64,000 bases of DNA from a virus. Taxonomy: Duplodnaviria; Caudoviricetes. The DNA lies in IMG/VR virus record IMGVR_UViG_3300032038_000018, positions 64,377-128,376 of that record, one strand, 5' to 3'. Position 1 is the first letter of the stretch; every line of letters starts with the position of its first letter. Below are positions 1 through 64,000 of this stretch, piece by piece. The translations under genes and the position numbers were made by a program. The notes below the pieces were generated by a model, which saw nothing but the letters and a program-made list of their open reading frames with translations, was not told the origin of the DNA and did no database searches.

Positions 1-1
1 T

Positions 2-712
2 AATCAAGCTAATGCAGATATACGAAAGATGTTCTATGAAGCATTAAAAGACGCCGATCTATTAACATACGATGCTGAGACAATGAATGATCTGAAGCAT
101 ATAACATGTGTGCAATATGAATACAATTCATTCCCGAGAGATGAGGATATCTTTGTGATTACCAATCCTGCTAAGAAGAATAAATATCATTGGGATCATT
201 TTGGATATACCAAATATCAAATGAAGAATTGTACTGTATATGATCATTTGATGAAAATTATCGATCAGATAATAAAGACTAATATGACAAGTGATAGTGG
301 TAAGCCATATAAGATATTGATACTCACTAATATGATAGATGCAGTCGATAGAATATACGATATGCTAAAGCATAAAGTAAAGCGTACTATAACCAGATAT
401 CATACTAGGATACCTAAAGAAGAAGTTTCAAAATGTTTTGATGGCGATATTATCATCTCTACGTATCAAGCATTTGCCGAGGGTATAGATATCACGACGC
501 CACAAATTCAACATGTAATATCTCTTAATCCTGTAGATCCCGTAACAGCAAATCAGTCTGCGGGCAGATGCAGACCTATACCGGATACGATGTCTTATTA
601 TTGGATGCTGGTCGATATGGGTTTCGAGTATTGTAGAAATACAGAAACCAGAGTTACAAACTATTTAGCTAGATCAAAAATTGGTAAAATATCAAGGATT
701 GATGCAACGTGA
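2..712 (+). CDS. SF2 (DEAD/UvsW-like) helicase, C-terminal part; truncated by window edge
   Basis: Motif V-like IISTYQAFAEGIDI and motif VI QSAGRCR; frame is open back to the window start. Confidence 0.75.
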   Translation, partial: NQANADIRKMFYEALKDADLLTYDAETMNDLKHITCVQYEYNSFPRDEDIFVITNPAKKNKYHWDHFGYTKYQMKNCTVYDHLMKIIDQIIKTNMTSDSGKPYKILILTNMIDAVDRIYDMLKHKVKRTITRYHTRIPKEEVSKCFDGDIIISTYQAFAEGIDITTPQIQHVISLNPVDPVTANQSAGRCRPIPDTMSYYWMLVDMGFEYCRNTETRVTNYLARSKIGKISRIDAT

Positions 713-1293
713 TATCAATTCTACGTACACTATTAGCTGTAAATGAAATTAAACTATATTCTGCATGTACAAGGTTTGGCAGTCCTCAACTAGATATTGC
801 TCAAGGATTTGCCAGACCGGATTATAGTATCAAACTTTCATTTATACATACTGTAACTAAGAACAAGTTCAAGATTACACCTCAAAATCTGTATAATGTA
901 GTACATAATTTAGAGATTGCAGTAAATTGGTTTTATGATCCTAATATGAAAGATATGTTTTACATTGAAGATGAAATATTAAACTTTAACTATGATTATG
1001 CAAAGTTATATGTCAATGCATCTTCTCCTGATGGAAATCATATAGAGATACGACCAGTAGTTGATTACTCAAGATCTGAAAGAGGTAATGAAGGAATAGT
1101 TATGTACATCAATGATACAGAAAGTCAGACTATTATGCAGAGAAGTGATCTTGAAGCATTTTATATCACCTTGAAGAACTTTTCATTTCAGACAGAAGCG
1201 TTATTACTACTATATGAGCTAGACCGATCCGTAAAAGAGTATGTTGATAATGGAGGAACCATAAATGACACAGACACCTACAATTTTATCTGA
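709..1293 (+). CDS. Hypothetical protein
   Basis: 194-aa ORF overlapping the helicase stop (GTGA); operon context. Confidence 0.6.
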   Translation: MISILRTLLAVNEIKLYSACTRFGSPQLDIAQGFARPDYSIKLSFIHTVTKNKFKITPQNLYNVVHNLEIAVNWFYDPNMKDMFYIEDEILNFNYDYAKLYVNASSPDGNHIEIRPVVDYSRSERGNEGIVMYINDTESQTIMQRSDLEAFYITLKNFSFQTEALLLLYELDRSVKEYVDNGGTINDTDTYNFI

Positions 1294-2020
1294 TGCAAAG
1301 AGCTATGATATATCGTATATCATATCAGATGATGGATACGTCTATAATGCCGTGGCTTATGATAAGAATAATATCGATTTCGATTATAAGTACGCGTACA
1401 TTATAGACGATGTATTTCTTCCCTATAGAGGAGAATACAGAGAGAAGAAATCTTCTCTTCCCGGATTATATTCCAAAGATAAAGATCATGTCATAATAAT
1501 GCCGACAGAGGCAGAGCTCGAAGAATATAAAGCAGAGACTCATTATGGCAGAATAGACATTGATGCTTTATATGATGGCATTGTTGCTAAAGAAGATACA
1601 TTCCAGATATATGCAGATGGAAAGAATGCATATATTCCCGATATATCTATTAACGATGATCCGTTTAAGAGAGCACTTAAAGAAGCTATCATTACTAAAG
1701 GTATTGATATAGATTCTATTAAGGATAGATTCTCAGATCGAAATGCGGTATTCAACTTCAAGAGTGTAATGAAAGGAGACAACAAAGTCTCTACTCTTAT
1801 TTTCGAAAGAGGTTGCGAAGCATTTGGCTTAGGATATTGCATAATACTTTTCGATAAGGATAAAAACAATATCATAGGTCATCCTATAGACAGCAAGGAG
1901 ACCGAACAGAAAATAAATACTATAAGGAAACAGACAGGAATAGTATCAAATGGTATTCCTGAGGGATATTCTATTATAGTATCCGATACAGACAAGATCG
2001 AAATAAAAGGAGATCTCTAA
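1265..2020 (+). CDS. Hypothetical protein
   Basis: 251-aa ORF with GGAGG RBS; TAATG coupling to the next gene. Confidence 0.65.
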   Translation: MTQTPTILSDAKSYDISYIISDDGYVYNAVAYDKNNIDFDYKYAYIIDDVFLPYRGEYREKKSSLPGLYSKDKDHVIIMPTEAELEEYKAETHYGRIDIDALYDGIVAKEDTFQIYADGKNAYIPDISINDDPFKRALKEAIITKGIDIDSIKDRFSDRNAVFNFKSVMKGDNKVSTLIFERGCEAFGLGYCIILFDKDKNNIIGHPIDSKETEQKINTIRKQTGIVSNGIPEGYSIIVSDTDKIEIKGDL

Positions 2021-4674
2021 TGAAGATTACTTTATTAGAATTGACTAATTTCGCGGCTATATATGTGGGTCTGAGACGAGAACGTCTCAGACTCGACTTT
2101 TCTAAATTTGATAATATAATAACCATCATAGTTGGCGAAATGGGTACTGGTAAAACTACCATATTATCTCAACTTCATCCATGGTCTAATATAGGAGTAT
2201 TGGATGAGAGAAACTCAGATCAGATGATTAGATCTGAAAAAGACGGAATAAAACACATAGTATTTAAAGACGGAAATGATACATTCGATATAGTCCATAA
2301 ATATACATGGACTAAAGACCATCATTCTACTAAATCATTTTTTAAATTTAATGGAGAAGAATTGAACCCAAATGGAAATGTATCTTCTTTTAAAGATATA
2401 GTAACTAAAATGATGGGTGTTGACCAATCATATCTAAGAATAACTAGGCTCGGTCCTAATGTATCTAATCTAATAGATATGCCATGGAACCAACGTAAAT
2501 CATATGTTGCATCTATAATAGAGAATGTAGATATCTATACTAATATCTTAGTAGAGATAAGAAACATGATAAAGTCATGTGATGCTGAATTATCTGCTCT
2601 TACCAAACAAGTTATGGGTGTAACAGATGATGAACTAAAGAATATGAAAATACAATTAGTAGAATTAGATAAATCATTAGATGATGATTCTAAAAAGATA
2701 CTAAATATGTATGCTGATATACAACAGATAGTATCAGAGAATAATCTGATACTAGGTAAATATGAAAATGATATATCAGCTGCTAAAGGAAAAATAAATA
2801 GCAGACTATCTAGAAATAGAGATAAACAATCTGATTTATCTAATAGGATAAGAGAGCTTGATGGAAATATTGACATAAATACAGTCATGATGGAAATCGG
2901 TAGCATATCTGCTAATATAGACAATACTAAACAGAATAGATCTCTACTTGAGGATCAATACAATACATTATCTGTACAACTAAATCAATTAGAGACTAAG
3001 AAGAATAATTCAGCAGATTCACGGTATATGGAAGAGCTCATAAAGAATTATCAAGATCTGGTTAATAAGGTATCATTCTATAATGAGCAATTAGCTAATT
3101 ATAAGCCCGGAATGACATCTGCCGAAATAAATAGTCTAATATCCGATATACGGACATTAGATGAAATAATATTTGCTACCAGATCTTACAATAGACATAT
3201 TCTAAATGATATCTTATCATCATCTATGAATAATCCTGTATCATATGCTAAAGAGCAGATAAGTAAGTTACAGGAGAGAATAATCAAATTAAAAAGACAT
3301 ATATCCAATCTCAGATATCTTGAATCATATAACGTAACTAGTGAATTACCTGAGATAACTAATAAAGAATGTCTGTTATGTCCTTATTATACTACACATC
3401 CAAATATAGCTAAGAAAACAAATCAAGGGAAGACAGAATCTAAGATAAAAGAAATAAATGCTGAGATAGAAGAATGCCAGAATAAAATTAACTTGTATGA
3501 TGATTACTCTGTGGTAAATACCAAGATAGAGCAATGCAAACGTTTATTCTATAATATAAAAGATAGTGTACAAAAGCTTAGTGCACTTAAGTCTTATGAT
3601 ATTAAAGGCATACTGCTATCTAACAATGTGTGGTATGATTATGATAAAATAATTACAGAGCTAGAGTTGGCTGTAAACTATAATGACAGAAATATTATAT
3701 CATCAAAACTAATTGATCTGAAAGCTGAGATAGACAGATATGAGCATTTAAATTTAGATGAAATAGTTAAGCAGATAAAATCTAAATCTGATATGCTGGA
3801 AGATACTAAAACTGCAATTAAAGAATGCGATGACAATATAACTAAGCTTAATGGTGAATTAGAGCGTCTTAATAAAGTAATGAATGATTACACTATAATA
3901 GATGATCTGAAAAGAGATCTATCTGTAGTGGAAAAATTACTCGAAGATGATGACAAACTATTGGAAGAATTACTAAAAGATTCCGATAAATTGCAATCAA
4001 ATAAATTCGATTTAAATGATTTACAAGATAGGTTCGACCACTTACAGGGACAATACAATTCAAACAAAACAAACTACGAAAAGTTATCCAATACAATCAA
4101 TATTATAGAGACTAGTAAAGCTCAGATAAATGATTTACAAGAAAAGAAATACATATATGAATTAATAAAGGATGCATCATCTCCACAGACAGGTATTCCT
4201 CTTTTATATGTACAACTATTCTTGAATGATTGTATTACAATAACTAATCAACTTATATCTATGGTATTGGATGAGTCTGTAGAAATAATGGGTCTAGATT
4301 TATCTAAACCTGATATGAAAATCCCTTATAGAAAAAATGGTCAAATCATGGAAGATGTAAAGAGTGCATCTCAAGGTGAAAGAGCTGCTATATCTTTAGC
4401 ATTATCATTTGCATTTATGCATAAATGCTTAGCTATGAATAAAGGAGATTATAATTATAACATCTTACTTTTAGATGAAATAGATGCTCCATTTGATTCT
4501 AATGCCAGAGATAAATGCATTCAGATATTAGCTCAACAGATAAAAGTCAATAATGTAGAGCAAGTATTCTTCATTACTCATAATGATAGATACGATGGAT
4601 ATCCAGTTAATGTTATAGCTACATCTGACTCACCAAATATAAGAAAAGATGTACCTCTACTGAAAGTATACTAA
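2020..4674 (+). CDS. sbcC: SbcC/Rad50-like SMC-family ATPase
   Basis: Walker A GEMGTGKTT, long coiled coils around a CLLC zinc hook, signature ASQGE, Walker B LLLDE, H-loop ITH. Confidence 0.9.
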   Translation: MKITLLELTNFAAIYVGLRRERLRLDFSKFDNIITIIVGEMGTGKTTILSQLHPWSNIGVLDERNSDQMIRSEKDGIKHIVFKDGNDTFDIVHKYTWTKDHHSTKSFFKFNGEELNPNGNVSSFKDIVTKMMGVDQSYLRITRLGPNVSNLIDMPWNQRKSYVASIIENVDIYTNILVEIRNMIKSCDAELSALTKQVMGVTDDELKNMKIQLVELDKSLDDDSKKILNMYADIQQIVSENNLILGKYENDISAAKGKINSRLSRNRDKQSDLSNRIRELDGNIDINTVMMEIGSISANIDNTKQNRSLLEDQYNTLSVQLNQLETKKNNSADSRYMEELIKNYQDLVNKVSFYNEQLANYKPGMTSAEINSLISDIRTLDEIIFATRSYNRHILNDILSSSMNNPVSYAKEQISKLQERIIKLKRHISNLRYLESYNVTSELPEITNKECLLCPYYTTHPNIAKKTNQGKTESKIKEINAEIEECQNKINLYDDYSVVNTKIEQCKRLFYNIKDSVQKLSALKSYDIKGILLSNNVWYDYDKIITELELAVNYNDRNIISSKLIDLKAEIDRYEHLNLDEIVKQIKSKSDMLEDTKTAIKECDDNITKLNGELERLNKVMNDYTIIDDLKRDLSVVEKLLEDDDKLLEELLKDSDKLQSNKFDLNDLQDRFDHLQGQYNSNKTNYEKLSNTINIIETSKAQINDLQEKKYIYELIKDASSPQTGIPLLYVQLFLNDCITITNQLISMVLDESVEIMGLDLSKPDMKIPYRKNGQIMEDVKSASQGERAAISLALSFAFMHKCLAMNKGDYNYNILLLDEIDAPFDSNARDKCIQILAQQIKVNNVEQVFFITHNDRYDGYPVNVIATSDSPNIRKDVPLLKVY

Positions 4675-4710
4675 AATATACGGGCATACTATGCCCGTAT
4701 ATTATTTTTT
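4675..4710 (+). terminator. Intrinsic terminator hairpin
   Basis: AATATACGGGCAT/ATGCCCGTATATT inverted repeat followed by a T-run, immediately after the sbcC stop. Confidence 0.75.
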
Positions 4711-4715
4711 GTAAC

Positions 4716-4726
4716 TTATATATTAT
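4716..4726 (+). promoter_or_regulatory. Putative early-type phage promoter motif TTATATATTAT
   Basis: Same 11-mer (TTATATATYAT) recurs upstream of genes at 50616, 60042 and 60501; resembles the TATATTAT/TATATTAC early promoters of AR9/phiKZ. Confidence 0.5.
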
Positions 4727-4741
4727 AATAGTGGAAAGGAG

Positions 4742-5149
4742 ATGATTAATATGACCACAAACGAGTCATATCAAATGTATCTAGACAACCAAGAAGTGTG
4801 TGAGATTTGCAACTCACATGCTTCCGATTTGAGGACAATCGCGGAGAACCGCGATGTGTTCTCACTCCTTAAGGAGGACCTGCCACGCCCTCCAAAACGC
4901 AGGAAGGTAATAAAGCTTTTCAAGGAGAAGTTGGTTATCATCCTAATCGCATTCTGTTGCGCAGCATTGTCCATCCAGCACATAGTGCTGACGATGCACG
5001 CAGCAGGTGCAGACGCTCCAATCTTCTACAAAGGGTGGCAACAAGAAGATTGGTGTATCTGTTTACTAATGCTCATTGCGATGGGCATTGACTACTGCGC
5101 ACTGCTAGTAGTCAGACGCAACGAAAGGAGGGTTGAGCATGGAGTTTGA
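4742..5149 (+). CDS. Hypothetical membrane protein (two predicted TM helices)
   Basis: AAGGAG RBS; hydrophobic segments LVIILIAFCCAALSI and WCICLLMLIAMGIDYCALLVV. Confidence 0.6.
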   Translation: MINMTTNESYQMYLDNQEVCEICNSHASDLRTIAENRDVFSLLKEDLPRPPKRRKVIKLFKEKLVIILIAFCCAALSIQHIVLTMHAAGADAPIFYKGWQQEDWCICLLMLIAMGIDYCALLVVRRNERRVEHGV

Positions 5150-5214
5150 TACTTCCATCGTTGTGGTTATAGATTGAATTGAATGATATAATTTAATCTA
5201 TAACAAATGAAATG

Positions 5215-5250
5215 AAAATAAGGTACCTCAAAAGGGTACCTTATTTTTTT
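5215..5250. terminator. Bidirectional terminator between convergent genes
   Basis: AAAATAAGGTACC/GGTACCTTATTTT inverted repeat. Confidence 0.7.
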
Positions 5251-5274
5251 GTTTTTTTTATCGTGCTATGCGAC

Positions 5275-5937
5275 TCAATTAGCCTTAGACTTATTGGGTG
5301 CATGTGTGGGGTTCTTGCCCCTCTCAGAAGTCTGCTTAGATACATCTACGCGCTTCTTGAGATCCTTGCCAGATGCAGTTGTGATATTGGAAGCCTTAGC
5401 AGAAGAATTATGCTTAGCCTTAAGCACATTAGCCCTTGCCTTATTCTCGTACTTGTCAAAGATCTTCTGTCTATTGGTACGCATAAGACCTCTGAACTTC
5501 TTATACTTTGCATAGAGAGGATCACCCTTCTTGCAAGCTATACGGATGCACTCTCTACGAATAAGACGCTGGCGATTCTTTGCTTTCCAGTCATCAATCT
5601 TAAGAGTCTTTATTGCTTCAAGAGCTCTGGATGCACTAGGAATAAGACCATAAAGTTCCCACTCTACAGCATTCTCCTGTACATAGTCAACGAACTCTGC
5701 ATCGCTCTCAAAAGATTCACGAACTGTATCAAGGAAGATAGTTGCTTCAGCAGCTTCAGTTAATTCAGTATCATCGTCTGCATCTTCAAATACAGGATCA
5801 AAGTCAACGTCAAAATCAACGTCAAAGTCGAAGCTCTCATCAGCAACGTCATCTGCATCTTCGAAATTATCATCGAACGCAATATCATTATCATCATCGT
5901 CAAAAGATATAGCGTCGAGCTCTTCATCTTCAAACAT
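5275..5937 (-). CDS. Putative internal head protein with acidic propeptide and basic C-terminus
   Basis: AAGGAGG RBS; D/E/F-rich N-terminal ~60 aa, AAE and ALE motifs, K/R-rich C-terminal half. Confidence 0.6.
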   Translation of the reverse strand: MFEDEELDAISFDDDDNDIAFDDNFEDADDVADESFDFDVDFDVDFDPVFEDADDDTELTEAAEATIFLDTVRESFESDAEFVDYVQENAVEWELYGLIPSASRALEAIKTLKIDDWKAKNRQRLIRRECIRIACKKGDPLYAKYKKFRGLMRTNRQKIFDKYENKARANVLKAKHNSSAKASNITTASGKDLKKRVDVSKQTSERGKNPTHAPNKSKAN

Positions 5938-6044
5938 TATTGTTTTCCTCCTTTATGAGAATTGGATACGATTTCCGCACCTAATTAACAATGTTGTTCC
6001 ACAGTGTATTCATATTATATAATTTAATTATATATTTTAACTCT

Positions 6045-6059
6045 GACAAAATGGTAAAT
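6045..6059 (+). promoter_or_regulatory. Putative late-type promoter GACA-N6-TAAAT
   Basis: Matches the recurrent RACA-N6-TAA motif. Confidence 0.5.
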
Positions 6060-6081
6060 TTAGTAAAGGAGGATATAAAAA

Positions 6082-8133
6082 ATGACATTCAAAGACGGCT
6101 GGATAAAACAGATGTCTGATGTGTTAAAAATGAATTCATCATCCGATATCAATATGTCAGATGACGAATTAGCATCAGCATTATCTAGCATTTATGATGA
6201 ACATGTTAATTCACCAAATGTGAGTTTAGTTAATAACTACAAAGGCTTTGCGGTGCAATGCTCATTAGAAGAAATATTTAACATTATAACGAGTGACAAC
6301 GCAATCTTAGCCGGTGATGGAGTTTTATTCCGGAAGCAAAATAAAGAGCTTTCTGATATGGTACCTGTAATTATTAAGTACCAACAAGACAGAAAGAAAG
6401 AGAAGAATCTTATGAAGCAGTATGAGAAAGGTACTGCAGAATATTTATATCATGACAGAAATCAGAGAAACAAGAAAGTTGTCATTAATGCATTATACGG
6501 ATTATTTGGATATGCTAAGTTTAGATTCTTTAATATAAACATAGCACAATCTGTTACTGCATCTGGTCAGTTGATAATATCAACTGCAACATGTTGTTTT
6601 GAGAACTTCTTGGCAGACAATACTAAGTTTATTTTATTTGATGAGTGTATTTTATTCATCAATAGAATGCAATCATTCTATAATAGTTTACCTGAAGAAG
6701 ATAAACTCTTATTTATGTATCTGCCAGATATTACACTGGAAGATGCCGTTCATCGTATCAGTGAACATTCATACAGCAACTATACTGCGAATGAAGCAAC
6801 ATATATAATTGACTGTCTAAAGAATTTATCGCAAGATGAATTAAAACTTATATATTATAAGAATAATCTAAGGGCATTCAATGATACTGATTATGTGCAC
6901 AATTTACTACAAGAAATATTTGACGCAATCGAACATCTGCAATTGGGTGAATTAACTGCATTCGATTCACCTGAAAAGTTTAATACAATATGCCAACCAA
7001 ATGCAAAAGGATTGGTTGAGAAACTTATTCACTTATATGACATATTTGTTTTAGACACACATCAAGTCTTCGATAGAGTTAGACGTACTAAATATACATC
7101 AAAGAAATCTGTAATGTATATTGACACCGACTCAAACTTTGTAGCGCTTGAAGAATTTGTAGATTATTTCACAAATACTGTACATGATAAATATAACAAT
7201 ATGGATTCATTCATATTCAAGTGTACTTCTATACTAACCATAATAGTATCGCATGTAGTAGCAGAAACATATACTGAATTTGCTAAGAGCATGAATATTG
7301 AAATGAGTTATGGTAGTAGAATACGAATGAAGAATGAATTCTTATTCTCTATATTAGTATTTGGTACATCTAAGAAGAGATACTTTGGTAAGATGATAAT
7401 ACAAGAGGGCAAACTTATCAAAGAAGGTAAAGGTGCTATAGAGATAAAAGGTTTTGACTTTAAGAAAGCAGCAACAAAAGTCGAGATCTATGATAAGATA
7501 TGCAAGATGCTATTTGACACAATACTCGACGTAAATCAAATTTCATATGGCGATGTATTAAGAAGTGCCAATGATTTTAAAGAAAACATCAAGAAAGACA
7601 TTTTAAACGGCAGCAATCTATACTACAAACAGTTATCCGTTAGTACACCAGATAAATATAAGAACCCTTATAGTATGCAAGGCATCAAAGGCGTTCTTCT
7701 CTGGAATGCTATAGTTGATAAACAAGATAGGATGGAATTTCCAACGGAAGTTGATATAATTCCTATACCATTTGATAAGTTTAGCGATAAGAAATTCAAA
7801 GAGTTTTTGAATAATCCGAAAGCGTTCTTTGAAGCAAATGGTAGAGATCCTAAGTATAGTGCGTTATACAATTTCTATTCAAATCATAGCGAACAGTTTA
7901 CACGCATGATTATAACTATGACAGAACACCCAGATATATGGACAAAATTCCCATCTAGTATAGCTAAACCTAGGGCAATGACAGAATTGCCTGATTGGTT
8001 AAAAGATATAATAGATATTGACACAATCGTCCATAACAATGTAAACTTAATAAACCCAATTTTAGAGAGTGTTGGCATTCCTATTATCAATGAGAAATTA
8101 GGCCCAATGTTTACCACTCTAGTTAGTCTTTAA
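6082..8133 (+). CDS. Family B DNA polymerase, C-terminal subunit (fingers, motifs B and C, thumb)
   Basis: KKVVINALYGLFG (motif B), YIDTDS (motif C), SKKRYFG, EIKG; lacks the exonuclease and motif A. Confidence 0.88.
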   Translation: MTFKDGWIKQMSDVLKMNSSSDINMSDDELASALSSIYDEHVNSPNVSLVNNYKGFAVQCSLEEIFNIITSDNAILAGDGVLFRKQNKELSDMVPVIIKYQQDRKKEKNLMKQYEKGTAEYLYHDRNQRNKKVVINALYGLFGYAKFRFFNINIAQSVTASGQLIISTATCCFENFLADNTKFILFDECILFINRMQSFYNSLPEEDKLLFMYLPDITLEDAVHRISEHSYSNYTANEATYIIDCLKNLSQDELKLIYYKNNLRAFNDTDYVHNLLQEIFDAIEHLQLGELTAFDSPEKFNTICQPNAKGLVEKLIHLYDIFVLDTHQVFDRVRRTKYTSKKSVMYIDTDSNFVALEEFVDYFTNTVHDKYNNMDSFIFKCTSILTIIVSHVVAETYTEFAKSMNIEMSYGSRIRMKNEFLFSILVFGTSKKRYFGKMIIQEGKLIKEGKGAIEIKGFDFKKAATKVEIYDKICKMLFDTILDVNQISYGDVLRSANDFKENIKKDILNGSNLYYKQLSVSTPDKYKNPYSMQGIKGVLLWNAIVDKQDRMEFPTEVDIIPIPFDKFSDKKFKEFLNNPKAFFEANGRDPKYSALYNFYSNHSEQFTRMIITMTEHPDIWTKFPSSIAKPRAMTELPDWLKDIIDIDTIVHNNVNLINPILESVGIPIINEKLGPMFTTLVSL

Positions 8134-8723
8134 TGAGGTATAAAATGCCAAAAATGGAAATACGCCCGAGAGATGATTTAGAAGCCTTTGCTGCACTCGA
8201 AGAACAGGAAATGAAGGCTTCAAAAAAGAATATGCACCCATTCACAGGTGAGCAGATACGGAAACTCTGTGAGAATGAATATGTCGAGCAGATATCTGCA
8301 TATAAGATAAAATACACCGATAAATTCAAGGAGTATTTTATAATGCGTTGGCAGCAAGGCATGAGTGCATTTCAAATATTTTCAGAATGCGGAATAGATC
8401 CAGAAATAGTTGGCAGAGGTCGAATCTGGAATTTTCGTAGAAGCCTTGGTATAAGATGTCGCCCTCGAAGAACAGGAAACGAAGACTTCAAAGCTGATGC
8501 TATATCTGAAAAAGTTACAACAACACAACTAATTGATAAGATTGACTCAATTGTATCAATCAGCAACGAAATGAAATACCAGTTAGATTTAATGAAACAG
8601 AATGAGAAAAATGTGATTTTGATGTTATTTGATTCATTACCGTATGATGATAAAGCAGATATTATTCTCAAATTACAATATAAACTGAGAGCATTGGAAG
8701 CAATGCAACAAAATTTAACATAG
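8133..8723 (+). CDS. HTH protein resembling the IS3-family OrfA N-terminal domain
   Basis: FTGEQIRKLCENEYV...IKYTDKFKEYF...GMSAFQIFSECGIDPEIVG pattern; no DDE ORF nearby. Confidence 0.55.
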   Translation: MRYKMPKMEIRPRDDLEAFAALEEQEMKASKKNMHPFTGEQIRKLCENEYVEQISAYKIKYTDKFKEYFIMRWQQGMSAFQIFSECGIDPEIVGRGRIWNFRRSLGIRCRPRRTGNEDFKADAISEKVTTTQLIDKIDSIVSISNEMKYQLDLMKQNEKNVILMLFDSLPYDDKADIILKLQYKLRALEAMQQNLT

Positions 8724-8806
8724 TATTTAAATTAGTATGGTTGATTGGATTTAATTTACCAATCAACCATACTATAATTTTTAATATATTAACGGAGGAA
8801 ATTAAT

Positions 8807-9637
8807 ATGGCAGACTTTAATAACGGTGGCGGATATAATGCCACATACTTTAGACCATCTACTGATGGTCTAGCACTGTTTAATGAAAACACGATGCTCA
8901 AGATTGCATATTATGATACATATATGAAATTTGAGCTAAGAGAGAAAAATATGGAAGGAAAGTTTCCAACTCCTGAGCCAGGCAGAGATATATCCGTATT
9001 GCTGAGCGCAGAAAAGGCTGCAGCATTTATGCTAATGCTTGATGAGTTTGAGGAAAAAATCATTTCATATAATAATGATTTTGCAGATGGTAAAGACTGC
9101 AGTGGTTATAAGCCATTCTCAATAGCAATACATGTTGGGTCAACTCCCGAGAAGACCAGAGTACTTCAGATAAGTACAGGTACTGCTATAGAAGGACAAG
9201 GATTTGTTCCTGTAGTATTCATTCATGTAGGTGTTGATTCTACACTCGCTGCAACTAGCACATATACATTCCAGACAAAGACATGTCCATGTCTGGTTGA
9301 CTATGAATCAACATCCGGCACATTTGAATTAGTCCATAAGCTTGGTCAGTATGAAGTAATTGCTCTGGCTATAAGAGGCTTTGCGTATGCAAGTAGCAGA
9401 GCAGTTTCTCATTTCAATAAGACACGCATCAATGATGAAAGACTCATGACTATGGAAAAGGTTGTTAATCTATTAGCTGAGCATTTCAATATTCAGATAC
9501 CTGATTCGAATAGCTCCAATAATAAATTTAGAGCAGTTTCACCATTTGAATCATTCGTATCTAATACACCTCAGCAGCCACCAGTTATAGAGAATGGTGG
9601 AGATTTGGGAACCCTTCTTGGAATTCCTAATACATAA
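8807..9637 (+). CDS. Hypothetical protein
   Basis: GGAGG RBS before the ATG at 8807 (ORF track starts at 8741). Confidence 0.65.
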   Translation: MADFNNGGGYNATYFRPSTDGLALFNENTMLKIAYYDTYMKFELREKNMEGKFPTPEPGRDISVLLSAEKAAAFMLMLDEFEEKIISYNNDFADGKDCSGYKPFSIAIHVGSTPEKTRVLQISTGTAIEGQGFVPVVFIHVGVDSTLAATSTYTFQTKTCPCLVDYESTSGTFELVHKLGQYEVIALAIRGFAYASSRAVSHFNKTRINDERLMTMEKVVNLLAEHFNIQIPDSNSSNNKFRAVSPFESFVSNTPQQPPVIENGGDLGTLLGIPNT

Positions 9638-9691
9638 ACCCATTATAATATGGGTGCTTTTCGGCACCCATATTTTTTTGGAGATGTAACT

Positions 9692-10513
9692 ATGAATTTA
9701 TTTGATAGTATAAAAGACGCTAATCGAGATGAGATAATAGCAATCCCATTCTATGGATGGATCAAAAATCCTGTAGAGAGTATGATACGTTATCTCATGT
9801 CTACAGGTAAATTTAGCAAATGGCTATCTAAATATCCTGATCTAAATTTGTTTCCTATAACTGACCAGAATAGATTATTTAGTTTATCATCTCAATATAC
9901 AATAAATTCGTTTAGACGATTATTGATTGAATCGGGTAAAAGAAATGGTATAAATGAAAATCAAGCAGATGCCGACTTTAATGAAATGCTAATGAATGCA
10001 GATCCACGAAGATGTGTAGCCACACTAATGGAACTCGTAGTGGCTAAATTATTAAATGAGCCATTTGTTAAATACATTTATATCTATGAGCCCGTGATGA
10101 GTGATGCGATAAAGAGATATCTGGCTGACATATATACGGAAAATACCGAGAGAATAATTTTACTTGAGTCAAACATCAAAGCGATAATAGAATCAAGTAA
10201 ACCTAAATTCACTACGATATATGTAGAAGATACAGATCAATTCATGGATGTGTTACAATCATATACTAAAGAAGAACGTGAAAAGTATATGACGACTACA
10301 TATTATATACTGCCTGCAAAATCAAGTTTAACTGATAAGGCTAAACAATTATCTGCATCTATGGGAGTATTACCTACAGGTGAAGATCCATATAGATATC
10401 AGGGCTTTATTAAAGGTACATTAGCTGAAACAAAATCTACAGCAGATTTTATGCAGCTTAAATACATTGGGTATAATGAACCAAAAAATAGTAAAACGGA
10501 GGAAAAGAAATAA
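9692..10513 (+). CDS. Hypothetical protein
   Basis: GGAG RBS before the ATG at 9692; TAATG coupling to the chaperonin gene. Confidence 0.6.
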   Translation: MNLFDSIKDANRDEIIAIPFYGWIKNPVESMIRYLMSTGKFSKWLSKYPDLNLFPITDQNRLFSLSSQYTINSFRRLLIESGKRNGINENQADADFNEMLMNADPRRCVATLMELVVAKLLNEPFVKYIYIYEPVMSDAIKRYLADIYTENTERIILLESNIKAIIESSKPKFTTIYVEDTDQFMDVLQSYTKEEREKYMTTTYYILPAKSSLTDKAKQLSASMGVLPTGEDPYRYQGFIKGTLAETKSTADFMQLKYIGYNEPKNSKTEEKK

Positions 10514-12543
10514 TGGTAAGCCAAGATTTTATAAATGATATAAAGATAGGTACCAATGTTATAGACGGAAAAGAATACAAAGATACATTACAGGCAGTAG
10601 CTGAGATTACATGTGAGATTGTAATGAAGACTCTTGGTCCATATGCATCTACTACTGTTATCGATGATGGCTCTTCTACTTATTCTACTAAGGATGGCTG
10701 GAGCGTTGTCAATAGAATAAGATTTAGTGATGCAATAGAGAATATTCTTTTTGGTTTTATAAAAGATATATCATTCTCTCTGAATAGTAAAGTTGGTGAT
10801 GGTACTACTACAGCTATAGTAGCAGCTAATACTTTCATCAAGAAATTCAGATCTTGGATAGAAAATGCAAGGAATGATAGTGATTCAGACTTCCATAATT
10901 TGAGACAAGCAGATCTTCTTAAGGCTATAGAAGAAACTGCAGACTCTATTATAAATGAACTCAAGTCTGATTCAAGAGTAAGGTATATAGAAAATCCTGA
11001 AGATGTATACAAGATTGCATATATATCTACTAATGGTAATGCGCAGATATCTAAAATGATATCTGATATTTATAGAGAAACATCTAATCCTAATATTCAT
11101 GTAACTCTTAATACAGGTGGAGAAACCAGAGCAGAAATAGAGAATGGGTATAAGATAGATGCTAAGCTTCTTAATGCTGCTTGTCACTTCAATACAAGTG
11201 AAGAAACATGCGAATTTAATGATGAATGCAAAGTTGTAATATTCGATCATAATGTTACATACACTAAGCACTATAAGCTGATACAGTCATTAATTAATTC
11301 TATATGCAATCAGCAGAAGCCTCAGGCACTTGTTATAATTGCACCTTACTATGATGAAATATTTGCATCTGTTATGAGTGCAACTATTCGTAAGATAACT
11401 AATAATGGACAAATTAGTCCTGTTATGTTGGTACAAGTACCTTATAGTACTACTAATCAGAAATGCTACATCAATGACTTTGCTGTATTGTGTGAAACTC
11501 AGATATTTGATTCATCTAAATTAGAGATGTACACACAGATGAATAAAGCACTTAGCGGTGAAGTTGAAGAAGATGAAGAAGCTCAGTCAATATTCAAGTC
11601 ATTAATGGAAGCTAATGAATTCAAGACACCTGAAGATATACTGGATTGCTCTATAGGTAAAGCAAGAAAGCTTACTGTAGGTAAGAACTTTGTTTTATTG
11701 GAGAAATTCAGAAAAGATACTACTATGTATAAGAATACATATGACTTCATTAATAAAGAATATGAAGCAGCTAAAGCAAAGGCTGATGCAAATCAGAATA
11801 GAATTAGTCTTTCATATTCTGAAGCACATATGCGTCTTATAAAATTCTCTGGTCAGACAGGCACAATATTTGTTGGTGGAGACAGTGAGCTCTCATGCAA
11901 ATGCCTTAAAGATGCAGTAGACGATGCAGTACTTGCATGCAGATCTGCATATGAACATGGCTATATAAGAGGGCTCAATCTTGAGACATTATCTGCTATA
12001 ACAAAGCTTAGTAATGAGCTTGCAGTAACAGATACACAGAGTAAACTCAAGAAAGAATGCCTTAGCATGTTCTTTGATGTATTCGAGGAATTAGCTATCA
12101 ACGTAATGTATAACAAATATGCTGATGACGATATTAGCAGAGAAGATTTCGCAAATGCCCCTGTATGGAATAACAAGTGGGTAGGCGGAGATTCAAATAA
12201 GCTTTATCTTAATGATAAAGATATCAATACTCCTAAGCTTATTCTGTATGCATGCATTGAGAATAATTATGAGTATAATATAGTTACTGAGCAATTTGCT
12301 CCTGCAGGTTTCTCTGTAGTAAACTCTGTATCTACTGATATAGAAGTTATAAAAGCTACTACCAGTATTCTTTCTCTGCTCCTATCATCTAATCAGCTTA
12401 TATCTATCAATAGGCAATTTGATAGAGATAAGAGCATAGAAGAAGCAGAGAAGCGTGAGAGACAGCGCTATGCAAATATTGCTGATGGCATCATGTCTTC
12501 TGTTAATAAGTATCTCCCAATAAAGATAAAACCTATGACATAA
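10513..12543 (+). CDS. groEL: Phage-encoded GroEL-like chaperonin
   Basis: KTLGP, STKDG, VGDGTTTA (ATP-binding), VGG...DAVDDAV motifs. Confidence 0.9.
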   Translation: MVSQDFINDIKIGTNVIDGKEYKDTLQAVAEITCEIVMKTLGPYASTTVIDDGSSTYSTKDGWSVVNRIRFSDAIENILFGFIKDISFSLNSKVGDGTTTAIVAANTFIKKFRSWIENARNDSDSDFHNLRQADLLKAIEETADSIINELKSDSRVRYIENPEDVYKIAYISTNGNAQISKMISDIYRETSNPNIHVTLNTGGETRAEIENGYKIDAKLLNAACHFNTSEETCEFNDECKVVIFDHNVTYTKHYKLIQSLINSICNQQKPQALVIIAPYYDEIFASVMSATIRKITNNGQISPVMLVQVPYSTTNQKCYINDFAVLCETQIFDSSKLEMYTQMNKALSGEVEEDEEAQSIFKSLMEANEFKTPEDILDCSIGKARKLTVGKNFVLLEKFRKDTTMYKNTYDFINKEYEAAKAKADANQNRISLSYSEAHMRLIKFSGQTGTIFVGGDSELSCKCLKDAVDDAVLACRSAYEHGYIRGLNLETLSAITKLSNELAVTDTQSKLKKECLSMFFDVFEELAINVMYNKYADDDISREDFANAPVWNNKWVGGDSNKLYLNDKDINTPKLILYACIENNYEYNIVTEQFAPAGFSVVNSVSTDIEVIKATTSILSLLLSSNQLISINRQFDRDKSIEEAEKRERQRYANIADGIMSSVNKYLPIKIKPMT

Positions 12544-12594
12544 GATAGTACATTCCCATAAGCTCGATATTTTACACATAAGGAAGTGGTATAT

Positions 12595-12765
12595 ATGGGT
12601 ATAATTCGAGACTTATGGGAATTCCGTTTATCTAGTATTGAGAAAGAGCCCAACAAACTTATTTATTTGGAAGATTGGTTTAAATTGAATCCCCAATATA
12701 AACCAACGAATGGTACTAAAGATGATAAAGATAAGCCCAAGTCAATGAAGTTCGATAATGAGTAA
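12595..12765 (+). CDS. Small hypothetical protein (56 aa, not in the ORF track)
   Basis: AAGGAAGTGG RBS; MGIIRDLWEFRLSS...KFDNE. Confidence 0.45.
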   Translation: MGIIRDLWEFRLSSIEKEPNKLIYLEDWFKLNPQYKPTNGTKDDKDKPKSMKFDNE

Positions 12766-12785
12766 ATACACTCATTATCGAACTT
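12748..12785 (+). terminator. Hairpin/terminator
   Basis: 16-bp perfect inverted repeat AAGTTCGATAATGAGT/ACTCATTATCGAACTT. Confidence 0.65.
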
Positions 12786-12793
12786 TCTCTGGG

Positions 12794-12807
12794 GACAACT
12801 TATTAAT
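12794..12807 (+). promoter_or_regulatory. Putative late promoter GACA-N6-TAAT
   Basis: Recurrent motif. Confidence 0.6.
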
Positions 12808-12842
12808 TATTTTTTATGGAAATCCACGGAGGTGGGAGATCA

Positions 12843-14900
12843 ATGATTAATAAGATTAATAATAAGACAGGTGAAGATTTGCTTGCTAGTATAGCTAATT
12901 CGATGGCTAAACTTCCAAATATATCTTATCTTGCATCTGTTGTACAAAATATAAAAGATGTCGCTATAACAATGGTTGGTGCTACTGCAACTCAACCCGG
13001 TGTAGGTGGTTTCGTTCCAACCCCGCCTGCATTAAATCAAACAGGTGGCTCATATGGATTTCTAGGATCAGATGGAGAATGGCATACACAAGTTAGTGCA
13101 ACTTTACAACAGTCTAATTTCAACAGAACTAAAACTTCTGCAGCTACAACTGAGAATAAAGTATACTTACTTGGAGCTGCTAATGATTTACCATTAAGCC
13201 AAGATCCTACAAGTATCAATATAAGCACAGTACAGAATGCATCTGAATTATATGCAACTTCATATGTTGGTAAACCTCTTACAGTAAATGGCATATTGAA
13301 TTCATTACAAGATGATGATATTGGTAACTATTATGCATATAATGGTTCTATGACAGGCGAATATATGCCATTGTATAATGGATCTCAATATGTAAACAGA
13401 CTTGTATTCTCTAATAGTGTAATCAATACATATACTGAGAAGAGATGTACTAATGAATTTCTCTTAGGTAAACATGTAGCTATAGTATCAAACTCAACCG
13501 AAATTAATTCTAGTACTGCACCTAGAGCTGCAATAGTTTTAGGTAATCTCCAGTTTAATGCATCTGCTGCATATAAGCCATTTTTAATAAAAGCATATGG
13601 CAATAGCATGAAAATAATGCATGCTACTGAAACCGGTCATTATATTGGCTCTACATATGATACCACAATAGATCCTAATTCTACTATGTCTAAATGGATA
13701 TTCAGTTCAATGAATAGATTTAGATTTAATAACTTCTTAGAAGTAGTTGGTAAGAATGCTGGAGATAATGTACAGAATATAGCTACTAGTGGATTTAATT
13801 TAGATAGCTATTGCACATTTGCAGATGGAACTGTTAAAGGATCATTTACAAGTGCTAATGAAATAAAATTCTTATCAAACTTCCTCTATAATAATAGAAG
13901 ATATTTGAACGAATTTGGATTGTATTCTGGTGAAGGCGGTAATGATGGATACTTATTCAGAACAGCAAATATCAATAATGGTATAACTATTGCTAAGTAT
14001 GAAGTTCCTAATATTGCAGTACCTGATTATTCATCTACATATAGTAAAATCAAATTAGCTGCATTCCTGAAACTGGATAGAGATTTATATATCTCTACCA
14101 ATACAGATATCAATGGTGTTTTATCAATTAAGTCAATCACCGCTGATGTTAGTGATGTTGAATATCGTCAATGGGCAAGTGATAACTTCTCTACGCATGG
14201 AAACTTTATGCATAATTCTGGACAGACTGTTGACATTAAATCACCAACGATTGATTTTATCGGTCCTTATAATGGATTTGATACATACTCATATCCGATA
14301 CCAGCTGAAAGATCTCGTAACGGTGATGCTAAATTCTTTATTAGGGTAAATAATTTGGATTCGTCTAGTAGTTCTGCATTACCTGCACAATGTCAGACAT
14401 TTTCTATTTGTAGTTATAACACATCTTTCTCTGAAGCTACAAATGAAATATTTAAGATATATCGTGCTAATTCAACCTCTGCTGCACAGATAGCTGAGAG
14501 AACTGTTATAATCATAAATGCAGAGAATACCAATTTCAATAATAAAGAAGTTAGTGGTGTTAATAAATTAACATCTACAAATATCTTATCTAATAGCATA
14601 ACAAAATCAAGTGCAGCTGCAACTTTAGTAGTACGCCCAACAACTATAGCGGCAGATGCTTCTACCCAAACAGTTGCTAAATTTAATAATAAGAAACCTT
14701 TATATGCAGCTAGTGATACAACTGTTGTATCTCAAAGTGGTAACGTATGTGCATCAGGCACATTATCAGATCTTCCTGTTGATGAGACAACAGATGATGG
14801 TGTTTACTGGTATAGACCTATTATCGTTACAAAGAGTTCATCTTTAAATGATAAGGTTAGAAATGCTAAGAATGGATATATCTGGGCATATACTGGATAA
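12843..14900 (+). CDS. Putative virion structural protein
   Basis: N/S/T/G-rich, beta-strand-like composition; late-type promoter; GGAGGTGG RBS. Confidence 0.5.
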   Translation: MINKINNKTGEDLLASIANSMAKLPNISYLASVVQNIKDVAITMVGATATQPGVGGFVPTPPALNQTGGSYGFLGSDGEWHTQVSATLQQSNFNRTKTSAATTENKVYLLGAANDLPLSQDPTSINISTVQNASELYATSYVGKPLTVNGILNSLQDDDIGNYYAYNGSMTGEYMPLYNGSQYVNRLVFSNSVINTYTEKRCTNEFLLGKHVAIVSNSTEINSSTAPRAAIVLGNLQFNASAAYKPFLIKAYGNSMKIMHATETGHYIGSTYDTTIDPNSTMSKWIFSSMNRFRFNNFLEVVGKNAGDNVQNIATSGFNLDSYCTFADGTVKGSFTSANEIKFLSNFLYNNRRYLNEFGLYSGEGGNDGYLFRTANINNGITIAKYEVPNIAVPDYSSTYSKIKLAAFLKLDRDLYISTNTDINGVLSIKSITADVSDVEYRQWASDNFSTHGNFMHNSGQTVDIKSPTIDFIGPYNGFDTYSYPIPAERSRNGDAKFFIRVNNLDSSSSSALPAQCQTFSICSYNTSFSEATNEIFKIYRANSTSAAQIAERTVIIINAENTNFNNKEVSGVNKLTSTNILSNSITKSSAAATLVVRPTTIAADASTQTVAKFNNKKPLYAASDTTVVSQSGNVCASGTLSDLPVDETTDDGVYWYRPIIVTKSSSLNDKVRNAKNGYIWAYTG

Positions 14901-14907
14901 CGTAATA

Positions 14908-14942
14908 AATGTCTATTGAAGTATTTAACTTCAATAGACATT
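14908..14942. terminator. Bidirectional terminator
   Basis: 15-bp inverted repeat between convergent genes. Confidence 0.7.
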
Positions 14943-14946
14943 ATTT

Positions 14947-15942
14947 TTATACTGATATGTATTTGTATTTACGTTGTAACTGATCTGTTGCAGTTCCAGT
15001 TCTATTATTGATCTCGAATGTTAAAGAATCAATATCTTTAGGAATAGGATAGTCATCTATGATATTTCCTTCTGCATCTTGTGCATAAATAGTCTTATCA
15101 CCATTATCTCTTTCTTCCAATACTAATTCTACACCACGATTTTCATACTTGATGAATTTATCTCCTTCGGTCTCTTCATCATTATAATTGAAATTTTGAT
15201 TATAAATCATACTTCCATATTCATCGCTATCTTCAGGAGCTTCATCGTAACGTATTGCACCACTAGATCCTTCTCTTCCATCTACACTATTAAGAAGTGC
15301 ATCATGACCTATACCGAATATATTTTGTAATATACTACCAGATGCCATAGCCGGATCCATTGTATCAGCTGTATTCTTATTAAGCTTGCTCTTTATGTCA
15401 AACTTATTCTTTTCTATTGCAGACATTTCTTTTATAATGCTAAGAGTAGTATTATGCAATGCTGCTTTTGTTTCTATCAGTTCATTCATTCGCTGATAGT
15501 TCCTACCATTAGTTAATCGTCTTATCTGACTTATGTCCTTTTCAACTTCTTCTGTATCTTTATTTACCGCAATTAATAAATCTTTCAATTTATTCTTTTG
15601 TGGTTCGAATGCTTTATCGACTTCAGATACAGTTCCGTCGTCTTCGTGTAATAATGCATACTTTCTACCAAGACCTATCAGATTAGATTTGAATCCACGA
15701 TTTTCATCGTTCATATCTATGCTGTCAAATATATCATCTACGTCGTCGGCATATTCTTTGAGTACATCATTAGCTTTGGGATCATTTAATATCTTTTCGA
15801 TACTTACTCGATCATCATCGCGATTACGTGATATATCAATGTCACGCTTTGGTGTATAAGTTGGCTTATCATCAGATAATGTAGACGAAAATGGATTATG
15901 AATACTTGATAAAGTTTTGAGATTATTTAATGTATTGCTCAT
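14947..15942 (-). CDS. Hypothetical protein with coiled coil (late-expressed)
   Basis: 331-aa ORF, GGAGG RBS, late-type promoter at 15967-15981. Confidence 0.65.
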   Translation of the reverse strand: MSNTLNNLKTLSSIHNPFSSTLSDDKPTYTPKRDIDISRNRDDDRVSIEKILNDPKANDVLKEYADDVDDIFDSIDMNDENRGFKSNLIGLGRKYALLHEDDGTVSEVDKAFEPQKNKLKDLLIAVNKDTEEVEKDISQIRRLTNGRNYQRMNELIETKAALHNTTLSIIKEMSAIEKNKFDIKSKLNKNTADTMDPAMASGSILQNIFGIGHDALLNSVDGREGSSGAIRYDEAPEDSDEYGSMIYNQNFNYNDEETEGDKFIKYENRGVELVLEERDNGDKTIYAQDAEGNIIDDYPIPKDIDSLTFEINNRTGTATDQLQRKYKYISV

Positions 15943-15966
15943 CTTCTAGCCTCCAAAATCTATCGA

Positions 15967-15981
15967 ATTTAAGGAAATGTC
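15967..15981 (-). promoter_or_regulatory. Putative late promoter GACA-N6-TAAAT
   Basis: Recurrent motif. Confidence 0.55.
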
Positions 15982-16070
15982 CATAGATTTATAAAATATC
16001 GAGTAAAAAACTTAAATATAACTTTAAGCTTATTTGCATATTATATGCCTATAAGGAGGAAATAAAGCTT

Positions 16071-17864
16071 ATGAAAGTTTTAAAATCATATAAAGAAGGC
16101 ATGAATATAGTGCCTCTTAAAGTAGTATATAGTACCGAATATAATAAGAAAGACATAATGGCAATCGTATATAAAGACGTAGATACAGGCAAGAAGTATG
16201 TAGAAAACATAGAAGAACCTGTATACGAAATGTATATCATTAAAGAGCAATATAGAAATAATCCAGATCTCAATGCTAAGTTTTCTAGTGCATATATGCA
16301 CGATGCAGTTGAAAAAGATTTGTGTGATGTAATCGTATGTAAATGGGCATCCAGAGCATATGTTGCAGCCAAGATACTTGGGATTGATTATAAAGATGTG
16401 GCTTATTCTCCATATGTGTTTAATTATGATATCAATATAAGTAACTGGTATTTTAGTCAGATATTAAAAGAGTATCCATATAATAAACCAGTTGCAATAA
16501 AGTCTGGATATATAGATATAGAGACAGATATCTCTCGTACAACCATAATGGGAGAATCTCCAATAGTGTGTATTACATATATATCCGAGACTACGAATAC
16601 TGTATATAACTTGGCAGTTAAAAGTGACAAGTATGCTAAGAACGATTATTATGTAGAGCATATGAATGAATTCATCAAAGATTGTAAAGAATCTTTTGCT
16701 ATGTATAATAAATACATAGATGGCGAATGGAATTACGAATGCTTAGTATATGATACTGAGATTGAAATGATGAAAGCAATATGGGAATTGATTCATGCTA
16801 TAGACGATGACTTCTTAGGAGCTTGGAACGCTCCTTTCGACTTCGTGTCTATGGTAGAAAGAACTGAGAAACTTGGGTTGGATAAATATAAAACCATATG
16901 CGATCCAAGATTTAAGTTTAAGAAAATAAATATAGAAGTAGATAATGCAATTAAGGTTACTAAGAGACGTCATACATTTGATGTATCCATAATTCCTGTA
17001 CTTGCTTGCTTTATGTCAATGTATGGTAATACTCATTCGGCTGATAATGTAATACCATCATTTAAACTTAATGCTATAGCAGATAAAGAATTACATGATA
17101 AGAAAGTCGAATATAAAGATATTTATAAGAATATCACAGACTTCCTGTATAATGACTTCTATACATTCAATAAATATAATATCAAAGACGTATTTCTTAT
17201 GGTTGGTATCAATCATGAGAGTCATGAAGTAGACGATACATTTTCCAGAACTCAGTCTTATGGAATTCAATTCCCAGATGTATTTTCATCTAATCATATG
17301 ATGCAATCAGTTCTCATGAATGAATTCAGTGATATGGGTTTAGTATTTGGCATAAACAGAAATAAAAACAATATAGCATCGGAATTAATCATGGTAACTG
17401 ACGATGATGATGACGAGTATGATGCTGATGCTAGACGTGTTGTGCTTGAGTCACAGGAAGTATTCGACGAGAATGGCGAAAAGAAAAAATTCGTAGGTGC
17501 ATTGGTTCAGAACCCCAAAAGAATGCAGAATACAGGATATAAGATAAATGGAGTTCCTGCAAAATATGTCCATACATGGTGTATGGATGAAGATATAGAA
17601 TCCGAGTATCCTACAGCAATGATTGTATTCAATATGTCTAATAAGACTATGGTTGGTAAAGTAATCCTTACTAATGATAATGATATAGATTTACCTATCT
17701 ATAGACCATATGAGTTTATAGATAATGAAGCTGCAGATTATTACTGTAATAAAGTTGCAGTTATATGCGAAACTGTAGCTCAAGGTGATTATATCATTGC
17801 AGGTAATATAGGATTAAAATTACCAAATGCAACTCAAGTATTAGAATTATTAAGGAGCAAATGA
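16071..17864 (+). CDS. Family B DNA polymerase, N-terminal subunit (3'-5' exonuclease plus motif A)
   Basis: ExoI YIDIETD, ExoII AWNAPFD, ExoIII YNIKDV, FVGALV, motif A variant DEDIESEYPTAM. Confidence 0.85.
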   Translation: MKVLKSYKEGMNIVPLKVVYSTEYNKKDIMAIVYKDVDTGKKYVENIEEPVYEMYIIKEQYRNNPDLNAKFSSAYMHDAVEKDLCDVIVCKWASRAYVAAKILGIDYKDVAYSPYVFNYDINISNWYFSQILKEYPYNKPVAIKSGYIDIETDISRTTIMGESPIVCITYISETTNTVYNLAVKSDKYAKNDYYVEHMNEFIKDCKESFAMYNKYIDGEWNYECLVYDTEIEMMKAIWELIHAIDDDFLGAWNAPFDFVSMVERTEKLGLDKYKTICDPRFKFKKINIEVDNAIKVTKRRHTFDVSIIPVLACFMSMYGNTHSADNVIPSFKLNAIADKELHDKKVEYKDIYKNITDFLYNDFYTFNKYNIKDVFLMVGINHESHEVDDTFSRTQSYGIQFPDVFSSNHMMQSVLMNEFSDMGLVFGINRNKNNIASELIMVTDDDDDEYDADARRVVLESQEVFDENGEKKKFVGALVQNPKRMQNTGYKINGVPAKYVHTWCMDEDIESEYPTAMIVFNMSNKTMVGKVILTNDNDIDLPIYRPYEFIDNEAADYYCNKVAVICETVAQGDYIIAGNIGLKLPNATQVLELLRSK

Positions 17865-17865
17865 T

Positions 17866-18507
17866 ATGAGCTATATTCCATTACCAAAAGATCTCAAGTT
17901 AGCAAATCTGAAAGAGATAGCTGCGATGGTATCGCACATTTTAATTAACGACGGATTTGTAGATTGGGCAGGTGTGATTATAGGAGAATCAAAATCCGAT
18001 GCTTATCTGCCAAAGTTTTACATTAAGGATACTGCGTTTATAAATTATTTTCGTAATACACTTATAGACTTTGACTTATTATATGAATTCTGTAAAATGG
18101 CATCAGCCAAAAACACTCAATGTGAATTAGATGATAGTGGTAACATTATCAAATTAATATATAATAATAACATAGAGTATATGGATTTAAGAATCAATAG
18201 AGTTCATATTGAGACAGATGACCCTATTACATTTGACAAATATGACAACGAACATATATTCAAAGCTACAGCCGTAAGAGATCTCGACTTAAATGATTTT
18301 ATATATGCTATGACAAATGACTATGTATACAGGTGGAACAAATATATTATCACTAAGGAAGCAGTCCCTAAGCCTAAGAAACTTATAGCTGGTCAGTTCA
18401 CTATTAGTGATATAGTTTCTCCGTATATATACTACACAACGGTGCTGAATTATGATTTAATGGATATCAAAATAGCTAGTGTATGTTTTGATTTAGATGC
18501 AGAGTGA
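17866..18507 (+). CDS. Hypothetical protein
   Basis: 213-aa ORF directly downstream of the polymerase N-subunit gene. Confidence 0.6.
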   Translation: MSYIPLPKDLKLANLKEIAAMVSHILINDGFVDWAGVIIGESKSDAYLPKFYIKDTAFINYFRNTLIDFDLLYEFCKMASAKNTQCELDDSGNIIKLIYNNNIEYMDLRINRVHIETDDPITFDKYDNEHIFKATAVRDLDLNDFIYAMTNDYVYRWNKYIITKEAVPKPKKLIAGQFTISDIVSPYIYYTTVLNYDLMDIKIASVCFDLDAE

Positions 18508-18511
18508 ATAA

Positions 18512-18543
18512 ATAGATCTATCATGATATCATGATAGATCTAT
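18512..18543. terminator. Perfect 32-bp palindrome between convergent genes
   Basis: ATAGATCTATCATGAT/ATCATGATAGATCTAT followed by a T-run. Confidence 0.65.
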
Positions 18544-18554
18544 ATTTTTTTTGA

Positions 18555-20870
18555 TTATTCGACAGGGTTTTCCCCTTCTTCATTAGTTATCTTAGCTTTC
18601 TCCATCTTTATATTGTCTGCAGTCTCTTCCAGAGCTACCCAGTCAATAAATGGAGCATTTGTCTTTACTATATTATATTTTACTTCTTGTATGAAATCTT
18701 TATTCTCATCTGTGGTTTCACCATATCTGAGAGTTGTAAATTGCTCAGCAAATCTAGCAGAACCTTCAAGGATTTCATTAGAGTTGGATACAGATAATGC
18801 TCTAGGTCTAGGAAGCTTTACTTCAACTGTATTAGATGCGAGTGTCTTTAACTTGTCATCTATATCAAGATTTTCAATTATTCTCTTATATAATGCAGTC
18901 AAAGGTTCCTCGTAGTCAGATTGAAGTCCAGCAACTATTCCGGCAAAACCGACGTGAGCTGTAGTAAATGCTCTAGAGAAATCAGCTTGATTAGATTGCT
19001 CTACAAGAAGAGGTGGTACACCAGATGCTATGAGAGCTTGATTCTCTAATTCTTTCTCATAATCTGTAGACATATCAACTTGTTGACCTTCCATACGCTC
19101 AAACTCAACAAGTTTATTGCCAGATCTTGATACAGGCATTAAGATATTACCATCTGCTGCATACTTATGGAACATGAGAGAAGAGTCACCTATAATATCA
19201 CCAAATGTTATATTAGACTCTTGGAGATTTCTTAATACTCTCTGTGCTTGGTTTCTACCGGATACATCTGCTGTACCTTTTCTAACATAAGCGATAGTCT
19301 TATCAGCAGATCTATTTATGTAGTTTAATACTTTCCTTATTCTTATAGATGTAAGAAGTTTAGCTGGCCATAAAGATTGCTTGAGTACAGAAGTGCCATC
19401 ACCCTTAGCATCTTCATTTATTTTAAACTCAAATACATCATCCTTAGGAATAAACTGTATTCTGTACTGTGTATTTACTACACCATTAGCCATTATACAG
19501 TCGGCTATGAGTTTCTTAAATACAACATGATCGGATACGAACTTAGCACTAAACTGTTTAGCTACTTTAGATCCGAGCATACTAGCTATTCTCTCTATTG
19601 TAGATTGTTTATTAATGTTAGTCCATTCTGCATTAGAGAATGTGATATTAGCTTTAGTCTTATTGATCTTCTTGCTATCTACATAGAAGTATCCGACCGT
19701 TTCGTCTAATATCTTTATCTTAATCATATTCTTAGAGTCTATGAATTTAAGATATGTGCCAGTTACATTGAATTTATTCTTATGCTTCTTATCTGTAGAA
19801 GATAATTTATTATTAGTCTTAGTCTCTCTTGAGAAAGTACCATCAGCAGCACCTATCTTATCAGCTTCAGTTGCAGGTGTACATTTCTCAAATGTCATCT
19901 TAAGATCTTCTGTAATACCTAAGTTGTGAGCTAAATCGGGCATTTCTTCTAATACATTAAATGGTATTTCACTATCTACACATTCTACTGTAGCTATATT
20001 CTTACCAAAGTTTTTAAGCGCATCTGATTTATAGAATAAGTCATTTGAATCTAGTACATTAGATGATTTTATCTCATCAACTATTTCTTTTATTTCAGTA
20101 GACTCTAATGCACAAGTTAGATTATTGTCAGATGACATTAATTCATCAAATGATACAGATTCCATTGCATTAGTACCAAATCCATATCTCTCAGAATGAT
20201 CTATTTGTGTAGAATTAGCACCATTCTTCTTTTTCTTCTCTAATGTCTTTGCATAATCAGTAAACAGCTTTTGATATGATGGCGCATATACATAGTAGGT
20301 TCCAGTTACAAGTGATTCGCCTATAACAGAATTCTTTAACTTGTATAAGAGTTTATTATCTTTCTCAAATACTTTTATAGCAGCCATTATCTGAGCCTGT
20401 TCCTCTTGAGATAATGCAGTACCGAATGATATATTTCTCTTCACAGATCCGGATAAGTCATCACTGGATACTATATGAGTCTTATATATATTCAAAGCTT
20501 GTCCCAATGAAGGAATGAATTTAGCTATAAACATTAGGTCTTGTGCTTCTATAAACTTATTCTTATATCTTTCATTGTAATATTGATATATATTACCTGA
20601 GTTCTTAGTGAGATATTCTCCAAGGTCACTACTATCTTCAATACTAACCGTCTTATTAAACTTCTTGGATTCATCATTCATAGCTCTATTAAACTCTATG
20701 ATATCTCCATTAGAAACACCATGCGCTAATTCGAGCTCTCTATTTATTATAGATTTATATTCTTCAGTCTTACTAGATAAATTCTGATTGGATACTAGGT
20801 CATTATCTAATTTAATTAGTAGCTTATTGACTACTACATCCATAGGCTTCGGTTTATTATTACGAGGCAT
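18555..20870 (-). CDS. Portal protein (T4 gp20-like)
   Basis: YINRSADKTIAYV, ILMPVSRSG...FERMEGQQ and SGVPPLL resemble gp20 blocks (RAPERRxFY, xLPRxxG...LPGG, xVPxS); sheath-tube-portal gene order. Confidence 0.7.
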   Translation of the reverse strand: MPRNNKPKPMDVVVNKLLIKLDNDLVSNQNLSSKTEEYKSIINRELELAHGVSNGDIIEFNRAMNDESKKFNKTVSIEDSSDLGEYLTKNSGNIYQYYNERYKNKFIEAQDLMFIAKFIPSLGQALNIYKTHIVSSDDLSGSVKRNISFGTALSQEEQAQIMAAIKVFEKDNKLLYKLKNSVIGESLVTGTYYVYAPSYQKLFTDYAKTLEKKKKNGANSTQIDHSERYGFGTNAMESVSFDELMSSDNNLTCALESTEIKEIVDEIKSSNVLDSNDLFYKSDALKNFGKNIATVECVDSEIPFNVLEEMPDLAHNLGITEDLKMTFEKCTPATEADKIGAADGTFSRETKTNNKLSSTDKKHKNKFNVTGTYLKFIDSKNMIKIKILDETVGYFYVDSKKINKTKANITFSNAEWTNINKQSTIERIASMLGSKVAKQFSAKFVSDHVVFKKLIADCIMANGVVNTQYRIQFIPKDDVFEFKINEDAKGDGTSVLKQSLWPAKLLTSIRIRKVLNYINRSADKTIAYVRKGTADVSGRNQAQRVLRNLQESNITFGDIIGDSSLMFHKYAADGNILMPVSRSGNKLVEFERMEGQQVDMSTDYEKELENQALIASGVPPLLVEQSNQADFSRAFTTAHVGFAGIVAGLQSDYEEPLTALYKRIIENLDIDDKLKTLASNTVEVKLPRPRALSVSNSNEILEGSARFAEQFTTLRYGETTDENKDFIQEVKYNIVKTNAPFIDWVALEETADNIKMEKAKITNEEGENPVE

Positions 20871-20901
20871 GTGTTATCATCCTCCCATTATTTATTTAAA
20901 G

Positions 20902-20915
20902 ATTATCCCATTGTC
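20902..20915 (-). promoter_or_regulatory. Putative late promoter GACA-N6-TAAT
   Basis: Recurrent motif upstream of the portal gene. Confidence 0.6.
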
Positions 20916-20977
20916 ACGGTTTTTACGCGAAAAATACACCTGTGTTGCCACAGGTGTATGAAAAATAGTATGTCGTA

Positions 20978-22033
20978 TCAGCTCTCGAATTCGAAACGAA
21001 CTCCAGCAGGTGTAGTGTTGGTGCTACCTGAAGAATATGTAGCATCTGCTGTAGATGTTTCTTTATCAAGCTCAAGGTTATAGTTAAGATCATTCTCGTC
21101 ATCGATAGTAGAATGCTGATAGCCATGCATCTTCCAAAGAGGATCGAAGTTGAGGTAGTTGTACTCAAGCTGGTCTTTGATGAGATAGTGTATAGCAAGG
21201 TCATTGATATACCTAGACTCATACTTCATAACAGCAAAGTCAACTGTCATTTCAACAGGAGATCTATCACCACTAGAATAGTTGAGATGATCTTTCTTTA
21301 CGCTCTTGGGGAATGCGTGAGCAAACATACAAGCGTACTCAATATAGTGCGCAGTGGGATCCAGATCATAGTATACGAACTCAGCAGTATGGTTCTTTTC
21401 ACCATAAGGAACCCAGATTTTACCTGCGTCATTATTATAGTCATTATTATAGTTACCCATTGCTGTATATCTGGGCGTCGCGTTTGTATCGTTTGTGCCA
21501 TTGGAATTCCTAGAGTATATTGTATTCTGAGGAGTCTCAACTACACCATGATAGTGAGCAACACCTGAACGAGGGTCTCTAACACCAGTTACCCATAATT
21601 CAAGGAACTCACGAACAGGGGAACCAGTTTGCTCATAGATACCGATCTGTATCTGATCTGTATCATCGGTTACAGAGCTGATGACCTCATAGTTTTGGTT
21701 AGCCCAACCACCAGAGATCTGCTCAGAGTTAACCGACATATCGTTTATACCAGAGATAGACTTATAGCCTGTCTCAATGTAAGACTTGAAGTTGTCAGTT
21801 TCCTGGGGGAATGCTATCTGCATGAAGTAAGGTTCTTTATGCATAAACATTCTGGTTATACCGGGTATATACGGGGTAAGCTGATCAAGATTCTGATCAG
21901 TAACGTCTATGCCAGATATGAAATATGAAAGCCTTCTATAGTCTTTCGTATTCTTTTTCATATAGCTCTTAGGAGTACCGGCTTCAGAAGCATGTTCAAC
22001 TGAAGATTGCATAGAATTACCAAGTCCAGCCAT
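20978..22033 (-). CDS. Putative tail tube protein
   Basis: Directly downstream of the sheath gene; highly expressed codon bias; tube-like AFPKSV...LNYSSG...MTVDF C-terminus. Confidence 0.65.
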   Translation of the reverse strand: MAGLGNSMQSSVEHASEAGTPKSYMKKNTKDYRRLSYFISGIDVTDQNLDQLTPYIPGITRMFMHKEPYFMQIAFPQETDNFKSYIETGYKSISGINDMSVNSEQISGGWANQNYEVISSVTDDTDQIQIGIYEQTGSPVREFLELWVTGVRDPRSGVAHYHGVVETPQNTIYSRNSNGTNDTNATPRYTAMGNYNNDYNNDAGKIWVPYGEKNHTAEFVYYDLDPTAHYIEYACMFAHAFPKSVKKDHLNYSSGDRSPVEMTVDFAVMKYESRYINDLAIHYLIKDQLEYNYLNFDPLWKMHGYQHSTIDDENDLNYNLELDKETSTADATYSSGSTNTTPAGVRFEFES

Positions 22034-22053
22034 AATTAGTTCCTCCTTTCATA

Positions 22054-24813
22054 TTAGTCTATATTTCTGTTAACATCAATGTCAACCATAACAATCTTAA
22101 CAAGATTCTTATGAACTACAGAGATGTACAGATGGAGAATGCCGTATTCAGCTTCTTCAGAAGTTCTAGTGAAGTTTGCAGATATTGACTTAACCTGTGC
22201 AGCCGCATATTTGGGAAGTACAGAGTTAGACAGTATCGTGTTGAACCTCTTAAGATCGCTCATCTCGTTAAACTGATATGCAAAGTTCTCGCATACATGC
22301 TCAACATCTTTCTTGATATCAAGTACGATATGAACATTGTTGATCTCAGTGAGATTAGACAGAGTAAATGCATCACCGAGTACAGGATATCTGGTAGACT
22401 GAGTAGCACGAATTACATCGCCTCTGGAATTAACCTGAGCGTAGTTAACATGCTCTTCAATGAGTCTATCCATATGCATAGAGTCGAGACCCTCATCCAT
22501 AAGCGGAAATACCGACCTAGGAAGATAAGAATCGATTACAGCATACAGAGATCCAGCATAAGGAATATGCTTACCTGCATTTTCTCTCCAGTGCTGAACG
22601 AGATGTCTAGCTAAGTTATAAGTAGAAGTAACTTCTACTATCTTGTAGTTGTAGGGATCTTTGATTCTACCATAGTAAGCATCAATAGAGAAGTACCAGT
22701 ACTTCTTATAGTCGTTACCATTAGTAGCTTCATCGAATGCCTGAACCCATGTATATGCGTCAACCTTAGATACAAGAGTCTCACTTGTACCAGCATCAAG
22801 ATATACTACAAATTCCTCACTACGATGGTTATTTGCCCAGTTGCAAATAGCTATCTTAGTTTCATAAGAATAGTTAGCATCTAAGAAGAAGTCTATCTCA
22901 GTCTTGTTCTTAGAGAGTATATCAGGATAAGGATAATCAGCAGTTACAGTATCAGGTGTAGCAGATATACGATCATCTAAAGTAGGTATCTCTATAACAG
23001 AACCATGCTTAGAAACTACAGTATATCTATCTGCAGAATCGGCAGTCATAAGAGGATCAATAGGATTGCCGTCTACATCTTTAATCATAAGGTCAAGCAG
23101 GAAGTTGTTATTCTCATCGAAGTAAAGAGTAACATCCTTAACCTTTCTTGTCTTAGTGATGGTCTTAACAGTTGTATCTTCTACCCAACTATATGTAACA
23201 GGGTCACCCGCAACAGATACACACTTATAGTAAGTATTGTTAGTGTATATAGGAGCCTCAGTTGTGGTAGAACCGGTATAATGAACAGTGATACCAAGAT
23301 TGCTAGCAGAAGCGGTTGCCATTGTGGTAACATCTTCAATTCTCTTGTTATCAGCAGTAACTACTTCAGGAACACCATTGAACACAATAGTGTTGATGTA
23401 GCTATAATATGCGGATCTAACAACGGATTCACCCTGGAAGATCCTTGTATATGCAGCATCAGAAGCAGCCTTTATCTGTTCAGCGCTAGTAGCTTTACCA
23501 CCATTGTCAATCATTGCAAAAGCACCATCGTTACCGCTCTCAAGAGAAGTACCGATAATGGAGCTAAAGCTGAAGTAAGTAGCATCCTGTGTTCCTTCTT
23601 CTGCAGCAGAAACAGCATATGTAGGATAGTAGCCATGACCATAAGCCTTAAGCTGTTCGTATGTTGTTACGCCTTCAGGAAGAGGATCAGGTAAATTATC
23701 AGGAGCTATAGCTGTATTACAAATGATGTAACCAGTCATAGTCTTGTCAGTGGTAACAACTCTGGAAGCTACCTTCCTCTTATCATGACCAAGAAGAGGA
23801 TCGAACTCATCATAAGAGATATAACCGGGATTTACTCTCTGGTTAAACTCATTATAAAGAAGCTTGATTGCATCTTCATTGAAGTCTACTCTAAGAACAG
23901 AAGAAGCATTACCGTCATTGTCATCATCATTAACAACGTTAGGAATGTACTTAGATACATTTCTTACAATACCGTTAGAAGAAACGGTAACAGCAAACTT
24001 CTCTATTAAGCTAGAACCCTCATAGATCTGGAACCAATAATTCTTGAAGTTATTGGACTTATCTCTATTAGGATCGGAAGTAATAGAAAAGCTGATTGAG
24101 TTACCATAGTGGCCCTTACCAAGAGCTGCTATAGACATAACTCTAACTTCTTTCCAGTCATCAAGACCGCCTGCAGCCTGAGTAGGAACTGTAGGAATTA
24201 CTCTATAAGGGACAACTTCACCGTCAACTGTAACAGTTGCAGGAGCGAGAGAATAAGTTTCAGTTTCACCAGTGCCATCAACAATCTTGTTGATAAGATT
24301 GTTTGCATACTTTTCGTCTGCAACAAGATCAGCAACATTCTTGATAGTATCATCAGTCTTAGCAACGAAGTATACATCAATCTCGCCAGGTACTATTGCA
24401 CCAGCTTTATATGTAACACCGTCAGGACCAACATGATCGTCTGCAGGAGAAATATAATAATCTCTAACTCTATATCTAGCAAAAATATGAAGGTTTGCTA
24501 CTACTGCATCATCTGCAGTGGCACGCAAACAATACATAGTGACATTGTTAGATAAAGCCATTGTACGTGCATTCAGTAAAGGCTGCCCGTATTGCGCTAC
24601 AGAACCATTGCCATAAAGATCATCAAACTGCTCGATACCGGTTACTTTACGAATACCATCAGGACCCTTGGGAGACCTAAATACGCATAAAGTTTTACCG
24701 TACTCGGTACCAGTTTGTATATATCTACGCAATGTATTGTCATTTATGTTAACTTCCACGTGCGGATACTGATGCGCGGGAAGATTAACCGACGTTATGG
24801 TTGCAATAGGCAT
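22054..24813 (-). CDS. Contractile tail sheath protein
   Basis: FDDLYG near the N-terminus, ALGKGHYGNSISFSI, C-terminal LTEINNVHIVLDIKK...FAYQFN; 919 aa; highly expressed codon bias. Confidence 0.8.
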   Translation of the reverse strand: MPIATITSVNLPAHQYPHVEVNINDNTLRRYIQTGTEYGKTLCVFRSPKGPDGIRKVTGIEQFDDLYGNGSVAQYGQPLLNARTMALSNNVTMYCLRATADDAVVANLHIFARYRVRDYYISPADDHVGPDGVTYKAGAIVPGEIDVYFVAKTDDTIKNVADLVADEKYANNLINKIVDGTGETETYSLAPATVTVDGEVVPYRVIPTVPTQAAGGLDDWKEVRVMSIAALGKGHYGNSISFSITSDPNRDKSNNFKNYWFQIYEGSSLIEKFAVTVSSNGIVRNVSKYIPNVVNDDDNDGNASSVLRVDFNEDAIKLLYNEFNQRVNPGYISYDEFDPLLGHDKRKVASRVVTTDKTMTGYIICNTAIAPDNLPDPLPEGVTTYEQLKAYGHGYYPTYAVSAAEEGTQDATYFSFSSIIGTSLESGNDGAFAMIDNGGKATSAEQIKAASDAAYTRIFQGESVVRSAYYSYINTIVFNGVPEVVTADNKRIEDVTTMATASASNLGITVHYTGSTTTEAPIYTNNTYYKCVSVAGDPVTYSWVEDTTVKTITKTRKVKDVTLYFDENNNFLLDLMIKDVDGNPIDPLMTADSADRYTVVSKHGSVIEIPTLDDRISATPDTVTADYPYPDILSKNKTEIDFFLDANYSYETKIAICNWANNHRSEEFVVYLDAGTSETLVSKVDAYTWVQAFDEATNGNDYKKYWYFSIDAYYGRIKDPYNYKIVEVTSTYNLARHLVQHWRENAGKHIPYAGSLYAVIDSYLPRSVFPLMDEGLDSMHMDRLIEEHVNYAQVNSRGDVIRATQSTRYPVLGDAFTLSNLTEINNVHIVLDIKKDVEHVCENFAYQFNEMSDLKRFNTILSNSVLPKYAAAQVKSISANFTRTSEEAEYGILHLYISVVHKNLVKIVMVDIDVNRNID

Positions 24814-24865
24814 ACGCTTTTTCCTCCTTTATATAAATTATATTAATCTTTTGATTATAATAATC

Positions 24866-24879
24866 ATTAATTAAATGTT
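24866..24879 (-). promoter_or_regulatory. Putative late promoter AACA-N6-TAAT
   Basis: Recurrent motif upstream of the sheath gene. Confidence 0.6.
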
Positions 24880-24884
24880 ACTTT

Positions 24885-25652
24885 TTAGAGATATAGCACT
24901 TTCTCTATAGGAGAGGCTTCCTGATCTAATCCACGTCTTGTAATGTTAACTGCATTACCTAACATTCGACCCATATGCTCAAATGTTTGATTAGCAAATA
25001 CAGACGAAGATGCAACAGAACCTCTTATGTTTGTAGTATAGTAATCATTGCTCTTCATATCTTTACCATACTCAAATCTAAACTGTTGGTCTATATTAGA
25101 TCTCCTCTTATACAGAGATGCTATAATGTATTGCATTACTACATACATTACTCTAGGATCAAAGTCATTGATTTCGACATTTTTTACCCATGCTGTATAT
25201 ACATCCTCATATTTTACAGTAGGCGGGATTTTACCTTTATTAATTAAATCAAGAAATTTAGTACAGTTATCTATATCTTTCTTGATCTTCGCATCCATCA
25301 TGATATCTCCACGGTTATACTCTAATACTCTATACTTCTCAGGAGTATCCTCATTATTGAGATTGAGAGTTGTATCATATGTATTAGACGGATATGTCTC
25401 TATCATATTAGGATACATAAATGTTTTTAATGGAGATGATTCTATAGTCTTAGATGCATCATCACCATTAGCATATCTGATATTAAATATACCAACTAAT
25501 TTAAATCCATCACCAAAAGAAGAAGCAACGGCAGAGTGTACTATATCTATAGAGACTCTATCATCATCAAATAGATCTTTAGGTATATAAGCTCTTAATA
25601 GATCAACATTGACTATGATTTTACCATCTTTCTTTATAAATTCGTTAGCCAT
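24885..25652 (-). CDS. Putative RNA polymerase beta-prime extreme C-terminal fragment
   Basis: SSVFANQTFEHMGRMLGNAV...SPIEKVL and VMQYIIASLYK resemble bacterial beta-prime blocks SFISAASFQETTRVLTEAA...LKENVI and HIEVIVRQM. Confidence 0.45.
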   Translation of the reverse strand: MANEFIKKDGKIIVNVDLLRAYIPKDLFDDDRVSIDIVHSAVASSFGDGFKLVGIFNIRYANGDDASKTIESSPLKTFMYPNMIETYPSNTYDTTLNLNNEDTPEKYRVLEYNRGDIMMDAKIKKDIDNCTKFLDLINKGKIPPTVKYEDVYTAWVKNVEINDFDPRVMYVVMQYIIASLYKRRSNIDQQFRFEYGKDMKSNDYYTTNIRGSVASSSVFANQTFEHMGRMLGNAVNITRRGLDQEASPIEKVLYL

Positions 25653-25719
25653 AACGATATTCACTTCCATTCATATGAAATAATATCCATATAACCCTAT
25701 ATAGAGGGTAATATGGATA

Positions 25720-26226
25720 TTATTTTGTGTAAATATATTGTTTTATCTTAGTATGACCATCTCTACTGGTAAATTCTTTACGCAGTGAGAATCCAAACTT
25801 AATAGCTAATGCAATAGATGATTTATTTGTATCTACCACATTCCAGTATATAGTTTGATATTTTTTGTCTCTCTTAACTATAGCAAGTATATGTGACAAT
25901 ATTTTCTTAGCAATTCCACGATGTCTATATTCAGGATGTACTCCAAAATCTAATTCGCATTCAGATGTATACTTTTTAGTATCCGTATCATATGCTCTCA
26001 TTACACATGCATATGCAACAGGAGTATTATCTATTAACATAGTTACTATAATACCAAAATCGTCATGTATAAATTTAGTAGCAAAATCTCCTTCAGGATT
26101 ATATAGATAATCATTTGAATTTGATTTAAAGCTACCTGCATTTACATAGTATCTATCTTGTTTATTAAATGATGAATAGACTTCATTTACTGAAGCTATA
26201 TCATTATATACATATTGTATATTCAT
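25720..26226 (-). CDS. GNAT-family N-acetyltransferase
   Basis: VHPEYRHRGIAK acetyl-CoA motif A; NKSSIALAIKFGF motif B. Confidence 0.85.
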   Translation of the reverse strand: MNIQYVYNDIASVNEVYSSFNKQDRYYVNAGSFKSNSNDYLYNPEGDFATKFIHDDFGIIVTMLIDNTPVAYACVMRAYDTDTKKYTSECELDFGVHPEYRHRGIAKKILSHILAIVKRDKKYQTIYWNVVDTNKSSIALAIKFGFSLRKEFTSRDGHTKIKQYIYTK

Positions 26227-26339
26227 TGATTTATCCCCAATTTGGCATCTATTTCATCTTTATATTGTGGATATTTTGCTATTACGTCTTCATATTTGAG
26301 TTTATGCATTTTAATACGCATAACGAGATAATCTACCAT
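26223..26339 (-). CDS. Small tail-module protein (38 aa, not in the ORF track)
   Basis: MVDYLVMRIKMHKLKYEDVIAKYPQYKDEIDAKLGINQ; ATGA overlap with the GNAT gene; resembles small proteins that follow fibre genes in Firmicute phages. Confidence 0.55.
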   Translation of the reverse strand: MVDYLVMRIKMHKLKYEDVIAKYPQYKDEIDAKLGINQ

Positions 26340-26341
26340 AA

Positions 26342-26662
26342 TTATACACCTTCTTCACCATTCATAAGAATAAAGTCAAGTACTTCTTCTATAGCAGTAA
26401 TTCTGTCTGTTATAGTGAATTCATCGCCGACAGTGTAAGTTAAATAATAATCTATATTATTTGCTATTTCTTGCTCAGATATTTCTCCGGTAGGAATATT
26501 GAAATTATTCTCTTCATAGTAATATACGTCATACCGGTCTCCTGTTTCTTCATCTGTAACAGTTTCAGTAGATGTATGCTTACGCACATATATGATAGTA
26601 GTATCGCCTGCTATTGTATAATCATATGAAGGCAATAATGTATTTGATTGTGTTATATACAT
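26342..26662 (-). CDS. Small tail-fibre-associated protein (possible assembly chaperone)
   Basis: Downstream of the DGR-target genes; C-terminal TITDRITAIEEVL coil. Confidence 0.5.
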   Translation of the reverse strand: MYITQSNTLLPSYDYTIAGDTTIIYVRKHTSTETVTDEETGDRYDVYYYEENNFNIPTGEISEQEIANNIDYYLTYTVGDEFTITDRITAIEEVLDFILMNGEEGV

Positions 26663-26735
26663 AGATATCACTTCCATTTATATTTTATAAGGTTTTTCTT
26701 ATGATTTCATATATATTTTCAGAAAGGTGGTTTTT

Positions 26736-26956
26736 AGAAAACTCTACCCCCTCTCCCTCTGCGCACGTGGTCGGTTAAGACCACGTGCGCATTCACCCTC
26801 TCCCCCTGTAAAGATGATTTAGGAAGCCCGAGCCGAGCACACGAAAGCCGCACGAGCGGCGAGGCTCCAGCCCGCGAACGAAAGGGTAGAGTTCGCATGA
26901 GAACAAAACGAGCCAGCGAAGCCGCCGGTGAGCAAGTAGCCAAACAACAGCACCTC
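26736..26956 (-). repeat. DGR variable region 1 plus downstream homing/hairpin cassette
   Basis: 221-bp GC-rich block repeated at 28783-29003; coding differences fall mostly at codon positions 1 and 2; no A at codon position 3; 13-bp stem hairpin at 26760-26791. Confidence 0.85.
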
Positions 26957-28720
26957 ATAAAGTCCACTCGTTTGGTCTCCACGATAGTAAACCGCGTCGC
27001 ATAATCCCGTAGTTGCACTTCCACCATCACAGTCTATGGTATAACCACCATTATTTAAATCATAATGTATATCTTTACCATGTTTCCAAGTAACGCCTGC
27101 CGTAGTATGAGTGAGATATCCTATATCAGTATAATCACTTGATATTGTAGCTGTAGTTTTAGTAACTGCCTTTAAGTCATTTTGTATTAATACATGTGCA
27201 TTTGTATTACTATCATAACTATACACTGCATTGCCACATACTTCAAGTGTACCTGAAAAAAGTTCTATGCCACTCATTACACTTGGGAATCTGCTATTAA
27301 CAGCAAAATTACCAACTTCATAAGTACCGTCTTTGCCAAGTATATCAAGAGAATATCCGGTTTTATATATAGAAGTTTGTACACTACAAGTTGTATCTAC
27401 TGTAACATTGCTATCTATGTATACAAGACTATATGTAGTCTCACCACTAGCACTATATCCTATAACATTACTATTGCCATCATATGCATATAGCGTATAA
27501 GTAGAGCCAGTAATATCCAATACAAGATTTATGTCAACATCGCTAGTTTCAGATGTATTAGGATCTGTATATGTAAATTGTATACTAATATTATTATCAT
27601 CTAAATCTACTGCATTACCAGTATTAGATATCTTCTTGCACAATATATCAAAATCTGTACTACTAGATATACTATAATCTGTATTAGATATGGTAAATCC
27701 AGTCTTTACATTCTTAAATAATACGATATCATTAGATTTATTTGTAATAGTTGCATTGGAAGCTATATTCATGGATCTTTGATATTGTCTATCAGACTCT
27801 GGATTACCTATATCGATTCTAGTATCTACATATAATTTATTTGCATCTGTAGTTGTAAGCACTACATAATTCTTATTAGTAGTGGCAGTCTGTATATACA
27901 GTCTATTATAATAATAAGAAATTAATCCATTCAAATTATTTGCAAAGTTTGTATGGCCGTATTTCATCATGAATATACGCTGTATCATAGCAGCCTGACC
28001 CATTGTTATAGATGTCATGTTTTCATTTCTAGCATGATACTTATCTACACATGTATTATACGAGGGACCGGTTACTGTGGTAAATGCTTGATGCACCCAC
28101 GGATATTCACCAGCACTACTATAAGGAGCGCCATCTATCCATACAGATGGGAATTTAGTTATTGTATAAAATCCCTGGTCTTTACCATTTATATCTTTGC
28201 ATAAATTATTTAACGTAAATCCGTCTCTGGGAGTATCTGTCCACTCTATGCACAAATAGTCTGTTCCATTTACGGTTTCTTTATATACCCTCTCATATAC
28301 TGAAGCGAATAAGCATACTACGTCTACTTTGCCATAGTAACTAAATCCGGGTTCACCAACTATTGCATCTATTACTATATTGCCATCATCGCCATAGTGT
28401 ACATTAGCATCTATAGATCTAAATACATTTATATTGGCATAATCATCTCTGCCAGCTACAGTACGTGTAGAAGGTTCTACTACTAAACCTTCATTAGCAC
28501 CATATTTAGTACCGGCGGGGACGATTACTCCAGCACTAGTGTAAGCGAATTTTACTCCATATATTTTTTCGTCTCTATTTGCTGCAAAATATAATTTCAG
28601 AAATTCAGATTTATTTTTAAATGGTAATTTATTTATTTTATTTAATTCTCTCTGTTTAGCTTTATCATTATAATATGATAATAAAGATGAATTAATTAGA
28701 GATTTATATTCATTTGCCAT
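26819..28720 (-). CDS. DGR target protein 1 (putative receptor-binding tail protein with CLec-like C-terminus)
   Basis: GIELFSGTLEVC block and C-terminal EVLLFGYLLTGGFAGSFCSHANSTLSFAGWSLAAR; paralogue of 28866-30770. Confidence 0.8.
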   Translation of the reverse strand: MANEYKSLINSSLLSYYNDKAKQRELNKINKLPFKNKSEFLKLYFAANRDEKIYGVKFAYTSAGVIVPAGTKYGANEGLVVEPSTRTVAGRDDYANINVFRSIDANVHYGDDGNIVIDAIVGEPGFSYYGKVDVVCLFASVYERVYKETVNGTDYLCIEWTDTPRDGFTLNNLCKDINGKDQGFYTITKFPSVWIDGAPYSSAGEYPWVHQAFTTVTGPSYNTCVDKYHARNENMTSITMGQAAMIQRIFMMKYGHTNFANNLNGLISYYYNRLYIQTATTNKNYVVLTTTDANKLYVDTRIDIGNPESDRQYQRSMNIASNATITNKSNDIVLFKNVKTGFTISNTDYSISSSTDFDILCKKISNTGNAVDLDDNNISIQFTYTDPNTSETSDVDINLVLDITGSTYTLYAYDGNSNVIGYSASGETTYSLVYIDSNVTVDTTCSVQTSIYKTGYSLDILGKDGTYEVGNFAVNSRFPSVMSGIELFSGTLEVCGNAVYSYDSNTNAHVLIQNDLKAVTKTTATISSDYTDIGYLTHTTAGVTWKHGKDIHYDLNNGGYTIDCDGGSATTGLCDAVYYRGDQTSGLYEVLLFGYLLTGGFAGSFCSHANSTLSFAGWSLAARAAFVCSARAS

Positions 28721-28782
28721 TATAAAACACCTCAATGAGAAATATATTTCAAGAAAGAGGTGGAGTGTTTATTTTCAGATTC

Positions 28783-29003
28783 AGAAAACTCTACCCCCTC
28801 TCCCTCTGCGCATGTGGGCTCAACCGCCCACATGCGCATTCACCCTCTCCCCCTGTAAAGATGATTTAGGAAGCCCGAGCCGAGCAAACGAAAGCCGCGC
28901 GAGCGGCGAAGTACCAGGCCGCGGTCGAAAGGGCAATGTTCGCAAGAGAACAAAACGGGCCAGCGGTGCCGCCGGTGCCCAAGGAGCCAAACAACAGCAC
29001 CTC
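28783..29003 (-). repeat. DGR variable region 2 plus downstream homing/hairpin cassette
   Basis: Second copy of the 221-bp block; hairpin at 28807-28838 with compensatory stem changes. Confidence 0.85.
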
Positions 29004-30770
29004 GTAGAAACCTGATTTCTGATCTCCAAGATAGTAAACACCATCACAGAACCCTGTAGTTGTAGATGCACCATCACAGTTATATAATAGACCACCTAAT
29101 GCTAAGTTATAATGCACGTCTCTTACATACTTCCAACTAGTTCCACTCGTAGTATGACTATGATATCCTGTATCTGTGTATTCTGCTGTGATTGTATTCG
29201 TGGTTTTAGTGATTGCTCTTAAATCATTTTGTAATAAGATATGAACCATAGTGTTACTATCATAATTATAAACTGCATTACCACATACTTCGTTTGTGCC
29301 ACACATCAGTTCTATGCCACTTATTACACTAGGATTCCTCAAACTTGTATTAAATGCTCCGTTAATATAAGAACCATCTTTACCAAGTATTCCGAGAGAA
29401 TATCCTGTATTATAACACGCACTGGTCTGAACACTGCATGTTGTATCTGCAGTTATCGGTCTGTCAAAGTATACTGCAGTATAAGTAGTTTCTCCACTAG
29501 CACTATATCCTATTACATTATTACTGCCATCATATGCATATAGAGTATAAACTCCACCAGTTATGTCAAGTACTAAGTTTATATCTACTGTACTTTCTTC
29601 AGATGTATTGGGATCGGTATATATAAACTGCATTGTGTTATTATCGTCATCTAAATCTACAGCATCTCCAGTAGATGCTAGTTTCTTACATAAGATATCA
29701 AATTCAGATTCACTAGCTATGGTATAATTAGTATCGGATATAGTAAATCCAGCTTTTACATTTTTAAATAAAACTATATCATTAGTTTTACCGGTCACAT
29801 ACAAATTTTGGGCTACACTGAATTGTCTATACGATTGTCTAGCAGACGTCGGATCACCAACATCTATCTGTGTATCAGCATATAACTTATTGGCATCTGT
29901 AGTAGTAAGCACTACATAATTTTTATTTGTAACAGCAGTCTGTAAATACAGCAATACTTGATAATACGAGGATAGACCATTCAATTTCGTTTGATAGTTT
30001 GTATGGCCATATTTCATCATAAATATACGTTGTATCGTAGCTAACTGACCAATAGTCATAGCAGACATATTTTCATTTCTAGCATGATATCTGTCAACAC
30101 AGTTGTTATATGACGGACCAGCTACTCCAGATATATGACCATTTACCCATGGATATCTACCAGCACTACTATAAGGAGCTCCATCTATCCATACAGATGG
30201 GAATTTAGTTATTGTATAAAATCCTTGATTTTTTCCATCTATTCCTTTACATAATATATTTAATGTAAACCCATCTCTGGGAGTATCAGTCCATTCTATA
30301 CATAGCCACTCTACGCCAGATACCGTTTCAGTATATATTTTCTCATATACAGGAGCAAATAAGCATACTACGTCTACTTTACCATAATAGCTAAAACCAT
30401 CTTCACCTTCTAAATAATCTATTACAATACTTCCATCTGATCCATAGTGTACATTAGCATCTATAGATCTAAATACATTTATATTGGCATAATCATCTCT
30501 ACCGGCTACAGTTCTAGTAGATGGTTCTACAACTAGCCCATTATTAGCACCATACTTAACTCCACCACTAGCTTGGATTACGCCATTAGCATCTTTGGGG
30601 AATTTAACCCCATATATTTTTCCGTCTCTATTCATCAGAAACATTTTGGCTAATTGCTCTGATTTGTCTTTTATATATTGACTCTTTATTAAGTCATCTT
30701 CTCTATCTGACTTATTGGAATCGTATCTTTCCAATAAGTCAGTATTTATTAATTTACTATAGTCTGGCAT
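28866..30770 (-). CDS. DGR target protein 2 (putative receptor-binding tail protein with CLec-like C-terminus)
   Basis: C-terminal EVLLFGSLGTGGTAGPFCSLANIALSTAAWYFAAR; paralogue of 26819-28720 along its whole length. Confidence 0.8.
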   Translation of the reverse strand: MPDYSKLINTDLLERYDSNKSDREDDLIKSQYIKDKSEQLAKMFLMNRDGKIYGVKFPKDANGVIQASGGVKYGANNGLVVEPSTRTVAGRDDYANINVFRSIDANVHYGSDGSIVIDYLEGEDGFSYYGKVDVVCLFAPVYEKIYTETVSGVEWLCIEWTDTPRDGFTLNILCKGIDGKNQGFYTITKFPSVWIDGAPYSSAGRYPWVNGHISGVAGPSYNNCVDRYHARNENMSAMTIGQLATIQRIFMMKYGHTNYQTKLNGLSSYYQVLLYLQTAVTNKNYVVLTTTDANKLYADTQIDVGDPTSARQSYRQFSVAQNLYVTGKTNDIVLFKNVKAGFTISDTNYTIASESEFDILCKKLASTGDAVDLDDDNNTMQFIYTDPNTSEESTVDINLVLDITGGVYTLYAYDGSNNVIGYSASGETTYTAVYFDRPITADTTCSVQTSACYNTGYSLGILGKDGSYINGAFNTSLRNPSVISGIELMCGTNEVCGNAVYNYDSNTMVHILLQNDLRAITKTTNTITAEYTDTGYHSHTTSGTSWKYVRDVHYNLALGGLLYNCDGASTTTGFCDGVYYLGDQKSGFYEVLLFGSLGTGGTAGPFCSLANIALSTAAWYFAARAAFVCSARAS

Positions 30771-30800
30771 AATTCATATACCTCACATTCTAATCATAAA

Positions 30801-31499
30801 TTAATCTATTTTAATAGCCACTTTTGCATATGGAGATATATATGTAGTGTTAGAAATAATAAATGGCGTTAATAGACTAACTGAATTAGTACCGCAATCT
30901 ATTGTATAAAAATTTCTAGCACATTTATTTCCTACAAATATAGGCATAAGCACATAATAATCAGAAACTCCATTATTAAGAGCTGATCTAGCTGTAACAT
31001 CAGCAGTCGTATTAATTATTGTAGCGTGGTCATTGACAAATCTATGATATTCGCTCGATGTGCCTTGACTAGAAGAGCCCGTATACATACATTCGTATCC
31101 AATGAATTCATCTCCTGTGCCTGTAGTAATGTCGGATATGGCCACAATTCTATACTTAGTAAAATTCATATCATTACCAAACATGACCATGAATACATGA
31201 CTACTTACGCAGAATCTGAACCATGTAGATACTATATAATTCGAATTATATGCAGATGCTGCAACCATTGTGAATTTATTAGCAAGTCCCTCACCGAAGC
31301 CTAATACATTAATATTACTATTGCCAACGGTGGCTTTATTTATTGAAATTAAAACTCCGCCTAAGTTATCTATAACAGCATGATTAGTACTATCAACTGT
31401 TATAAATTTATCCATCCCAGTCTGAGAGAAACAATTCTCCAGATTATCATAAGATAATAATACAGGATATGACCAAACACTAGATATTGTGCTTGCCAT
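30801..31499 (-). CDS. Putative virion protein, paralogue family with shared C-terminal module
   Basis: C-terminus YVLMPIFV...FYTIDCG...ISNTTY...VAIKID; GGAGTGAT RBS before the ATG at 31499. Confidence 0.55.
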   Translation of the reverse strand: MASTISSVWSYPVLLSYDNLENCFSQTGMDKFITVDSTNHAVIDNLGGVLISINKATVGNSNINVLGFGEGLANKFTMVAASAYNSNYIVSTWFRFCVSSHVFMVMFGNDMNFTKYRIVAISDITTGTGDEFIGYECMYTGSSSQGTSSEYHRFVNDHATIINTTADVTARSALNNGVSDYYVLMPIFVGNKCARNFYTIDCGTNSVSLLTPFIISNTTYISPYAKVAIKID

Positions 31500-31524
31500 A
31501 ATTATCACTCCTTTATAATTAAGC

Positions 31525-32535
31525 TTATACTGTAAGTCCAGATGCGGCTGCAAGCGCCTGCATTAATGCGGTGCCATTTGTATGGTAGAAATATCCATAT
31601 TCTGCATCATATCTACCATGCTCTCTAGGATTATCTATTTCGTTGCCATTTTCATCGCATATAATAAATGGGAATTCCACAGTTAATGTAGGCAAATCAC
31701 AATCAACCGTTACAGTATATTCGTCCGAATTAGGTTTAAACGCAATAAGATATAGATAGAATGTCCTTCCACTTATTGTGTATGTATATGTATTCCCGGG
31801 TTCTCCCTCTTCATAATTTTGGTTTAATGCATAATCCATTCCGCCACGGGAGTCATATAACGCACTTGTATCCATTAGTATAATATCAGCCCAGTAATAA
31901 TTGTCATCATATATTGGTGCAAATGGATATGTTGGCTCATACTTACATGCTGACGATACCGCCCATCCACCTATGCAACCATGGTCTTCGACATTGTATA
32001 CCAATATTTTACGGCTAACAGTTGGAGGTGCTGTTGATAAAGCTATTAATCCACGTACATCATTGGAGAATGTAACTTGTGCACAAATAGTATCGCCATA
32101 GCAATTTGCTGGTAAATTATACCAGCCGCCTTCTTCTCCATTGAATATATCGTATTCATATCCATCTCCCTCTTCTTCTGGGATATCATCACTGCCATCT
32201 GCAGTACTTCCGACATATATATTGGTATATGCAAGTCGTGGATCTGTACTAGAGAATTCGGCAATAACTGTATTTTTATTCATTAAATAATTGCTATAAC
32301 AAGACCATCCTTCAACCGACTGTGTCATTACAGCAGGAGGCGCAGGCGTAGGATCATCAGGTATTACAATTGGATCAGGGTCTTCTACTGTAGGATAATC
32401 AATAGAAGATGATGATACAGGTGTATTAGCAGATGTACCGATAATATTCAACATAAATTGTGTTGTTGTATTTATAGCATTTCCGAATAATGGTTTTGCT
32501 GCTAGATATGTATTAACGATTGCTGTATAAGGCAT
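31525..32535 (-). CDS. Hypothetical virion protein
   Basis: 336-aa ORF in the tail region with a Pro-rich linker. Confidence 0.55.
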   Translation of the reverse strand: MPYTAIVNTYLAAKPLFGNAINTTTQFMLNIIGTSANTPVSSSSIDYPTVEDPDPIVIPDDPTPAPPAVMTQSVEGWSCYSNYLMNKNTVIAEFSSTDPRLAYTNIYVGSTADGSDDIPEEEGDGYEYDIFNGEEGGWYNLPANCYGDTICAQVTFSNDVRGLIALSTAPPTVSRKILVYNVEDHGCIGGWAVSSACKYEPTYPFAPIYDDNYYWADIILMDTSALYDSRGGMDYALNQNYEEGEPGNTYTYTISGRTFYLYLIAFKPNSDEYTVTVDCDLPTLTVEFPFIICDENGNEIDNPREHGRYDAEYGYFYHTNGTALMQALAAASGLTV

Positions 32536-32550
32536 ACTATATCACCACCA

Positions 32551-33360
32551 TTAATTTATCTTAATAGCAATATGTCTATTAAGAATGAAATAATTCTTAT
32601 TTGCAAGTGTAATAGTTTCAAGATTGGGCATTACATCCATGCCACCGTCTATAATAAATAAATCTGTAGCTACACAGCCATTAACTACTAACGGATGCAA
32701 TATATAATCTTCAGATTTACCAAAGTTGACATCCATCCAACGAGCTTTTGGATATGCATAATAATTGTTATATTCTACACCGCCGTCTCCATAATTGTAT
32801 ACAGTACTGCTAGTGGTTGTGTATATACCAGCAACAACTTCTCCTATTCTTTGATTTTGAAGGATTCCGCTGTTACTTGATCTACGTTTAGGCGCATAGC
32901 ATAACATAATATATGCGGTACGATTATCCGCTGTAGCACACTTGTGATATACTACTATAGTGTATGTATAAGAGGCATTTACACCCGTATATGTTTCTTC
33001 GCCATAAGGTCTAAAACCAAATATCGATGTATTATTATATTTGGCATAATCTAAATTAAAATCTAAATGAGGCGTCGATGAACTTATATCAAGATACAAT
33101 GCTTCAAAAGCATAGTTCGGACCAGCAAATGGTGCAACCATGACGTTGCCATAATCAATACCATATTTAGGTGACAACCACCAGTATTGGCGAGAATTTG
33201 CAGAGCCAAAATTATCCCATTTAAAGAAACTGGATATCCCGGGCATTATTGTATTTGCATAAAATATTTTACTATAAAAATTTGGCTTATCATTTGTATA
33301 TAAACTATACATCTCACTACTATCAAAATGCATAGTTTTTTGCCAAAAAGTCATGTTCAT
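32551..33360 (-). CDS. Putative virion protein, paralogue family with shared C-terminal module
   Basis: C-terminus YILHPLVV...DLFIIDGG...TLANKNY...IAIKIN. Confidence 0.55.
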   Translation of the reverse strand: MNMTFWQKTMHFDSSEMYSLYTNDKPNFYSKIFYANTIMPGISSFFKWDNFGSANSRQYWWLSPKYGIDYGNVMVAPFAGPNYAFEALYLDISSSTPHLDFNLDYAKYNNTSIFGFRPYGEETYTGVNASYTYTIVVYHKCATADNRTAYIMLCYAPKRRSSNSGILQNQRIGEVVAGIYTTTSSTVYNYGDGGVEYNNYYAYPKARWMDVNFGKSEDYILHPLVVNGCVATDLFIIDGGMDVMPNLETITLANKNYFILNRHIAIKIN

Positions 33361-33390
33361 ATACCATCACTCCATTTTGATATATAATAA

Positions 33391-33404
33391 ATTATGTTGA
33401 TGTC
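33391..33404 (-). promoter_or_regulatory. Putative late promoter GACA-N6-TAAT
   Basis: Recurrent motif. Confidence 0.6.
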
Positions 33405-33456
33405 CCCAGAATAAATAGAATACGGAGCTCTAATATGAACTCCGTATTCTATATTT

Positions 33457-33945
33457 TTATGCAAACATTGCATCTATATCGCTAGTAGATGCTAGTCCTA
33501 TATCTGCTAATGCGACATATGTAGATGCCGCATCTGTTTTAGATAAATAAGTCGTGCCAGCATCTGTCTGTGATAGATACGTAGATGATGCATCCGTCTT
33601 AGAAAGATACGTACTACTAGCATCTGACTTAGACAAATAATCACTAGCTGCATCTGTTTTGGAAAGATATGTCGAAGTTGCATCGGACTTAGATAGATAA
33701 TTCGTTGATGCATCTGTCTGTGTTAGATATGTAGATGCGGCATCAGTCTTAGCTAAATATGTTGAAGCTGCATCTGTTTTAGATAGATATGTACTAGGAA
33801 TAGCATCAAGTGTACTATCTAATTCATCTACAGCTGCTTGTATATTTGTGGCAGTTAATTCACTCGTGGTATTGACATATGCTATATTAATCGCTCTATT
33901 ACCAGAGCCACCATATTCAATACCCCTCTTAATTATTTTTCCCAT
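33457..33945 (-). CDS. Fibre-like protein with 10-aa repeats
   Basis: Nine YLSKTDAxST-type repeats after an ATNIQAAVDEL motif. Confidence 0.6.
   Translation of the reverse strand: MGKIIKRGIEYGGSGNRAINIAYVNTTSELTATNIQAAVDELDSTLDAIPSTYLSKTDAASTYLAKTDAASTYLTQTDASTNYLSKSDATSTYLSKTDAASDYLSKSDASSTYLSKTDASSTYLSQTDAGTTYLSKTDAASTYVALADIGLASTSDIDAMFA
33520..33789. repeat. Degenerate 30-bp coding tandem repeat (9 units)
   Basis: Period-30 repeats encoding YL(S/A/T)(K/Q)(T/S)DAxxx. Confidence 0.85.
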
Positions 33946-33957
33946 ATGCGTCACCTA

Positions 33958-34815
33958 CTAATTACCATAACGGTTGGTTATAAGTATAACGTATGAAATG
34001 CCATAATATGTACTGCTTGGACATGGTTCGGAATTCTTTTGGACGTTGGATAGTGTAATGTACCCAAATGTGCTCCCTTGACCACTATAATACCCAGTCT
34101 TTGAAACTTCAACATAGTAATCAACGCTATTATTATTTATCATAAATGACTGATCATTATTAATTCGCGACTGGTCAAGTCTAATACTTGAAACATCTGC
34201 ATTTTTCAAAACTAATAAATTCATACCGCCATTCCGATTTGTTGCGCCATTATTAAATGCTATTGTATCTCCATTGTTTGCAGTTATCTCTGTGTATTTG
34301 AACACCAAACCTTTTCCATTTCCTGTACCTGTAGAAGGATCATAACTCGGACTAGAAAAATATACGTTATCAGTTATTTCTAAGCCATTATGTGTAAGAA
34401 ACATACTATTTTCGGACCAACCACCATCATCTCCGGGTAATGCCACGGCAATTATTTGATATTTGCCATACGCTTCAAATGTATATGACAACGTGCCCGT
34501 ACTACCAGCATTTCGTGTTGATGAATGCGCCAATGATGGTATAGGCGAATAATCGGCGCCATTTACAAGATCACCACGAATATATCCTGTCGATGAACTT
34601 TGTATGGCAACTAGCCCTTTAGCGCGTTTCTGTTCTGTAGTAAGTGCTTCCCAGTCGTCAGCTGATATAAGTTCAACTGCGAATATAGAATTCACATAAT
34701 CTGATAATTCCTCAAGCTGTCCACGTGCTTCTGTATCAGCTACGTCAACGCTTGATAATAGTTCTCCATTAGCTGATTTAATATCTATACCTTCGAAATA
34801 TGGAGTTTCTGGCAT
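33958..34815 (-). CDS. Putative tail-fibre/receptor-binding protein
   Basis: Shares the WxALTTxQKxAKGL...RGxxxNGADY module with 35112-36704. Confidence 0.5.
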   Translation of the reverse strand: MPETPYFEGIDIKSANGELLSSVDVADTEARGQLEELSDYVNSIFAVELISADDWEALTTEQKRAKGLVAIQSSSTGYIRGDLVNGADYSPIPSLAHSSTRNAGSTGTLSYTFEAYGKYQIIAVALPGDDGGWSENSMFLTHNGLEITDNVYFSSPSYDPSTGTGNGKGLVFKYTEITANNGDTIAFNNGATNRNGGMNLLVLKNADVSSIRLDQSRINNDQSFMINNNSVDYYVEVSKTGYYSGQGSTFGYITLSNVQKNSEPCPSSTYYGISYVILITNRYGN

Positions 34816-34819
34816 TATA

Positions 34820-35074
34820 TCACCTCATTTCACGATTATATTTCTTTACTTCTTTTCTGTATTCTTTAGAATACTTTTTGAGTATCTCGTTCAGAGCGAG
34901 TTCGTTTACCTGATCTTGTGGTAATGGAGCAACAACATACCAGTCACGTCCAAGAAGATAATCAATGATAAACTCTCTAAATTCCGCATCCGATATACCA
35001 GCAGGAAAGAAATTATTCGTGTCCTGCCTTGTTTTGTATCGCTCGGTTATAAATGCAGTAAATGTATCGTTCAT
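34820..35074 (-). CDS. Small hypothetical protein
   Basis: Short ORF inserted in the tail module. Confidence 0.5.
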   Translation of the reverse strand: MNDTFTAFITERYKTRQDTNNFFPAGISDAEFREFIIDYLLGRDWYVVAPLPQDQVNELALNEILKKYSKEYRKEVKKYNREMR

Positions 35075-35111
35075 AAATATCACCGTATTTTATTAATCAA
35101 TATTTCTATAT

Positions 35112-36704
35112 TCATAAGTCATACTCATCCATAATGACAGAATGATTATTCATGATGACATTGTCATTTTCATACCCATCTACAATGCCTATATACTTTA
35201 TATTGCAGGAAATAGCATTAGTCAAATCAGTTTCAGCTGCACCAAAAACAATATGCCCGCCGCTATTGGAAAAACTAACGCCGCTGCGCTTTAAAACGCC
35301 ATTAACATAAAAATCAACTGTCCTTGAGACCGCATTTATCGCCATTGTGTATAGTGCATAGTTAGTCGAACTTATCCCTGAGATTGAGACATCTGAGCCG
35401 TAAACAGATGTATTCACTGTTGTGCCATTACAGAAAATGTTTGGTAAATTGCCTACACTCATGGTATAAGGAACGCCTACCAGCGTTCTATTACCCGACT
35501 CTGTGCTGCCATGCCTTTTCATTAAAGCATATACGGTGACAGACGTGTTCGCTGCTGACAAATCAAATGCCACCGCTTTTCCATCCGTAATAACAGCGCC
35601 ATCTGCATCATTATCCATAGTTCCACCGAGAGTAAGTCCGCCCCATACAGATGTGCCGCTTTCGTGATTTGATGATTTATCTTCCTCTAATATATTATTG
35701 TAAACGCTGTACTGTAAAAGAGTATCGCGATAATCTGCACCGTTGATATATTCTCCACGTAAAAATCCAGATGAGCTATCCTGTATAATTATCAAGCCCT
35801 TTGCCTGTTTCTGTGCAGTTGTGAGCGCGTTCCAATCAGATCGCGATATTATCTCTGGACCAACATTAACTGATACGGATGAATATGCAGTTCCAGTAGG
35901 TGCATTATAAATTCCATTCTCAGTAACAGCTAACGATGACAATATCATTTTATCTGCACTTGATATTGAAACCCACGTATCGTTATCTTTTATATATTCA
36001 GCTGCAACATGATCGATATCGATTTCAAAATCCATATCAACACTATATGTATCAGATCTATCGATAGATGATGATGCATAATCTGTGGTGCCATATCGTC
36101 CATACTTGAATCCGATATATTTTGAATATGTTGTAGATGTTATCGACCGATATTTACCGCGAGTATCATTCATTTCAATAGCAAGTATATATCGTGTTCC
36201 CGGTACAAGCTCTATTTCGTCTGTAACGGTGTGGCTATTCCATCCGGATTCAAGTGTTAATTCACCACTATCGTATATAACATTGGACGATGTTCGTATA
36301 ATAAATTTCCCAGTTACTGAATTGGAATTATACGATTTTAAAATTTTCGGACGTAATGTAACCAATGGTTCAAAATCGAATCCTATAAACTTATTTATAC
36401 TATTAGAAGAAAAAGTCGTACCATCTTCTAATGCAGAATGTATATTTGTTACCTGATAGTAATGATCGCCATCTTTACCAATACTATCATCAGGTGCAGT
36501 CGCACCGGTGTAAACACCGGTGTCAACTGTTACGGGAGAATATCCATAAGTTCCATTATTTGGATTTGCTGTATAAACTCCATTATGATCTACTGTAAGA
36601 GGTTTTATCGTATTGCTAATAACTGTATTTCTGAGTGTAGCAATACCTTGTCTAAGCACAGTATCTTGTGCAGGAATACCATTAATATTGTCAGTAAAGC
36701 TCAT
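35112..36704 (-). CDS. Putative tail-fibre protein with C-terminal LamG/ConA-like domain
   Basis: NGVYTA...GYSPVTV repeats, TAPDDSIGKDGDHY motif, C-terminal VDFYVNGVL lectin-like pattern. Confidence 0.55.
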   Translation of the reverse strand: MSFTDNINGIPAQDTVLRQGIATLRNTVISNTIKPLTVDHNGVYTANPNNGTYGYSPVTVDTGVYTGATAPDDSIGKDGDHYYQVTNIHSALEDGTTFSSNSINKFIGFDFEPLVTLRPKILKSYNSNSVTGKFIIRTSSNVIYDSGELTLESGWNSHTVTDEIELVPGTRYILAIEMNDTRGKYRSITSTTYSKYIGFKYGRYGTTDYASSSIDRSDTYSVDMDFEIDIDHVAAEYIKDNDTWVSISSADKMILSSLAVTENGIYNAPTGTAYSSVSVNVGPEIISRSDWNALTTAQKQAKGLIIIQDSSSGFLRGEYINGADYRDTLLQYSVYNNILEEDKSSNHESGTSVWGGLTLGGTMDNDADGAVITDGKAVAFDLSAANTSVTVYALMKRHGSTESGNRTLVGVPYTMSVGNLPNIFCNGTTVNTSVYGSDVSISGISSTNYALYTMAINAVSRTVDFYVNGVLKRSGVSFSNSGGHIVFGAAETDLTNAISCNIKYIGIVDGYENDNVIMNNHSVIMDEYDL

Positions 36705-39700
36705 GATACAGTCACCGTCCCTAATGTTATAGTAATTCTATGAGTATTTTCATCGTATTCAACATTTGTTACAGCAGTTCCAGATGCACTGTCTTTATAT
36801 GCTAAATCACCAAGACCGGTTGGAGTTCCTCCACCACCAGAGCCATATTTATATCCAATTATTTTATAGATATAAGGTTCATTTCCTGAGCCTTCGTTTG
36901 AATAGGCATATGATTGCCTTACTTTTGTATCATATATGAAAGCAGTCAATGTTCTTTGAGACCAACCGGCCCAATTTATTAAAGGATTATCCAATAAATG
37001 AGGAACGTCGTATATGCACGAAGCAGCTTGATATGTGCCTTCGCGTGCATTATCATTAGGCGAGCATATAATAAATTCTACTGTATCATAGTTGCTAAGA
37101 TTATCTAATAATGTTACGTCTTGTTGATATGGTATATGCTGTAAATAACTACCGCTATCATATAACGTAGCACGTGTAAATGACGATCCACCAGATGAGC
37201 CACCGCCAGATCCATACTTATATCCATATATCTTGTATATCTGTGGATTAAAGGCAGAACCTTCGTAGTTAGTTCCACGTAGAGTCTCATTAAATGTTGT
37301 ATCCGTGAATTTAACAACGCACCAACGTCCTTCATATCCAGCATAATGAACACCATTGGTATCTGAATCCAAAGCATCAGTAACGTCTGCAATAAATGTA
37401 TCGCACTGATATCCATTTGCGGTCCCATTATCTTGTGGATTACCAACGACGCATATAACGCTATCGTAATTACTAAGATTATCGGATAAAGCTACATCAG
37501 TTTGATATGGAGCACCATCGATATAGCTGCCACTATCATAGAGTAACGTACGACCAAACGGTTCTCCACCGCCGCCGCTACCGCCACCACTAGCGTCGTA
37601 GTCAGTTATGAGATATGTAATATCGGGATCAGGCGATACTAATGCGTCATATTGAGCTTGTGTTAATTCAACAAACTCAGGAATGGGATTATTATTCTTA
37701 GTAATATTACCATTGACATTTAATGTATCATCAGATACTTCAACTATATTAGATCTATCATTGTCGGCAGTACCATTACCAACTATGAATAAATGTTTAG
37801 GGTCATTTGCACCAGTGCCATCTGCAACGTTGTATTTACCTATTACAGTAGATGCATTTGCAGTAGCTATAGTATTCTGTCCACTAGCATGTGAGTATTC
37901 ACCAGTTGCAGAGTTATTCTTATAATCATTAAAGATTTCACCATTCTTATTGGTATTCGAATCGAATGTACCAACTGTCTTAAATGCTCCTAAACTGATC
38001 TCAGACATAGATGAAATTATTCTTCTGAGATCTACTACAACTTTAGGAAATTCTCCAGTTTCATATTCTTGAAGATATCTAATAAATGCAGTAGATGCAC
38101 CACTAAAGAATGCATTCATCTGTGCTACAGGAACATTTAATGTTATAGATGGATCAGATGTGTCTCTAAGTGTACCTGCTGTTACTGCATTACCACTTAT
38201 ATCACAATTGCCTGTAAGAAGATTTATTCTAAGAGGAATTACATCGCTTCTTATAGGACCATCTATCTGTTGTGCTGCAGTAATATGCATATACATATAC
38301 TGCTTATCTTTATGCATTATAATACTAGAAGAAGGCTCTATTATTTCACCTGCACGATGTAATATAGTTACGCCATCTTCATCATATACATCTTCTGTAT
38401 ATCTTTGTAATAAGTCCTTAAATGTGATATTATTGTCATAAGATATTATCTTAACGGACTCATTCATCATTCCATCATAAGGACTAGAATCCCATCCTGT
38501 AAACTTTTTACCCTGCTGTACCATGATATTTGTCATATCATAAGATACAGTATTAGTTGTATCAGGATTGTGGATATATAATGTATGATAAGCATATAAC
38601 TCAGATTCATCAGAATCAAAATAGAATGTTACTATATAATACTCATCATTAACACCTGTGTTAGCAGGTATAGTATGAGATACATACTCGTTATTATCTA
38701 TTTTAACCTCTATAGTTTTAGCTACAGATGCCTTCTTAAATAATATAGCAACCGTAAAACCTTCTAAACTATTTGAAACGAAATTCTGAGAAATTACGCC
38801 ATTACCAACTATTGCAATCTTTGCAATAGTTTGATTTAAGAACTGATCTACTATTATAGTAGAAGCAGCAGCATCTATATTATTATATCCATTCCATTCG
38901 CTATTAAAGCCACCAAGGAAATTGCTATTCCTGATGAGATTAACAACACCGAAATCTTTAATATCTAATGCACCATTAGCGCCAATTTCAACATTTGAAT
39001 CAGTTGGAACTGTAACGGTACCTGCAGTAACTATGCCGGTATTATAATCTGTAGATGCATAAGAAGTTCTTACAAGTGCATTATCAAGAGCACTTTCAAC
39101 ATTCTCAACTCTGCTTGTTAAATTACCAACTCTTGTAGTTGCTGTATTAGCTGCAGTAATAGCATTATCTATATTAGTTAGATCTGCACTAGTCATTAAA
39201 CCATTAGAGTTTGCTGATCTAGTCGGTATTCTACTAGTAGCATTTTCTGCAGTTATGAATTTGAGATCAGCTTGACCTTTTGTATAGAATTCAGCATCAA
39301 GTCTGGATAATATATTTGTGATATTATCACTGTTATTAGTAACACGTGTATTTATCTCACCAACATTGAGTATGGTTGCATATGTTGATGCAGCATCAGT
39401 CTGTGTTAGATATGTTGCAGCTAAAGTATCATTATCGGTATAATTGTCACTAATGTTATCGTTAATTGCAGCTAATGCAGCAGCAACTTCGAGCTTATAT
39501 GCATTTAATGTGGCTTCCTCTAAGTAAACACCGGCAGGCGCAAACTTAACAGTTAAATCATCTAATAATGCACTATTTAATACATTAGTACTATCGGCGT
39601 TACCATTAAAGCCAGCTTCCAATCTAATCAGATCAGTATCTTGAGGAGCAGGTGTACCATCAGGATGATTTCCTGTTAATGACTCAAATGTTACCAGATT

Positions 39701-40840
39701 TTTGTTATGCAGTAATGCAAACATTTCATGAGGCATTAAACCATCGTCTGATTCTGTTGCTCTACCAACACCGCCTGTTACCAGATCTGCTAAGTTAATA
39801 GACTCTGGTGTAGTCTCATCAAATGAATTATGGAATTCCCAGGATATCTTTGTTTTATTACCGGTTTCATCTTCTTCAACTACAGGTGTCCATACCCAAT
39901 AGTTTTTGTAATTGGTTCTAATAAATTCAGTCAGTGATGCTGCTGTGATTCTGACAGTCCTATTATCAAAATCGGATATAACCATATTCAGATTAGACAA
40001 ATCTACAGTACCGACGTTATTGTCTATTCCATCTATAGTTATATGACCAACAAATTGATCGTTGTCATGAATTACTCTAGCCTCATCCAATTCAGATATA
40101 CGACGATAGTCATATTTAACTAACTCGTCTAAGTATACCTTTATTACTCCAAGTAATTCTATGAAACGTTCATCCGTAATACCCATTTCTGCAAATTGTT
40201 CTTGCAATATGGCATTTACATTATTTATTAATTCTACTTCCTCTGAAGTTCTTTGATCTACTGGTTTTCTAATTGCATTATAATATGCTTTCTGTGTTTC
40301 TATAGGAAGATTTGCTGTAGGCCATTTAGGTAATACAATATGAGTACCATCTGTAGTTGCTACATTCATGCAACTATATTTACAGCCGTTTACACATGCA
40401 TCTATACAGCCACCTGCACAACCAGTGCATCCTTCACATGCACCTGAGCAACCGCTAGTGCATGTTTCTTTACATCCATTTACGCAGTCGTCTGTACAGC
40501 CGCCACTACAATCTCCTCTACATGTGATATCGCATTCTACAGAGCATGCAGACTGACATGTAAGTGAGCACTGTCCTTCACAGTTTGCATCACCGCATCC
40601 ACCTACACAACTACCTGAGCAATCGCCCATACATGTAGTGGAACACATCGAGCATCCTTCTGGACGATTCTCCATTTCATGAGGATCGGAACCAGCTTCG
40701 TATTTACATGATGTACTACATGTAGTACATCCGGGAGGTGTTTCTACTATATACTGAGGAGATGGCGATGGACCAAATGCATGATACTGGCCAGTTACAT
40801 CATCTTCAGATATAATATGTGAATTTAGTATCTCAATCAA
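36701..40840 (-). CDS. Large tail-fibre-like protein with N-terminal CxxxC-repeat domain
   Basis: 28 Cys in aa 38-157; NLIRNSNF carbohydrate-binding-like module; SHASG...IVGNG; ELTQAQYDAL; duplicated C-terminal LYDSGSY...IYKIxGYKYG domains. Confidence 0.65.
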   Translation of the reverse strand: MIEILNSHIISEDDVTGQYHAFGPSPSPQYIVETPPGCTTCSTSCKYEAGSDPHEMENRPEGCSMCSTTCMGDCSGSCVGGCGDANCEGQCSLTCQSACSVECDITCRGDCSGGCTDDCVNGCKETCTSGCSGACEGCTGCAGGCIDACVNGCKYSCMNVATTDGTHIVLPKWPTANLPIETQKAYYNAIRKPVDQRTSEEVELINNVNAILQEQFAEMGITDERFIELLGVIKVYLDELVKYDYRRISELDEARVIHDNDQFVGHITIDGIDNNVGTVDLSNLNMVISDFDNRTVRITAASLTEFIRTNYKNYWVWTPVVEEDETGNKTKISWEFHNSFDETTPESINLADLVTGGVGRATESDDGLMPHEMFALLHNKNLVTFESLTGNHPDGTPAPQDTDLIRLEAGFNGNADSTNVLNSALLDDLTVKFAPAGVYLEEATLNAYKLEVAAALAAINDNISDNYTDNDTLAATYLTQTDAASTYATILNVGEINTRVTNNSDNITNILSRLDAEFYTKGQADLKFITAENATSRIPTRSANSNGLMTSADLTNIDNAITAANTATTRVGNLTSRVENVESALDNALVRTSYASTDYNTGIVTAGTVTVPTDSNVEIGANGALDIKDFGVVNLIRNSNFLGGFNSEWNGYNNIDAAASTIIVDQFLNQTIAKIAIVGNGVISQNFVSNSLEGFTVAILFKKASVAKTIEVKIDNNEYVSHTIPANTGVNDEYYIVTFYFDSDESELYAYHTLYIHNPDTTNTVSYDMTNIMVQQGKKFTGWDSSPYDGMMNESVKIISYDNNITFKDLLQRYTEDVYDEDGVTILHRAGEIIEPSSSIIMHKDKQYMYMHITAAQQIDGPIRSDVIPLRINLLTGNCDISGNAVTAGTLRDTSDPSITLNVPVAQMNAFFSGASTAFIRYLQEYETGEFPKVVVDLRRIISSMSEISLGAFKTVGTFDSNTNKNGEIFNDYKNNSATGEYSHASGQNTIATANASTVIGKYNVADGTGANDPKHLFIVGNGTADNDRSNIVEVSDDTLNVNGNITKNNNPIPEFVELTQAQYDALVSPDPDITYLITDYDASGGGSGGGGEPFGRTLLYDSGSYIDGAPYQTDVALSDNLSNYDSVICVVGNPQDNGTANGYQCDTFIADVTDALDSDTNGVHYAGYEGRWCVVKFTDTTFNETLRGTNYEGSAFNPQIYKIYGYKYGSGGGSSGGSSFTRATLYDSGSYLQHIPYQQDVTLLDNLSNYDTVEFIICSPNDNAREGTYQAASCIYDVPHLLDNPLINWAGWSQRTLTAFIYDTKVRQSYAYSNEGSGNEPYIYKIIGYKYGSGGGGTPTGLGDLAYKDSASGTAVTNVEYDENTHRITITLGTVTVS

Positions 40841-40874
40841 GGTTAATCACCTCTATTATTGTTTTATATTTATG

Positions 40875-40888
40875 ATTATGAATTTGTT
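40875..40888 (-). promoter_or_regulatory. Putative late promoter AACA-N6-TAAT
   Basis: Recurrent motif. Confidence 0.6.
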
Positions 40889-40900
40889 GAAGGGCGTCAT

Positions 40901-40934
40901 TTATACCCATATCTGTAATTAGATATGGGTATAA
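40901..40934 (-). terminator. Hairpin/terminator
   Basis: 14-bp inverted repeat TTATACCCATATCT/AGATATGGGTATAA. Confidence 0.6.
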
Positions 40935-40938
40935 TGAA

Positions 40939-41658
40939 TTAAGTTATTGATGCATCTTTTATGTATATATTGCCTACTAGTTGCACATATTGCGTATTAT
41001 TTAATGTCATTACTTCTGAATATGGTGTATTTACATCTCCACCAGATACAACAAATAAATCTGGGAATCTACGTGTGTCATATGTTAATGTATCTATTAC
41101 ATATGTGCTACTATCTGTAAACTTATCATACTTTACATTGATACTTGCAGAATGCATATCATAATCAGTATAATATATTTTGCAATTATCATCAGATGGT
41201 CTTGATATATGATGAAGTGTAGATATAAATACTTTACTTTGCACATTAGTCTCCATATCAATTGACTCAGTAATGAAAAACTTGCATATATAATCAGTAT
41301 TAGGTGTATTAAACCAGAAACCTGATGTATATGGAGTTTGCATAGTAAGTATTTTAGCATTCTCTGCATACATTTCAGAAGCATCTGTACGATTAAAGTG
41401 TGCATCATATGGCATAACAAATGTAAGACTCCGATATGTGATAAGATATGCAGATTGCTGTATCGTTAAATACATCTTATATATGCCTAAAGATGTAAAA
41501 TCAAATCTTACAGATGTATCAGTAGTTTCAATATCACTATCTTGTAATAATCTAAAGAATTGAAGATTGCGTATGAAGTTTCTGATCATTATAATGTAAT
41601 TAGGCATAGATCCAGATGCACTTGTAAAAGGTTTATATAAATCTAGCATTATACTCAC
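40939..41658 (-). CDS. Putative virion protein, paralogue family
   Basis: C-terminus DLFVVSGG...TLNNTQYVQLVGNIYIK. Confidence 0.55.
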   Translation of the reverse strand: MSIMLDLYKPFTSASGSMPNYIIMIRNFIRNLQFFRLLQDSDIETTDTSVRFDFTSLGIYKMYLTIQQSAYLITYRSLTFVMPYDAHFNRTDASEMYAENAKILTMQTPYTSGFWFNTPNTDYICKFFITESIDMETNVQSKVFISTLHHISRPSDDNCKIYYTDYDMHSASINVKYDKFTDSSTYVIDTLTYDTRRFPDLFVVSGGDVNTPYSEVMTLNNTQYVQLVGNIYIKDASIT

Positions 41659-41664
41659 CTCTTA

Positions 41665-42459
41665 CTATAACTTAATATAAATATCATTGCACATATGAAC
41701 GTATTCATTATTATCAATGGTTATGATATCTTTATCAGATGTGAATAATCCGCCCGAGATAATATAAATATTAGGGAAGAAATAATTCTCATACCTAAGC
41801 TGTCTTAATACATATGTATTAGAGAATCCAACATTAGCACCAGCTATCTTATAATCCCTTATGTCTACTCTATAATTTTCATATGGATATATGAAACAAT
41901 GATTATCACCATGGCCGTATATAAGACTAATTCCAGCCACCGGTACGTATTCCTCGGTACCTGTTAATTCATTAACGCATCTAGTAATGAACATTTTGGA
42001 TACATGTTGTTCGCCTGCACCAGATAAGCGCTTTCCTGGATTTATAAACCAAACACCGTTAGTATTAGTACCTTTTACTAGATACATTAACAATGGACGT
42101 GAACCATTATAATTTATGGCATTTTCAGATTGATCATAGTAAGCACTATAATAATTTCTATTGTCGTTTCCATGCAGAACCCACGCAAACGATGAATTAT
42201 CGGCGAACGTACAAAAGAATGCTGCATAATCGGTAAAATACGGCATCCGCATTCTTAAATAGTGCTCATTCTCAGCCGTACCAGTTTTGCCAGGTATTAA
42301 TCTCCATCCATAATAATAGTATTTATAGCCATAATCGGTTTCTAACGAAACCATGGCATTTTTAAACATTGGAAGCGTTTGCATATATGAATTGAAATGC
42401 TCCCATACATTACTAGAATTCGCATTTAAATATGGCTGCACAATATTTATTTCACTCAT
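41665..42459 (-). CDS. Putative virion protein, paralogue family
   Basis: C-terminus NIYIISGG...TIDNNEYVHMCNDIYIKL. Confidence 0.55.
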   Translation of the reverse strand: MSEINIVQPYLNANSSNVWEHFNSYMQTLPMFKNAMVSLETDYGYKYYYYGWRLIPGKTGTAENEHYLRMRMPYFTDYAAFFCTFADNSSFAWVLHGNDNRNYYSAYYDQSENAINYNGSRPLLMYLVKGTNTNGVWFINPGKRLSGAGEQHVSKMFITRCVNELTGTEEYVPVAGISLIYGHGDNHCFIYPYENYRVDIRDYKIAGANVGFSNTYVLRQLRYENYFFPNIYIISGGLFTSDKDIITIDNNEYVHMCNDIYIKL

Positions 42460-42477
42460 TACAATTCCTCCTTTCTA

Positions 42478-43386
42478 TTAATCTGTAATCCTAAGAAGGA
42501 ATGAGTTTGATAAGAATAAATAATTATCATTACCTATTCTTATTTTGCCATCTGTATTATAAATTGGCAAATTGCCTTCATATGTATATATATCCGTAAA
42601 TTTCCACTCGTTTAATACATATGGTTTTATTGTAAATGATTTTGATGTACCGCCAATATGCTGACGCGTATCATATACAAATACGAATTGTCCGCCATCC
42701 CAAATTCGTGCAACATTAACCGCCCAATAGTTAACACTGTCAAAATCGCTACTACGCATGGCATTCGTAATATAGTTAAACGTTGCAGGAAAATATTTTA
42801 CATCTGCCGGATTTTCCATATTAGTAACTTTAGTTAAAATCATTTTTGGGTTACACTTACCCCAATTAGATTTATTCGGAAGCCAAAATCCATTTGTATT
42901 TTGAGCGACATATGTAGTCATTTTAAATGAATACATTGAATCCATTCGTATAGAGCTTTTTGCAGGCGTAGAATTGATAGTCTTTATATACGCATCATAC
43001 TCCGTACGATATGCCGAGAATGTATTATCATATGATGAATATACATCAAATCCAAATATATAACGATCGTTGCCATTGGTATCATAATGGCCGATAAAAA
43101 ATGTCGATGATGGCGCTGCGTCAAATTTAGATGTAACTCCTGGATATGCATATCTACCAACATCACCAACTGTAGTTATACCAGTTGTGTGTTGATGGAA
43201 TAATGGCATATTAAATATTTTATTCGGTATACGATGAACCATCTCTTGTAAAAATTTATAACCCATCGAAGTCGGCCACTCGGGTGTATCCGTTCTTGTT
43301 GAATCATCCAGACCTTCTATATACGTGTATGGTTCATCTAGCATATTATAAGGACGAAATGTTGTAATAGTTGCCATAATCGTCAC
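42478..43386 (-). CDS. Putative virion protein, paralogue family
   Basis: C-terminus DIYTYEG...RIGNDNYLFLSNSFLLRI. Confidence 0.55.
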   Translation of the reverse strand: MTIMATITTFRPYNMLDEPYTYIEGLDDSTRTDTPEWPTSMGYKFLQEMVHRIPNKIFNMPLFHQHTTGITTVGDVGRYAYPGVTSKFDAAPSSTFFIGHYDTNGNDRYIFGFDVYSSYDNTFSAYRTEYDAYIKTINSTPAKSSIRMDSMYSFKMTTYVAQNTNGFWLPNKSNWGKCNPKMILTKVTNMENPADVKYFPATFNYITNAMRSSDFDSVNYWAVNVARIWDGGQFVFVYDTRQHIGGTSKSFTIKPYVLNEWKFTDIYTYEGNLPIYNTDGKIRIGNDNYLFLSNSFLLRITD

Positions 43387-43391
43387 CCTCT

Positions 43392-44219
43392 TTACTGTGT
43401 ATTTATTTTCATATATAAATTAAATCCAATATTTATATATGTATTATTATTTATTGTAAATATGCCATCGGGACATAATCCATCAAATATAAATAATTCG
43501 TCCGAATAATATCCATTAAATACAAATCTCTCAATTACAGCTTTATTTAATATTGCTAAACGATTATTTATGTTCTCAGTGTATTCATATGCATATCCGC
43601 TACTATGTATAATACTAACGTGCGTGTAATTATTATAATACAGAGAATTGGAAGTAAGACTCGTACTACTGCAGCATATTATTACATATTTAAATACAGT
43701 GGGATCGTCTATTGATTTTAATTTTGCAAATACGACGCATCTATGTGTCGATCCTGTGTTAAAATATGCGACATCCGTTCCATTGTATAACATATATGAC
43801 GTTTTACCCACATCAGTAATTGGTGCTGTCCAATTTATAGTATTTAAATATCTACTGTTGTTGCCGGGATGTATCGGTATTACCGTTAACTGCTGGCCGT
43901 TATTTGTTAAACAACTTTGATTCACTCTACATGGGCTTATGGCGTAGTTTCCATTAAATATTCCATAATCGGTATAGCCAAATGAATTGGCAAATTTAAA
44001 ATACGATGAATGCACTGCACTTGGATTAGCACCGCCGCCATAATAAAAATATGACATGCTTCCAATATCAACATCGACAAATGCAGGATCTATTTCCATT
44101 ACTGGTAAGCCGTCTATTCTTAATACAGCTGCCGCGTCATTTAACATTGCAAAATTATATTCACTGACACCATCTTTGTCAGTTAAAGATTTTACATCTA
44201 CATTTTTGATCTGAATCAT
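43392..44219 (-). CDS. Putative virion protein, paralogue family
   Basis: C-terminus ELFIFDG...TINNNTYINIGFNLYMKI. Confidence 0.55.
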   Translation of the reverse strand: MIQIKNVDVKSLTDKDGVSEYNFAMLNDAAAVLRIDGLPVMEIDPAFVDVDIGSMSYFYYGGGANPSAVHSSYFKFANSFGYTDYGIFNGNYAISPCRVNQSCLTNNGQQLTVIPIHPGNNSRYLNTINWTAPITDVGKTSYMLYNGTDVAYFNTGSTHRCVVFAKLKSIDDPTVFKYVIICCSSTSLTSNSLYYNNYTHVSIIHSSGYAYEYTENINNRLAILNKAVIERFVFNGYYSDELFIFDGLCPDGIFTINNNTYINIGFNLYMKINTQ

Positions 44220-44231
44220 TTAAACCACCAC

Positions 44232-44549
44232 CTATTCAATATGGTTAATTGCCTTATCCATTGCAGTACCCGCATCGGATAATGTAGCATATTGATGTAC
44301 AACTTCTATAGTATTTGCCACTATAACGGGAATAGCTTCTAAATAAAATACTCCAGATGCTTCTATAGCCATATCTATTTCAGCTATTTCATTTATATCA
44401 ATAACCTGAGGGACTATAGTATCCTCTAATATAATAGCTAGTCCATTAGTTATAGGACTTATTTCATGCACATCTCTATTTATATTTAATGCGGTTCTAT
44501 GTATTTGCGACATATCACCGCCAGTACCAATTATAGTATTAGCTACCAT
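44232..44549 (-). CDS. Small hypothetical protein
   Basis: 105-aa ORF tightly packed in the operon. Confidence 0.5.
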   Translation of the reverse strand: MVANTIIGTGGDMSQIHRTALNINRDVHEISPITNGLAIILEDTIVPQVIDINEIAEIDMAIEASGVFYLEAIPVIVANTIEVVHQYATLSDAGTAMDKAINHIE

Positions 44550-44553
44550 ATTA

Positions 44554-45399
44554 TCACCCTTTTACTCTTAAGTATAGATTATTTCCTAATGGGAAATAAT
44601 TTTTTCCATTCAATACAGTAGCGCCATCAAAGCCAATACCATCTATATAGAATATGTCTTCCGAATACCATTTATCATATATGAAGTTATATGCATCAAT
44701 AGTATCGGCTCCATTATCAATTGAGCCAAAGTTGTATCTATATGGTTTATTAGCGACTGCTTTAGTTATTGTGTTGCTAAAGCTACCGATAGTATTATCT
44801 ATAAATAATATATCGCTAGTTACACCAATTGCACCTGTTTGATTAGTTGCAATTATCATATATTTGTATCCATCTGCTTGATCTATTGGAGTTAATCTGG
44901 TAAAAAGCATATACCTATATTGATTAACGAATGAGAAGTATGCAGTGTTTTCACTCGAATACAATATAAATGAATACAATCTATCGGTATCTGCTATTGC
45001 ATTATTGAATACAAAAAACATGCTACCGTTGGAATCTATGGCAATTCCACCATAACTTCTATTGGTATGATCCATATTGGATAAGAATATTTTAGGACTG
45101 CCAAACGACGTTGATAATATCAGTTTAAACCCACTATTGATAAATAGTGGGTTTATTGTGCATTCTATATTAACAGAATTCGCATTAACTGATGCATCCA
45201 TATATTGAGATGGAGTTGGGCATTCATATCTATATGAACCAATTGGCATTTCTGTAATATCTCTGTATGATGTTATGACAGGAATATTATCTCCAATGGT
45301 ATATGTAGAAAATGATTCAATGAATTTTCTAAAATATTGCCCAGCTGTATTATAATCTTTATCGAATACAGGATAATTTATTTCAAACATATGCATCAC
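44554..45399 (-). CDS. Putative virion protein, paralogue family
   Basis: C-terminus DIFYIDG...VLNGKNYFPLGNNLYLRV. Confidence 0.55.
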   Translation of the reverse strand: MMHMFEINYPVFDKDYNTAGQYFRKFIESFSTYTIGDNIPVITSYRDITEMPIGSYRYECPTPSQYMDASVNANSVNIECTINPLFINSGFKLILSTSFGSPKIFLSNMDHTNRSYGGIAIDSNGSMFFVFNNAIADTDRLYSFILYSSENTAYFSFVNQYRYMLFTRLTPIDQADGYKYMIIATNQTGAIGVTSDILFIDNTIGSFSNTITKAVANKPYRYNFGSIDNGADTIDAYNFIYDKWYSEDIFYIDGIGFDGATVLNGKNYFPLGNNLYLRVKG

Positions 45400-45405
45400 C
45401 TTACC

Positions 45406-46359
45406 TTATGAAAGTTTTGCAACAATATTTCTGGCAAAGTGCACATATTCATGTCCGTCATATATGAAATGCTCATACGGCAATTGACCTTCATATGTGA
45501 ATAAGTTATCACAGTAATAACCTTTATAGGTGAACTTATACAATACAAGTTTATCTTCTATTGAGCTATACCTATTAAAATCGCTAGTATACACATCAGG
45601 GAATCTGTTATTATCCGTAAATACACATGCTTTCATATCACTTGATAATTGTACTCCTGTCGTAGCATTATAAATATCACACCAGTGGGTCATGTTTTTA
45701 ATTGAAAATATTATGAAGAATGGTTTTATATCTGTCGGATCGGATATATTTTTCATATATGAAAATACTGCTGTACGAGATAATCCAAACGCAGAAATGA
45801 AAGCTATGTCATTTCCTGAATACGAGAATACTTTAAATGCATTCATTAATACATTTGCATCATAATCATATAAGAATTTAGTTATAAAGCAGCCATAATC
45901 ATATGTATATGGAACCATTGCAGATAATGTCGAGAAATCACTATATACAAGTGGTGTACCATAAATATAGCATGGCTGTATTCCTATATCAGTCTCAACT
46001 AAACTTCGATACGTATCTCCCGTATTTGTAGTTTGTGAAAGGTATAATCCAAAATTATAATCTTCAAAATCATTTGCTAATTTTAAGAAATATGTAACTG
46101 GTCCATTGGGTGAGTAAAATGATACAATACTGCCAGCAGCAGAATTGTAAGGAAATGTTGGAATGCCAATCGAACTGCTGCCGCTACTATTATACATTTC
46201 CAATCTCCACGCTTGCTGGAATATATTTTTATTATTTAAAGTCAGAGCTTTTGCTTTGGTTGCATACAGATCAATGCAAGCGCTGCATCGTTTTACTATA
46301 TTATCGGTTTCAAATACCGGTTTAGATATTTGAATGATTGATTGACTCATAAATGTCAC
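45406..46359 (-). CDS. Putative virion protein, paralogue family
   Basis: C-terminus NLFTYEG...IYDGHEYVHFARNIVAKL. Confidence 0.55.
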   Translation of the reverse strand: MTFMSQSIIQISKPVFETDNIVKRCSACIDLYATKAKALTLNNKNIFQQAWRLEMYNSSGSSSIGIPTFPYNSAAGSIVSFYSPNGPVTYFLKLANDFEDYNFGLYLSQTTNTGDTYRSLVETDIGIQPCYIYGTPLVYSDFSTLSAMVPYTYDYGCFITKFLYDYDANVLMNAFKVFSYSGNDIAFISAFGLSRTAVFSYMKNISDPTDIKPFFIIFSIKNMTHWCDIYNATTGVQLSSDMKACVFTDNNRFPDVYTSDFNRYSSIEDKLVLYKFTYKGYYCDNLFTYEGQLPYEHFIYDGHEYVHFARNIVAKLS

Positions 46360-46361
46360 CT

Positions 46362-46592
46362 CTATTCTATTATAGTTTCTTCAACATCGCTATCTGTTAT
46401 AACAGCATAAAAATCATCAAATACATTATCTGTAATATATGAAGCGTCTTCGATATCTATAATACATGTGGCATTTAGAGTGTTATCAGTAATTAAAGAT
46501 ACATCTTTATGATGTATCTGCATAGAATCAGTATCACCTTTTATGATGATAATTCCATTTGTAACATTTTGTAAACTCATAATATGCCTCAC
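46362..46592 (-). CDS. Small hypothetical protein
   Basis: 76-aa ORF coupled to the upstream gene. Confidence 0.45.
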   Translation of the reverse strand: MRHIMSLQNVTNGIIIIKGDTDSMQIHHKDVSLITDNTLNATCIIDIEDASYITDNVFDDFYAVITDSDVEETIIE

Positions 46593-47449
46593 TCAGATTC
46601 TATAACATTTACCATTGTTGAAACTATGAATATGACAATATCATTTGTAGGAATCTGATCACATCTGAATGTAATTCCTTCGCTAGTTTCTGATATTGCA
46701 TATATCTTATTATTTACCCACAGATCAACACTAGATGGATCAACGTCTATGATATTTCTCATATTTACGTTAATGCTAATGTCTAAATGTAATGTCAATG
46801 TTATTGGATCCCAATCTGTGTACGGTAATACGCATCTTCTGGAATCAGGAACACCGGCATTACTACGAATTACTCCATTAGCATTCATTACGATAGTACG
46901 ATTATCTATCTTAACGCCACCAAGTACATCAGTAGTTGCAGTAGGTAATGTATAATTATTTGCATTAGCTTCAATGCCATCTAATTTGCCTTTATCTTCT
47001 TTAGACATTAATCCATCTGAAGAAGTTGATGCAGGAACCAGAGTGTCTAATCTTTGCTTATACGTAGGATTTAATAATCCACTCTTTTGATCGGTTGCAT
47101 CTCCAATTAAGTCAGTTATATAAATTGGTCTAATTGGATATGGAGCAGCCATGTCATTTTCATGGTTACCAACTTCATCTATCCAATGTAATTCCCAATG
47201 TATAACGTCATCTCTTACTACGGGAATAAACCATTTATTTCTTACATCAGTTTCTTCATTAAAATACCTAGCTATTCTAGCTATGGTTATTTTCCTTGTT
47301 ATTTCAGATTCTTCGCCACTTCTGTGACCCGATACTAATAAATAGTCGGCATCGTCGACTGTATCTATTTCATTGAATTCGGATATTTTTGCAAAACCCA
47401 ATGAATTGGCGTCATCGGCACTAAGTATGCGAACATTTACATCAGCCAT
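46589..47449 (-). CDS. Fibre-repeat tail protein
   Basis: ASTSSDGLMSKEDKGKLDGIEANANNYTLPTATTDVLGGVKI phage fibre repeat; GGAAGTGAT RBS before the ATG at 47449. Confidence 0.65.
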   Translation of the reverse strand: MADVNVRILSADDANSLGFAKISEFNEIDTVDDADYLLVSGHRSGEESEITRKITIARIARYFNEETDVRNKWFIPVVRDDVIHWELHWIDEVGNHENDMAAPYPIRPIYITDLIGDATDQKSGLLNPTYKQRLDTLVPASTSSDGLMSKEDKGKLDGIEANANNYTLPTATTDVLGGVKIDNRTIVMNANGVIRSNAGVPDSRRCVLPYTDWDPITLTLHLDISINVNMRNIIDVDPSSVDLWVNNKIYAISETSEGITFRCDQIPTNDIVIFIVSTMVNVIESE

Positions 47450-47475
47450 TATATCACTTCCTTCGTAATATAATA

Positions 47476-47490
47476 ATTTATAGCAATGTC
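47476..47490 (-). promoter_or_regulatory. Putative late promoter GACA-N6-TAAAT
   Basis: Recurrent motif heading the paralogue-array operon. Confidence 0.6.
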
Positions 47491-47586
47491 CAACCATAGA
47501 AAAATTAGAATGTGCTATCGGTATAATAGCACATTCTAATTTTTGCAATAGAGACGTTTAATCTATATATTCATTGGCTTAAAGCT

Positions 47587-47994
47587 TCATTCCTCAATCT
47601 TCATCTTCGCTCGTATAAAATCATCTAACACTACAGCTATCAATCCTACAACCATCCATAACAGTGAAGCTGGTAAACATACTTGGCCGTCTACGTTTAG
47701 TGGCATTTGAGAATAATCCCAGATATTTAGACCCAAGTACACGTTCAGTATTTCACCGGATATGTATTCAAGTTCTGTAATAATTAGTGAAGCAATTGGT
47801 GCTTGAACCAGTAGCGGTGTGTCTTTTGGAACGATTTCGTTAATTAAACCAATTAATATCGTAGCAATACCGGCAACTACACCCATTGTCCAATGAGTGT
47901 ATCCTCGCCATAACATTTCTAAACCCATATAAATTATTGCACCAGCAATAAATATTATTATATAAGTTAATACTATTTTTAATTTTTTATTCAT
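47587..47994 (-). CDS. CmpB/TMEM229-like membrane protein
   Basis: Four TM segments; YxxLExLWRGYTHWTM and ELEYISG...IWDYSxMPLNxxGQVCL motifs. Confidence 0.75.
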   Translation of the reverse strand: MNKKLKIVLTYIIIFIAGAIIYMGLEMLWRGYTHWTMGVVAGIATILIGLINEIVPKDTPLLVQAPIASLIITELEYISGEILNVYLGLNIWDYSQMPLNVDGQVCLPASLLWMVVGLIAVVLDDFIRAKMKIEE

Positions 47995-48124
47995 TTATTA
48001 CCCCTCCTACTAAAAAACGTGGGAGCTGTTATAATTATGTTATAATAGCTCCCCAATGTAAAGAGAGGTACCATGCCGTGATTCTTTATCACTATATTAC
48101 AGTTATAGGTGTTATAAAAAAATA

Positions 48125-48868
48125 TTAGAAATACTCAATCTCAGCAAAGTCGAGCTCTGCATCTTCTAATAATTTCTCTATTAGGTCTCTCTTCTTATTA
48201 CCACAATCAGCTAAGTCATCTATATTAAGCTCTATAGTACCAGCAGGAGAATCTATTTTATTCTTTCTCTTCATAGTATTATATATGTATTGACCTATAT
48301 CATATGTAATGATGTCTCTTACAAACATCATAGCTGTACTAGGTATAGTAGATAAATTCTCATCATGAGCAACTGTAGCTCTTACTCTATATGCACCAGA
48401 AGACCATCCATTATATATGGTAAGTATGTGTCTCATAGTATCATAATTATAAGATATCGCATTTGCTATGTTTCTACCAACTGCAGCTGCCGCTTGTATA
48501 CCGGCAACGCTAGCCATTACATCATCAGGTGCAAAGTCAAGTGCTACAGGATTCATTACGTCAGCATATCCAGTAGGAGTTATATTATCTACAGATATAA
48601 CAGCCAATACTTCAAATTGATGCAATACCCACTTAGGGATATTGTATTGGACGCCTGTTATTCTGTTATTATAAATCTCATCCGGATGTACCTGATCGGG
48701 TACACCTATATTAAACTCTTCTATTCTTGGATATATAAGAGATATTTCTTTAAGAGCAGAATTTTTAACTCGGTTTAATAATTCAGCATCCGATAATGCA
48801 GGAGGTAATTCTCTAAGAGCTAAATCTTCTTTAGCTAATTGCACTAATTGCTGTAAATTATAAAACAT
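48125..48868 (-). CDS. Putative neck/head-tail adaptor protein (T4 gp13-like)
   Basis: Size, late promoter and C-terminal GTIELNIDDLxDxxxKKxDLIEKL pattern. Confidence 0.4.
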   Translation of the reverse strand: MFYNLQQLVQLAKEDLALRELPPALSDAELLNRVKNSALKEISLIYPRIEEFNIGVPDQVHPDEIYNNRITGVQYNIPKWVLHQFEVLAVISVDNITPTGYADVMNPVALDFAPDDVMASVAGIQAAAAVGRNIANAISYNYDTMRHILTIYNGWSSGAYRVRATVAHDENLSTIPSTAMMFVRDIITYDIGQYIYNTMKRKNKIDSPAGTIELNIDDLADCGNKKRDLIEKLLEDAELDFAEIEYF

Positions 48869-48888
48869 ATAAATCACCACCTTATAGA

Positions 48889-48902
48889 ATTATAGTGGTG
48901 TC
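48889..48902 (-). promoter_or_regulatory. Putative late promoter GACA-N6-TAAT
   Basis: Recurrent motif. Confidence 0.6.
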
Positions 48903-48957
48903 TTACAAAAAAATATATACCACGTATGGAATTAACCATACGTGGTATACACTGGAA

Positions 48958-49692
48958 TTAATAGATCGTGATAGCTTTAGCTCTTGTTATAGGCATATGC
49001 TTCTTGCCCTTAGCTGTTGTAACATACTGCTTTATAACTTCTACATATTCGATGAAGTCTTCAGCATCGCACCAAGTGTTATCAGCCGATCTTGTGTTAC
49101 CAAAGAAGTAAGCACCAGTATTCTTATTGATGCAATTTGCCTTCGGTATAAATGTTGCGGTTACTTTAACAGGTCTATCAGTTTCATTGAAAGCCTTATT
49201 ATAATAGTAACCGGATGTATCAAACATCTGATCGAGTATTGCTTGCAGACTAAGAAGAATAATATACTCATTATTTCTCTCCTTAATCGCATCGTTAAGC
49301 TTCTTGCCTTTCTTATCATTATTAAGTTTGGCAAATTTCCTAACGAAATCCGCTACACCTGTAGAATATTCTCCAAATGTACCAACCATCGGTACTTCAA
49401 TCGGATTATCATACAGATTGAACGGCTTCGGAATTACAATCTGGCAAGATATTATATAAGAGGATTGATTTGCCCTCTTATCCTCATTGTAGATTGTATT
49501 CTCGTCACGTACAGCTATAAGCTGTACCCAATTAGTGTTGATTTGTTTGCCAAATGCTGCACTCGCAGTTTGTGCGACGTACTCTTTGATCTCATTGAGA
49601 GAGATCGGAAATACTGATGCCTGCGGCACCTTTCCTGTCGTCATAAACGATACCTGTGGTATACGTTTAACCGTTTTTGGTTCGTTTGCCAT
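48958..49692 (-). CDS. Hypothetical protein
   Basis: AAGGAGG RBS; TATATTAT motif upstream (49725-49732). Confidence 0.65.
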   Translation of the reverse strand: MANEPKTVKRIPQVSFMTTGKVPQASVFPISLNEIKEYVAQTASAAFGKQINTNWVQLIAVRDENTIYNEDKRANQSSYIISCQIVIPKPFNLYDNPIEVPMVGTFGEYSTGVADFVRKFAKLNNDKKGKKLNDAIKERNNEYIILLSLQAILDQMFDTSGYYYNKAFNETDRPVKVTATFIPKANCINKNTGAYFFGNTRSADNTWCDAEDFIEYVEVIKQYVTTAKGKKHMPITRAKAITIY

Positions 49693-49778
49693 TTGTGGTT
49701 CCTCCTTGTATATAATGAAAAGATATAATATACGTCATAACCAAATAAATTAATATTAGGTTATGACAATAATATTTT

Positions 49779-50573
49779 TTAAACGATTTGGTCCATAAAA
49801 TCCAAATATGTATTCACTATATTACCAACTTCTGTCGGCCATGATCCAGTCTCACAATAAACACTACCAATAGCATTTAGAGAAACTAACCCTCTATCGA
49901 CATACTTATTTCTTAGCAAGCTTCCTATATAATATATACAATCAGAAGGCGTTTCGAAATATCTGTATCCTCGATTGGCTTTTATACCGGCAAAGTTATT
50001 CGTATTCGCGCATCTTGTTGCAAAGCCAGACTCTTGGGTAAATATAGCCAGCACATAAATACCGTTTATATTATACTCTTTTTCAATATATGCAAATGCC
50101 TTGCCTGTACCATGTAACTTATTGTCACTTGTCAGTCCTCGATGCTCAATGATTAGGTCGATCAATTCATCAAATTGATCAGCATTCAGTCCAGATATGC
50201 AAGTTATATCTGACGGATTCTTATTCACCGGAACTCGTATAGCTGCTTCATATATCTTTATGAAATCTGAAGCTTTCCTCATAGCTGCAATTGACTTGTT
50301 GATATTCGTGTTGATCATTACCTTTGTCTTATGCTTGTCATACATCTGTCTAGATACTGCAGCATACTGTAATGCATTACTAATAGTTGCAGTTGTCCGC
50401 TCTTTGTCAATTACGCTCGGCAGTTCATCGTGAGTTGGTTCTTCTACTACAACGTCAACATTGGATGAACTTGTTGTTGTCTTCGCACTCGCCGTTCGGC
50501 TGAGTCCGTAGGCTCCACCTAATGATAACAGAGATGCTGCTAGCATTAGATAAACGCCATTGTTGTGTTTCAT
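49779..50573 (-). CDS. Glucosaminidase-domain (lysozyme-fold) peptidoglycan hydrolase with signal peptide or membrane anchor
   Basis: EKEYNINGIYVLAIFTQESG...NNFAGIK...AIGSVYC pattern; N-terminal hydrophobic helix. Confidence 0.75.
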   Translation of the reverse strand: MKHNNGVYLMLAASLLSLGGAYGLSRTASAKTTTSSSNVDVVVEEPTHDELPSVIDKERTTATISNALQYAAVSRQMYDKHKTKVMINTNINKSIAAMRKASDFIKIYEAAIRVPVNKNPSDITCISGLNADQFDELIDLIIEHRGLTSDNKLHGTGKAFAYIEKEYNINGIYVLAIFTQESGFATRCANTNNFAGIKANRGYRYFETPSDCIYYIGSLLRNKYVDRGLVSLNAIGSVYCETGSWPTEVGNIVNTYLDFMDQIV

Positions 50574-50615
50574 AGATTTCTCTCCTTTTTGGCTAATAGC
50601 CTGTTTTTCGTGGAT

Positions 50616-50626
50616 ATGATATATAA
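50616..50626 (-). promoter_or_regulatory. Putative early-type promoter TTATATATCAT
   Basis: Recurrent 11-mer. Confidence 0.5.
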
Positions 50627-50829
50627 ACGAAAAATAGTCGGCGTATTCTTTTTAGGAATATCGCCGAGTATTTTCCATTCTTATCCATATACCATATACT
50701 CAGAGGGTTTCTATCTTTACATTTATGTTACCGGCACGGTAAAATAATACAGCACCTATTGGTGCTGTATTACTCGTACTAAGCAGGAGGCCAAATGACA
50801 GTTTGAGCTATACCATATTACTTATTTGT

Positions 50830-51714
50830 TTAGAAGCAATTTCTCATATATGCATCAAGCTTCTTAGATATGTTTGTGTCTTGTCTAAGAGGTATGAATA
50901 CATGACCTTCATTAGTAGGAACTGATAAGAATCCCAAGTTGTCAATGAATGCTTCTTCAGCACATACTTCAAGACCATCCAGTATGAATTTAGTAGAATC
51001 TGAATTATTAAGTGCATAATCTTTGAGATCTTTCATAGCACATTCATAAGCAGGAGATTCTACTACAGTTTTAGCTTTCTTAGGAAGCGTAGTAGTTACA
51101 GCAGTAATACCAGCTTTAACATCCATAAACGCTTCTTCATGAGATGGTGTAAATACTCTATCATAACAGATAAGTCTACCGGGTCCCATAACATCTATAG
51201 TTCCATCAGCATTTTTCTTCTGAGGTACTAATGTCCTACAAGATACTGCAGGCTCTATACCTTGAAGAATATTTCTCATGAGTCTATTACCGGGACCATT
51301 ACCATCATCAATGGTTTCTACTACACCGAATAAGAGCTTATCATTATTCTCAAATGAATAAGACTTAAGAAGTAAACAAATATTGTTAGGATCTATTTTA
51401 CAAAGTCTTTCCATAGAGAGCTCACCAGACTCAGCAGAAGGGTGACCATTCTCTCCGGGTAATCCGCCTTTCTTTTCTAAGTGCTGTACTACCCAAGGAT
51501 GCTTTAATGAATCTCTTATATGTGAAGCTTGCCATAATCTTTTATTTCTGTTTCTCTTGCCAAATGACTGTAAACACTGTCTGAATCTAAGATACGACAC
51601 TTCGCCGTTATTCTTAACTTCATTAAGTATTTCTGCTTTAGCATTATCTGGTGTGGATTCTTCCATTACAGCATAATACTCATAGTTTTTATCAGGCATC
51701 ATAAACGAGTTCAC
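50830..51714 (-). CDS. Prohead (maturation) protease, T4 gp21/phiKZ gp175-like
   Basis: NRNKRLW, GENGHP, AVSCR and YDRVFTPSH motifs. Confidence 0.85.
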   Translation of the reverse strand: MNSFMMPDKNYEYYAVMEESTPDNAKAEILNEVKNNGEVSYLRFRQCLQSFGKRNRNKRLWQASHIRDSLKHPWVVQHLEKKGGLPGENGHPSAESGELSMERLCKIDPNNICLLLKSYSFENNDKLLFGVVETIDDGNGPGNRLMRNILQGIEPAVSCRTLVPQKKNADGTIDVMGPGRLICYDRVFTPSHEEAFMDVKAGITAVTTTLPKKAKTVVESPAYECAMKDLKDYALNNSDSTKFILDGLEVCAEEAFIDNLGFLSVPTNEGHVFIPLRQDTNISKKLDAYMRNCF

Positions 51715-51730
51715 CTCGATATTATTTTGT

Positions 51731-51780
51731 ATTTATGTGGCTGTTCCTAGAATTGTATGGGCTAAAAACATTATCATAAC
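51731..51780. promoter_or_regulatory. Divergent pair of putative late promoters
   Basis: AACA-N6-TAAAT on minus (51731-51745) and AACA-N6-TAAC on plus (51767-51780). Confidence 0.55.
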
Positions 51781-51819
51781 AATTACTAAGGAAATTGCTA
51801 CCGAAAGGAATGATTAGTT

Positions 51820-53484
51820 ATGATGTGGTATGAACCATACGCTAATCCCGGTGATTGGGCATTAGCAAAAAAAGATAACATAAAAGAATTAGTTTCACAT
51901 TGGCATAATTGTAAATACAATCCTGCTGTAATAAAACCTTTCTTATCAGACGGCAATTTTGATAATTTTACCGCGTTGGCTTATTTGTATAGAAAAACAG
52001 GTGCAAACAGAGATCAAGTTAAAGATCTCGTGAAACTTTGTTTCGATGCACTTGATAAATGCATAGATAGTCACACCGCTTGGAAATTTAATAAATCGCC
52101 TAATGATAATGCTCCTATAGCATTCAATGAATTTTATCATAAAGTATTGGAACTCTCATTGGCATTAGGCACTGAGGGTGCAATTGTTTCTGATAAAATC
52201 ATAAATCATTATGACGATATAGATGATGTACTTAAAGATCAATTCGTTACTGCTATAATCCATATGTATGGAATATCTATGGGTATTTATACAGATGCAG
52301 CACAAGAACGTACAGTTGACTTTAATTATGCACAGTCTATTGTGAAAGAAATTATCAAGAAAATAAATGTCGACAATGCTGGTAGAAAAAGTATCTATAT
52401 GCAATTAGAGCATACTAGTGCATTTACTACATATGCATATGCACTTATTTCCCATGGTATAGATGATGATCTCAAGACATTCAATATCATATTTAATATG
52501 GTAGCTGATTATTTTGAGAAAGATTCAAATTACAAGATAGTATCTAAGATAATGCCTAATATTGATCCGGATGTGATTCATGATGTATATAATACATTAA
52601 AGAGTGTATCTGTTACTAATGATGCCGGCAATCAATCTTCTACAGCAGCAATGATTGCAGGGTCTGGTTATTCTAAAGATGATTTATGTAAAGTTACAAG
52701 ACTTTGCATAAATAATTTAAATCAATTTGGCGGAGTTTGCTTAGATAAATCTTGTGAAGAAGCTATTATAAAAGGTATAATGGAATACAAACCTGCAAAT
52801 GAGCAATTATTTGCCGGACCGTATGATATAGATAAAGAATTAACTATTCTTGAATATATGACTATGGGTGGAACCATTGCTACAGAAGCATCTGAGGATG
52901 AAGACGAGGATGAAGATTATGAGCCTAGGAGAAAATCTGTAAAAGATGTAAGCAATGATGAATTTGACAGTGAAGGTTTTGACAAACCTAAGCCTAAGAG
53001 AGACTTTGATTCCGAGTATAGGAAATTCAAAAGCAATGCATCTAAGGTAGCTACAAGCATAGATAAAGTTGCAGATACAGTTAAGAACTTTGCTCTTAGC
53101 ACAACTCCCGAAAGAGGTGAAAGAAAAGTTCTTAAGAATGATAGCTTAACTAAAGTGCTTGCAAGATTATTTGCTACTATAGCAATATTTGATGTAAGCA
53201 AATTCTTAGGCGTACTCTGGATAATTGTTAGAATTGCAAACTCTAAGAAAACTACAGAGCGTGAAAGAGTAAAGCTCATTACTGAAATTAAGAATGAGAT
53301 TGAGCTTATAGATGATCAGCTTAATTCAGTAGAAACACCTGAAGCTAAAACCAGTCTTATTAAGACTAGACAAAATCTCAAGGACGCTCTTAGAAAGATT
53401 CAATCTAATAAAGCTAAATATATGACAGATGGTGCTAAGCAAGCAGTTGTTGATATGAGAGAAAAAAATAAAGTTAGGACTTAA
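51820..53484 (+). CDS. Putative internal head/virion protein
   Basis: Head gene cluster; IATEASED site before a basic helical C-domain with a hydrophobic hairpin. Confidence 0.55.
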   Translation: MMWYEPYANPGDWALAKKDNIKELVSHWHNCKYNPAVIKPFLSDGNFDNFTALAYLYRKTGANRDQVKDLVKLCFDALDKCIDSHTAWKFNKSPNDNAPIAFNEFYHKVLELSLALGTEGAIVSDKIINHYDDIDDVLKDQFVTAIIHMYGISMGIYTDAAQERTVDFNYAQSIVKEIIKKINVDNAGRKSIYMQLEHTSAFTTYAYALISHGIDDDLKTFNIIFNMVADYFEKDSNYKIVSKIMPNIDPDVIHDVYNTLKSVSVTNDAGNQSSTAAMIAGSGYSKDDLCKVTRLCINNLNQFGGVCLDKSCEEAIIKGIMEYKPANEQLFAGPYDIDKELTILEYMTMGGTIATEASEDEDEDEDYEPRRKSVKDVSNDEFDSEGFDKPKPKRDFDSEYRKFKSNASKVATSIDKVADTVKNFALSTTPERGERKVLKNDSLTKVLARLFATIAIFDVSKFLGVLWIIVRIANSKKTTERERVKLITEIKNEIELIDDQLNSVETPEAKTSLIKTRQNLKDALRKIQSNKAKYMTDGAKQAVVDMREKNKVRT

Positions 53485-53504
53485 GATTGGAGGTAGAATG
53501 CCAT

Positions 53505-54944
53505 ATGAGCTTAGAAGGAGCATATGATACCACCATATTAGATCTAGATCAATGTTTAATGGAAAATAAAACTAGGCATAGATCTCCAATAATACATCTA
53601 CCTGAATTATTCATGTATGGATATGAATACAAAGATGTATTAGAATGTGCTAATAATTTCAAAAGTTGTTCATTGGATAAATCTGACGATCCGGTGGTTA
53701 ATACAGTAAATTATTATAGTCACAAATATGAAGGTAAAATAGCACCAGAATCTCTAAACGAAATTCTGGATATAATCTATGAGCATGCTTATGCTATATT
53801 CCATATAGCTAAAGATGGCACAACTTATCTGGCATCTGTTAAAGAAGATGCGGATGATATTTGCATAGATTCCGTATGCTTACAATGGAATCAGATGCCG
53901 GATCAAAATTGTGATGTTCGTGTATTATGGTCAAATCATAATACATTCATGAACTTTGAGGATTTCTCAAAATCTATGTTTGATAAATTCCATAGTGATG
54001 ATTATGTAATGAATAAAAATCTAAAGAAGATATTAGACATAGATCAAGATGCAAAAGATAGGTTTGATAAGATGCCGTATTTCTCTTATGCTGCAGAAGA
54101 AACAAATGATGATAGCTTTGATGATTTTGAAGCATCATTAGAGAATATCGATTTTGATTTTGATGATATAAGAGAAGATGAATTTGTATTGTCTGTAGCT
54201 ACTGAGGCTGATGGTCTTAGTGATCTTGAAAATATGACAGGCAATGAGCCTCAAGGTCAACCAGCGCCACAACCGTCTGGCGGTAGTAGAAGACCTAGGC
54301 GTGCTAGAAGAAGATCTCAGAACCCTGTTGATGATTTAGAGCAGATGACTAACGATGATGCTCCTGCAGATGCACCTCAACAACAAGGTGCTACTACAGA
54401 AGATGATACAGCTGAAGCTAGAGAAGTCGACATAGCTCAAATGACTAATGACCAAATGGAGCAAAATGGAGACGCTAGTTCAGAAGATCAACTCGACGGG
54501 AATGCTGAAGGAGAAGATGCTCTTCCTGAAGAAGATCTCGGCGGTGATGAATCCGGTGATACCGGTTTAGATGATACAGGAGCAGATGAGAATAGTGAAG
54601 AAGAAGACGATACTAAGCTATTAAATGATCCTGAATCTAAAGAGGTGTATAGACAGCGATTCATCGCATTGTACAAACATATAAATGATGTTATTGATAC
54701 ACTAGAGCGTTTCACACCAACGTACAACATAAAATGCACTAGTGATTATTATAATATCCAGAATGATATACACAAGCTAAAGACAGCTATATATAAAATT
54801 TGCACAGAGAAAATAGTCGATATGCAAACTGTAGATGTCATGAATGCGTACCTAACTGCTAATTATGCTTATGACTCAATAGGAGAAATGCTTAAAGAAT
54901 TCTTTAGGAAATATCATATTGAAAGACAGCATGAGAAGAAGTAA
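53505..54944 (+). CDS. Putative prohead core/scaffold-like protein
   Basis: Directly upstream of the MCP gene; acidic disordered region; SLE, AAE and ATE motifs. Confidence 0.5.
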   Translation: MSLEGAYDTTILDLDQCLMENKTRHRSPIIHLPELFMYGYEYKDVLECANNFKSCSLDKSDDPVVNTVNYYSHKYEGKIAPESLNEILDIIYEHAYAIFHIAKDGTTYLASVKEDADDICIDSVCLQWNQMPDQNCDVRVLWSNHNTFMNFEDFSKSMFDKFHSDDYVMNKNLKKILDIDQDAKDRFDKMPYFSYAAEETNDDSFDDFEASLENIDFDFDDIREDEFVLSVATEADGLSDLENMTGNEPQGQPAPQPSGGSRRPRRARRRSQNPVDDLEQMTNDDAPADAPQQQGATTEDDTAEAREVDIAQMTNDQMEQNGDASSEDQLDGNAEGEDALPEEDLGGDESGDTGLDDTGADENSEEEDDTKLLNDPESKEVYRQRFIALYKHINDVIDTLERFTPTYNIKCTSDYYNIQNDIHKLKTAIYKICTEKIVDMQTVDVMNAYLTANYAYDSIGEMLKEFFRKYHIERQHEKK

Positions 54945-54973
54945 ATATGCATCAGAGTGATGTCAAAATGGAT

Positions 54974-54987
54974 AACACAGTTATAAT
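54974..54987 (+). promoter_or_regulatory. Putative late promoter AACA-N6-TAAT of the major capsid gene
   Basis: Recurrent motif. Confidence 0.65.
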
Positions 54988-55037
54988 TAACAATAACCTC
55001 AAAAAATATGAAATTTTTATATAAGGAGGAAATATAT

Positions 55038-57020
55038 ATGCCTTTTTCTAATGATATGGCTACCAAAGTTATAGGTAATACCTATGACTCTGATAAGTCT
55101 TTAGGCTTTAAGGCAGACGTTCAGAACATTATTGAACAGTATGCACTTGAGAATGTAAACTTCACTCGCGACATGGATAGAATTCTTTCTAGAGAAGATA
55201 CCAAGAGCGATTTCATTGATAGATGTCTTGAATCTGTAAACGCTACAGAAGCAATGCATGATTCTTCAATGGTATCCGATGGCTTCTATAATAACTATTC
55301 TGAGAGACTTGGTCAGCTCATTAAGAACTCCTGCGATCAGATAGCTCGAGAGGCTGTTATGACTGGTTATTCTCCCATCGTATCCTATGCACCCTTCTTT
55401 ATCAAGAAGCAGTGGGTAGCTTGCGTATGGAAAGATGCTCTTATGTCTGAAGTAGCAACATCTCCTATCCTTAACTATAAATTTGAGAAGAGATATCTCA
55501 AGACTAAGGATGGCACAAGATATGCTATTCCTGATGTATACTATGATAAGGCTTTAATGGCTAAGCTGTATGGCAATGCCACTGGCTTTAACATTAGCAC
55601 AAAGCATCTTAATAGCGGTAAGGGTATCGAGCTCACAAATGGTTCTAAGTCCATCGCTGTAATCGATGCTCAGACTGTTACAAACAGCCTCATCGAAGCT
55701 CATAACATCAATGCTATGTATGATGCTGGTGAAGACTTCACTGCTCCTGCTAGAATTGCTGATGTTCTTACTCAGGATATCTACATTTCTTCTGTAACAG
55801 TTAAGTATCCCACACCTGTATCTACTAAGGATGATACAGTTTCTACTTACACTGAAACATCTTCTCAGCTTCCTACTAACATCAGAATCGATATCACTAC
55901 TCATAACTTCATTAAGGGTAAGATTGAATTTGTTGTTAAGGATGCTACTGGTAAGCCTTACTACAAGTCTACTCCTATCACAATTAGTGGTACAGATTAT
56001 GTATTCCCTGTACTCGAAGACGATGCAAGGTCTACTGGTGAAATATTCAGCGTAGTTGATGAGATCGTTGGTAACGTTGACTTCGATACTACTATCGTAA
56101 ACGTATTTGCTTCTAAGGGTAATGTAACATACTTCAACCTTGGTGGTAAGATTGCCAACAGGTTCAACCACAGATCTCTGGACGTTGAGCGTAGAGTTGA
56201 GCAGCTTCAGTATGTAATGCCTGAGTCCGGTCCTAGACTGAACTCTGCAGTTACAGTTGAAGAAGCTTCTGATGCTATTGCTCTCGGCAAGATCGATATG
56301 TTCGCAGATAATGCAGACATGATGGGTGATGCACTCGCTAACCTCAACGACTTCTCTATGAGGACATTTGTTCAGGATTCCTTCAATGCACAGAAGGATA
56401 TCACCAGAAACGAACACGGCTTTGCTGTTGGTCCTGATGGTTTCGAGTCTCTGGTTGAAGAGGGCGGCTTCTCTGCAATGCCTGCTACTGGATACAGCAA
56501 CAATGTATCTACATGGATGGCTGATGCTAAGGAATACTTCGAGAGATTCCTTGAGAACCTCAAGCTCAAGCTGAAGACTCCTGAAGTAACTGTAGTTTGC
56601 GTATGCCATCCTACACTCGTTAGGTACATCCGTGCTGAAGTTAAGTGGATCTTCTCTGATCAGACTGACGTATCTGGTCTTAAGATTCAGTATAACCTTG
56701 GTATTTCTAATATCAATGGTGACCGTCTCCATATCATCTCTTCTCAGTATGTAAGTGCTGACGATGGTATTTATACTATACTTATTCCTACAACTACTGA
56801 GCTTATTACATTTAAGAATGTATTCTATTCTGTAGTAGTAGATAGAGGATACAGGAACCCTGTTGAGTCTCTGGTTCCCAACATCATGGCAACTCAGAGA
56901 ATGCTCACATTCGAAGTTATACCTGTACAGGGTAGATTCTATATCAGCGGCAGGGACAAGAACTCTCCTACTTCTTACTTCAATGCAGACAATCCTGTTT
57001 GGACAAAGACTGCTCCGTAA
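55038..57020 (+). CDS. Major capsid protein precursor
   Basis: 660 aa, strongest codon bias in the window, AAGGAGG RBS, N-terminal ALE/ATE/ARE sites, near the protease, own promoter and terminator. Confidence 0.75.
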   Translation: MPFSNDMATKVIGNTYDSDKSLGFKADVQNIIEQYALENVNFTRDMDRILSREDTKSDFIDRCLESVNATEAMHDSSMVSDGFYNNYSERLGQLIKNSCDQIAREAVMTGYSPIVSYAPFFIKKQWVACVWKDALMSEVATSPILNYKFEKRYLKTKDGTRYAIPDVYYDKALMAKLYGNATGFNISTKHLNSGKGIELTNGSKSIAVIDAQTVTNSLIEAHNINAMYDAGEDFTAPARIADVLTQDIYISSVTVKYPTPVSTKDDTVSTYTETSSQLPTNIRIDITTHNFIKGKIEFVVKDATGKPYYKSTPITISGTDYVFPVLEDDARSTGEIFSVVDEIVGNVDFDTTIVNVFASKGNVTYFNLGGKIANRFNHRSLDVERRVEQLQYVMPESGPRLNSAVTVEEASDAIALGKIDMFADNADMMGDALANLNDFSMRTFVQDSFNAQKDITRNEHGFAVGPDGFESLVEEGGFSAMPATGYSNNVSTWMADAKEYFERFLENLKLKLKTPEVTVVCVCHPTLVRYIRAEVKWIFSDQTDVSGLKIQYNLGISNINGDRLHIISSQYVSADDGIYTILIPTTTELITFKNVFYSVVVDRGYRNPVESLVPNIMATQRMLTFEVIPVQGRFYISGRDKNSPTSYFNADNPVWTKTAP

Positions 57021-57043
57021 CAGTAAGATTGCTATGTATTCAC

Positions 57044-57077
57044 ATGTGTCTGGAGTTTATCTCCAGACACATTTTTC
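57044..57077 (+). terminator. Terminator after the MCP gene
   Basis: ATGTGTCTGGAG/CTCCAGACACAT stem followed by a T-run. Confidence 0.75.
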
Positions 57078-57222
57078 TGTATTATGGCGAAAAATAATAT
57101 CGTATCTATCGGAGTTAGATACGATATTTTTGTTCTTTGGGAGAAGAACCGATAGGCGGGTCATATTCGGAATCTAATATGACGTTACTTTATTGTTTTA
57201 GTCGTCTATTTTTCTATCAAAG

Positions 57223-57236
57223 GACATTTTCATAAT
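57223..57236 (+). promoter_or_regulatory. Putative late promoter GACA-N6-TAAT
   Basis: Recurrent motif. Confidence 0.55.
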
Positions 57237-57266
57237 ATTTCTAAAACGAAAAGAGATGATGATAAA

Positions 57267-57902
57267 ATGCATGTTGATGTAAATGGACGAATACATAGAA
57301 TGAACGACATGGGTCTATATAAAGTAGTTAAACTCCTGAAGAATGAAAAACCTATGGGTGATTATAAGAAATGCATGAGAGCATTAAATAGTAATCCATG
57401 GTTATTTGCTGATATTCATGTATCTGCCAATACTAACAGGACTAATATCTTCTTGGATAAGATTAATTCTGTAGTAAAGGAAGATGATAACATAATATGC
57501 TTGGGAGATTTAATGAATAAGCATACAGGAACTCCTGCTATGGTAAAAGATTTCGTTAAGCGTATAAACTGTAAGAATAAATTCTTGATATTGGGGAATA
57601 ATGACTTTCTTAAAATAGAGCAGTATATAAATATGGGTTTCGTATATGTAACTGATCATATTACTGCTAATATAGATGGTAAGAAAGTTATATTGACTCA
57701 TTGCCCTATTCCTATAAAGAAAGATGTAATCAACATACATGGTCATATACATGGTAGTGGTAGATACTGGAATATGAATCCTGAAAATCACTATGATGTA
57801 TTTGTTGGAACAGATGAAGAACCTGATATAGTAAGATACAATACATTATTGGGGTTACCCGATAAGCATAATGATATTATTGGTGGTGATATAAATGGCT
57901 AA
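57267..57902 (+). CDS. Calcineurin-like metallophosphoesterase
   Basis: ADIH, LGDL, GNND (GNHD variant), THCP and HGHIH motifs. Confidence 0.8.
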   Translation: MHVDVNGRIHRMNDMGLYKVVKLLKNEKPMGDYKKCMRALNSNPWLFADIHVSANTNRTNIFLDKINSVVKEDDNIICLGDLMNKHTGTPAMVKDFVKRINCKNKFLILGNNDFLKIEQYINMGFVYVTDHITANIDGKKVILTHCPIPIKKDVINIHGHIHGSGRYWNMNPENHYDVFVGTDEEPDIVRYNTLLGLPDKHNDIIGGDING

Positions 57903-59574
57903 AAATATAATGAGCAAACATGTTGCTCCTGATAATCATTTGGGAATAGATTTAGTTACTGATAAAATTATTGATGGTAATATAGAGTTATTAGGTATTA
58001 AAGAAGTTACGAATCCTATTAACTTTGAACGTGGTGGAATACCTACTGTAGATGGATTATTCTCAGAAGTTATATTTGGAGTTACTACTGACGAAAGAAG
58101 ATTAACTTGGGGCTATATAGACCTAGGATGCAAAGTAGTGCATCCGTATATATTTTATGTATTGTGCGCTATACAGCAAAATATAAGCCAAATATTTGAA
58201 GGTAAAGGATCATGGAAAGTTACTGAAGATGGAGATCTAATTGCAGTTAAGGAAGATGATCCTAAATATAATCCTGATAATACGGGCGTAGAATGGTTCG
58301 TTAAGAACTATAAGAATATAAAGTTTAAGAAGAATAAATCTAGGGAAAGAAACGAAAAAATAAATCTGCTTAATACATTTAAGCCAGATGATATATTTAT
58401 ATCTAAATGGTTAGTAATACCTGTATTCTATAGAGACTTAGAGACTAAGGATGGTCCTCTAAAGATTCCACCTATAAATAAAGAATACATGAATCTGATT
58501 AGATATGCCCAGTCTATTAAGTATGAGTCATTAGAAATGGATATGATGACTAATCTAACCAGATATAACATACAGATCACATTAGGGAATATCCAGAGAT
58601 ATTATCAAGAGATAATACAAAAATCTGATGGATTCTTTAAGCAGTATGTAATAGGTAAAAACCCAGACTATGGTGTTAGATCTGTTATCTCGTGTCCTGT
58701 ATTAACTGAATACGATAGACCTGAAGATATGCCTATAGATATGAATACTACAGGATTTCCATTATCTGAAGTATTGGGAATGTTATTTCCTTTTATACAG
58801 AGATGGGTATATAACTGGTTCTTAAATGAAGTTGAGACCATAGGTACACAAGGTATAGCGATGTCCAAAAAAGATAAATCAGAAAGTACTGTATACTTTG
58901 ATGATCCGGGATCTAAATTTACTCCTGACTATATAGCAAAGAAAATCTCATCTTGGATAGATAACTATGAGTCTAGATTTGAATTAATAACACTAGACGT
59001 ATATACAATTGATAAAAATGGTAAAGAAGTATATACTGAAGCTCCAATTAAATTCTCGGGAATACCGTTTAGCGATAATGCAGAAAATGCATATTCATCA
59101 GAAATTGTTAATAGATATATGACATGGACTGATATATTCTATATAGCTGCAGTAGAGTGTTCGGATGATAAATATGCATGGGTGACTAGATATCCTCTCA
59201 CATCATATTTAGGCACATTCCCGACAAAAATATTTGTCTTATCTACCGTAAAAACTATGCCTATACGAATGAACATAAATGGCGAAGTTAAAGAATATAA
59301 GTATTATCCTGTTATAGATTTAACTAAATCTACATTGGAAGTATCAAGATCATTTAATGAGACAGTTAATATGGCTAACTCTATTCTTGACTCTATAGGT
59401 GGCGACTATGATGGTGATACTATATCAGCTAAAGGTATCTATAGTATAGAAGCAAACCAAGAAATCAATAGAATTCTTTATGAGCCGACACATTATATTG
59501 CTAACTCAGGTAATCTCGTTGCTAAAATGACAAATGAAGGTACTCTTACATTATACTCTATGACGAGAGATTAA
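57895..59574 (+). CDS. Multisubunit RNA polymerase beta-prime N-terminal/catalytic subunit (probably the virion RNAP)
   Basis: GLFSEVIFG, WGYIDL, GKNPDYGVRSVI, RYP and catalytic GGDYDGD. Confidence 0.9.
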   Translation: MAKNIMSKHVAPDNHLGIDLVTDKIIDGNIELLGIKEVTNPINFERGGIPTVDGLFSEVIFGVTTDERRLTWGYIDLGCKVVHPYIFYVLCAIQQNISQIFEGKGSWKVTEDGDLIAVKEDDPKYNPDNTGVEWFVKNYKNIKFKKNKSRERNEKINLLNTFKPDDIFISKWLVIPVFYRDLETKDGPLKIPPINKEYMNLIRYAQSIKYESLEMDMMTNLTRYNIQITLGNIQRYYQEIIQKSDGFFKQYVIGKNPDYGVRSVISCPVLTEYDRPEDMPIDMNTTGFPLSEVLGMLFPFIQRWVYNWFLNEVETIGTQGIAMSKKDKSESTVYFDDPGSKFTPDYIAKKISSWIDNYESRFELITLDVYTIDKNGKEVYTEAPIKFSGIPFSDNAENAYSSEIVNRYMTWTDIFYIAAVECSDDKYAWVTRYPLTSYLGTFPTKIFVLSTVKTMPIRMNINGEVKEYKYYPVIDLTKSTLEVSRSFNETVNMANSILDSIGGDYDGDTISAKGIYSIEANQEINRILYEPTHYIANSGNLVAKMTNEGTLTLYSMTRD

Positions 59575-59581
59575 CAAAAAA

Positions 59582-59621
59582 AAATAGCTATACTAGAGAT
59601 CATTCTCTAGTATAGCTATTT
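59582..59621. terminator. Bidirectional terminator
   Basis: AAATAGCTATACTAGAG/CTCTAGTATAGCTATTT inverted repeat between convergent genes. Confidence 0.7.
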
Positions 59622-59630
59622 ATTCGCACA

Positions 59631-59993
59631 TTAGAACTCTGCGTCCTCATTATTACATACAGGGTTAATCTTAGGACGATGCCGGAAATCTACGGTACAG
59701 TATGTGATCATCTTTCCTTTAAATTTCGTCTTATATATAGTGAATTGTGTATGAAATATAGGAATGATACCTGTACTAAATGCAGGTAACACGTCTATGC
59801 TTTCGAGAAATTCTGCTATGGTTTCTGACGTAATAGCGTTCTCAGATTCGTCATATGGAAAATACTCCATACGACGAAAGTCGAACATGAATTCGACTGC
59901 ATCTGACGTCTTCTTAAACTTATCTATCTCTTCTTTGAGATAAGCAAAGTATTCGTCAGGCGCCATACGCTTAAGTTGTGTGTAAACATTCAT
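59631..59993 (-). CDS. Hypothetical protein (early-type promoter)
   Basis: GGAGG RBS before the ATG at 59993; TTATATATCAT at 60042-60052. Confidence 0.55.
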   Translation of the reverse strand: MNVYTQLKRMAPDEYFAYLKEEIDKFKKTSDAVEFMFDFRRMEYFPYDESENAITSETIAEFLESIDVLPAFSTGIIPIFHTQFTIYKTKFKGKMITYCTVDFRHRPKINPVCNNEDAEF

Positions 59994-60079
59994 AATTTTA
60001 TACCTCCAGTATAAGTAAATTGGTGGATAGATATCGTATATATGATATATAATCATATATCAAGATGACAATGGTATTT

Positions 60080-60451
60080 TTACAATTTATCTGTATTGCA
60101 CAATTCTGCTACATAAATCAATGCGTCATCTTTAAGTACAGCATATAATTTTATTGTAGATGAGAATATAGTCTTTGGATCGGTGTCGTCATCAATGTCA
60201 AACAATGGTACTATATCATGAACGACGATTAGCATATGAAATAGTTCCCACATATTTGATGATGTATACTGATTTTCATCACAATCAGTAAACCATATTA
60301 ATGCCATATTTCTATGAGAACCTTTTTCAAAATTCTTGGCATTGTTTGTTTTCATGTCTTCAATCAGTGCGGATAGAAGACAGATCTGCTCCTTTAGATT
60401 ATAATTATCAATAACGATTCCCGCTGGTGTTACTATAGCCGTTTTATCCAT
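60080..60451 (-). CDS. Hypothetical protein (early-type promoter)
   Basis: AAAGGAG RBS; TTATATATCAT at 60501-60511. Confidence 0.55.
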   Translation of the reverse strand: MDKTAIVTPAGIVIDNYNLKEQICLLSALIEDMKTNNAKNFEKGSHRNMALIWFTDCDENQYTSSNMWELFHMLIVVHDIVPLFDIDDDTDPKTIFSSTIKLYAVLKDDALIYVAELCNTDKL

Positions 60452-60569
60452 TAGAATTACTCCTTTCTATTATGACAAAATAGTTTATCATTACTATTAT
60501 ATGATATATAATTTAAGCTTAAATAAAATATACCTATGGGAATCCCATAGGTATATTTTAAATATAAGT

Positions 60570-61112
60570 CTAATCAATTTTGCCAGTATGAAGCCTTTTA
60601 TATGCATATACAATTTCATCTGCATGATGCTGCAATATACTATCATTACCACCATCAATTGTGTTCAATACCAAAATATCGCCATTTGTAGCTAGAGACA
60701 CTTGAATCAATACATCATTTAGCCTGTTATAGTCACTTGCAGATGAAATAATAATTCGTTCACTCCAATCGGTTGGAAATTTATTCTGCATTCTTACGAT
60801 ATTACGGCCTAATTCATACATACATATTGGCTGATCGCTATTGCCAGAAGAGAAAAACATCGAGAATATGTTAGCTTTTTCTAAGTATCTAAATTCCCAT
60901 TCTATTTGAGCTTGTGCAGCACTCGCATCACCTATTGGAAAATTTTCTCTCCTAGGATTAAATAGTACCAAATCATCTACATCATGCTTAGAATTGATAT
61001 ACTCAATTAGGTCATTTTGCCAATTGGGACAATTGGTTATTCCACCTGCAAGAAATACAGATACTTCATCATCTTGTAATTTGTAATCTTCCGGAGCTGT
61101 TATTACTCGCAT
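60570..61112 (-). CDS. Nucleoside 2-deoxyribosyltransferase-like protein
   Basis: VFLAGGI..WQ, LFNPRR, QIEWE and PICMYELG motifs. Confidence 0.8.
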   Translation of the reverse strand: MRVITAPEDYKLQDDEVSVFLAGGITNCPNWQNDLIEYINSKHDVDDLVLFNPRRENFPIGDASAAQAQIEWEFRYLEKANIFSMFFSSGNSDQPICMYELGRNIVRMQNKFPTDWSERIIISSASDYNRLNDVLIQVSLATNGDILVLNTIDGGNDSILQHHADEIVYAYKRLHTGKID

Positions 61113-61144
61113 AATAATACATCCTTTCTAGTTTATCGAAAAAA

Positions 61145-61158
61145 AACAAAATTATAAT
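61145..61158 (+). promoter_or_regulatory. Putative late promoter AACA-N6-TAAT
   Basis: Recurrent motif. Confidence 0.55.
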
Positions 61159-61183
61159 TAATTTCCGGAAGGAGTAAATTATT

Positions 61184-61630
61184 ATGAATGACATATTCGA
61201 TTACGACTTCTTCGAAAATGCCATAGAAGATGTGGGCGCATATGATGATTATGATGACGCATACGAAGATGTAGACATGTTCGATGAGAACTACTTTGAA
61301 GCTATGGAAGGCCCTGCTAGAGATTATAGGCATACACAGAATGCGGGTAAGAAACGTAAACAGATTAGAGCAGAACGTGAAGACAATTGGAGTAGCACAT
61401 ATGGCCCATATACTACAGATTTTAATCCAAAGGAAAGGCTCAACCAATATGTGCGAAAAGAGCTAAGATATGCCAATCAACGAACTAATTCAAAATCCAA
61501 TGTCGGCCCAAACACAATTAAGCGTACGCGCACCGACAACGATGGCAATGTGTATTCTGTACAAGCCGAACAGCGCAATGTAATGGATATTCGTAGGAAT
61601 GGCTTAAAAGGACCCAAAACATACGCTTAA
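61184..61630 (+). CDS. Putative internal head protein (acidic propeptide, AMEG site, basic mature part)
   Basis: D/E/Y/F-rich leader ending EAMEG; R/K-rich remainder. Confidence 0.65.
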   Translation: MNDIFDYDFFENAIEDVGAYDDYDDAYEDVDMFDENYFEAMEGPARDYRHTQNAGKKRKQIRAEREDNWSSTYGPYTTDFNPKERLNQYVRKELRYANQRTNSKSNVGPNTIKRTRTDNDGNVYSVQAEQRNVMDIRRNGLKGPKTYA

Positions 61631-62128
61631 ATGAATCGATTTAATTATATTAAGCCATTCTTTAAATATCAAATAATTTATCAGTCTATGGAGAATATCC
61701 ATAGACTGATAATACATTAATTATTTTGCAGGTTTTACGACGCCGTTCTTTATGCCTACGCGTTTATTATATTCTGGTAATGTGTCGTATGGCCCAGTAT
61801 TATATATACCATATTGATGCATGGTATTTCTATGACGGGCATATCCTTTTGCCGTACCTTTACCCCTATTGGCTTCTTTATATTCCTGGAAACCGTAAAC
61901 GCCTTCTCCGCGCAATCTTTGGTTTTCTGCGCGTCTTGAGTCTTGGATAGTTCTCTCACTAAGCCAACTATTACCACGACCATGTGTTTGCTTTAAGTAA
62001 TTGCGTTCACGCTCAACTCTAACTTGATCGCGACTTTTGCCTTTGTTTTGTTCATGCCTATAATCCCTAGCAGGTCCTTCCATAGCTTCAAAGTAGTTCT
62101 CATCGAACACGTCTACATCTTCGTATGC
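61259..62128. repeat. 75-bp inverted repeat (61259-61333 / 62054-62128)
   Basis: 3 mismatches in 75 bp; both arms encode AYEDVD(M/V)FDENYFEAMEGPARDYRH. Confidence 0.85.
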
Positions 62129-62215
62129 ATCATCATAGTCGTCATAGTCATCGTCATACATGTCTACGTCTTCTATTGCATCATCGAAGAAATCATATTC
62201 AAATATATCATTCAT
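61721..62215 (-). CDS. Putative internal head protein, paralogue of 61184-61630
   Basis: Same leader, different basic C-terminus. Confidence 0.65.
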   Translation of the reverse strand: MNDIFEYDFFDDAIEDVDMYDDDYDDYDDAYEDVDVFDENYFEAMEGPARDYRHEQNKGKSRDQVRVERERNYLKQTHGRGNSWLSERTIQDSRRAENQRLRGEGVYGFQEYKEANRGKGTAKGYARHRNTMHQYGIYNTGPYDTLPEYNKRVGIKNGVVKPAK

Positions 62216-62242
62216 GATGTTTAACTCCTTTCGAGTGATTAG

Positions 62243-62256
62243 ATTATCAAGTTGTT
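62243..62256 (-). promoter_or_regulatory. Putative late promoter AACA-N6-TAAT
   Basis: Recurrent motif. Confidence 0.55.
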
Positions 62257-62322
62257 TTTGATATGCGCTTGTAAAAATAAGTCTATGAATTTATTCATAG
62301 ACTTATTTTTATTTAAACTAGA

Positions 62323-63591
62323 TTACACCATATCATGGAGAGGATCATAATCGTAATCAAAATCCTCATCATATGCATCATATGATTCCTCTACGAACTC
62401 ATATGCACCAGGAATTGAATCATAAAGATCGAGAGCTTCCTGAGTATATTCGAGGTCAGCCTTAGCATCTTCATATGCAACCTGATACAGACGATCGAGT
62501 ACATATCCTACATTTTCTTCCTGAATAAGATCACGAGTCTGAGATTTTACAGAAGCACGCATGTCGTCTGCGTTGCCAACATGTCCAGTCAAATAATGAC
62601 CGAAATTCTTAGACTTGCGATCCACAGATATGTCTCTTTCGCTCTTGTTACCTTTAATAACCTTATTAGCGAATTTATAAGTGGACTTAACCTCATTGAG
62701 ATCTTCTTTATCCATTTTCTCGCCATTGTCTTTACGTACATATCCTCTTGCAAGTCTTGCACCAAATGCATCAGTTGCCCTGATACCAACGTCGTACATA
62801 GATACAACCTTATTAAGAGCTTCTTTAATTGCACCAGTTGACCATTCTGCTGCAACTTTAACAGATTTCCAACCATTGCCAAACTCGCCGTTCGCATTAA
62901 AGATTTCACGAAGCTTATTGTAGCCAACTTTAGTTGTATTAACACCTAAAGGACCATAAGATGAAAGGGACTTAAGATCTGCAGAAACTTTCTCAGCCTT
63001 TCCTTTCTGCTCAGCAAGTCTTAATGCAATCTGCTCTTTAGACTTTTCCCAGCTTTTCATCTCTTTTGAATCAGATGAAAGATCCTTATCGATCATGTCC
63101 ATTCCGCCACGGCGCTTCATATTTTCGGTGATGTCATAATTTGTTGACTTGCCATCTTTTGTTCTTGTTACATATGCGAAATCTTCTTTTTCATCCGATG
63201 ACGACTTATATGTCCTAAACTCAGAATTTCCACTCTTACCTGCAGATACTGAATAACCAGGAGTCTTCTTAAATGCTGACTTTGAAACCTTGGCATCGGT
63301 CTTAGCTACAGCAGAATATGCTGCGTACAGTGCCTGAATCTGAGTATTGCATGCGATAAGAATATCAGCAATATTTTTACCAATATCATCGATCTTCTTC
63401 ATCGCATCTTTGGAGTCCTGCTTAACTTCTGCTGCAGTTGTTGTACCAGTCATACGTCTGATCTTAAGAGCAACATCGTCCATCCACTTCTTAATTTTTC
63501 TACCAGCTGCCTTGATTTTTTCAAGCACAGAAGAGAAGAAATCTCCTATGCCTTCATTAGCAGGCTCGTATCCATAATCGAAACCATACAT
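62323..63591 (-). CDS. Putative internal head (ejection-type) protein
   Basis: PANEGIGDFF..VLEKIK..GRKIKKW amphipathic helix after an A-x-E site, as in phiKZ-like inner head proteins; acidic C-terminal tail. Confidence 0.6.
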   Translation of the reverse strand: MYGFDYGYEPANEGIGDFFSSVLEKIKAAGRKIKKWMDDVALKIRRMTGTTTAAEVKQDSKDAMKKIDDIGKNIADILIACNTQIQALYAAYSAVAKTDAKVSKSAFKKTPGYSVSAGKSGNSEFRTYKSSSDEKEDFAYVTRTKDGKSTNYDITENMKRRGGMDMIDKDLSSDSKEMKSWEKSKEQIALRLAEQKGKAEKVSADLKSLSSYGPLGVNTTKVGYNKLREIFNANGEFGNGWKSVKVAAEWSTGAIKEALNKVVSMYDVGIRATDAFGARLARGYVRKDNGEKMDKEDLNEVKSTYKFANKVIKGNKSERDISVDRKSKNFGHYLTGHVGNADDMRASVKSQTRDLIQEENVGYVLDRLYQVAYEDAKADLEYTQEALDLYDSIPGAYEFVEESYDAYDEDFDYDYDPLHDMV

Positions 63592-63730
63592 ATTGAATTT
63601 CCTCCTTTATATTTATCATGATAAATATAATGATTGATATATTAATATATTTGTTATATTGTATGAGTGCCATATTTCAACAAAAAAACAGCTAGGCTAA
63701 GCTAACTGTTTTTAGTTTAATGATTATGAG

Positions 63731-64000
63731 TCAACAAAATATATTAGATATATCATCAGTTATTATATTTAATGTTACATCTAATTTCTCTTCATCTAAA
63801 TAATCGCAAGCATAAATTGGATTATCTATATTTGACCCATAAATTAATTCAGCAAATGGATCGCCCACAAATATATTTTTCGGTACGAATTTAAAATATA
63901 CTATAGTAAACTTTTCCTTATGCACTATGTCATACGACTGTTTACATATAGCCTGTGAGGATCCAAATTCTGGATTAGAAAACATTTTTGCATCATCTGA
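63731..64000 (-). CDS. Hypothetical protein, possibly truncated by the window edge
   Basis: ORF ends at 63731 and reads toward the window end. Confidence 0.4.
   Translation of the reverse strand, partial: SDDAKMFSNPEFGSSQAICKQSYDIVHKEKFTIVYFKFVPKNIFVGDPFAELIYGSNIDNPIYACDYLDEEKLDVTLNIITDDISNIFC

Follow-up and report, generated by a model that had tools for sequence, protein, structure and literature searches.

The window, a stretch of 64,000 nt (positions 64,377 to 128,376 of virus record IMGVR_UViG_3300032038_000018), contains two tandem paralogous genes, B and C, each of which ends in a variable repeat (VR) homologous to a template repeat (TR) elsewhere in the record. The same phage is represented by a 236,423-bp contig (ena:ERZ27256903:k141_1963151), and its genome is roughly 240 kb. 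A third paralogous target and a TR-like copy lie in the same record, 87-91 kb away and on the opposite strand (contig 2549-4790). We refer to the variable repeat of this third paralogue as VR_A, and to the two within the window as VR_B and VR_C. The features of the locus are:

28866-30770, minus strand: target gene C (634 aa, from the ORF list), a tail-module protein with a predicted C-terminal lectin-fold (CLec) variable domain
26819-28735, minus strand: target gene B (638 aa from a TTG start; 633 aa in public data), paralogue of gene C with a body identity of 69%
28869-29001, minus strand: VR_C, 133 nt homologous to the TR, with an adenine-derived variable core at 28910-28985
26822-26954, minus strand: VR_B, 133 nt homologous to the TR, with its variable core at 26863-26938
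28808-28837, minus strand: post-VR hairpin of gene C, with a GC-rich stem of 12-13 bp and a 6-nt loop
26761-26790, minus strand: post-VR hairpin of gene B, identical to the copy behind the third target (contig 4491-4520)
28794-28853, minus strand: mirror-image G-tracts (GGGGGAGAGGG ... GGGAGAGGGGG) around the gene C hairpin
26747-26806, minus strand: mirror-image G-tracts around the gene B hairpin
22054-24813, minus strand: tail sheath gene (phrog_19666 tail sheath, E 3e-28), given for context only

We compared the 3' ends of the two genes. The final 138 nt (46 codons) differ at 18 positions, which fall on codon positions 1, 2 and 3 in the ratio 8/8/2 and produce 11 non-synonymous and 2 synonymous codon differences. 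No A-ending codon is found among the 45 sense codons of either island, versus 201 of 593 and 205 of 589 elsewhere in the genes. Third positions lead in the 450 nt directly upstream, where we counted 157 differences (41/45/71). The islands have a GC content of 0.60-0.62 versus 0.345 for the window, and show a strong A excess on the plus strand, that is, A depletion on the coding strand. A preliminary description of this DNA had reported the 18 differences, the codon pairs involved, the lack of A-ending codons and the upstream third-position divergence, and we reproduced all of its numbers. The GC-rich island that it placed in the last 46 codons does exist, but those limits are too narrow: each island extends ~75 nt beyond the stop codon, across the conserved hairpin, to about 26745 and 28792.

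In all copies, the hairpin stands ~27 nt beyond the point where TR homology ends. Two stem positions differ between the gene B and gene C hairpins, each of them compensated (two compensatory pairs), and a distant, 50%-identical relative (L009) keeps the layout with a different stem sequence. The surrounding G-tracts are identical in every copy, including those of relatives L010 and L014. The target-site feature of diversity-generating retroelements (DGRs) according to PMC3240598, in which a GC-rich hairpin or cruciform comes after a GC-rich VR 3' end, is present here. We also considered that the hairpin is a plain terminator and rejected this reading, because no T-run directly follows the stem.

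Genes B and C encode tail-associated proteins that probably bind receptors. We assigned them to the tail module because the tail sheath gene is nearby; in the orthologous region of relatives, PF23806 (Phage_TTP_14) stands beside the sheath gene, and residues 521-630 of gene C match phrog_5302, 'tail protein'. Gene C has 29 homologues, with identities of 40-81%. In P0064, a near-orthologue of gene B, 16 of ~587 body residues differ versus 12 of ~46 tail residues, and every tail difference falls in variable columns; the same columns vary across 30 target homologues. The target gene body is mosaic, with a divergence of 8-10% in one part and 0.5% in another. No fourth target was found in the 128-kb record. 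Back-translated target peptides and the VR pattern recovered no target relatives from IMG/VR, and a search of a phage collection returned only unannotated gut-phage matches at 24-30% identity.

We used an AF2 model of gene C (pLDDT 84) to assess the fold of the target protein. Structural alignment with VIA-align matched model residues 95-629 to TaqVP of Thermus aquaticus (PDB 5vf4) with a Z score of 19.6 (275 residues aligned, rmsd 3.9), and the model to Mtd with a Z score of 8.0 (203-204 residues). Foldseek found no PDB match at E<=0.001, and there TaqVP was set apart by its probability of 0.98 alone. In the model, the VR lies at the C terminus of a C-type-lectin fold, as in DGR variable proteins, in agreement with the CLec fold that had been anticipated for this end of the protein. 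TaqVP, the best structural match, likewise has a C-terminal lectin-fold variable domain. It shares only 16% sequence identity with the target, however, and is a bacterial protein of 380 aa versus 634 aa here; the target also has a predicted inserted beta-domain (~268-450) that resembles phage tail-tip domains.

The preliminary description had reconstructed a template from the two variable repeats. Sought in the phage, this sequence matched the TR remnant in its own record at 88/101 bases, and its agreement with the real TR is 98/101 bases in one close relative and 97/101 in another. Compared with the first 91 nt of the intact TR of relative L014, VR_C is changed at 13/20 A sites and 1/71 non-A sites, and VR_B at 14/20 A sites and 3/71 non-A sites. 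The template was found independently, and for each copy the adenine bias of these changes has a Fisher p of ~1e-9 to 1e-10, which excludes chance. VRs of relatives that carry a reverse transcriptase (RT) show the same restriction when compared with their own TRs, differing at 13/21 A sites and 0/112 non-A sites in one relative and at 10/21 and 1/112 in a second. The pattern is weaker against the resident remnant TR (11-13/18 A sites, 5-8/73 non-A sites). Two private bases of the remnant, G54 and C79, are present in no VR, and the remnant has T at positions 36 and 42, where all three VRs of this genome have C. VR_A of L010 has T42 and TCC, the same as the remnant TR. Private non-A changes number 2-4 in VR_B and VR_A of this genome, and VR_C has none. 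Neither the divergent tail of the resident TR nor the L009-type VR pattern had a match in IMG/VR.

In close relatives, the cassette is ordered helicase, target, TR, a ~260-nt spacer and an RT of 390-396 aa, without Avd. The RT matches RVT_1 (PF00078, E 1.6e-12) and has the motifs IGSYLSQ and YMDD. RT-bearing cassettes occur in at least five assemblies and the RT cluster has 16 members; because five of the assemblies are independent, the TR-RT cassettes are unlikely to be assembly artefacts. The best real PDB match of the RT is 8ub7 (E 7e-10), a 328-aa entry labelled only 'Reverse transcriptase', which we take to be Bordetella bRT. Searches of NCBIfam and PADLOC gave only sub-threshold generic RT matches (group II, Drt3a, retron and UG classes), and hence neither name a DGR RT nor assign a defence family. 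Many but not all DGRs have an accessory protein (Avd or HRDC). Avd (PF05635) is absent from the 128-kb record, and the ORFs of 131-155 aa beside the relatives' RT have no Pfam or NCBIfam match. With a TR found, changes on its adenines, an RT in relatives and the structural matches to TaqVP and Mtd, the earlier proposal that genes B and C are DGR targets holds; where it counted two targets, VR_A brings the total to three.

In this genome the cassette is broken, with ~92 nt that end in a terminator-like hairpin standing in place of the ~1.5 kb that run from the middle of the TR through its end, the spacer and the RT. Up to the junction, contig 4127-4741 is 88% identical to L014 1-641, and contig 4519-4741 is 95% identical to L016 1-224; beyond it (contig 4834 onward), identity to RT-bearing relatives falls to 69-70%. 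L010 and ENA ERZ27256863 have the same RT-less layout, making three assemblies with this one. Assembly collapse was considered and rejected, as the junction lies off the repeat boundary, the ~92 nt are a unique insert and the layout is common to three assemblies. PF00078, tblastn and an RT HMM found no RT within contig 1-172,585 (73% of 236,423 bp); the HMM, built from 21 RTs, recovered its controls and gave no match at E<=10 in this range. Contig 116,699-172,585 yielded no RT, TR or VR, and the ~8 kb upstream of the contig start, judged in a syntenic relative, has no RT. We also compared this genome with L010, which is likewise RT-less and 97.7% identical. Their VR_A copies differ at 12 positions, 9-10 of which are TR adenines, and the flanks differ by <1%.

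The window encodes an RNAP beta subunit at 57895-59574 (phrog_2986, E 5e-89), and a PF00623 Rpb1 domain is found in L027. Among isolates, Bacillus phages BpSp, Goe21, AR9 and PBS1 (34-35%) come nearest by these RNAP genes, along with Staphylococcus jumbo phages. The split beta/beta' genes and a size >200 kb point to an AR9/phiKZ-type jumbo phage with its own multisubunit RNAP, nearest to the AR9/PBS1 type, as the preliminary description had proposed. Both the RT and the target family are absent from a more distant relative whose genome is complete (254,916 bp, with terminal repeats).

We consider it likely that this genome carries three DGR-written targets and an RT-less, chimeric TR remnant, with its own rewriting ended. 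Reverse transcription of an RNA copy of the TR would place random bases opposite adenines, and the resulting cDNA would replace the variable repeat in the target gene, guided by the GC-rich VR 3' end and the downstream hairpin. Genes B and C would have been remote targets, with the cassette on the opposite strand and 87-91 kb from them. The event appears to have been a loss rather than a gain: the cassette from mid-TR through the RT would have been lost, with ~92 nt in its place, and this genome most likely inherited its VRs, as already written, from an ancestor that had the RT. Because the RT and the 3' part of the TR are lost, the targets are probably no longer rewritten by the phage itself. 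With its own cassette broken and no RT in 73% of the contig, they would be DGR-written but probably orphaned.

Some of the same observations would fit rewriting in trans, in which the RT and template RNA come from co-infecting RT-bearing sister phages and work on the IMH-hairpin cassettes that the RT-less genome still has intact. Its three target cassettes do retain the GC-rich end, the hairpin and the G-tracts intact, with hardly any difference from the copies in RT-bearing relatives. Assemblies that contain RT-bearing and RT-less strains have neighbouring ENA accession numbers, which need not mean one sample or one cell. The VR_A differences from L010, mostly at A sites between flanks <1% apart, fit rewriting after RT loss, but recombination in a mosaic gene explains them too. 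All VRs of this genome bear the marks of one TR allele (C36, C42), which differs from the resident TR; inheritance and recombination again fit, the target body being mosaic (8-10% versus 0.5%). The private non-A changes in VR_B and VR_A are expected of unrefreshed copies, even if VR_C has none. We regard rewriting in trans as unlikely.

A split but complete DGR, with an RT elsewhere in the genome (in the last 64 kb or an assembly gap) and the TR remnant and terminator as a stand-alone template gene, is in our judgement quite improbable. The resident TR 3' end reads in frame as a family-like C terminus (..SWNFGSRPAFG..), close to the ends of distant members, and so looks foreign rather than randomly decayed; yet this 3' end, G54 and C79 are in no VR, and the spacer behind the TR in RT-bearing relatives is missing here. 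The RT scan covered 73% of the contig, and the remaining 27% (63.8 kb, 172,586 to the end) and the unassembled gap could hold an RT, against which stand the lack of one in 172.6 kb and in the ~8 kb upstream of the contig start. Moreover, in a 5.8-billion-protein set, the 236,423-bp contig was absent from the 18 matches to a single RT and from the best 120 of 452 matches to the 21-RT profile, which is a weak negative. Tandem paralogues and a mosaic gene body indicate that recombination acts at the locus, but a reading with no retroelement, in which the receptor-binding tips of the paralogues were shaped by positive selection and gene conversion, is scarcely credible, as it leaves unexplained the fall of the changes on adenines of a template that was located independently (p ~1e-10), the missing A-ending codons, the RT beside the relatives' template and the DGR-type hairpin.

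The orphaned DGR that we favour resembles the BPP-1 DGR (mtd-avd-TR-brt) in its adenine-specific TR-to-VR rewriting of what is predicted to be the C-terminal lectin-fold tip of a tail protein. The best solved relative of the RT is 8ub7, presumably bRT, and Mtd matches the target model. Both systems have a GC-rich VR 3' end and then a GC-rich hairpin, in the 4-34 bp range for phage DGRs (PMC3240598). The BPP-1 hairpin has 7-10 bp and a GRNA tetraloop, whereas here the stem is 12-13 bp long, the loop has 6 nt and the whole hairpin is nested in mirror G-tracts. Unlike BPP-1, the system described here has no Avd, and of its three targets two lie on the other strand at a distance of 87-91 kb from the TR. 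In RT-bearing relatives, TR and VR are identical through the stop codon, and therefore no distinct IMH* lies within the coding part. Finally, BPP-1 is a 42-kb temperate phage, in contrast to this lytic-type, AR9-like jumbo phage whose genome is missing the RT.

Gut-phage DGRs that lack Avd, have multiple targets or have remote targets are among those catalogued by Wu et al. 2018 (PMC5758913) and Roux et al. 2021 (PMC8144416). These elements are of the same type, but they sit in small, mostly temperate phages or in cells, with the cassette in one piece. One 27.8-kb phage record (IMGVR_UViG_3300001528_000090) has the order target-TR-RT; its TR shares a 27-nt motif, its RT is 25% identical and its target is homologous in the C-terminal half. 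Phages of the AR9/PBS1 type (Bacillus AR9, PBS1 and BpSp; the Staphylococcus MarsHill group) share the split multisubunit RNAP genes (32-35% identical) and a size of ~240-255 kb. Searchable papers describe a DGR in none of them, consistent with the earlier remark that dual hypervariable receptor-binding proteins would be unusual in such a phage. The retron-like RT of the MarsHill group is not a DGR according to the authors who described it, and a survey of 224 jumbo phages reported no RT-diversified lectin (FGS) domains.

DGRs are known mostly from small temperate phages and cells, and we know of no other natural targeted protein hypermutation system in prokaryotes and their viruses. Here, a DGR occurs in an AR9-like, RNAP-encoding jumbo lineage, complete in relatives and decapitated in this genome. 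Two variable repeats can be all that is needed to predict a template, which in this instance succeeded with 97-98% accuracy. Should rewriting in trans prove true, which we doubt, RT-less strains would retain their three intact cassettes because sister strains rewrite them, and the diversifier would be a shared good of the phage population, used by some genomes that do not encode it. Near-identical genomes with and without the RT, each with three targets, form a natural contrast, and the freezing, decay or continued change of the tips after RT loss is therefore directly measurable.

The terminal 138 nt of the tandem paralogues gene B and gene C differ at 18 positions, distributed 8/8/2 over codon positions 1/2/3, with 11 non-synonymous and two synonymous codon changes. 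None of the 45 sense codons in the gene ends finishes in A, versus 34% over the remainder of each gene; all numbers in the preliminary description of these ends were reproduced. In the adjacent upstream 450 nt we counted 157 differences, with third positions predominating. The ends form islands with a GC content of 0.60-0.62 (vs. 0.345 for the window), and the conserved island extends approximately 75 nt beyond the stop codon of both genes. Near-orthologues of the window genes differ mainly at the variable columns of the terminal variable repeat (VR); P0064, compared with gene B, has 12 tail differences and 16 body differences.

We searched the whole 128,376-bp record, of which the window spans 64377-128376 and whose coordinates we call contig positions, with the gene end as query and obtained two further copies beyond genes B and C: the end of a third paralogue and a non-coding copy. 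The latter carries AAC or AAT at every site that varies among the three gene ends; it is the template repeat (TR) of a diversity-generating retroelement (DGR).

Targets, variable repeats, and template repeat
Window 26819..28735, minus strand: gene B, tandem paralogue of gene C
Window 26822-26954: VR_B, repeat at the end of gene B
Window 28866..30770, minus strand: gene C, tandem paralogue of gene B
Window 28869-29001: VR_C, repeat at the end of gene C
Contig 2549-4462, plus strand: third paralogue, 637 aa, ending in VR_A
Contig 4327-4459: VR_A, variable repeat of the third paralogue
Contig 4651-4763: TR, non-coding, 190 nt downstream of the third paralogue

The TR is 87-91 kb from the window genes and on the opposite strand. 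A template copy with A at the variable positions had been predicted from the window, and one is present in the same record; the two tandem genes are both DGR targets as proposed, but the third paralogue adds one to their number. No reverse transcriptase (RT) was found beside the TR or elsewhere in the 128,376-bp record. We note an ORF annotated in public data directly upstream of the third target (L008 2202-2351), tandem paralogues of 104-106 aa with ~76% nucleotide identity just 3' of the cassette (contig 5326-5646 and 5664-5978), and two proteins matching PF27846 (tSAM_targ_Cxxx_rpt; contig 8328-9944 and 11822-12877).

Scanning public contigs with a TR-specific pattern identified a relative with an intact cassette, JGI contig Ga0310690_10080195 (L014), 88% identical to the third-target region. 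It comprises, in order, the VR-bearing end of a target with its hairpin, the TR, a ~260-nt spacer, the RT, and small genes, the last being those found 3' of the TR in our phage. Cassettes that include the RT and share this gene order (helicase, target, TR, RT, then 131, 103, 104, and 754 aa) occur in ENA ERZ27257207, ENA ERZ27291670 (L016), SRR16020868 (L015), and JGI 3300033463. The RT of these relatives is 390-396 aa long, matches PF00078 (E 1.6e-12), contains the motifs IGSYLSQ and YMDD, and forms a cluster of 16 members at 90% identity. Among solved structures, its best genuine match is 8ub7 (328 aa, E 7e-10), whose molecule name is just 'Reverse transcriptase' and which we take to be the Bordetella bRT. 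The template reconstructed in the preliminary description agrees with real TRs of the relatives at 98/101 and 97/101 bases.

Changes are directed at template adenines, as had been anticipated. Relative to the first 91 nt of the intact L014 TR, VR_A is changed at 14/20 A sites and 2/71 non-A sites (Fisher p 4e-10), VR_B at 14/20 and 3/71 (p 2e-9), and VR_C at 13/20 and 1/71 (p 5e-10). The match is cleaner within RT-bearing genomes: over 133 nt, and comparing each VR with the TR of its own contig, changes number 13/21 at A sites and 0/112 elsewhere in L014, and 10/21 and 1/112 in L016. Variation falls in the same columns in 30 homologues (identity down to 40%), around a constant scaffold F-G-x-L-x-x-G-...-G-P-F-C-...-A-L-S-...-W.

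Each stop codon is followed by a G-tract, a hairpin with a perfect 12-13-bp GC-rich stem and a 6-nt loop, and a mirror-image G-tract. The gene B and gene C hairpins differ at two stem positions, both compensated, and also in the loop; a relative with ~50% protein identity (L009, on a 234-kb contig) shares this arrangement, but its stem sequence is unrelated. Retrohoming in BPP-1 requires a hairpin/cruciform of which the stem structure counts and the sequence does not (PMC3240598), and the post-stop hairpin corresponds to this element, although its stem is longer and its loop is no GRNA tetraloop. L009 encodes three tandem paralogues (L009:8149-14011). The end of the first is AT-rich and seemingly undiversified; those of the other two are GC-rich and VR-like, but the element of G-tract and hairpin is confined to the second. 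In the RT-bearing relative ENA ERZ27291670 k119_84754 (L029:6001-8100, with L016:1-60), a VR_A-type target with its upstream helicase and DnaB genes is fused to the DNA found 3' of gene B in our phage (106 aa, acetyltransferase, sheath), and no hairpin separates the two G-tracts at the joint. The target cassettes form inverted repeats of 270 nt, ~87 kb apart; the joint is either a real inversion between cassettes or a chimera produced at this repeat during assembly.

Our genome is 88-95% identical to the RT-bearing relatives up to mid-TR (contig 4741). Their next ~1.5 kb (TR 3' end, spacer, and RT) corresponds here to ~92 nt with a terminator-like hairpin at its end, and identity from contig 4834 on is just 69-70%. 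An assembly artefact of one sample is ruled out, because the RT-less layout is shared by JGI Ga0326511_10009901 (L010, 97.7% identical) and ENA ERZ27256863. Translated in frame, the replaced TR tail still gives a family-like C-terminus (..SWNFGSRPAFG..), similar to that of distant members, so the junction looks like the product of recombination with a divergent lineage within the TR. The same phage is represented by a 236,423-bp ENA contig, the first 14 kb of which are identical to the record. From 1 to 172,585 of this contig, an HMM from 21 related RTs (controls E ~1e-140) found nothing at E<=10, and no further TR or VR copies turned up; in a syntenic relative, the ~8 kb preceding the contig start likewise lack an RT.

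The resident TR's private non-adenine bases (G54, C79) and divergent tail occur in none of the VRs compared, and VR_A, VR_B, and VR_C all read C at two TR positions, 36 and 42, that are T in the resident TR. The three VRs were therefore written from one TR allele now gone from the genome. Position 42 is polymorphic among TRs and faithfully copied in L014, L016/L029, and L010. Position 36 is T (AAT) in each of the four TR alleles found (own, L010, L014, L016), and the codons there in our three VRs are CGC, ACC, and TTC; the donor allele is an unsampled one. VR_A differs between our genome and L010, both RT-less, at 12 sites, 9-10 of them TR adenines, and the few hundred bases beside it differ by <1%. 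This contrast fits two readings. The VRs may have been written before recombination spread the RT-less block, a plausible course given the visible mosaicism of the target gene body; less probably, they are still being rewritten in trans by RT-bearing sister strains.

An AlphaFold2 model of the target protein from 30 sequences (pLDDT 84, pTM 0.78) matches TaqVP, a DGR variable protein (Z 19.6, 275 residues, rmsd 3.9), and Mtd of BPP-1 (Z 8.0), in agreement with the proposed CLec-type C-terminus, and its middle domain aligns to solved phage tail-tip domains. The target genes have the tail sheath gene and further virion genes as neighbours, and their C-terminus matches a PHROG annotated as tail protein; from these neighbours and matches we infer a receptor-binding role. 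Elsewhere in the window, a 165-aa ORF (33457-33954, minus strand) contains 9-10 tandem 30-nt units (10-aa repeats; 33502-33799), and a related unit lies within a 1379-aa ORF (39375-39422).

Products encoded in the record include a split RNA polymerase beta subunit (phrog_2986, E 5e-89), a split DNA polymerase, GroEL, a major head protein, and a tail sheath, and an Rpb1-domain gene lies farther along the phage genome. The RNA polymerase is nearest, at 31-35% identity, to those of Bacillus BpSp, Goe21, AR9, and PBS1, Staphylococcus jumbo phages, and Listeria LPJP1. Judged by these genes and the 236,423-bp contig, the earlier label of an RNA polymerase-encoding AR9-type jumbo phage is justified. 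Beyond the record, the 1104-aa anaerobic ribonucleotide reductase NrdD (L030:10483-13797) is split by a LAGLIDADG domain and thus likely contains an intein. A 148-nt inverted repeat (window 61241-61388 and 61999-62146; 82% complementary, arms 610 nt apart) is accompanied by 51-nt tandem units (window 62094-62195); the units encode acidic repeats, on opposite strands.

The element is a DGR of ordinary mechanism, without Avd and with one adjacent and two remote targets. A related cassette, undivided, is present in a small phage with a 27.8-kb record. Among the papers searched, a survey covering 224 jumbo phages reported no lectin domains diversified by RT, and AR9-like Staphylococcus jumbo phages have been reported with a retron-like RT and no DGR. 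Neither RT nor target family was found in a complete, more distant relative of our phage. A related 365-aa RT (P0155) lies on a 257,737-bp contig that may be another DGR-bearing jumbo phage or a bacterial contig. The system described here has the additional value that strains with and without the RT form a natural pair.
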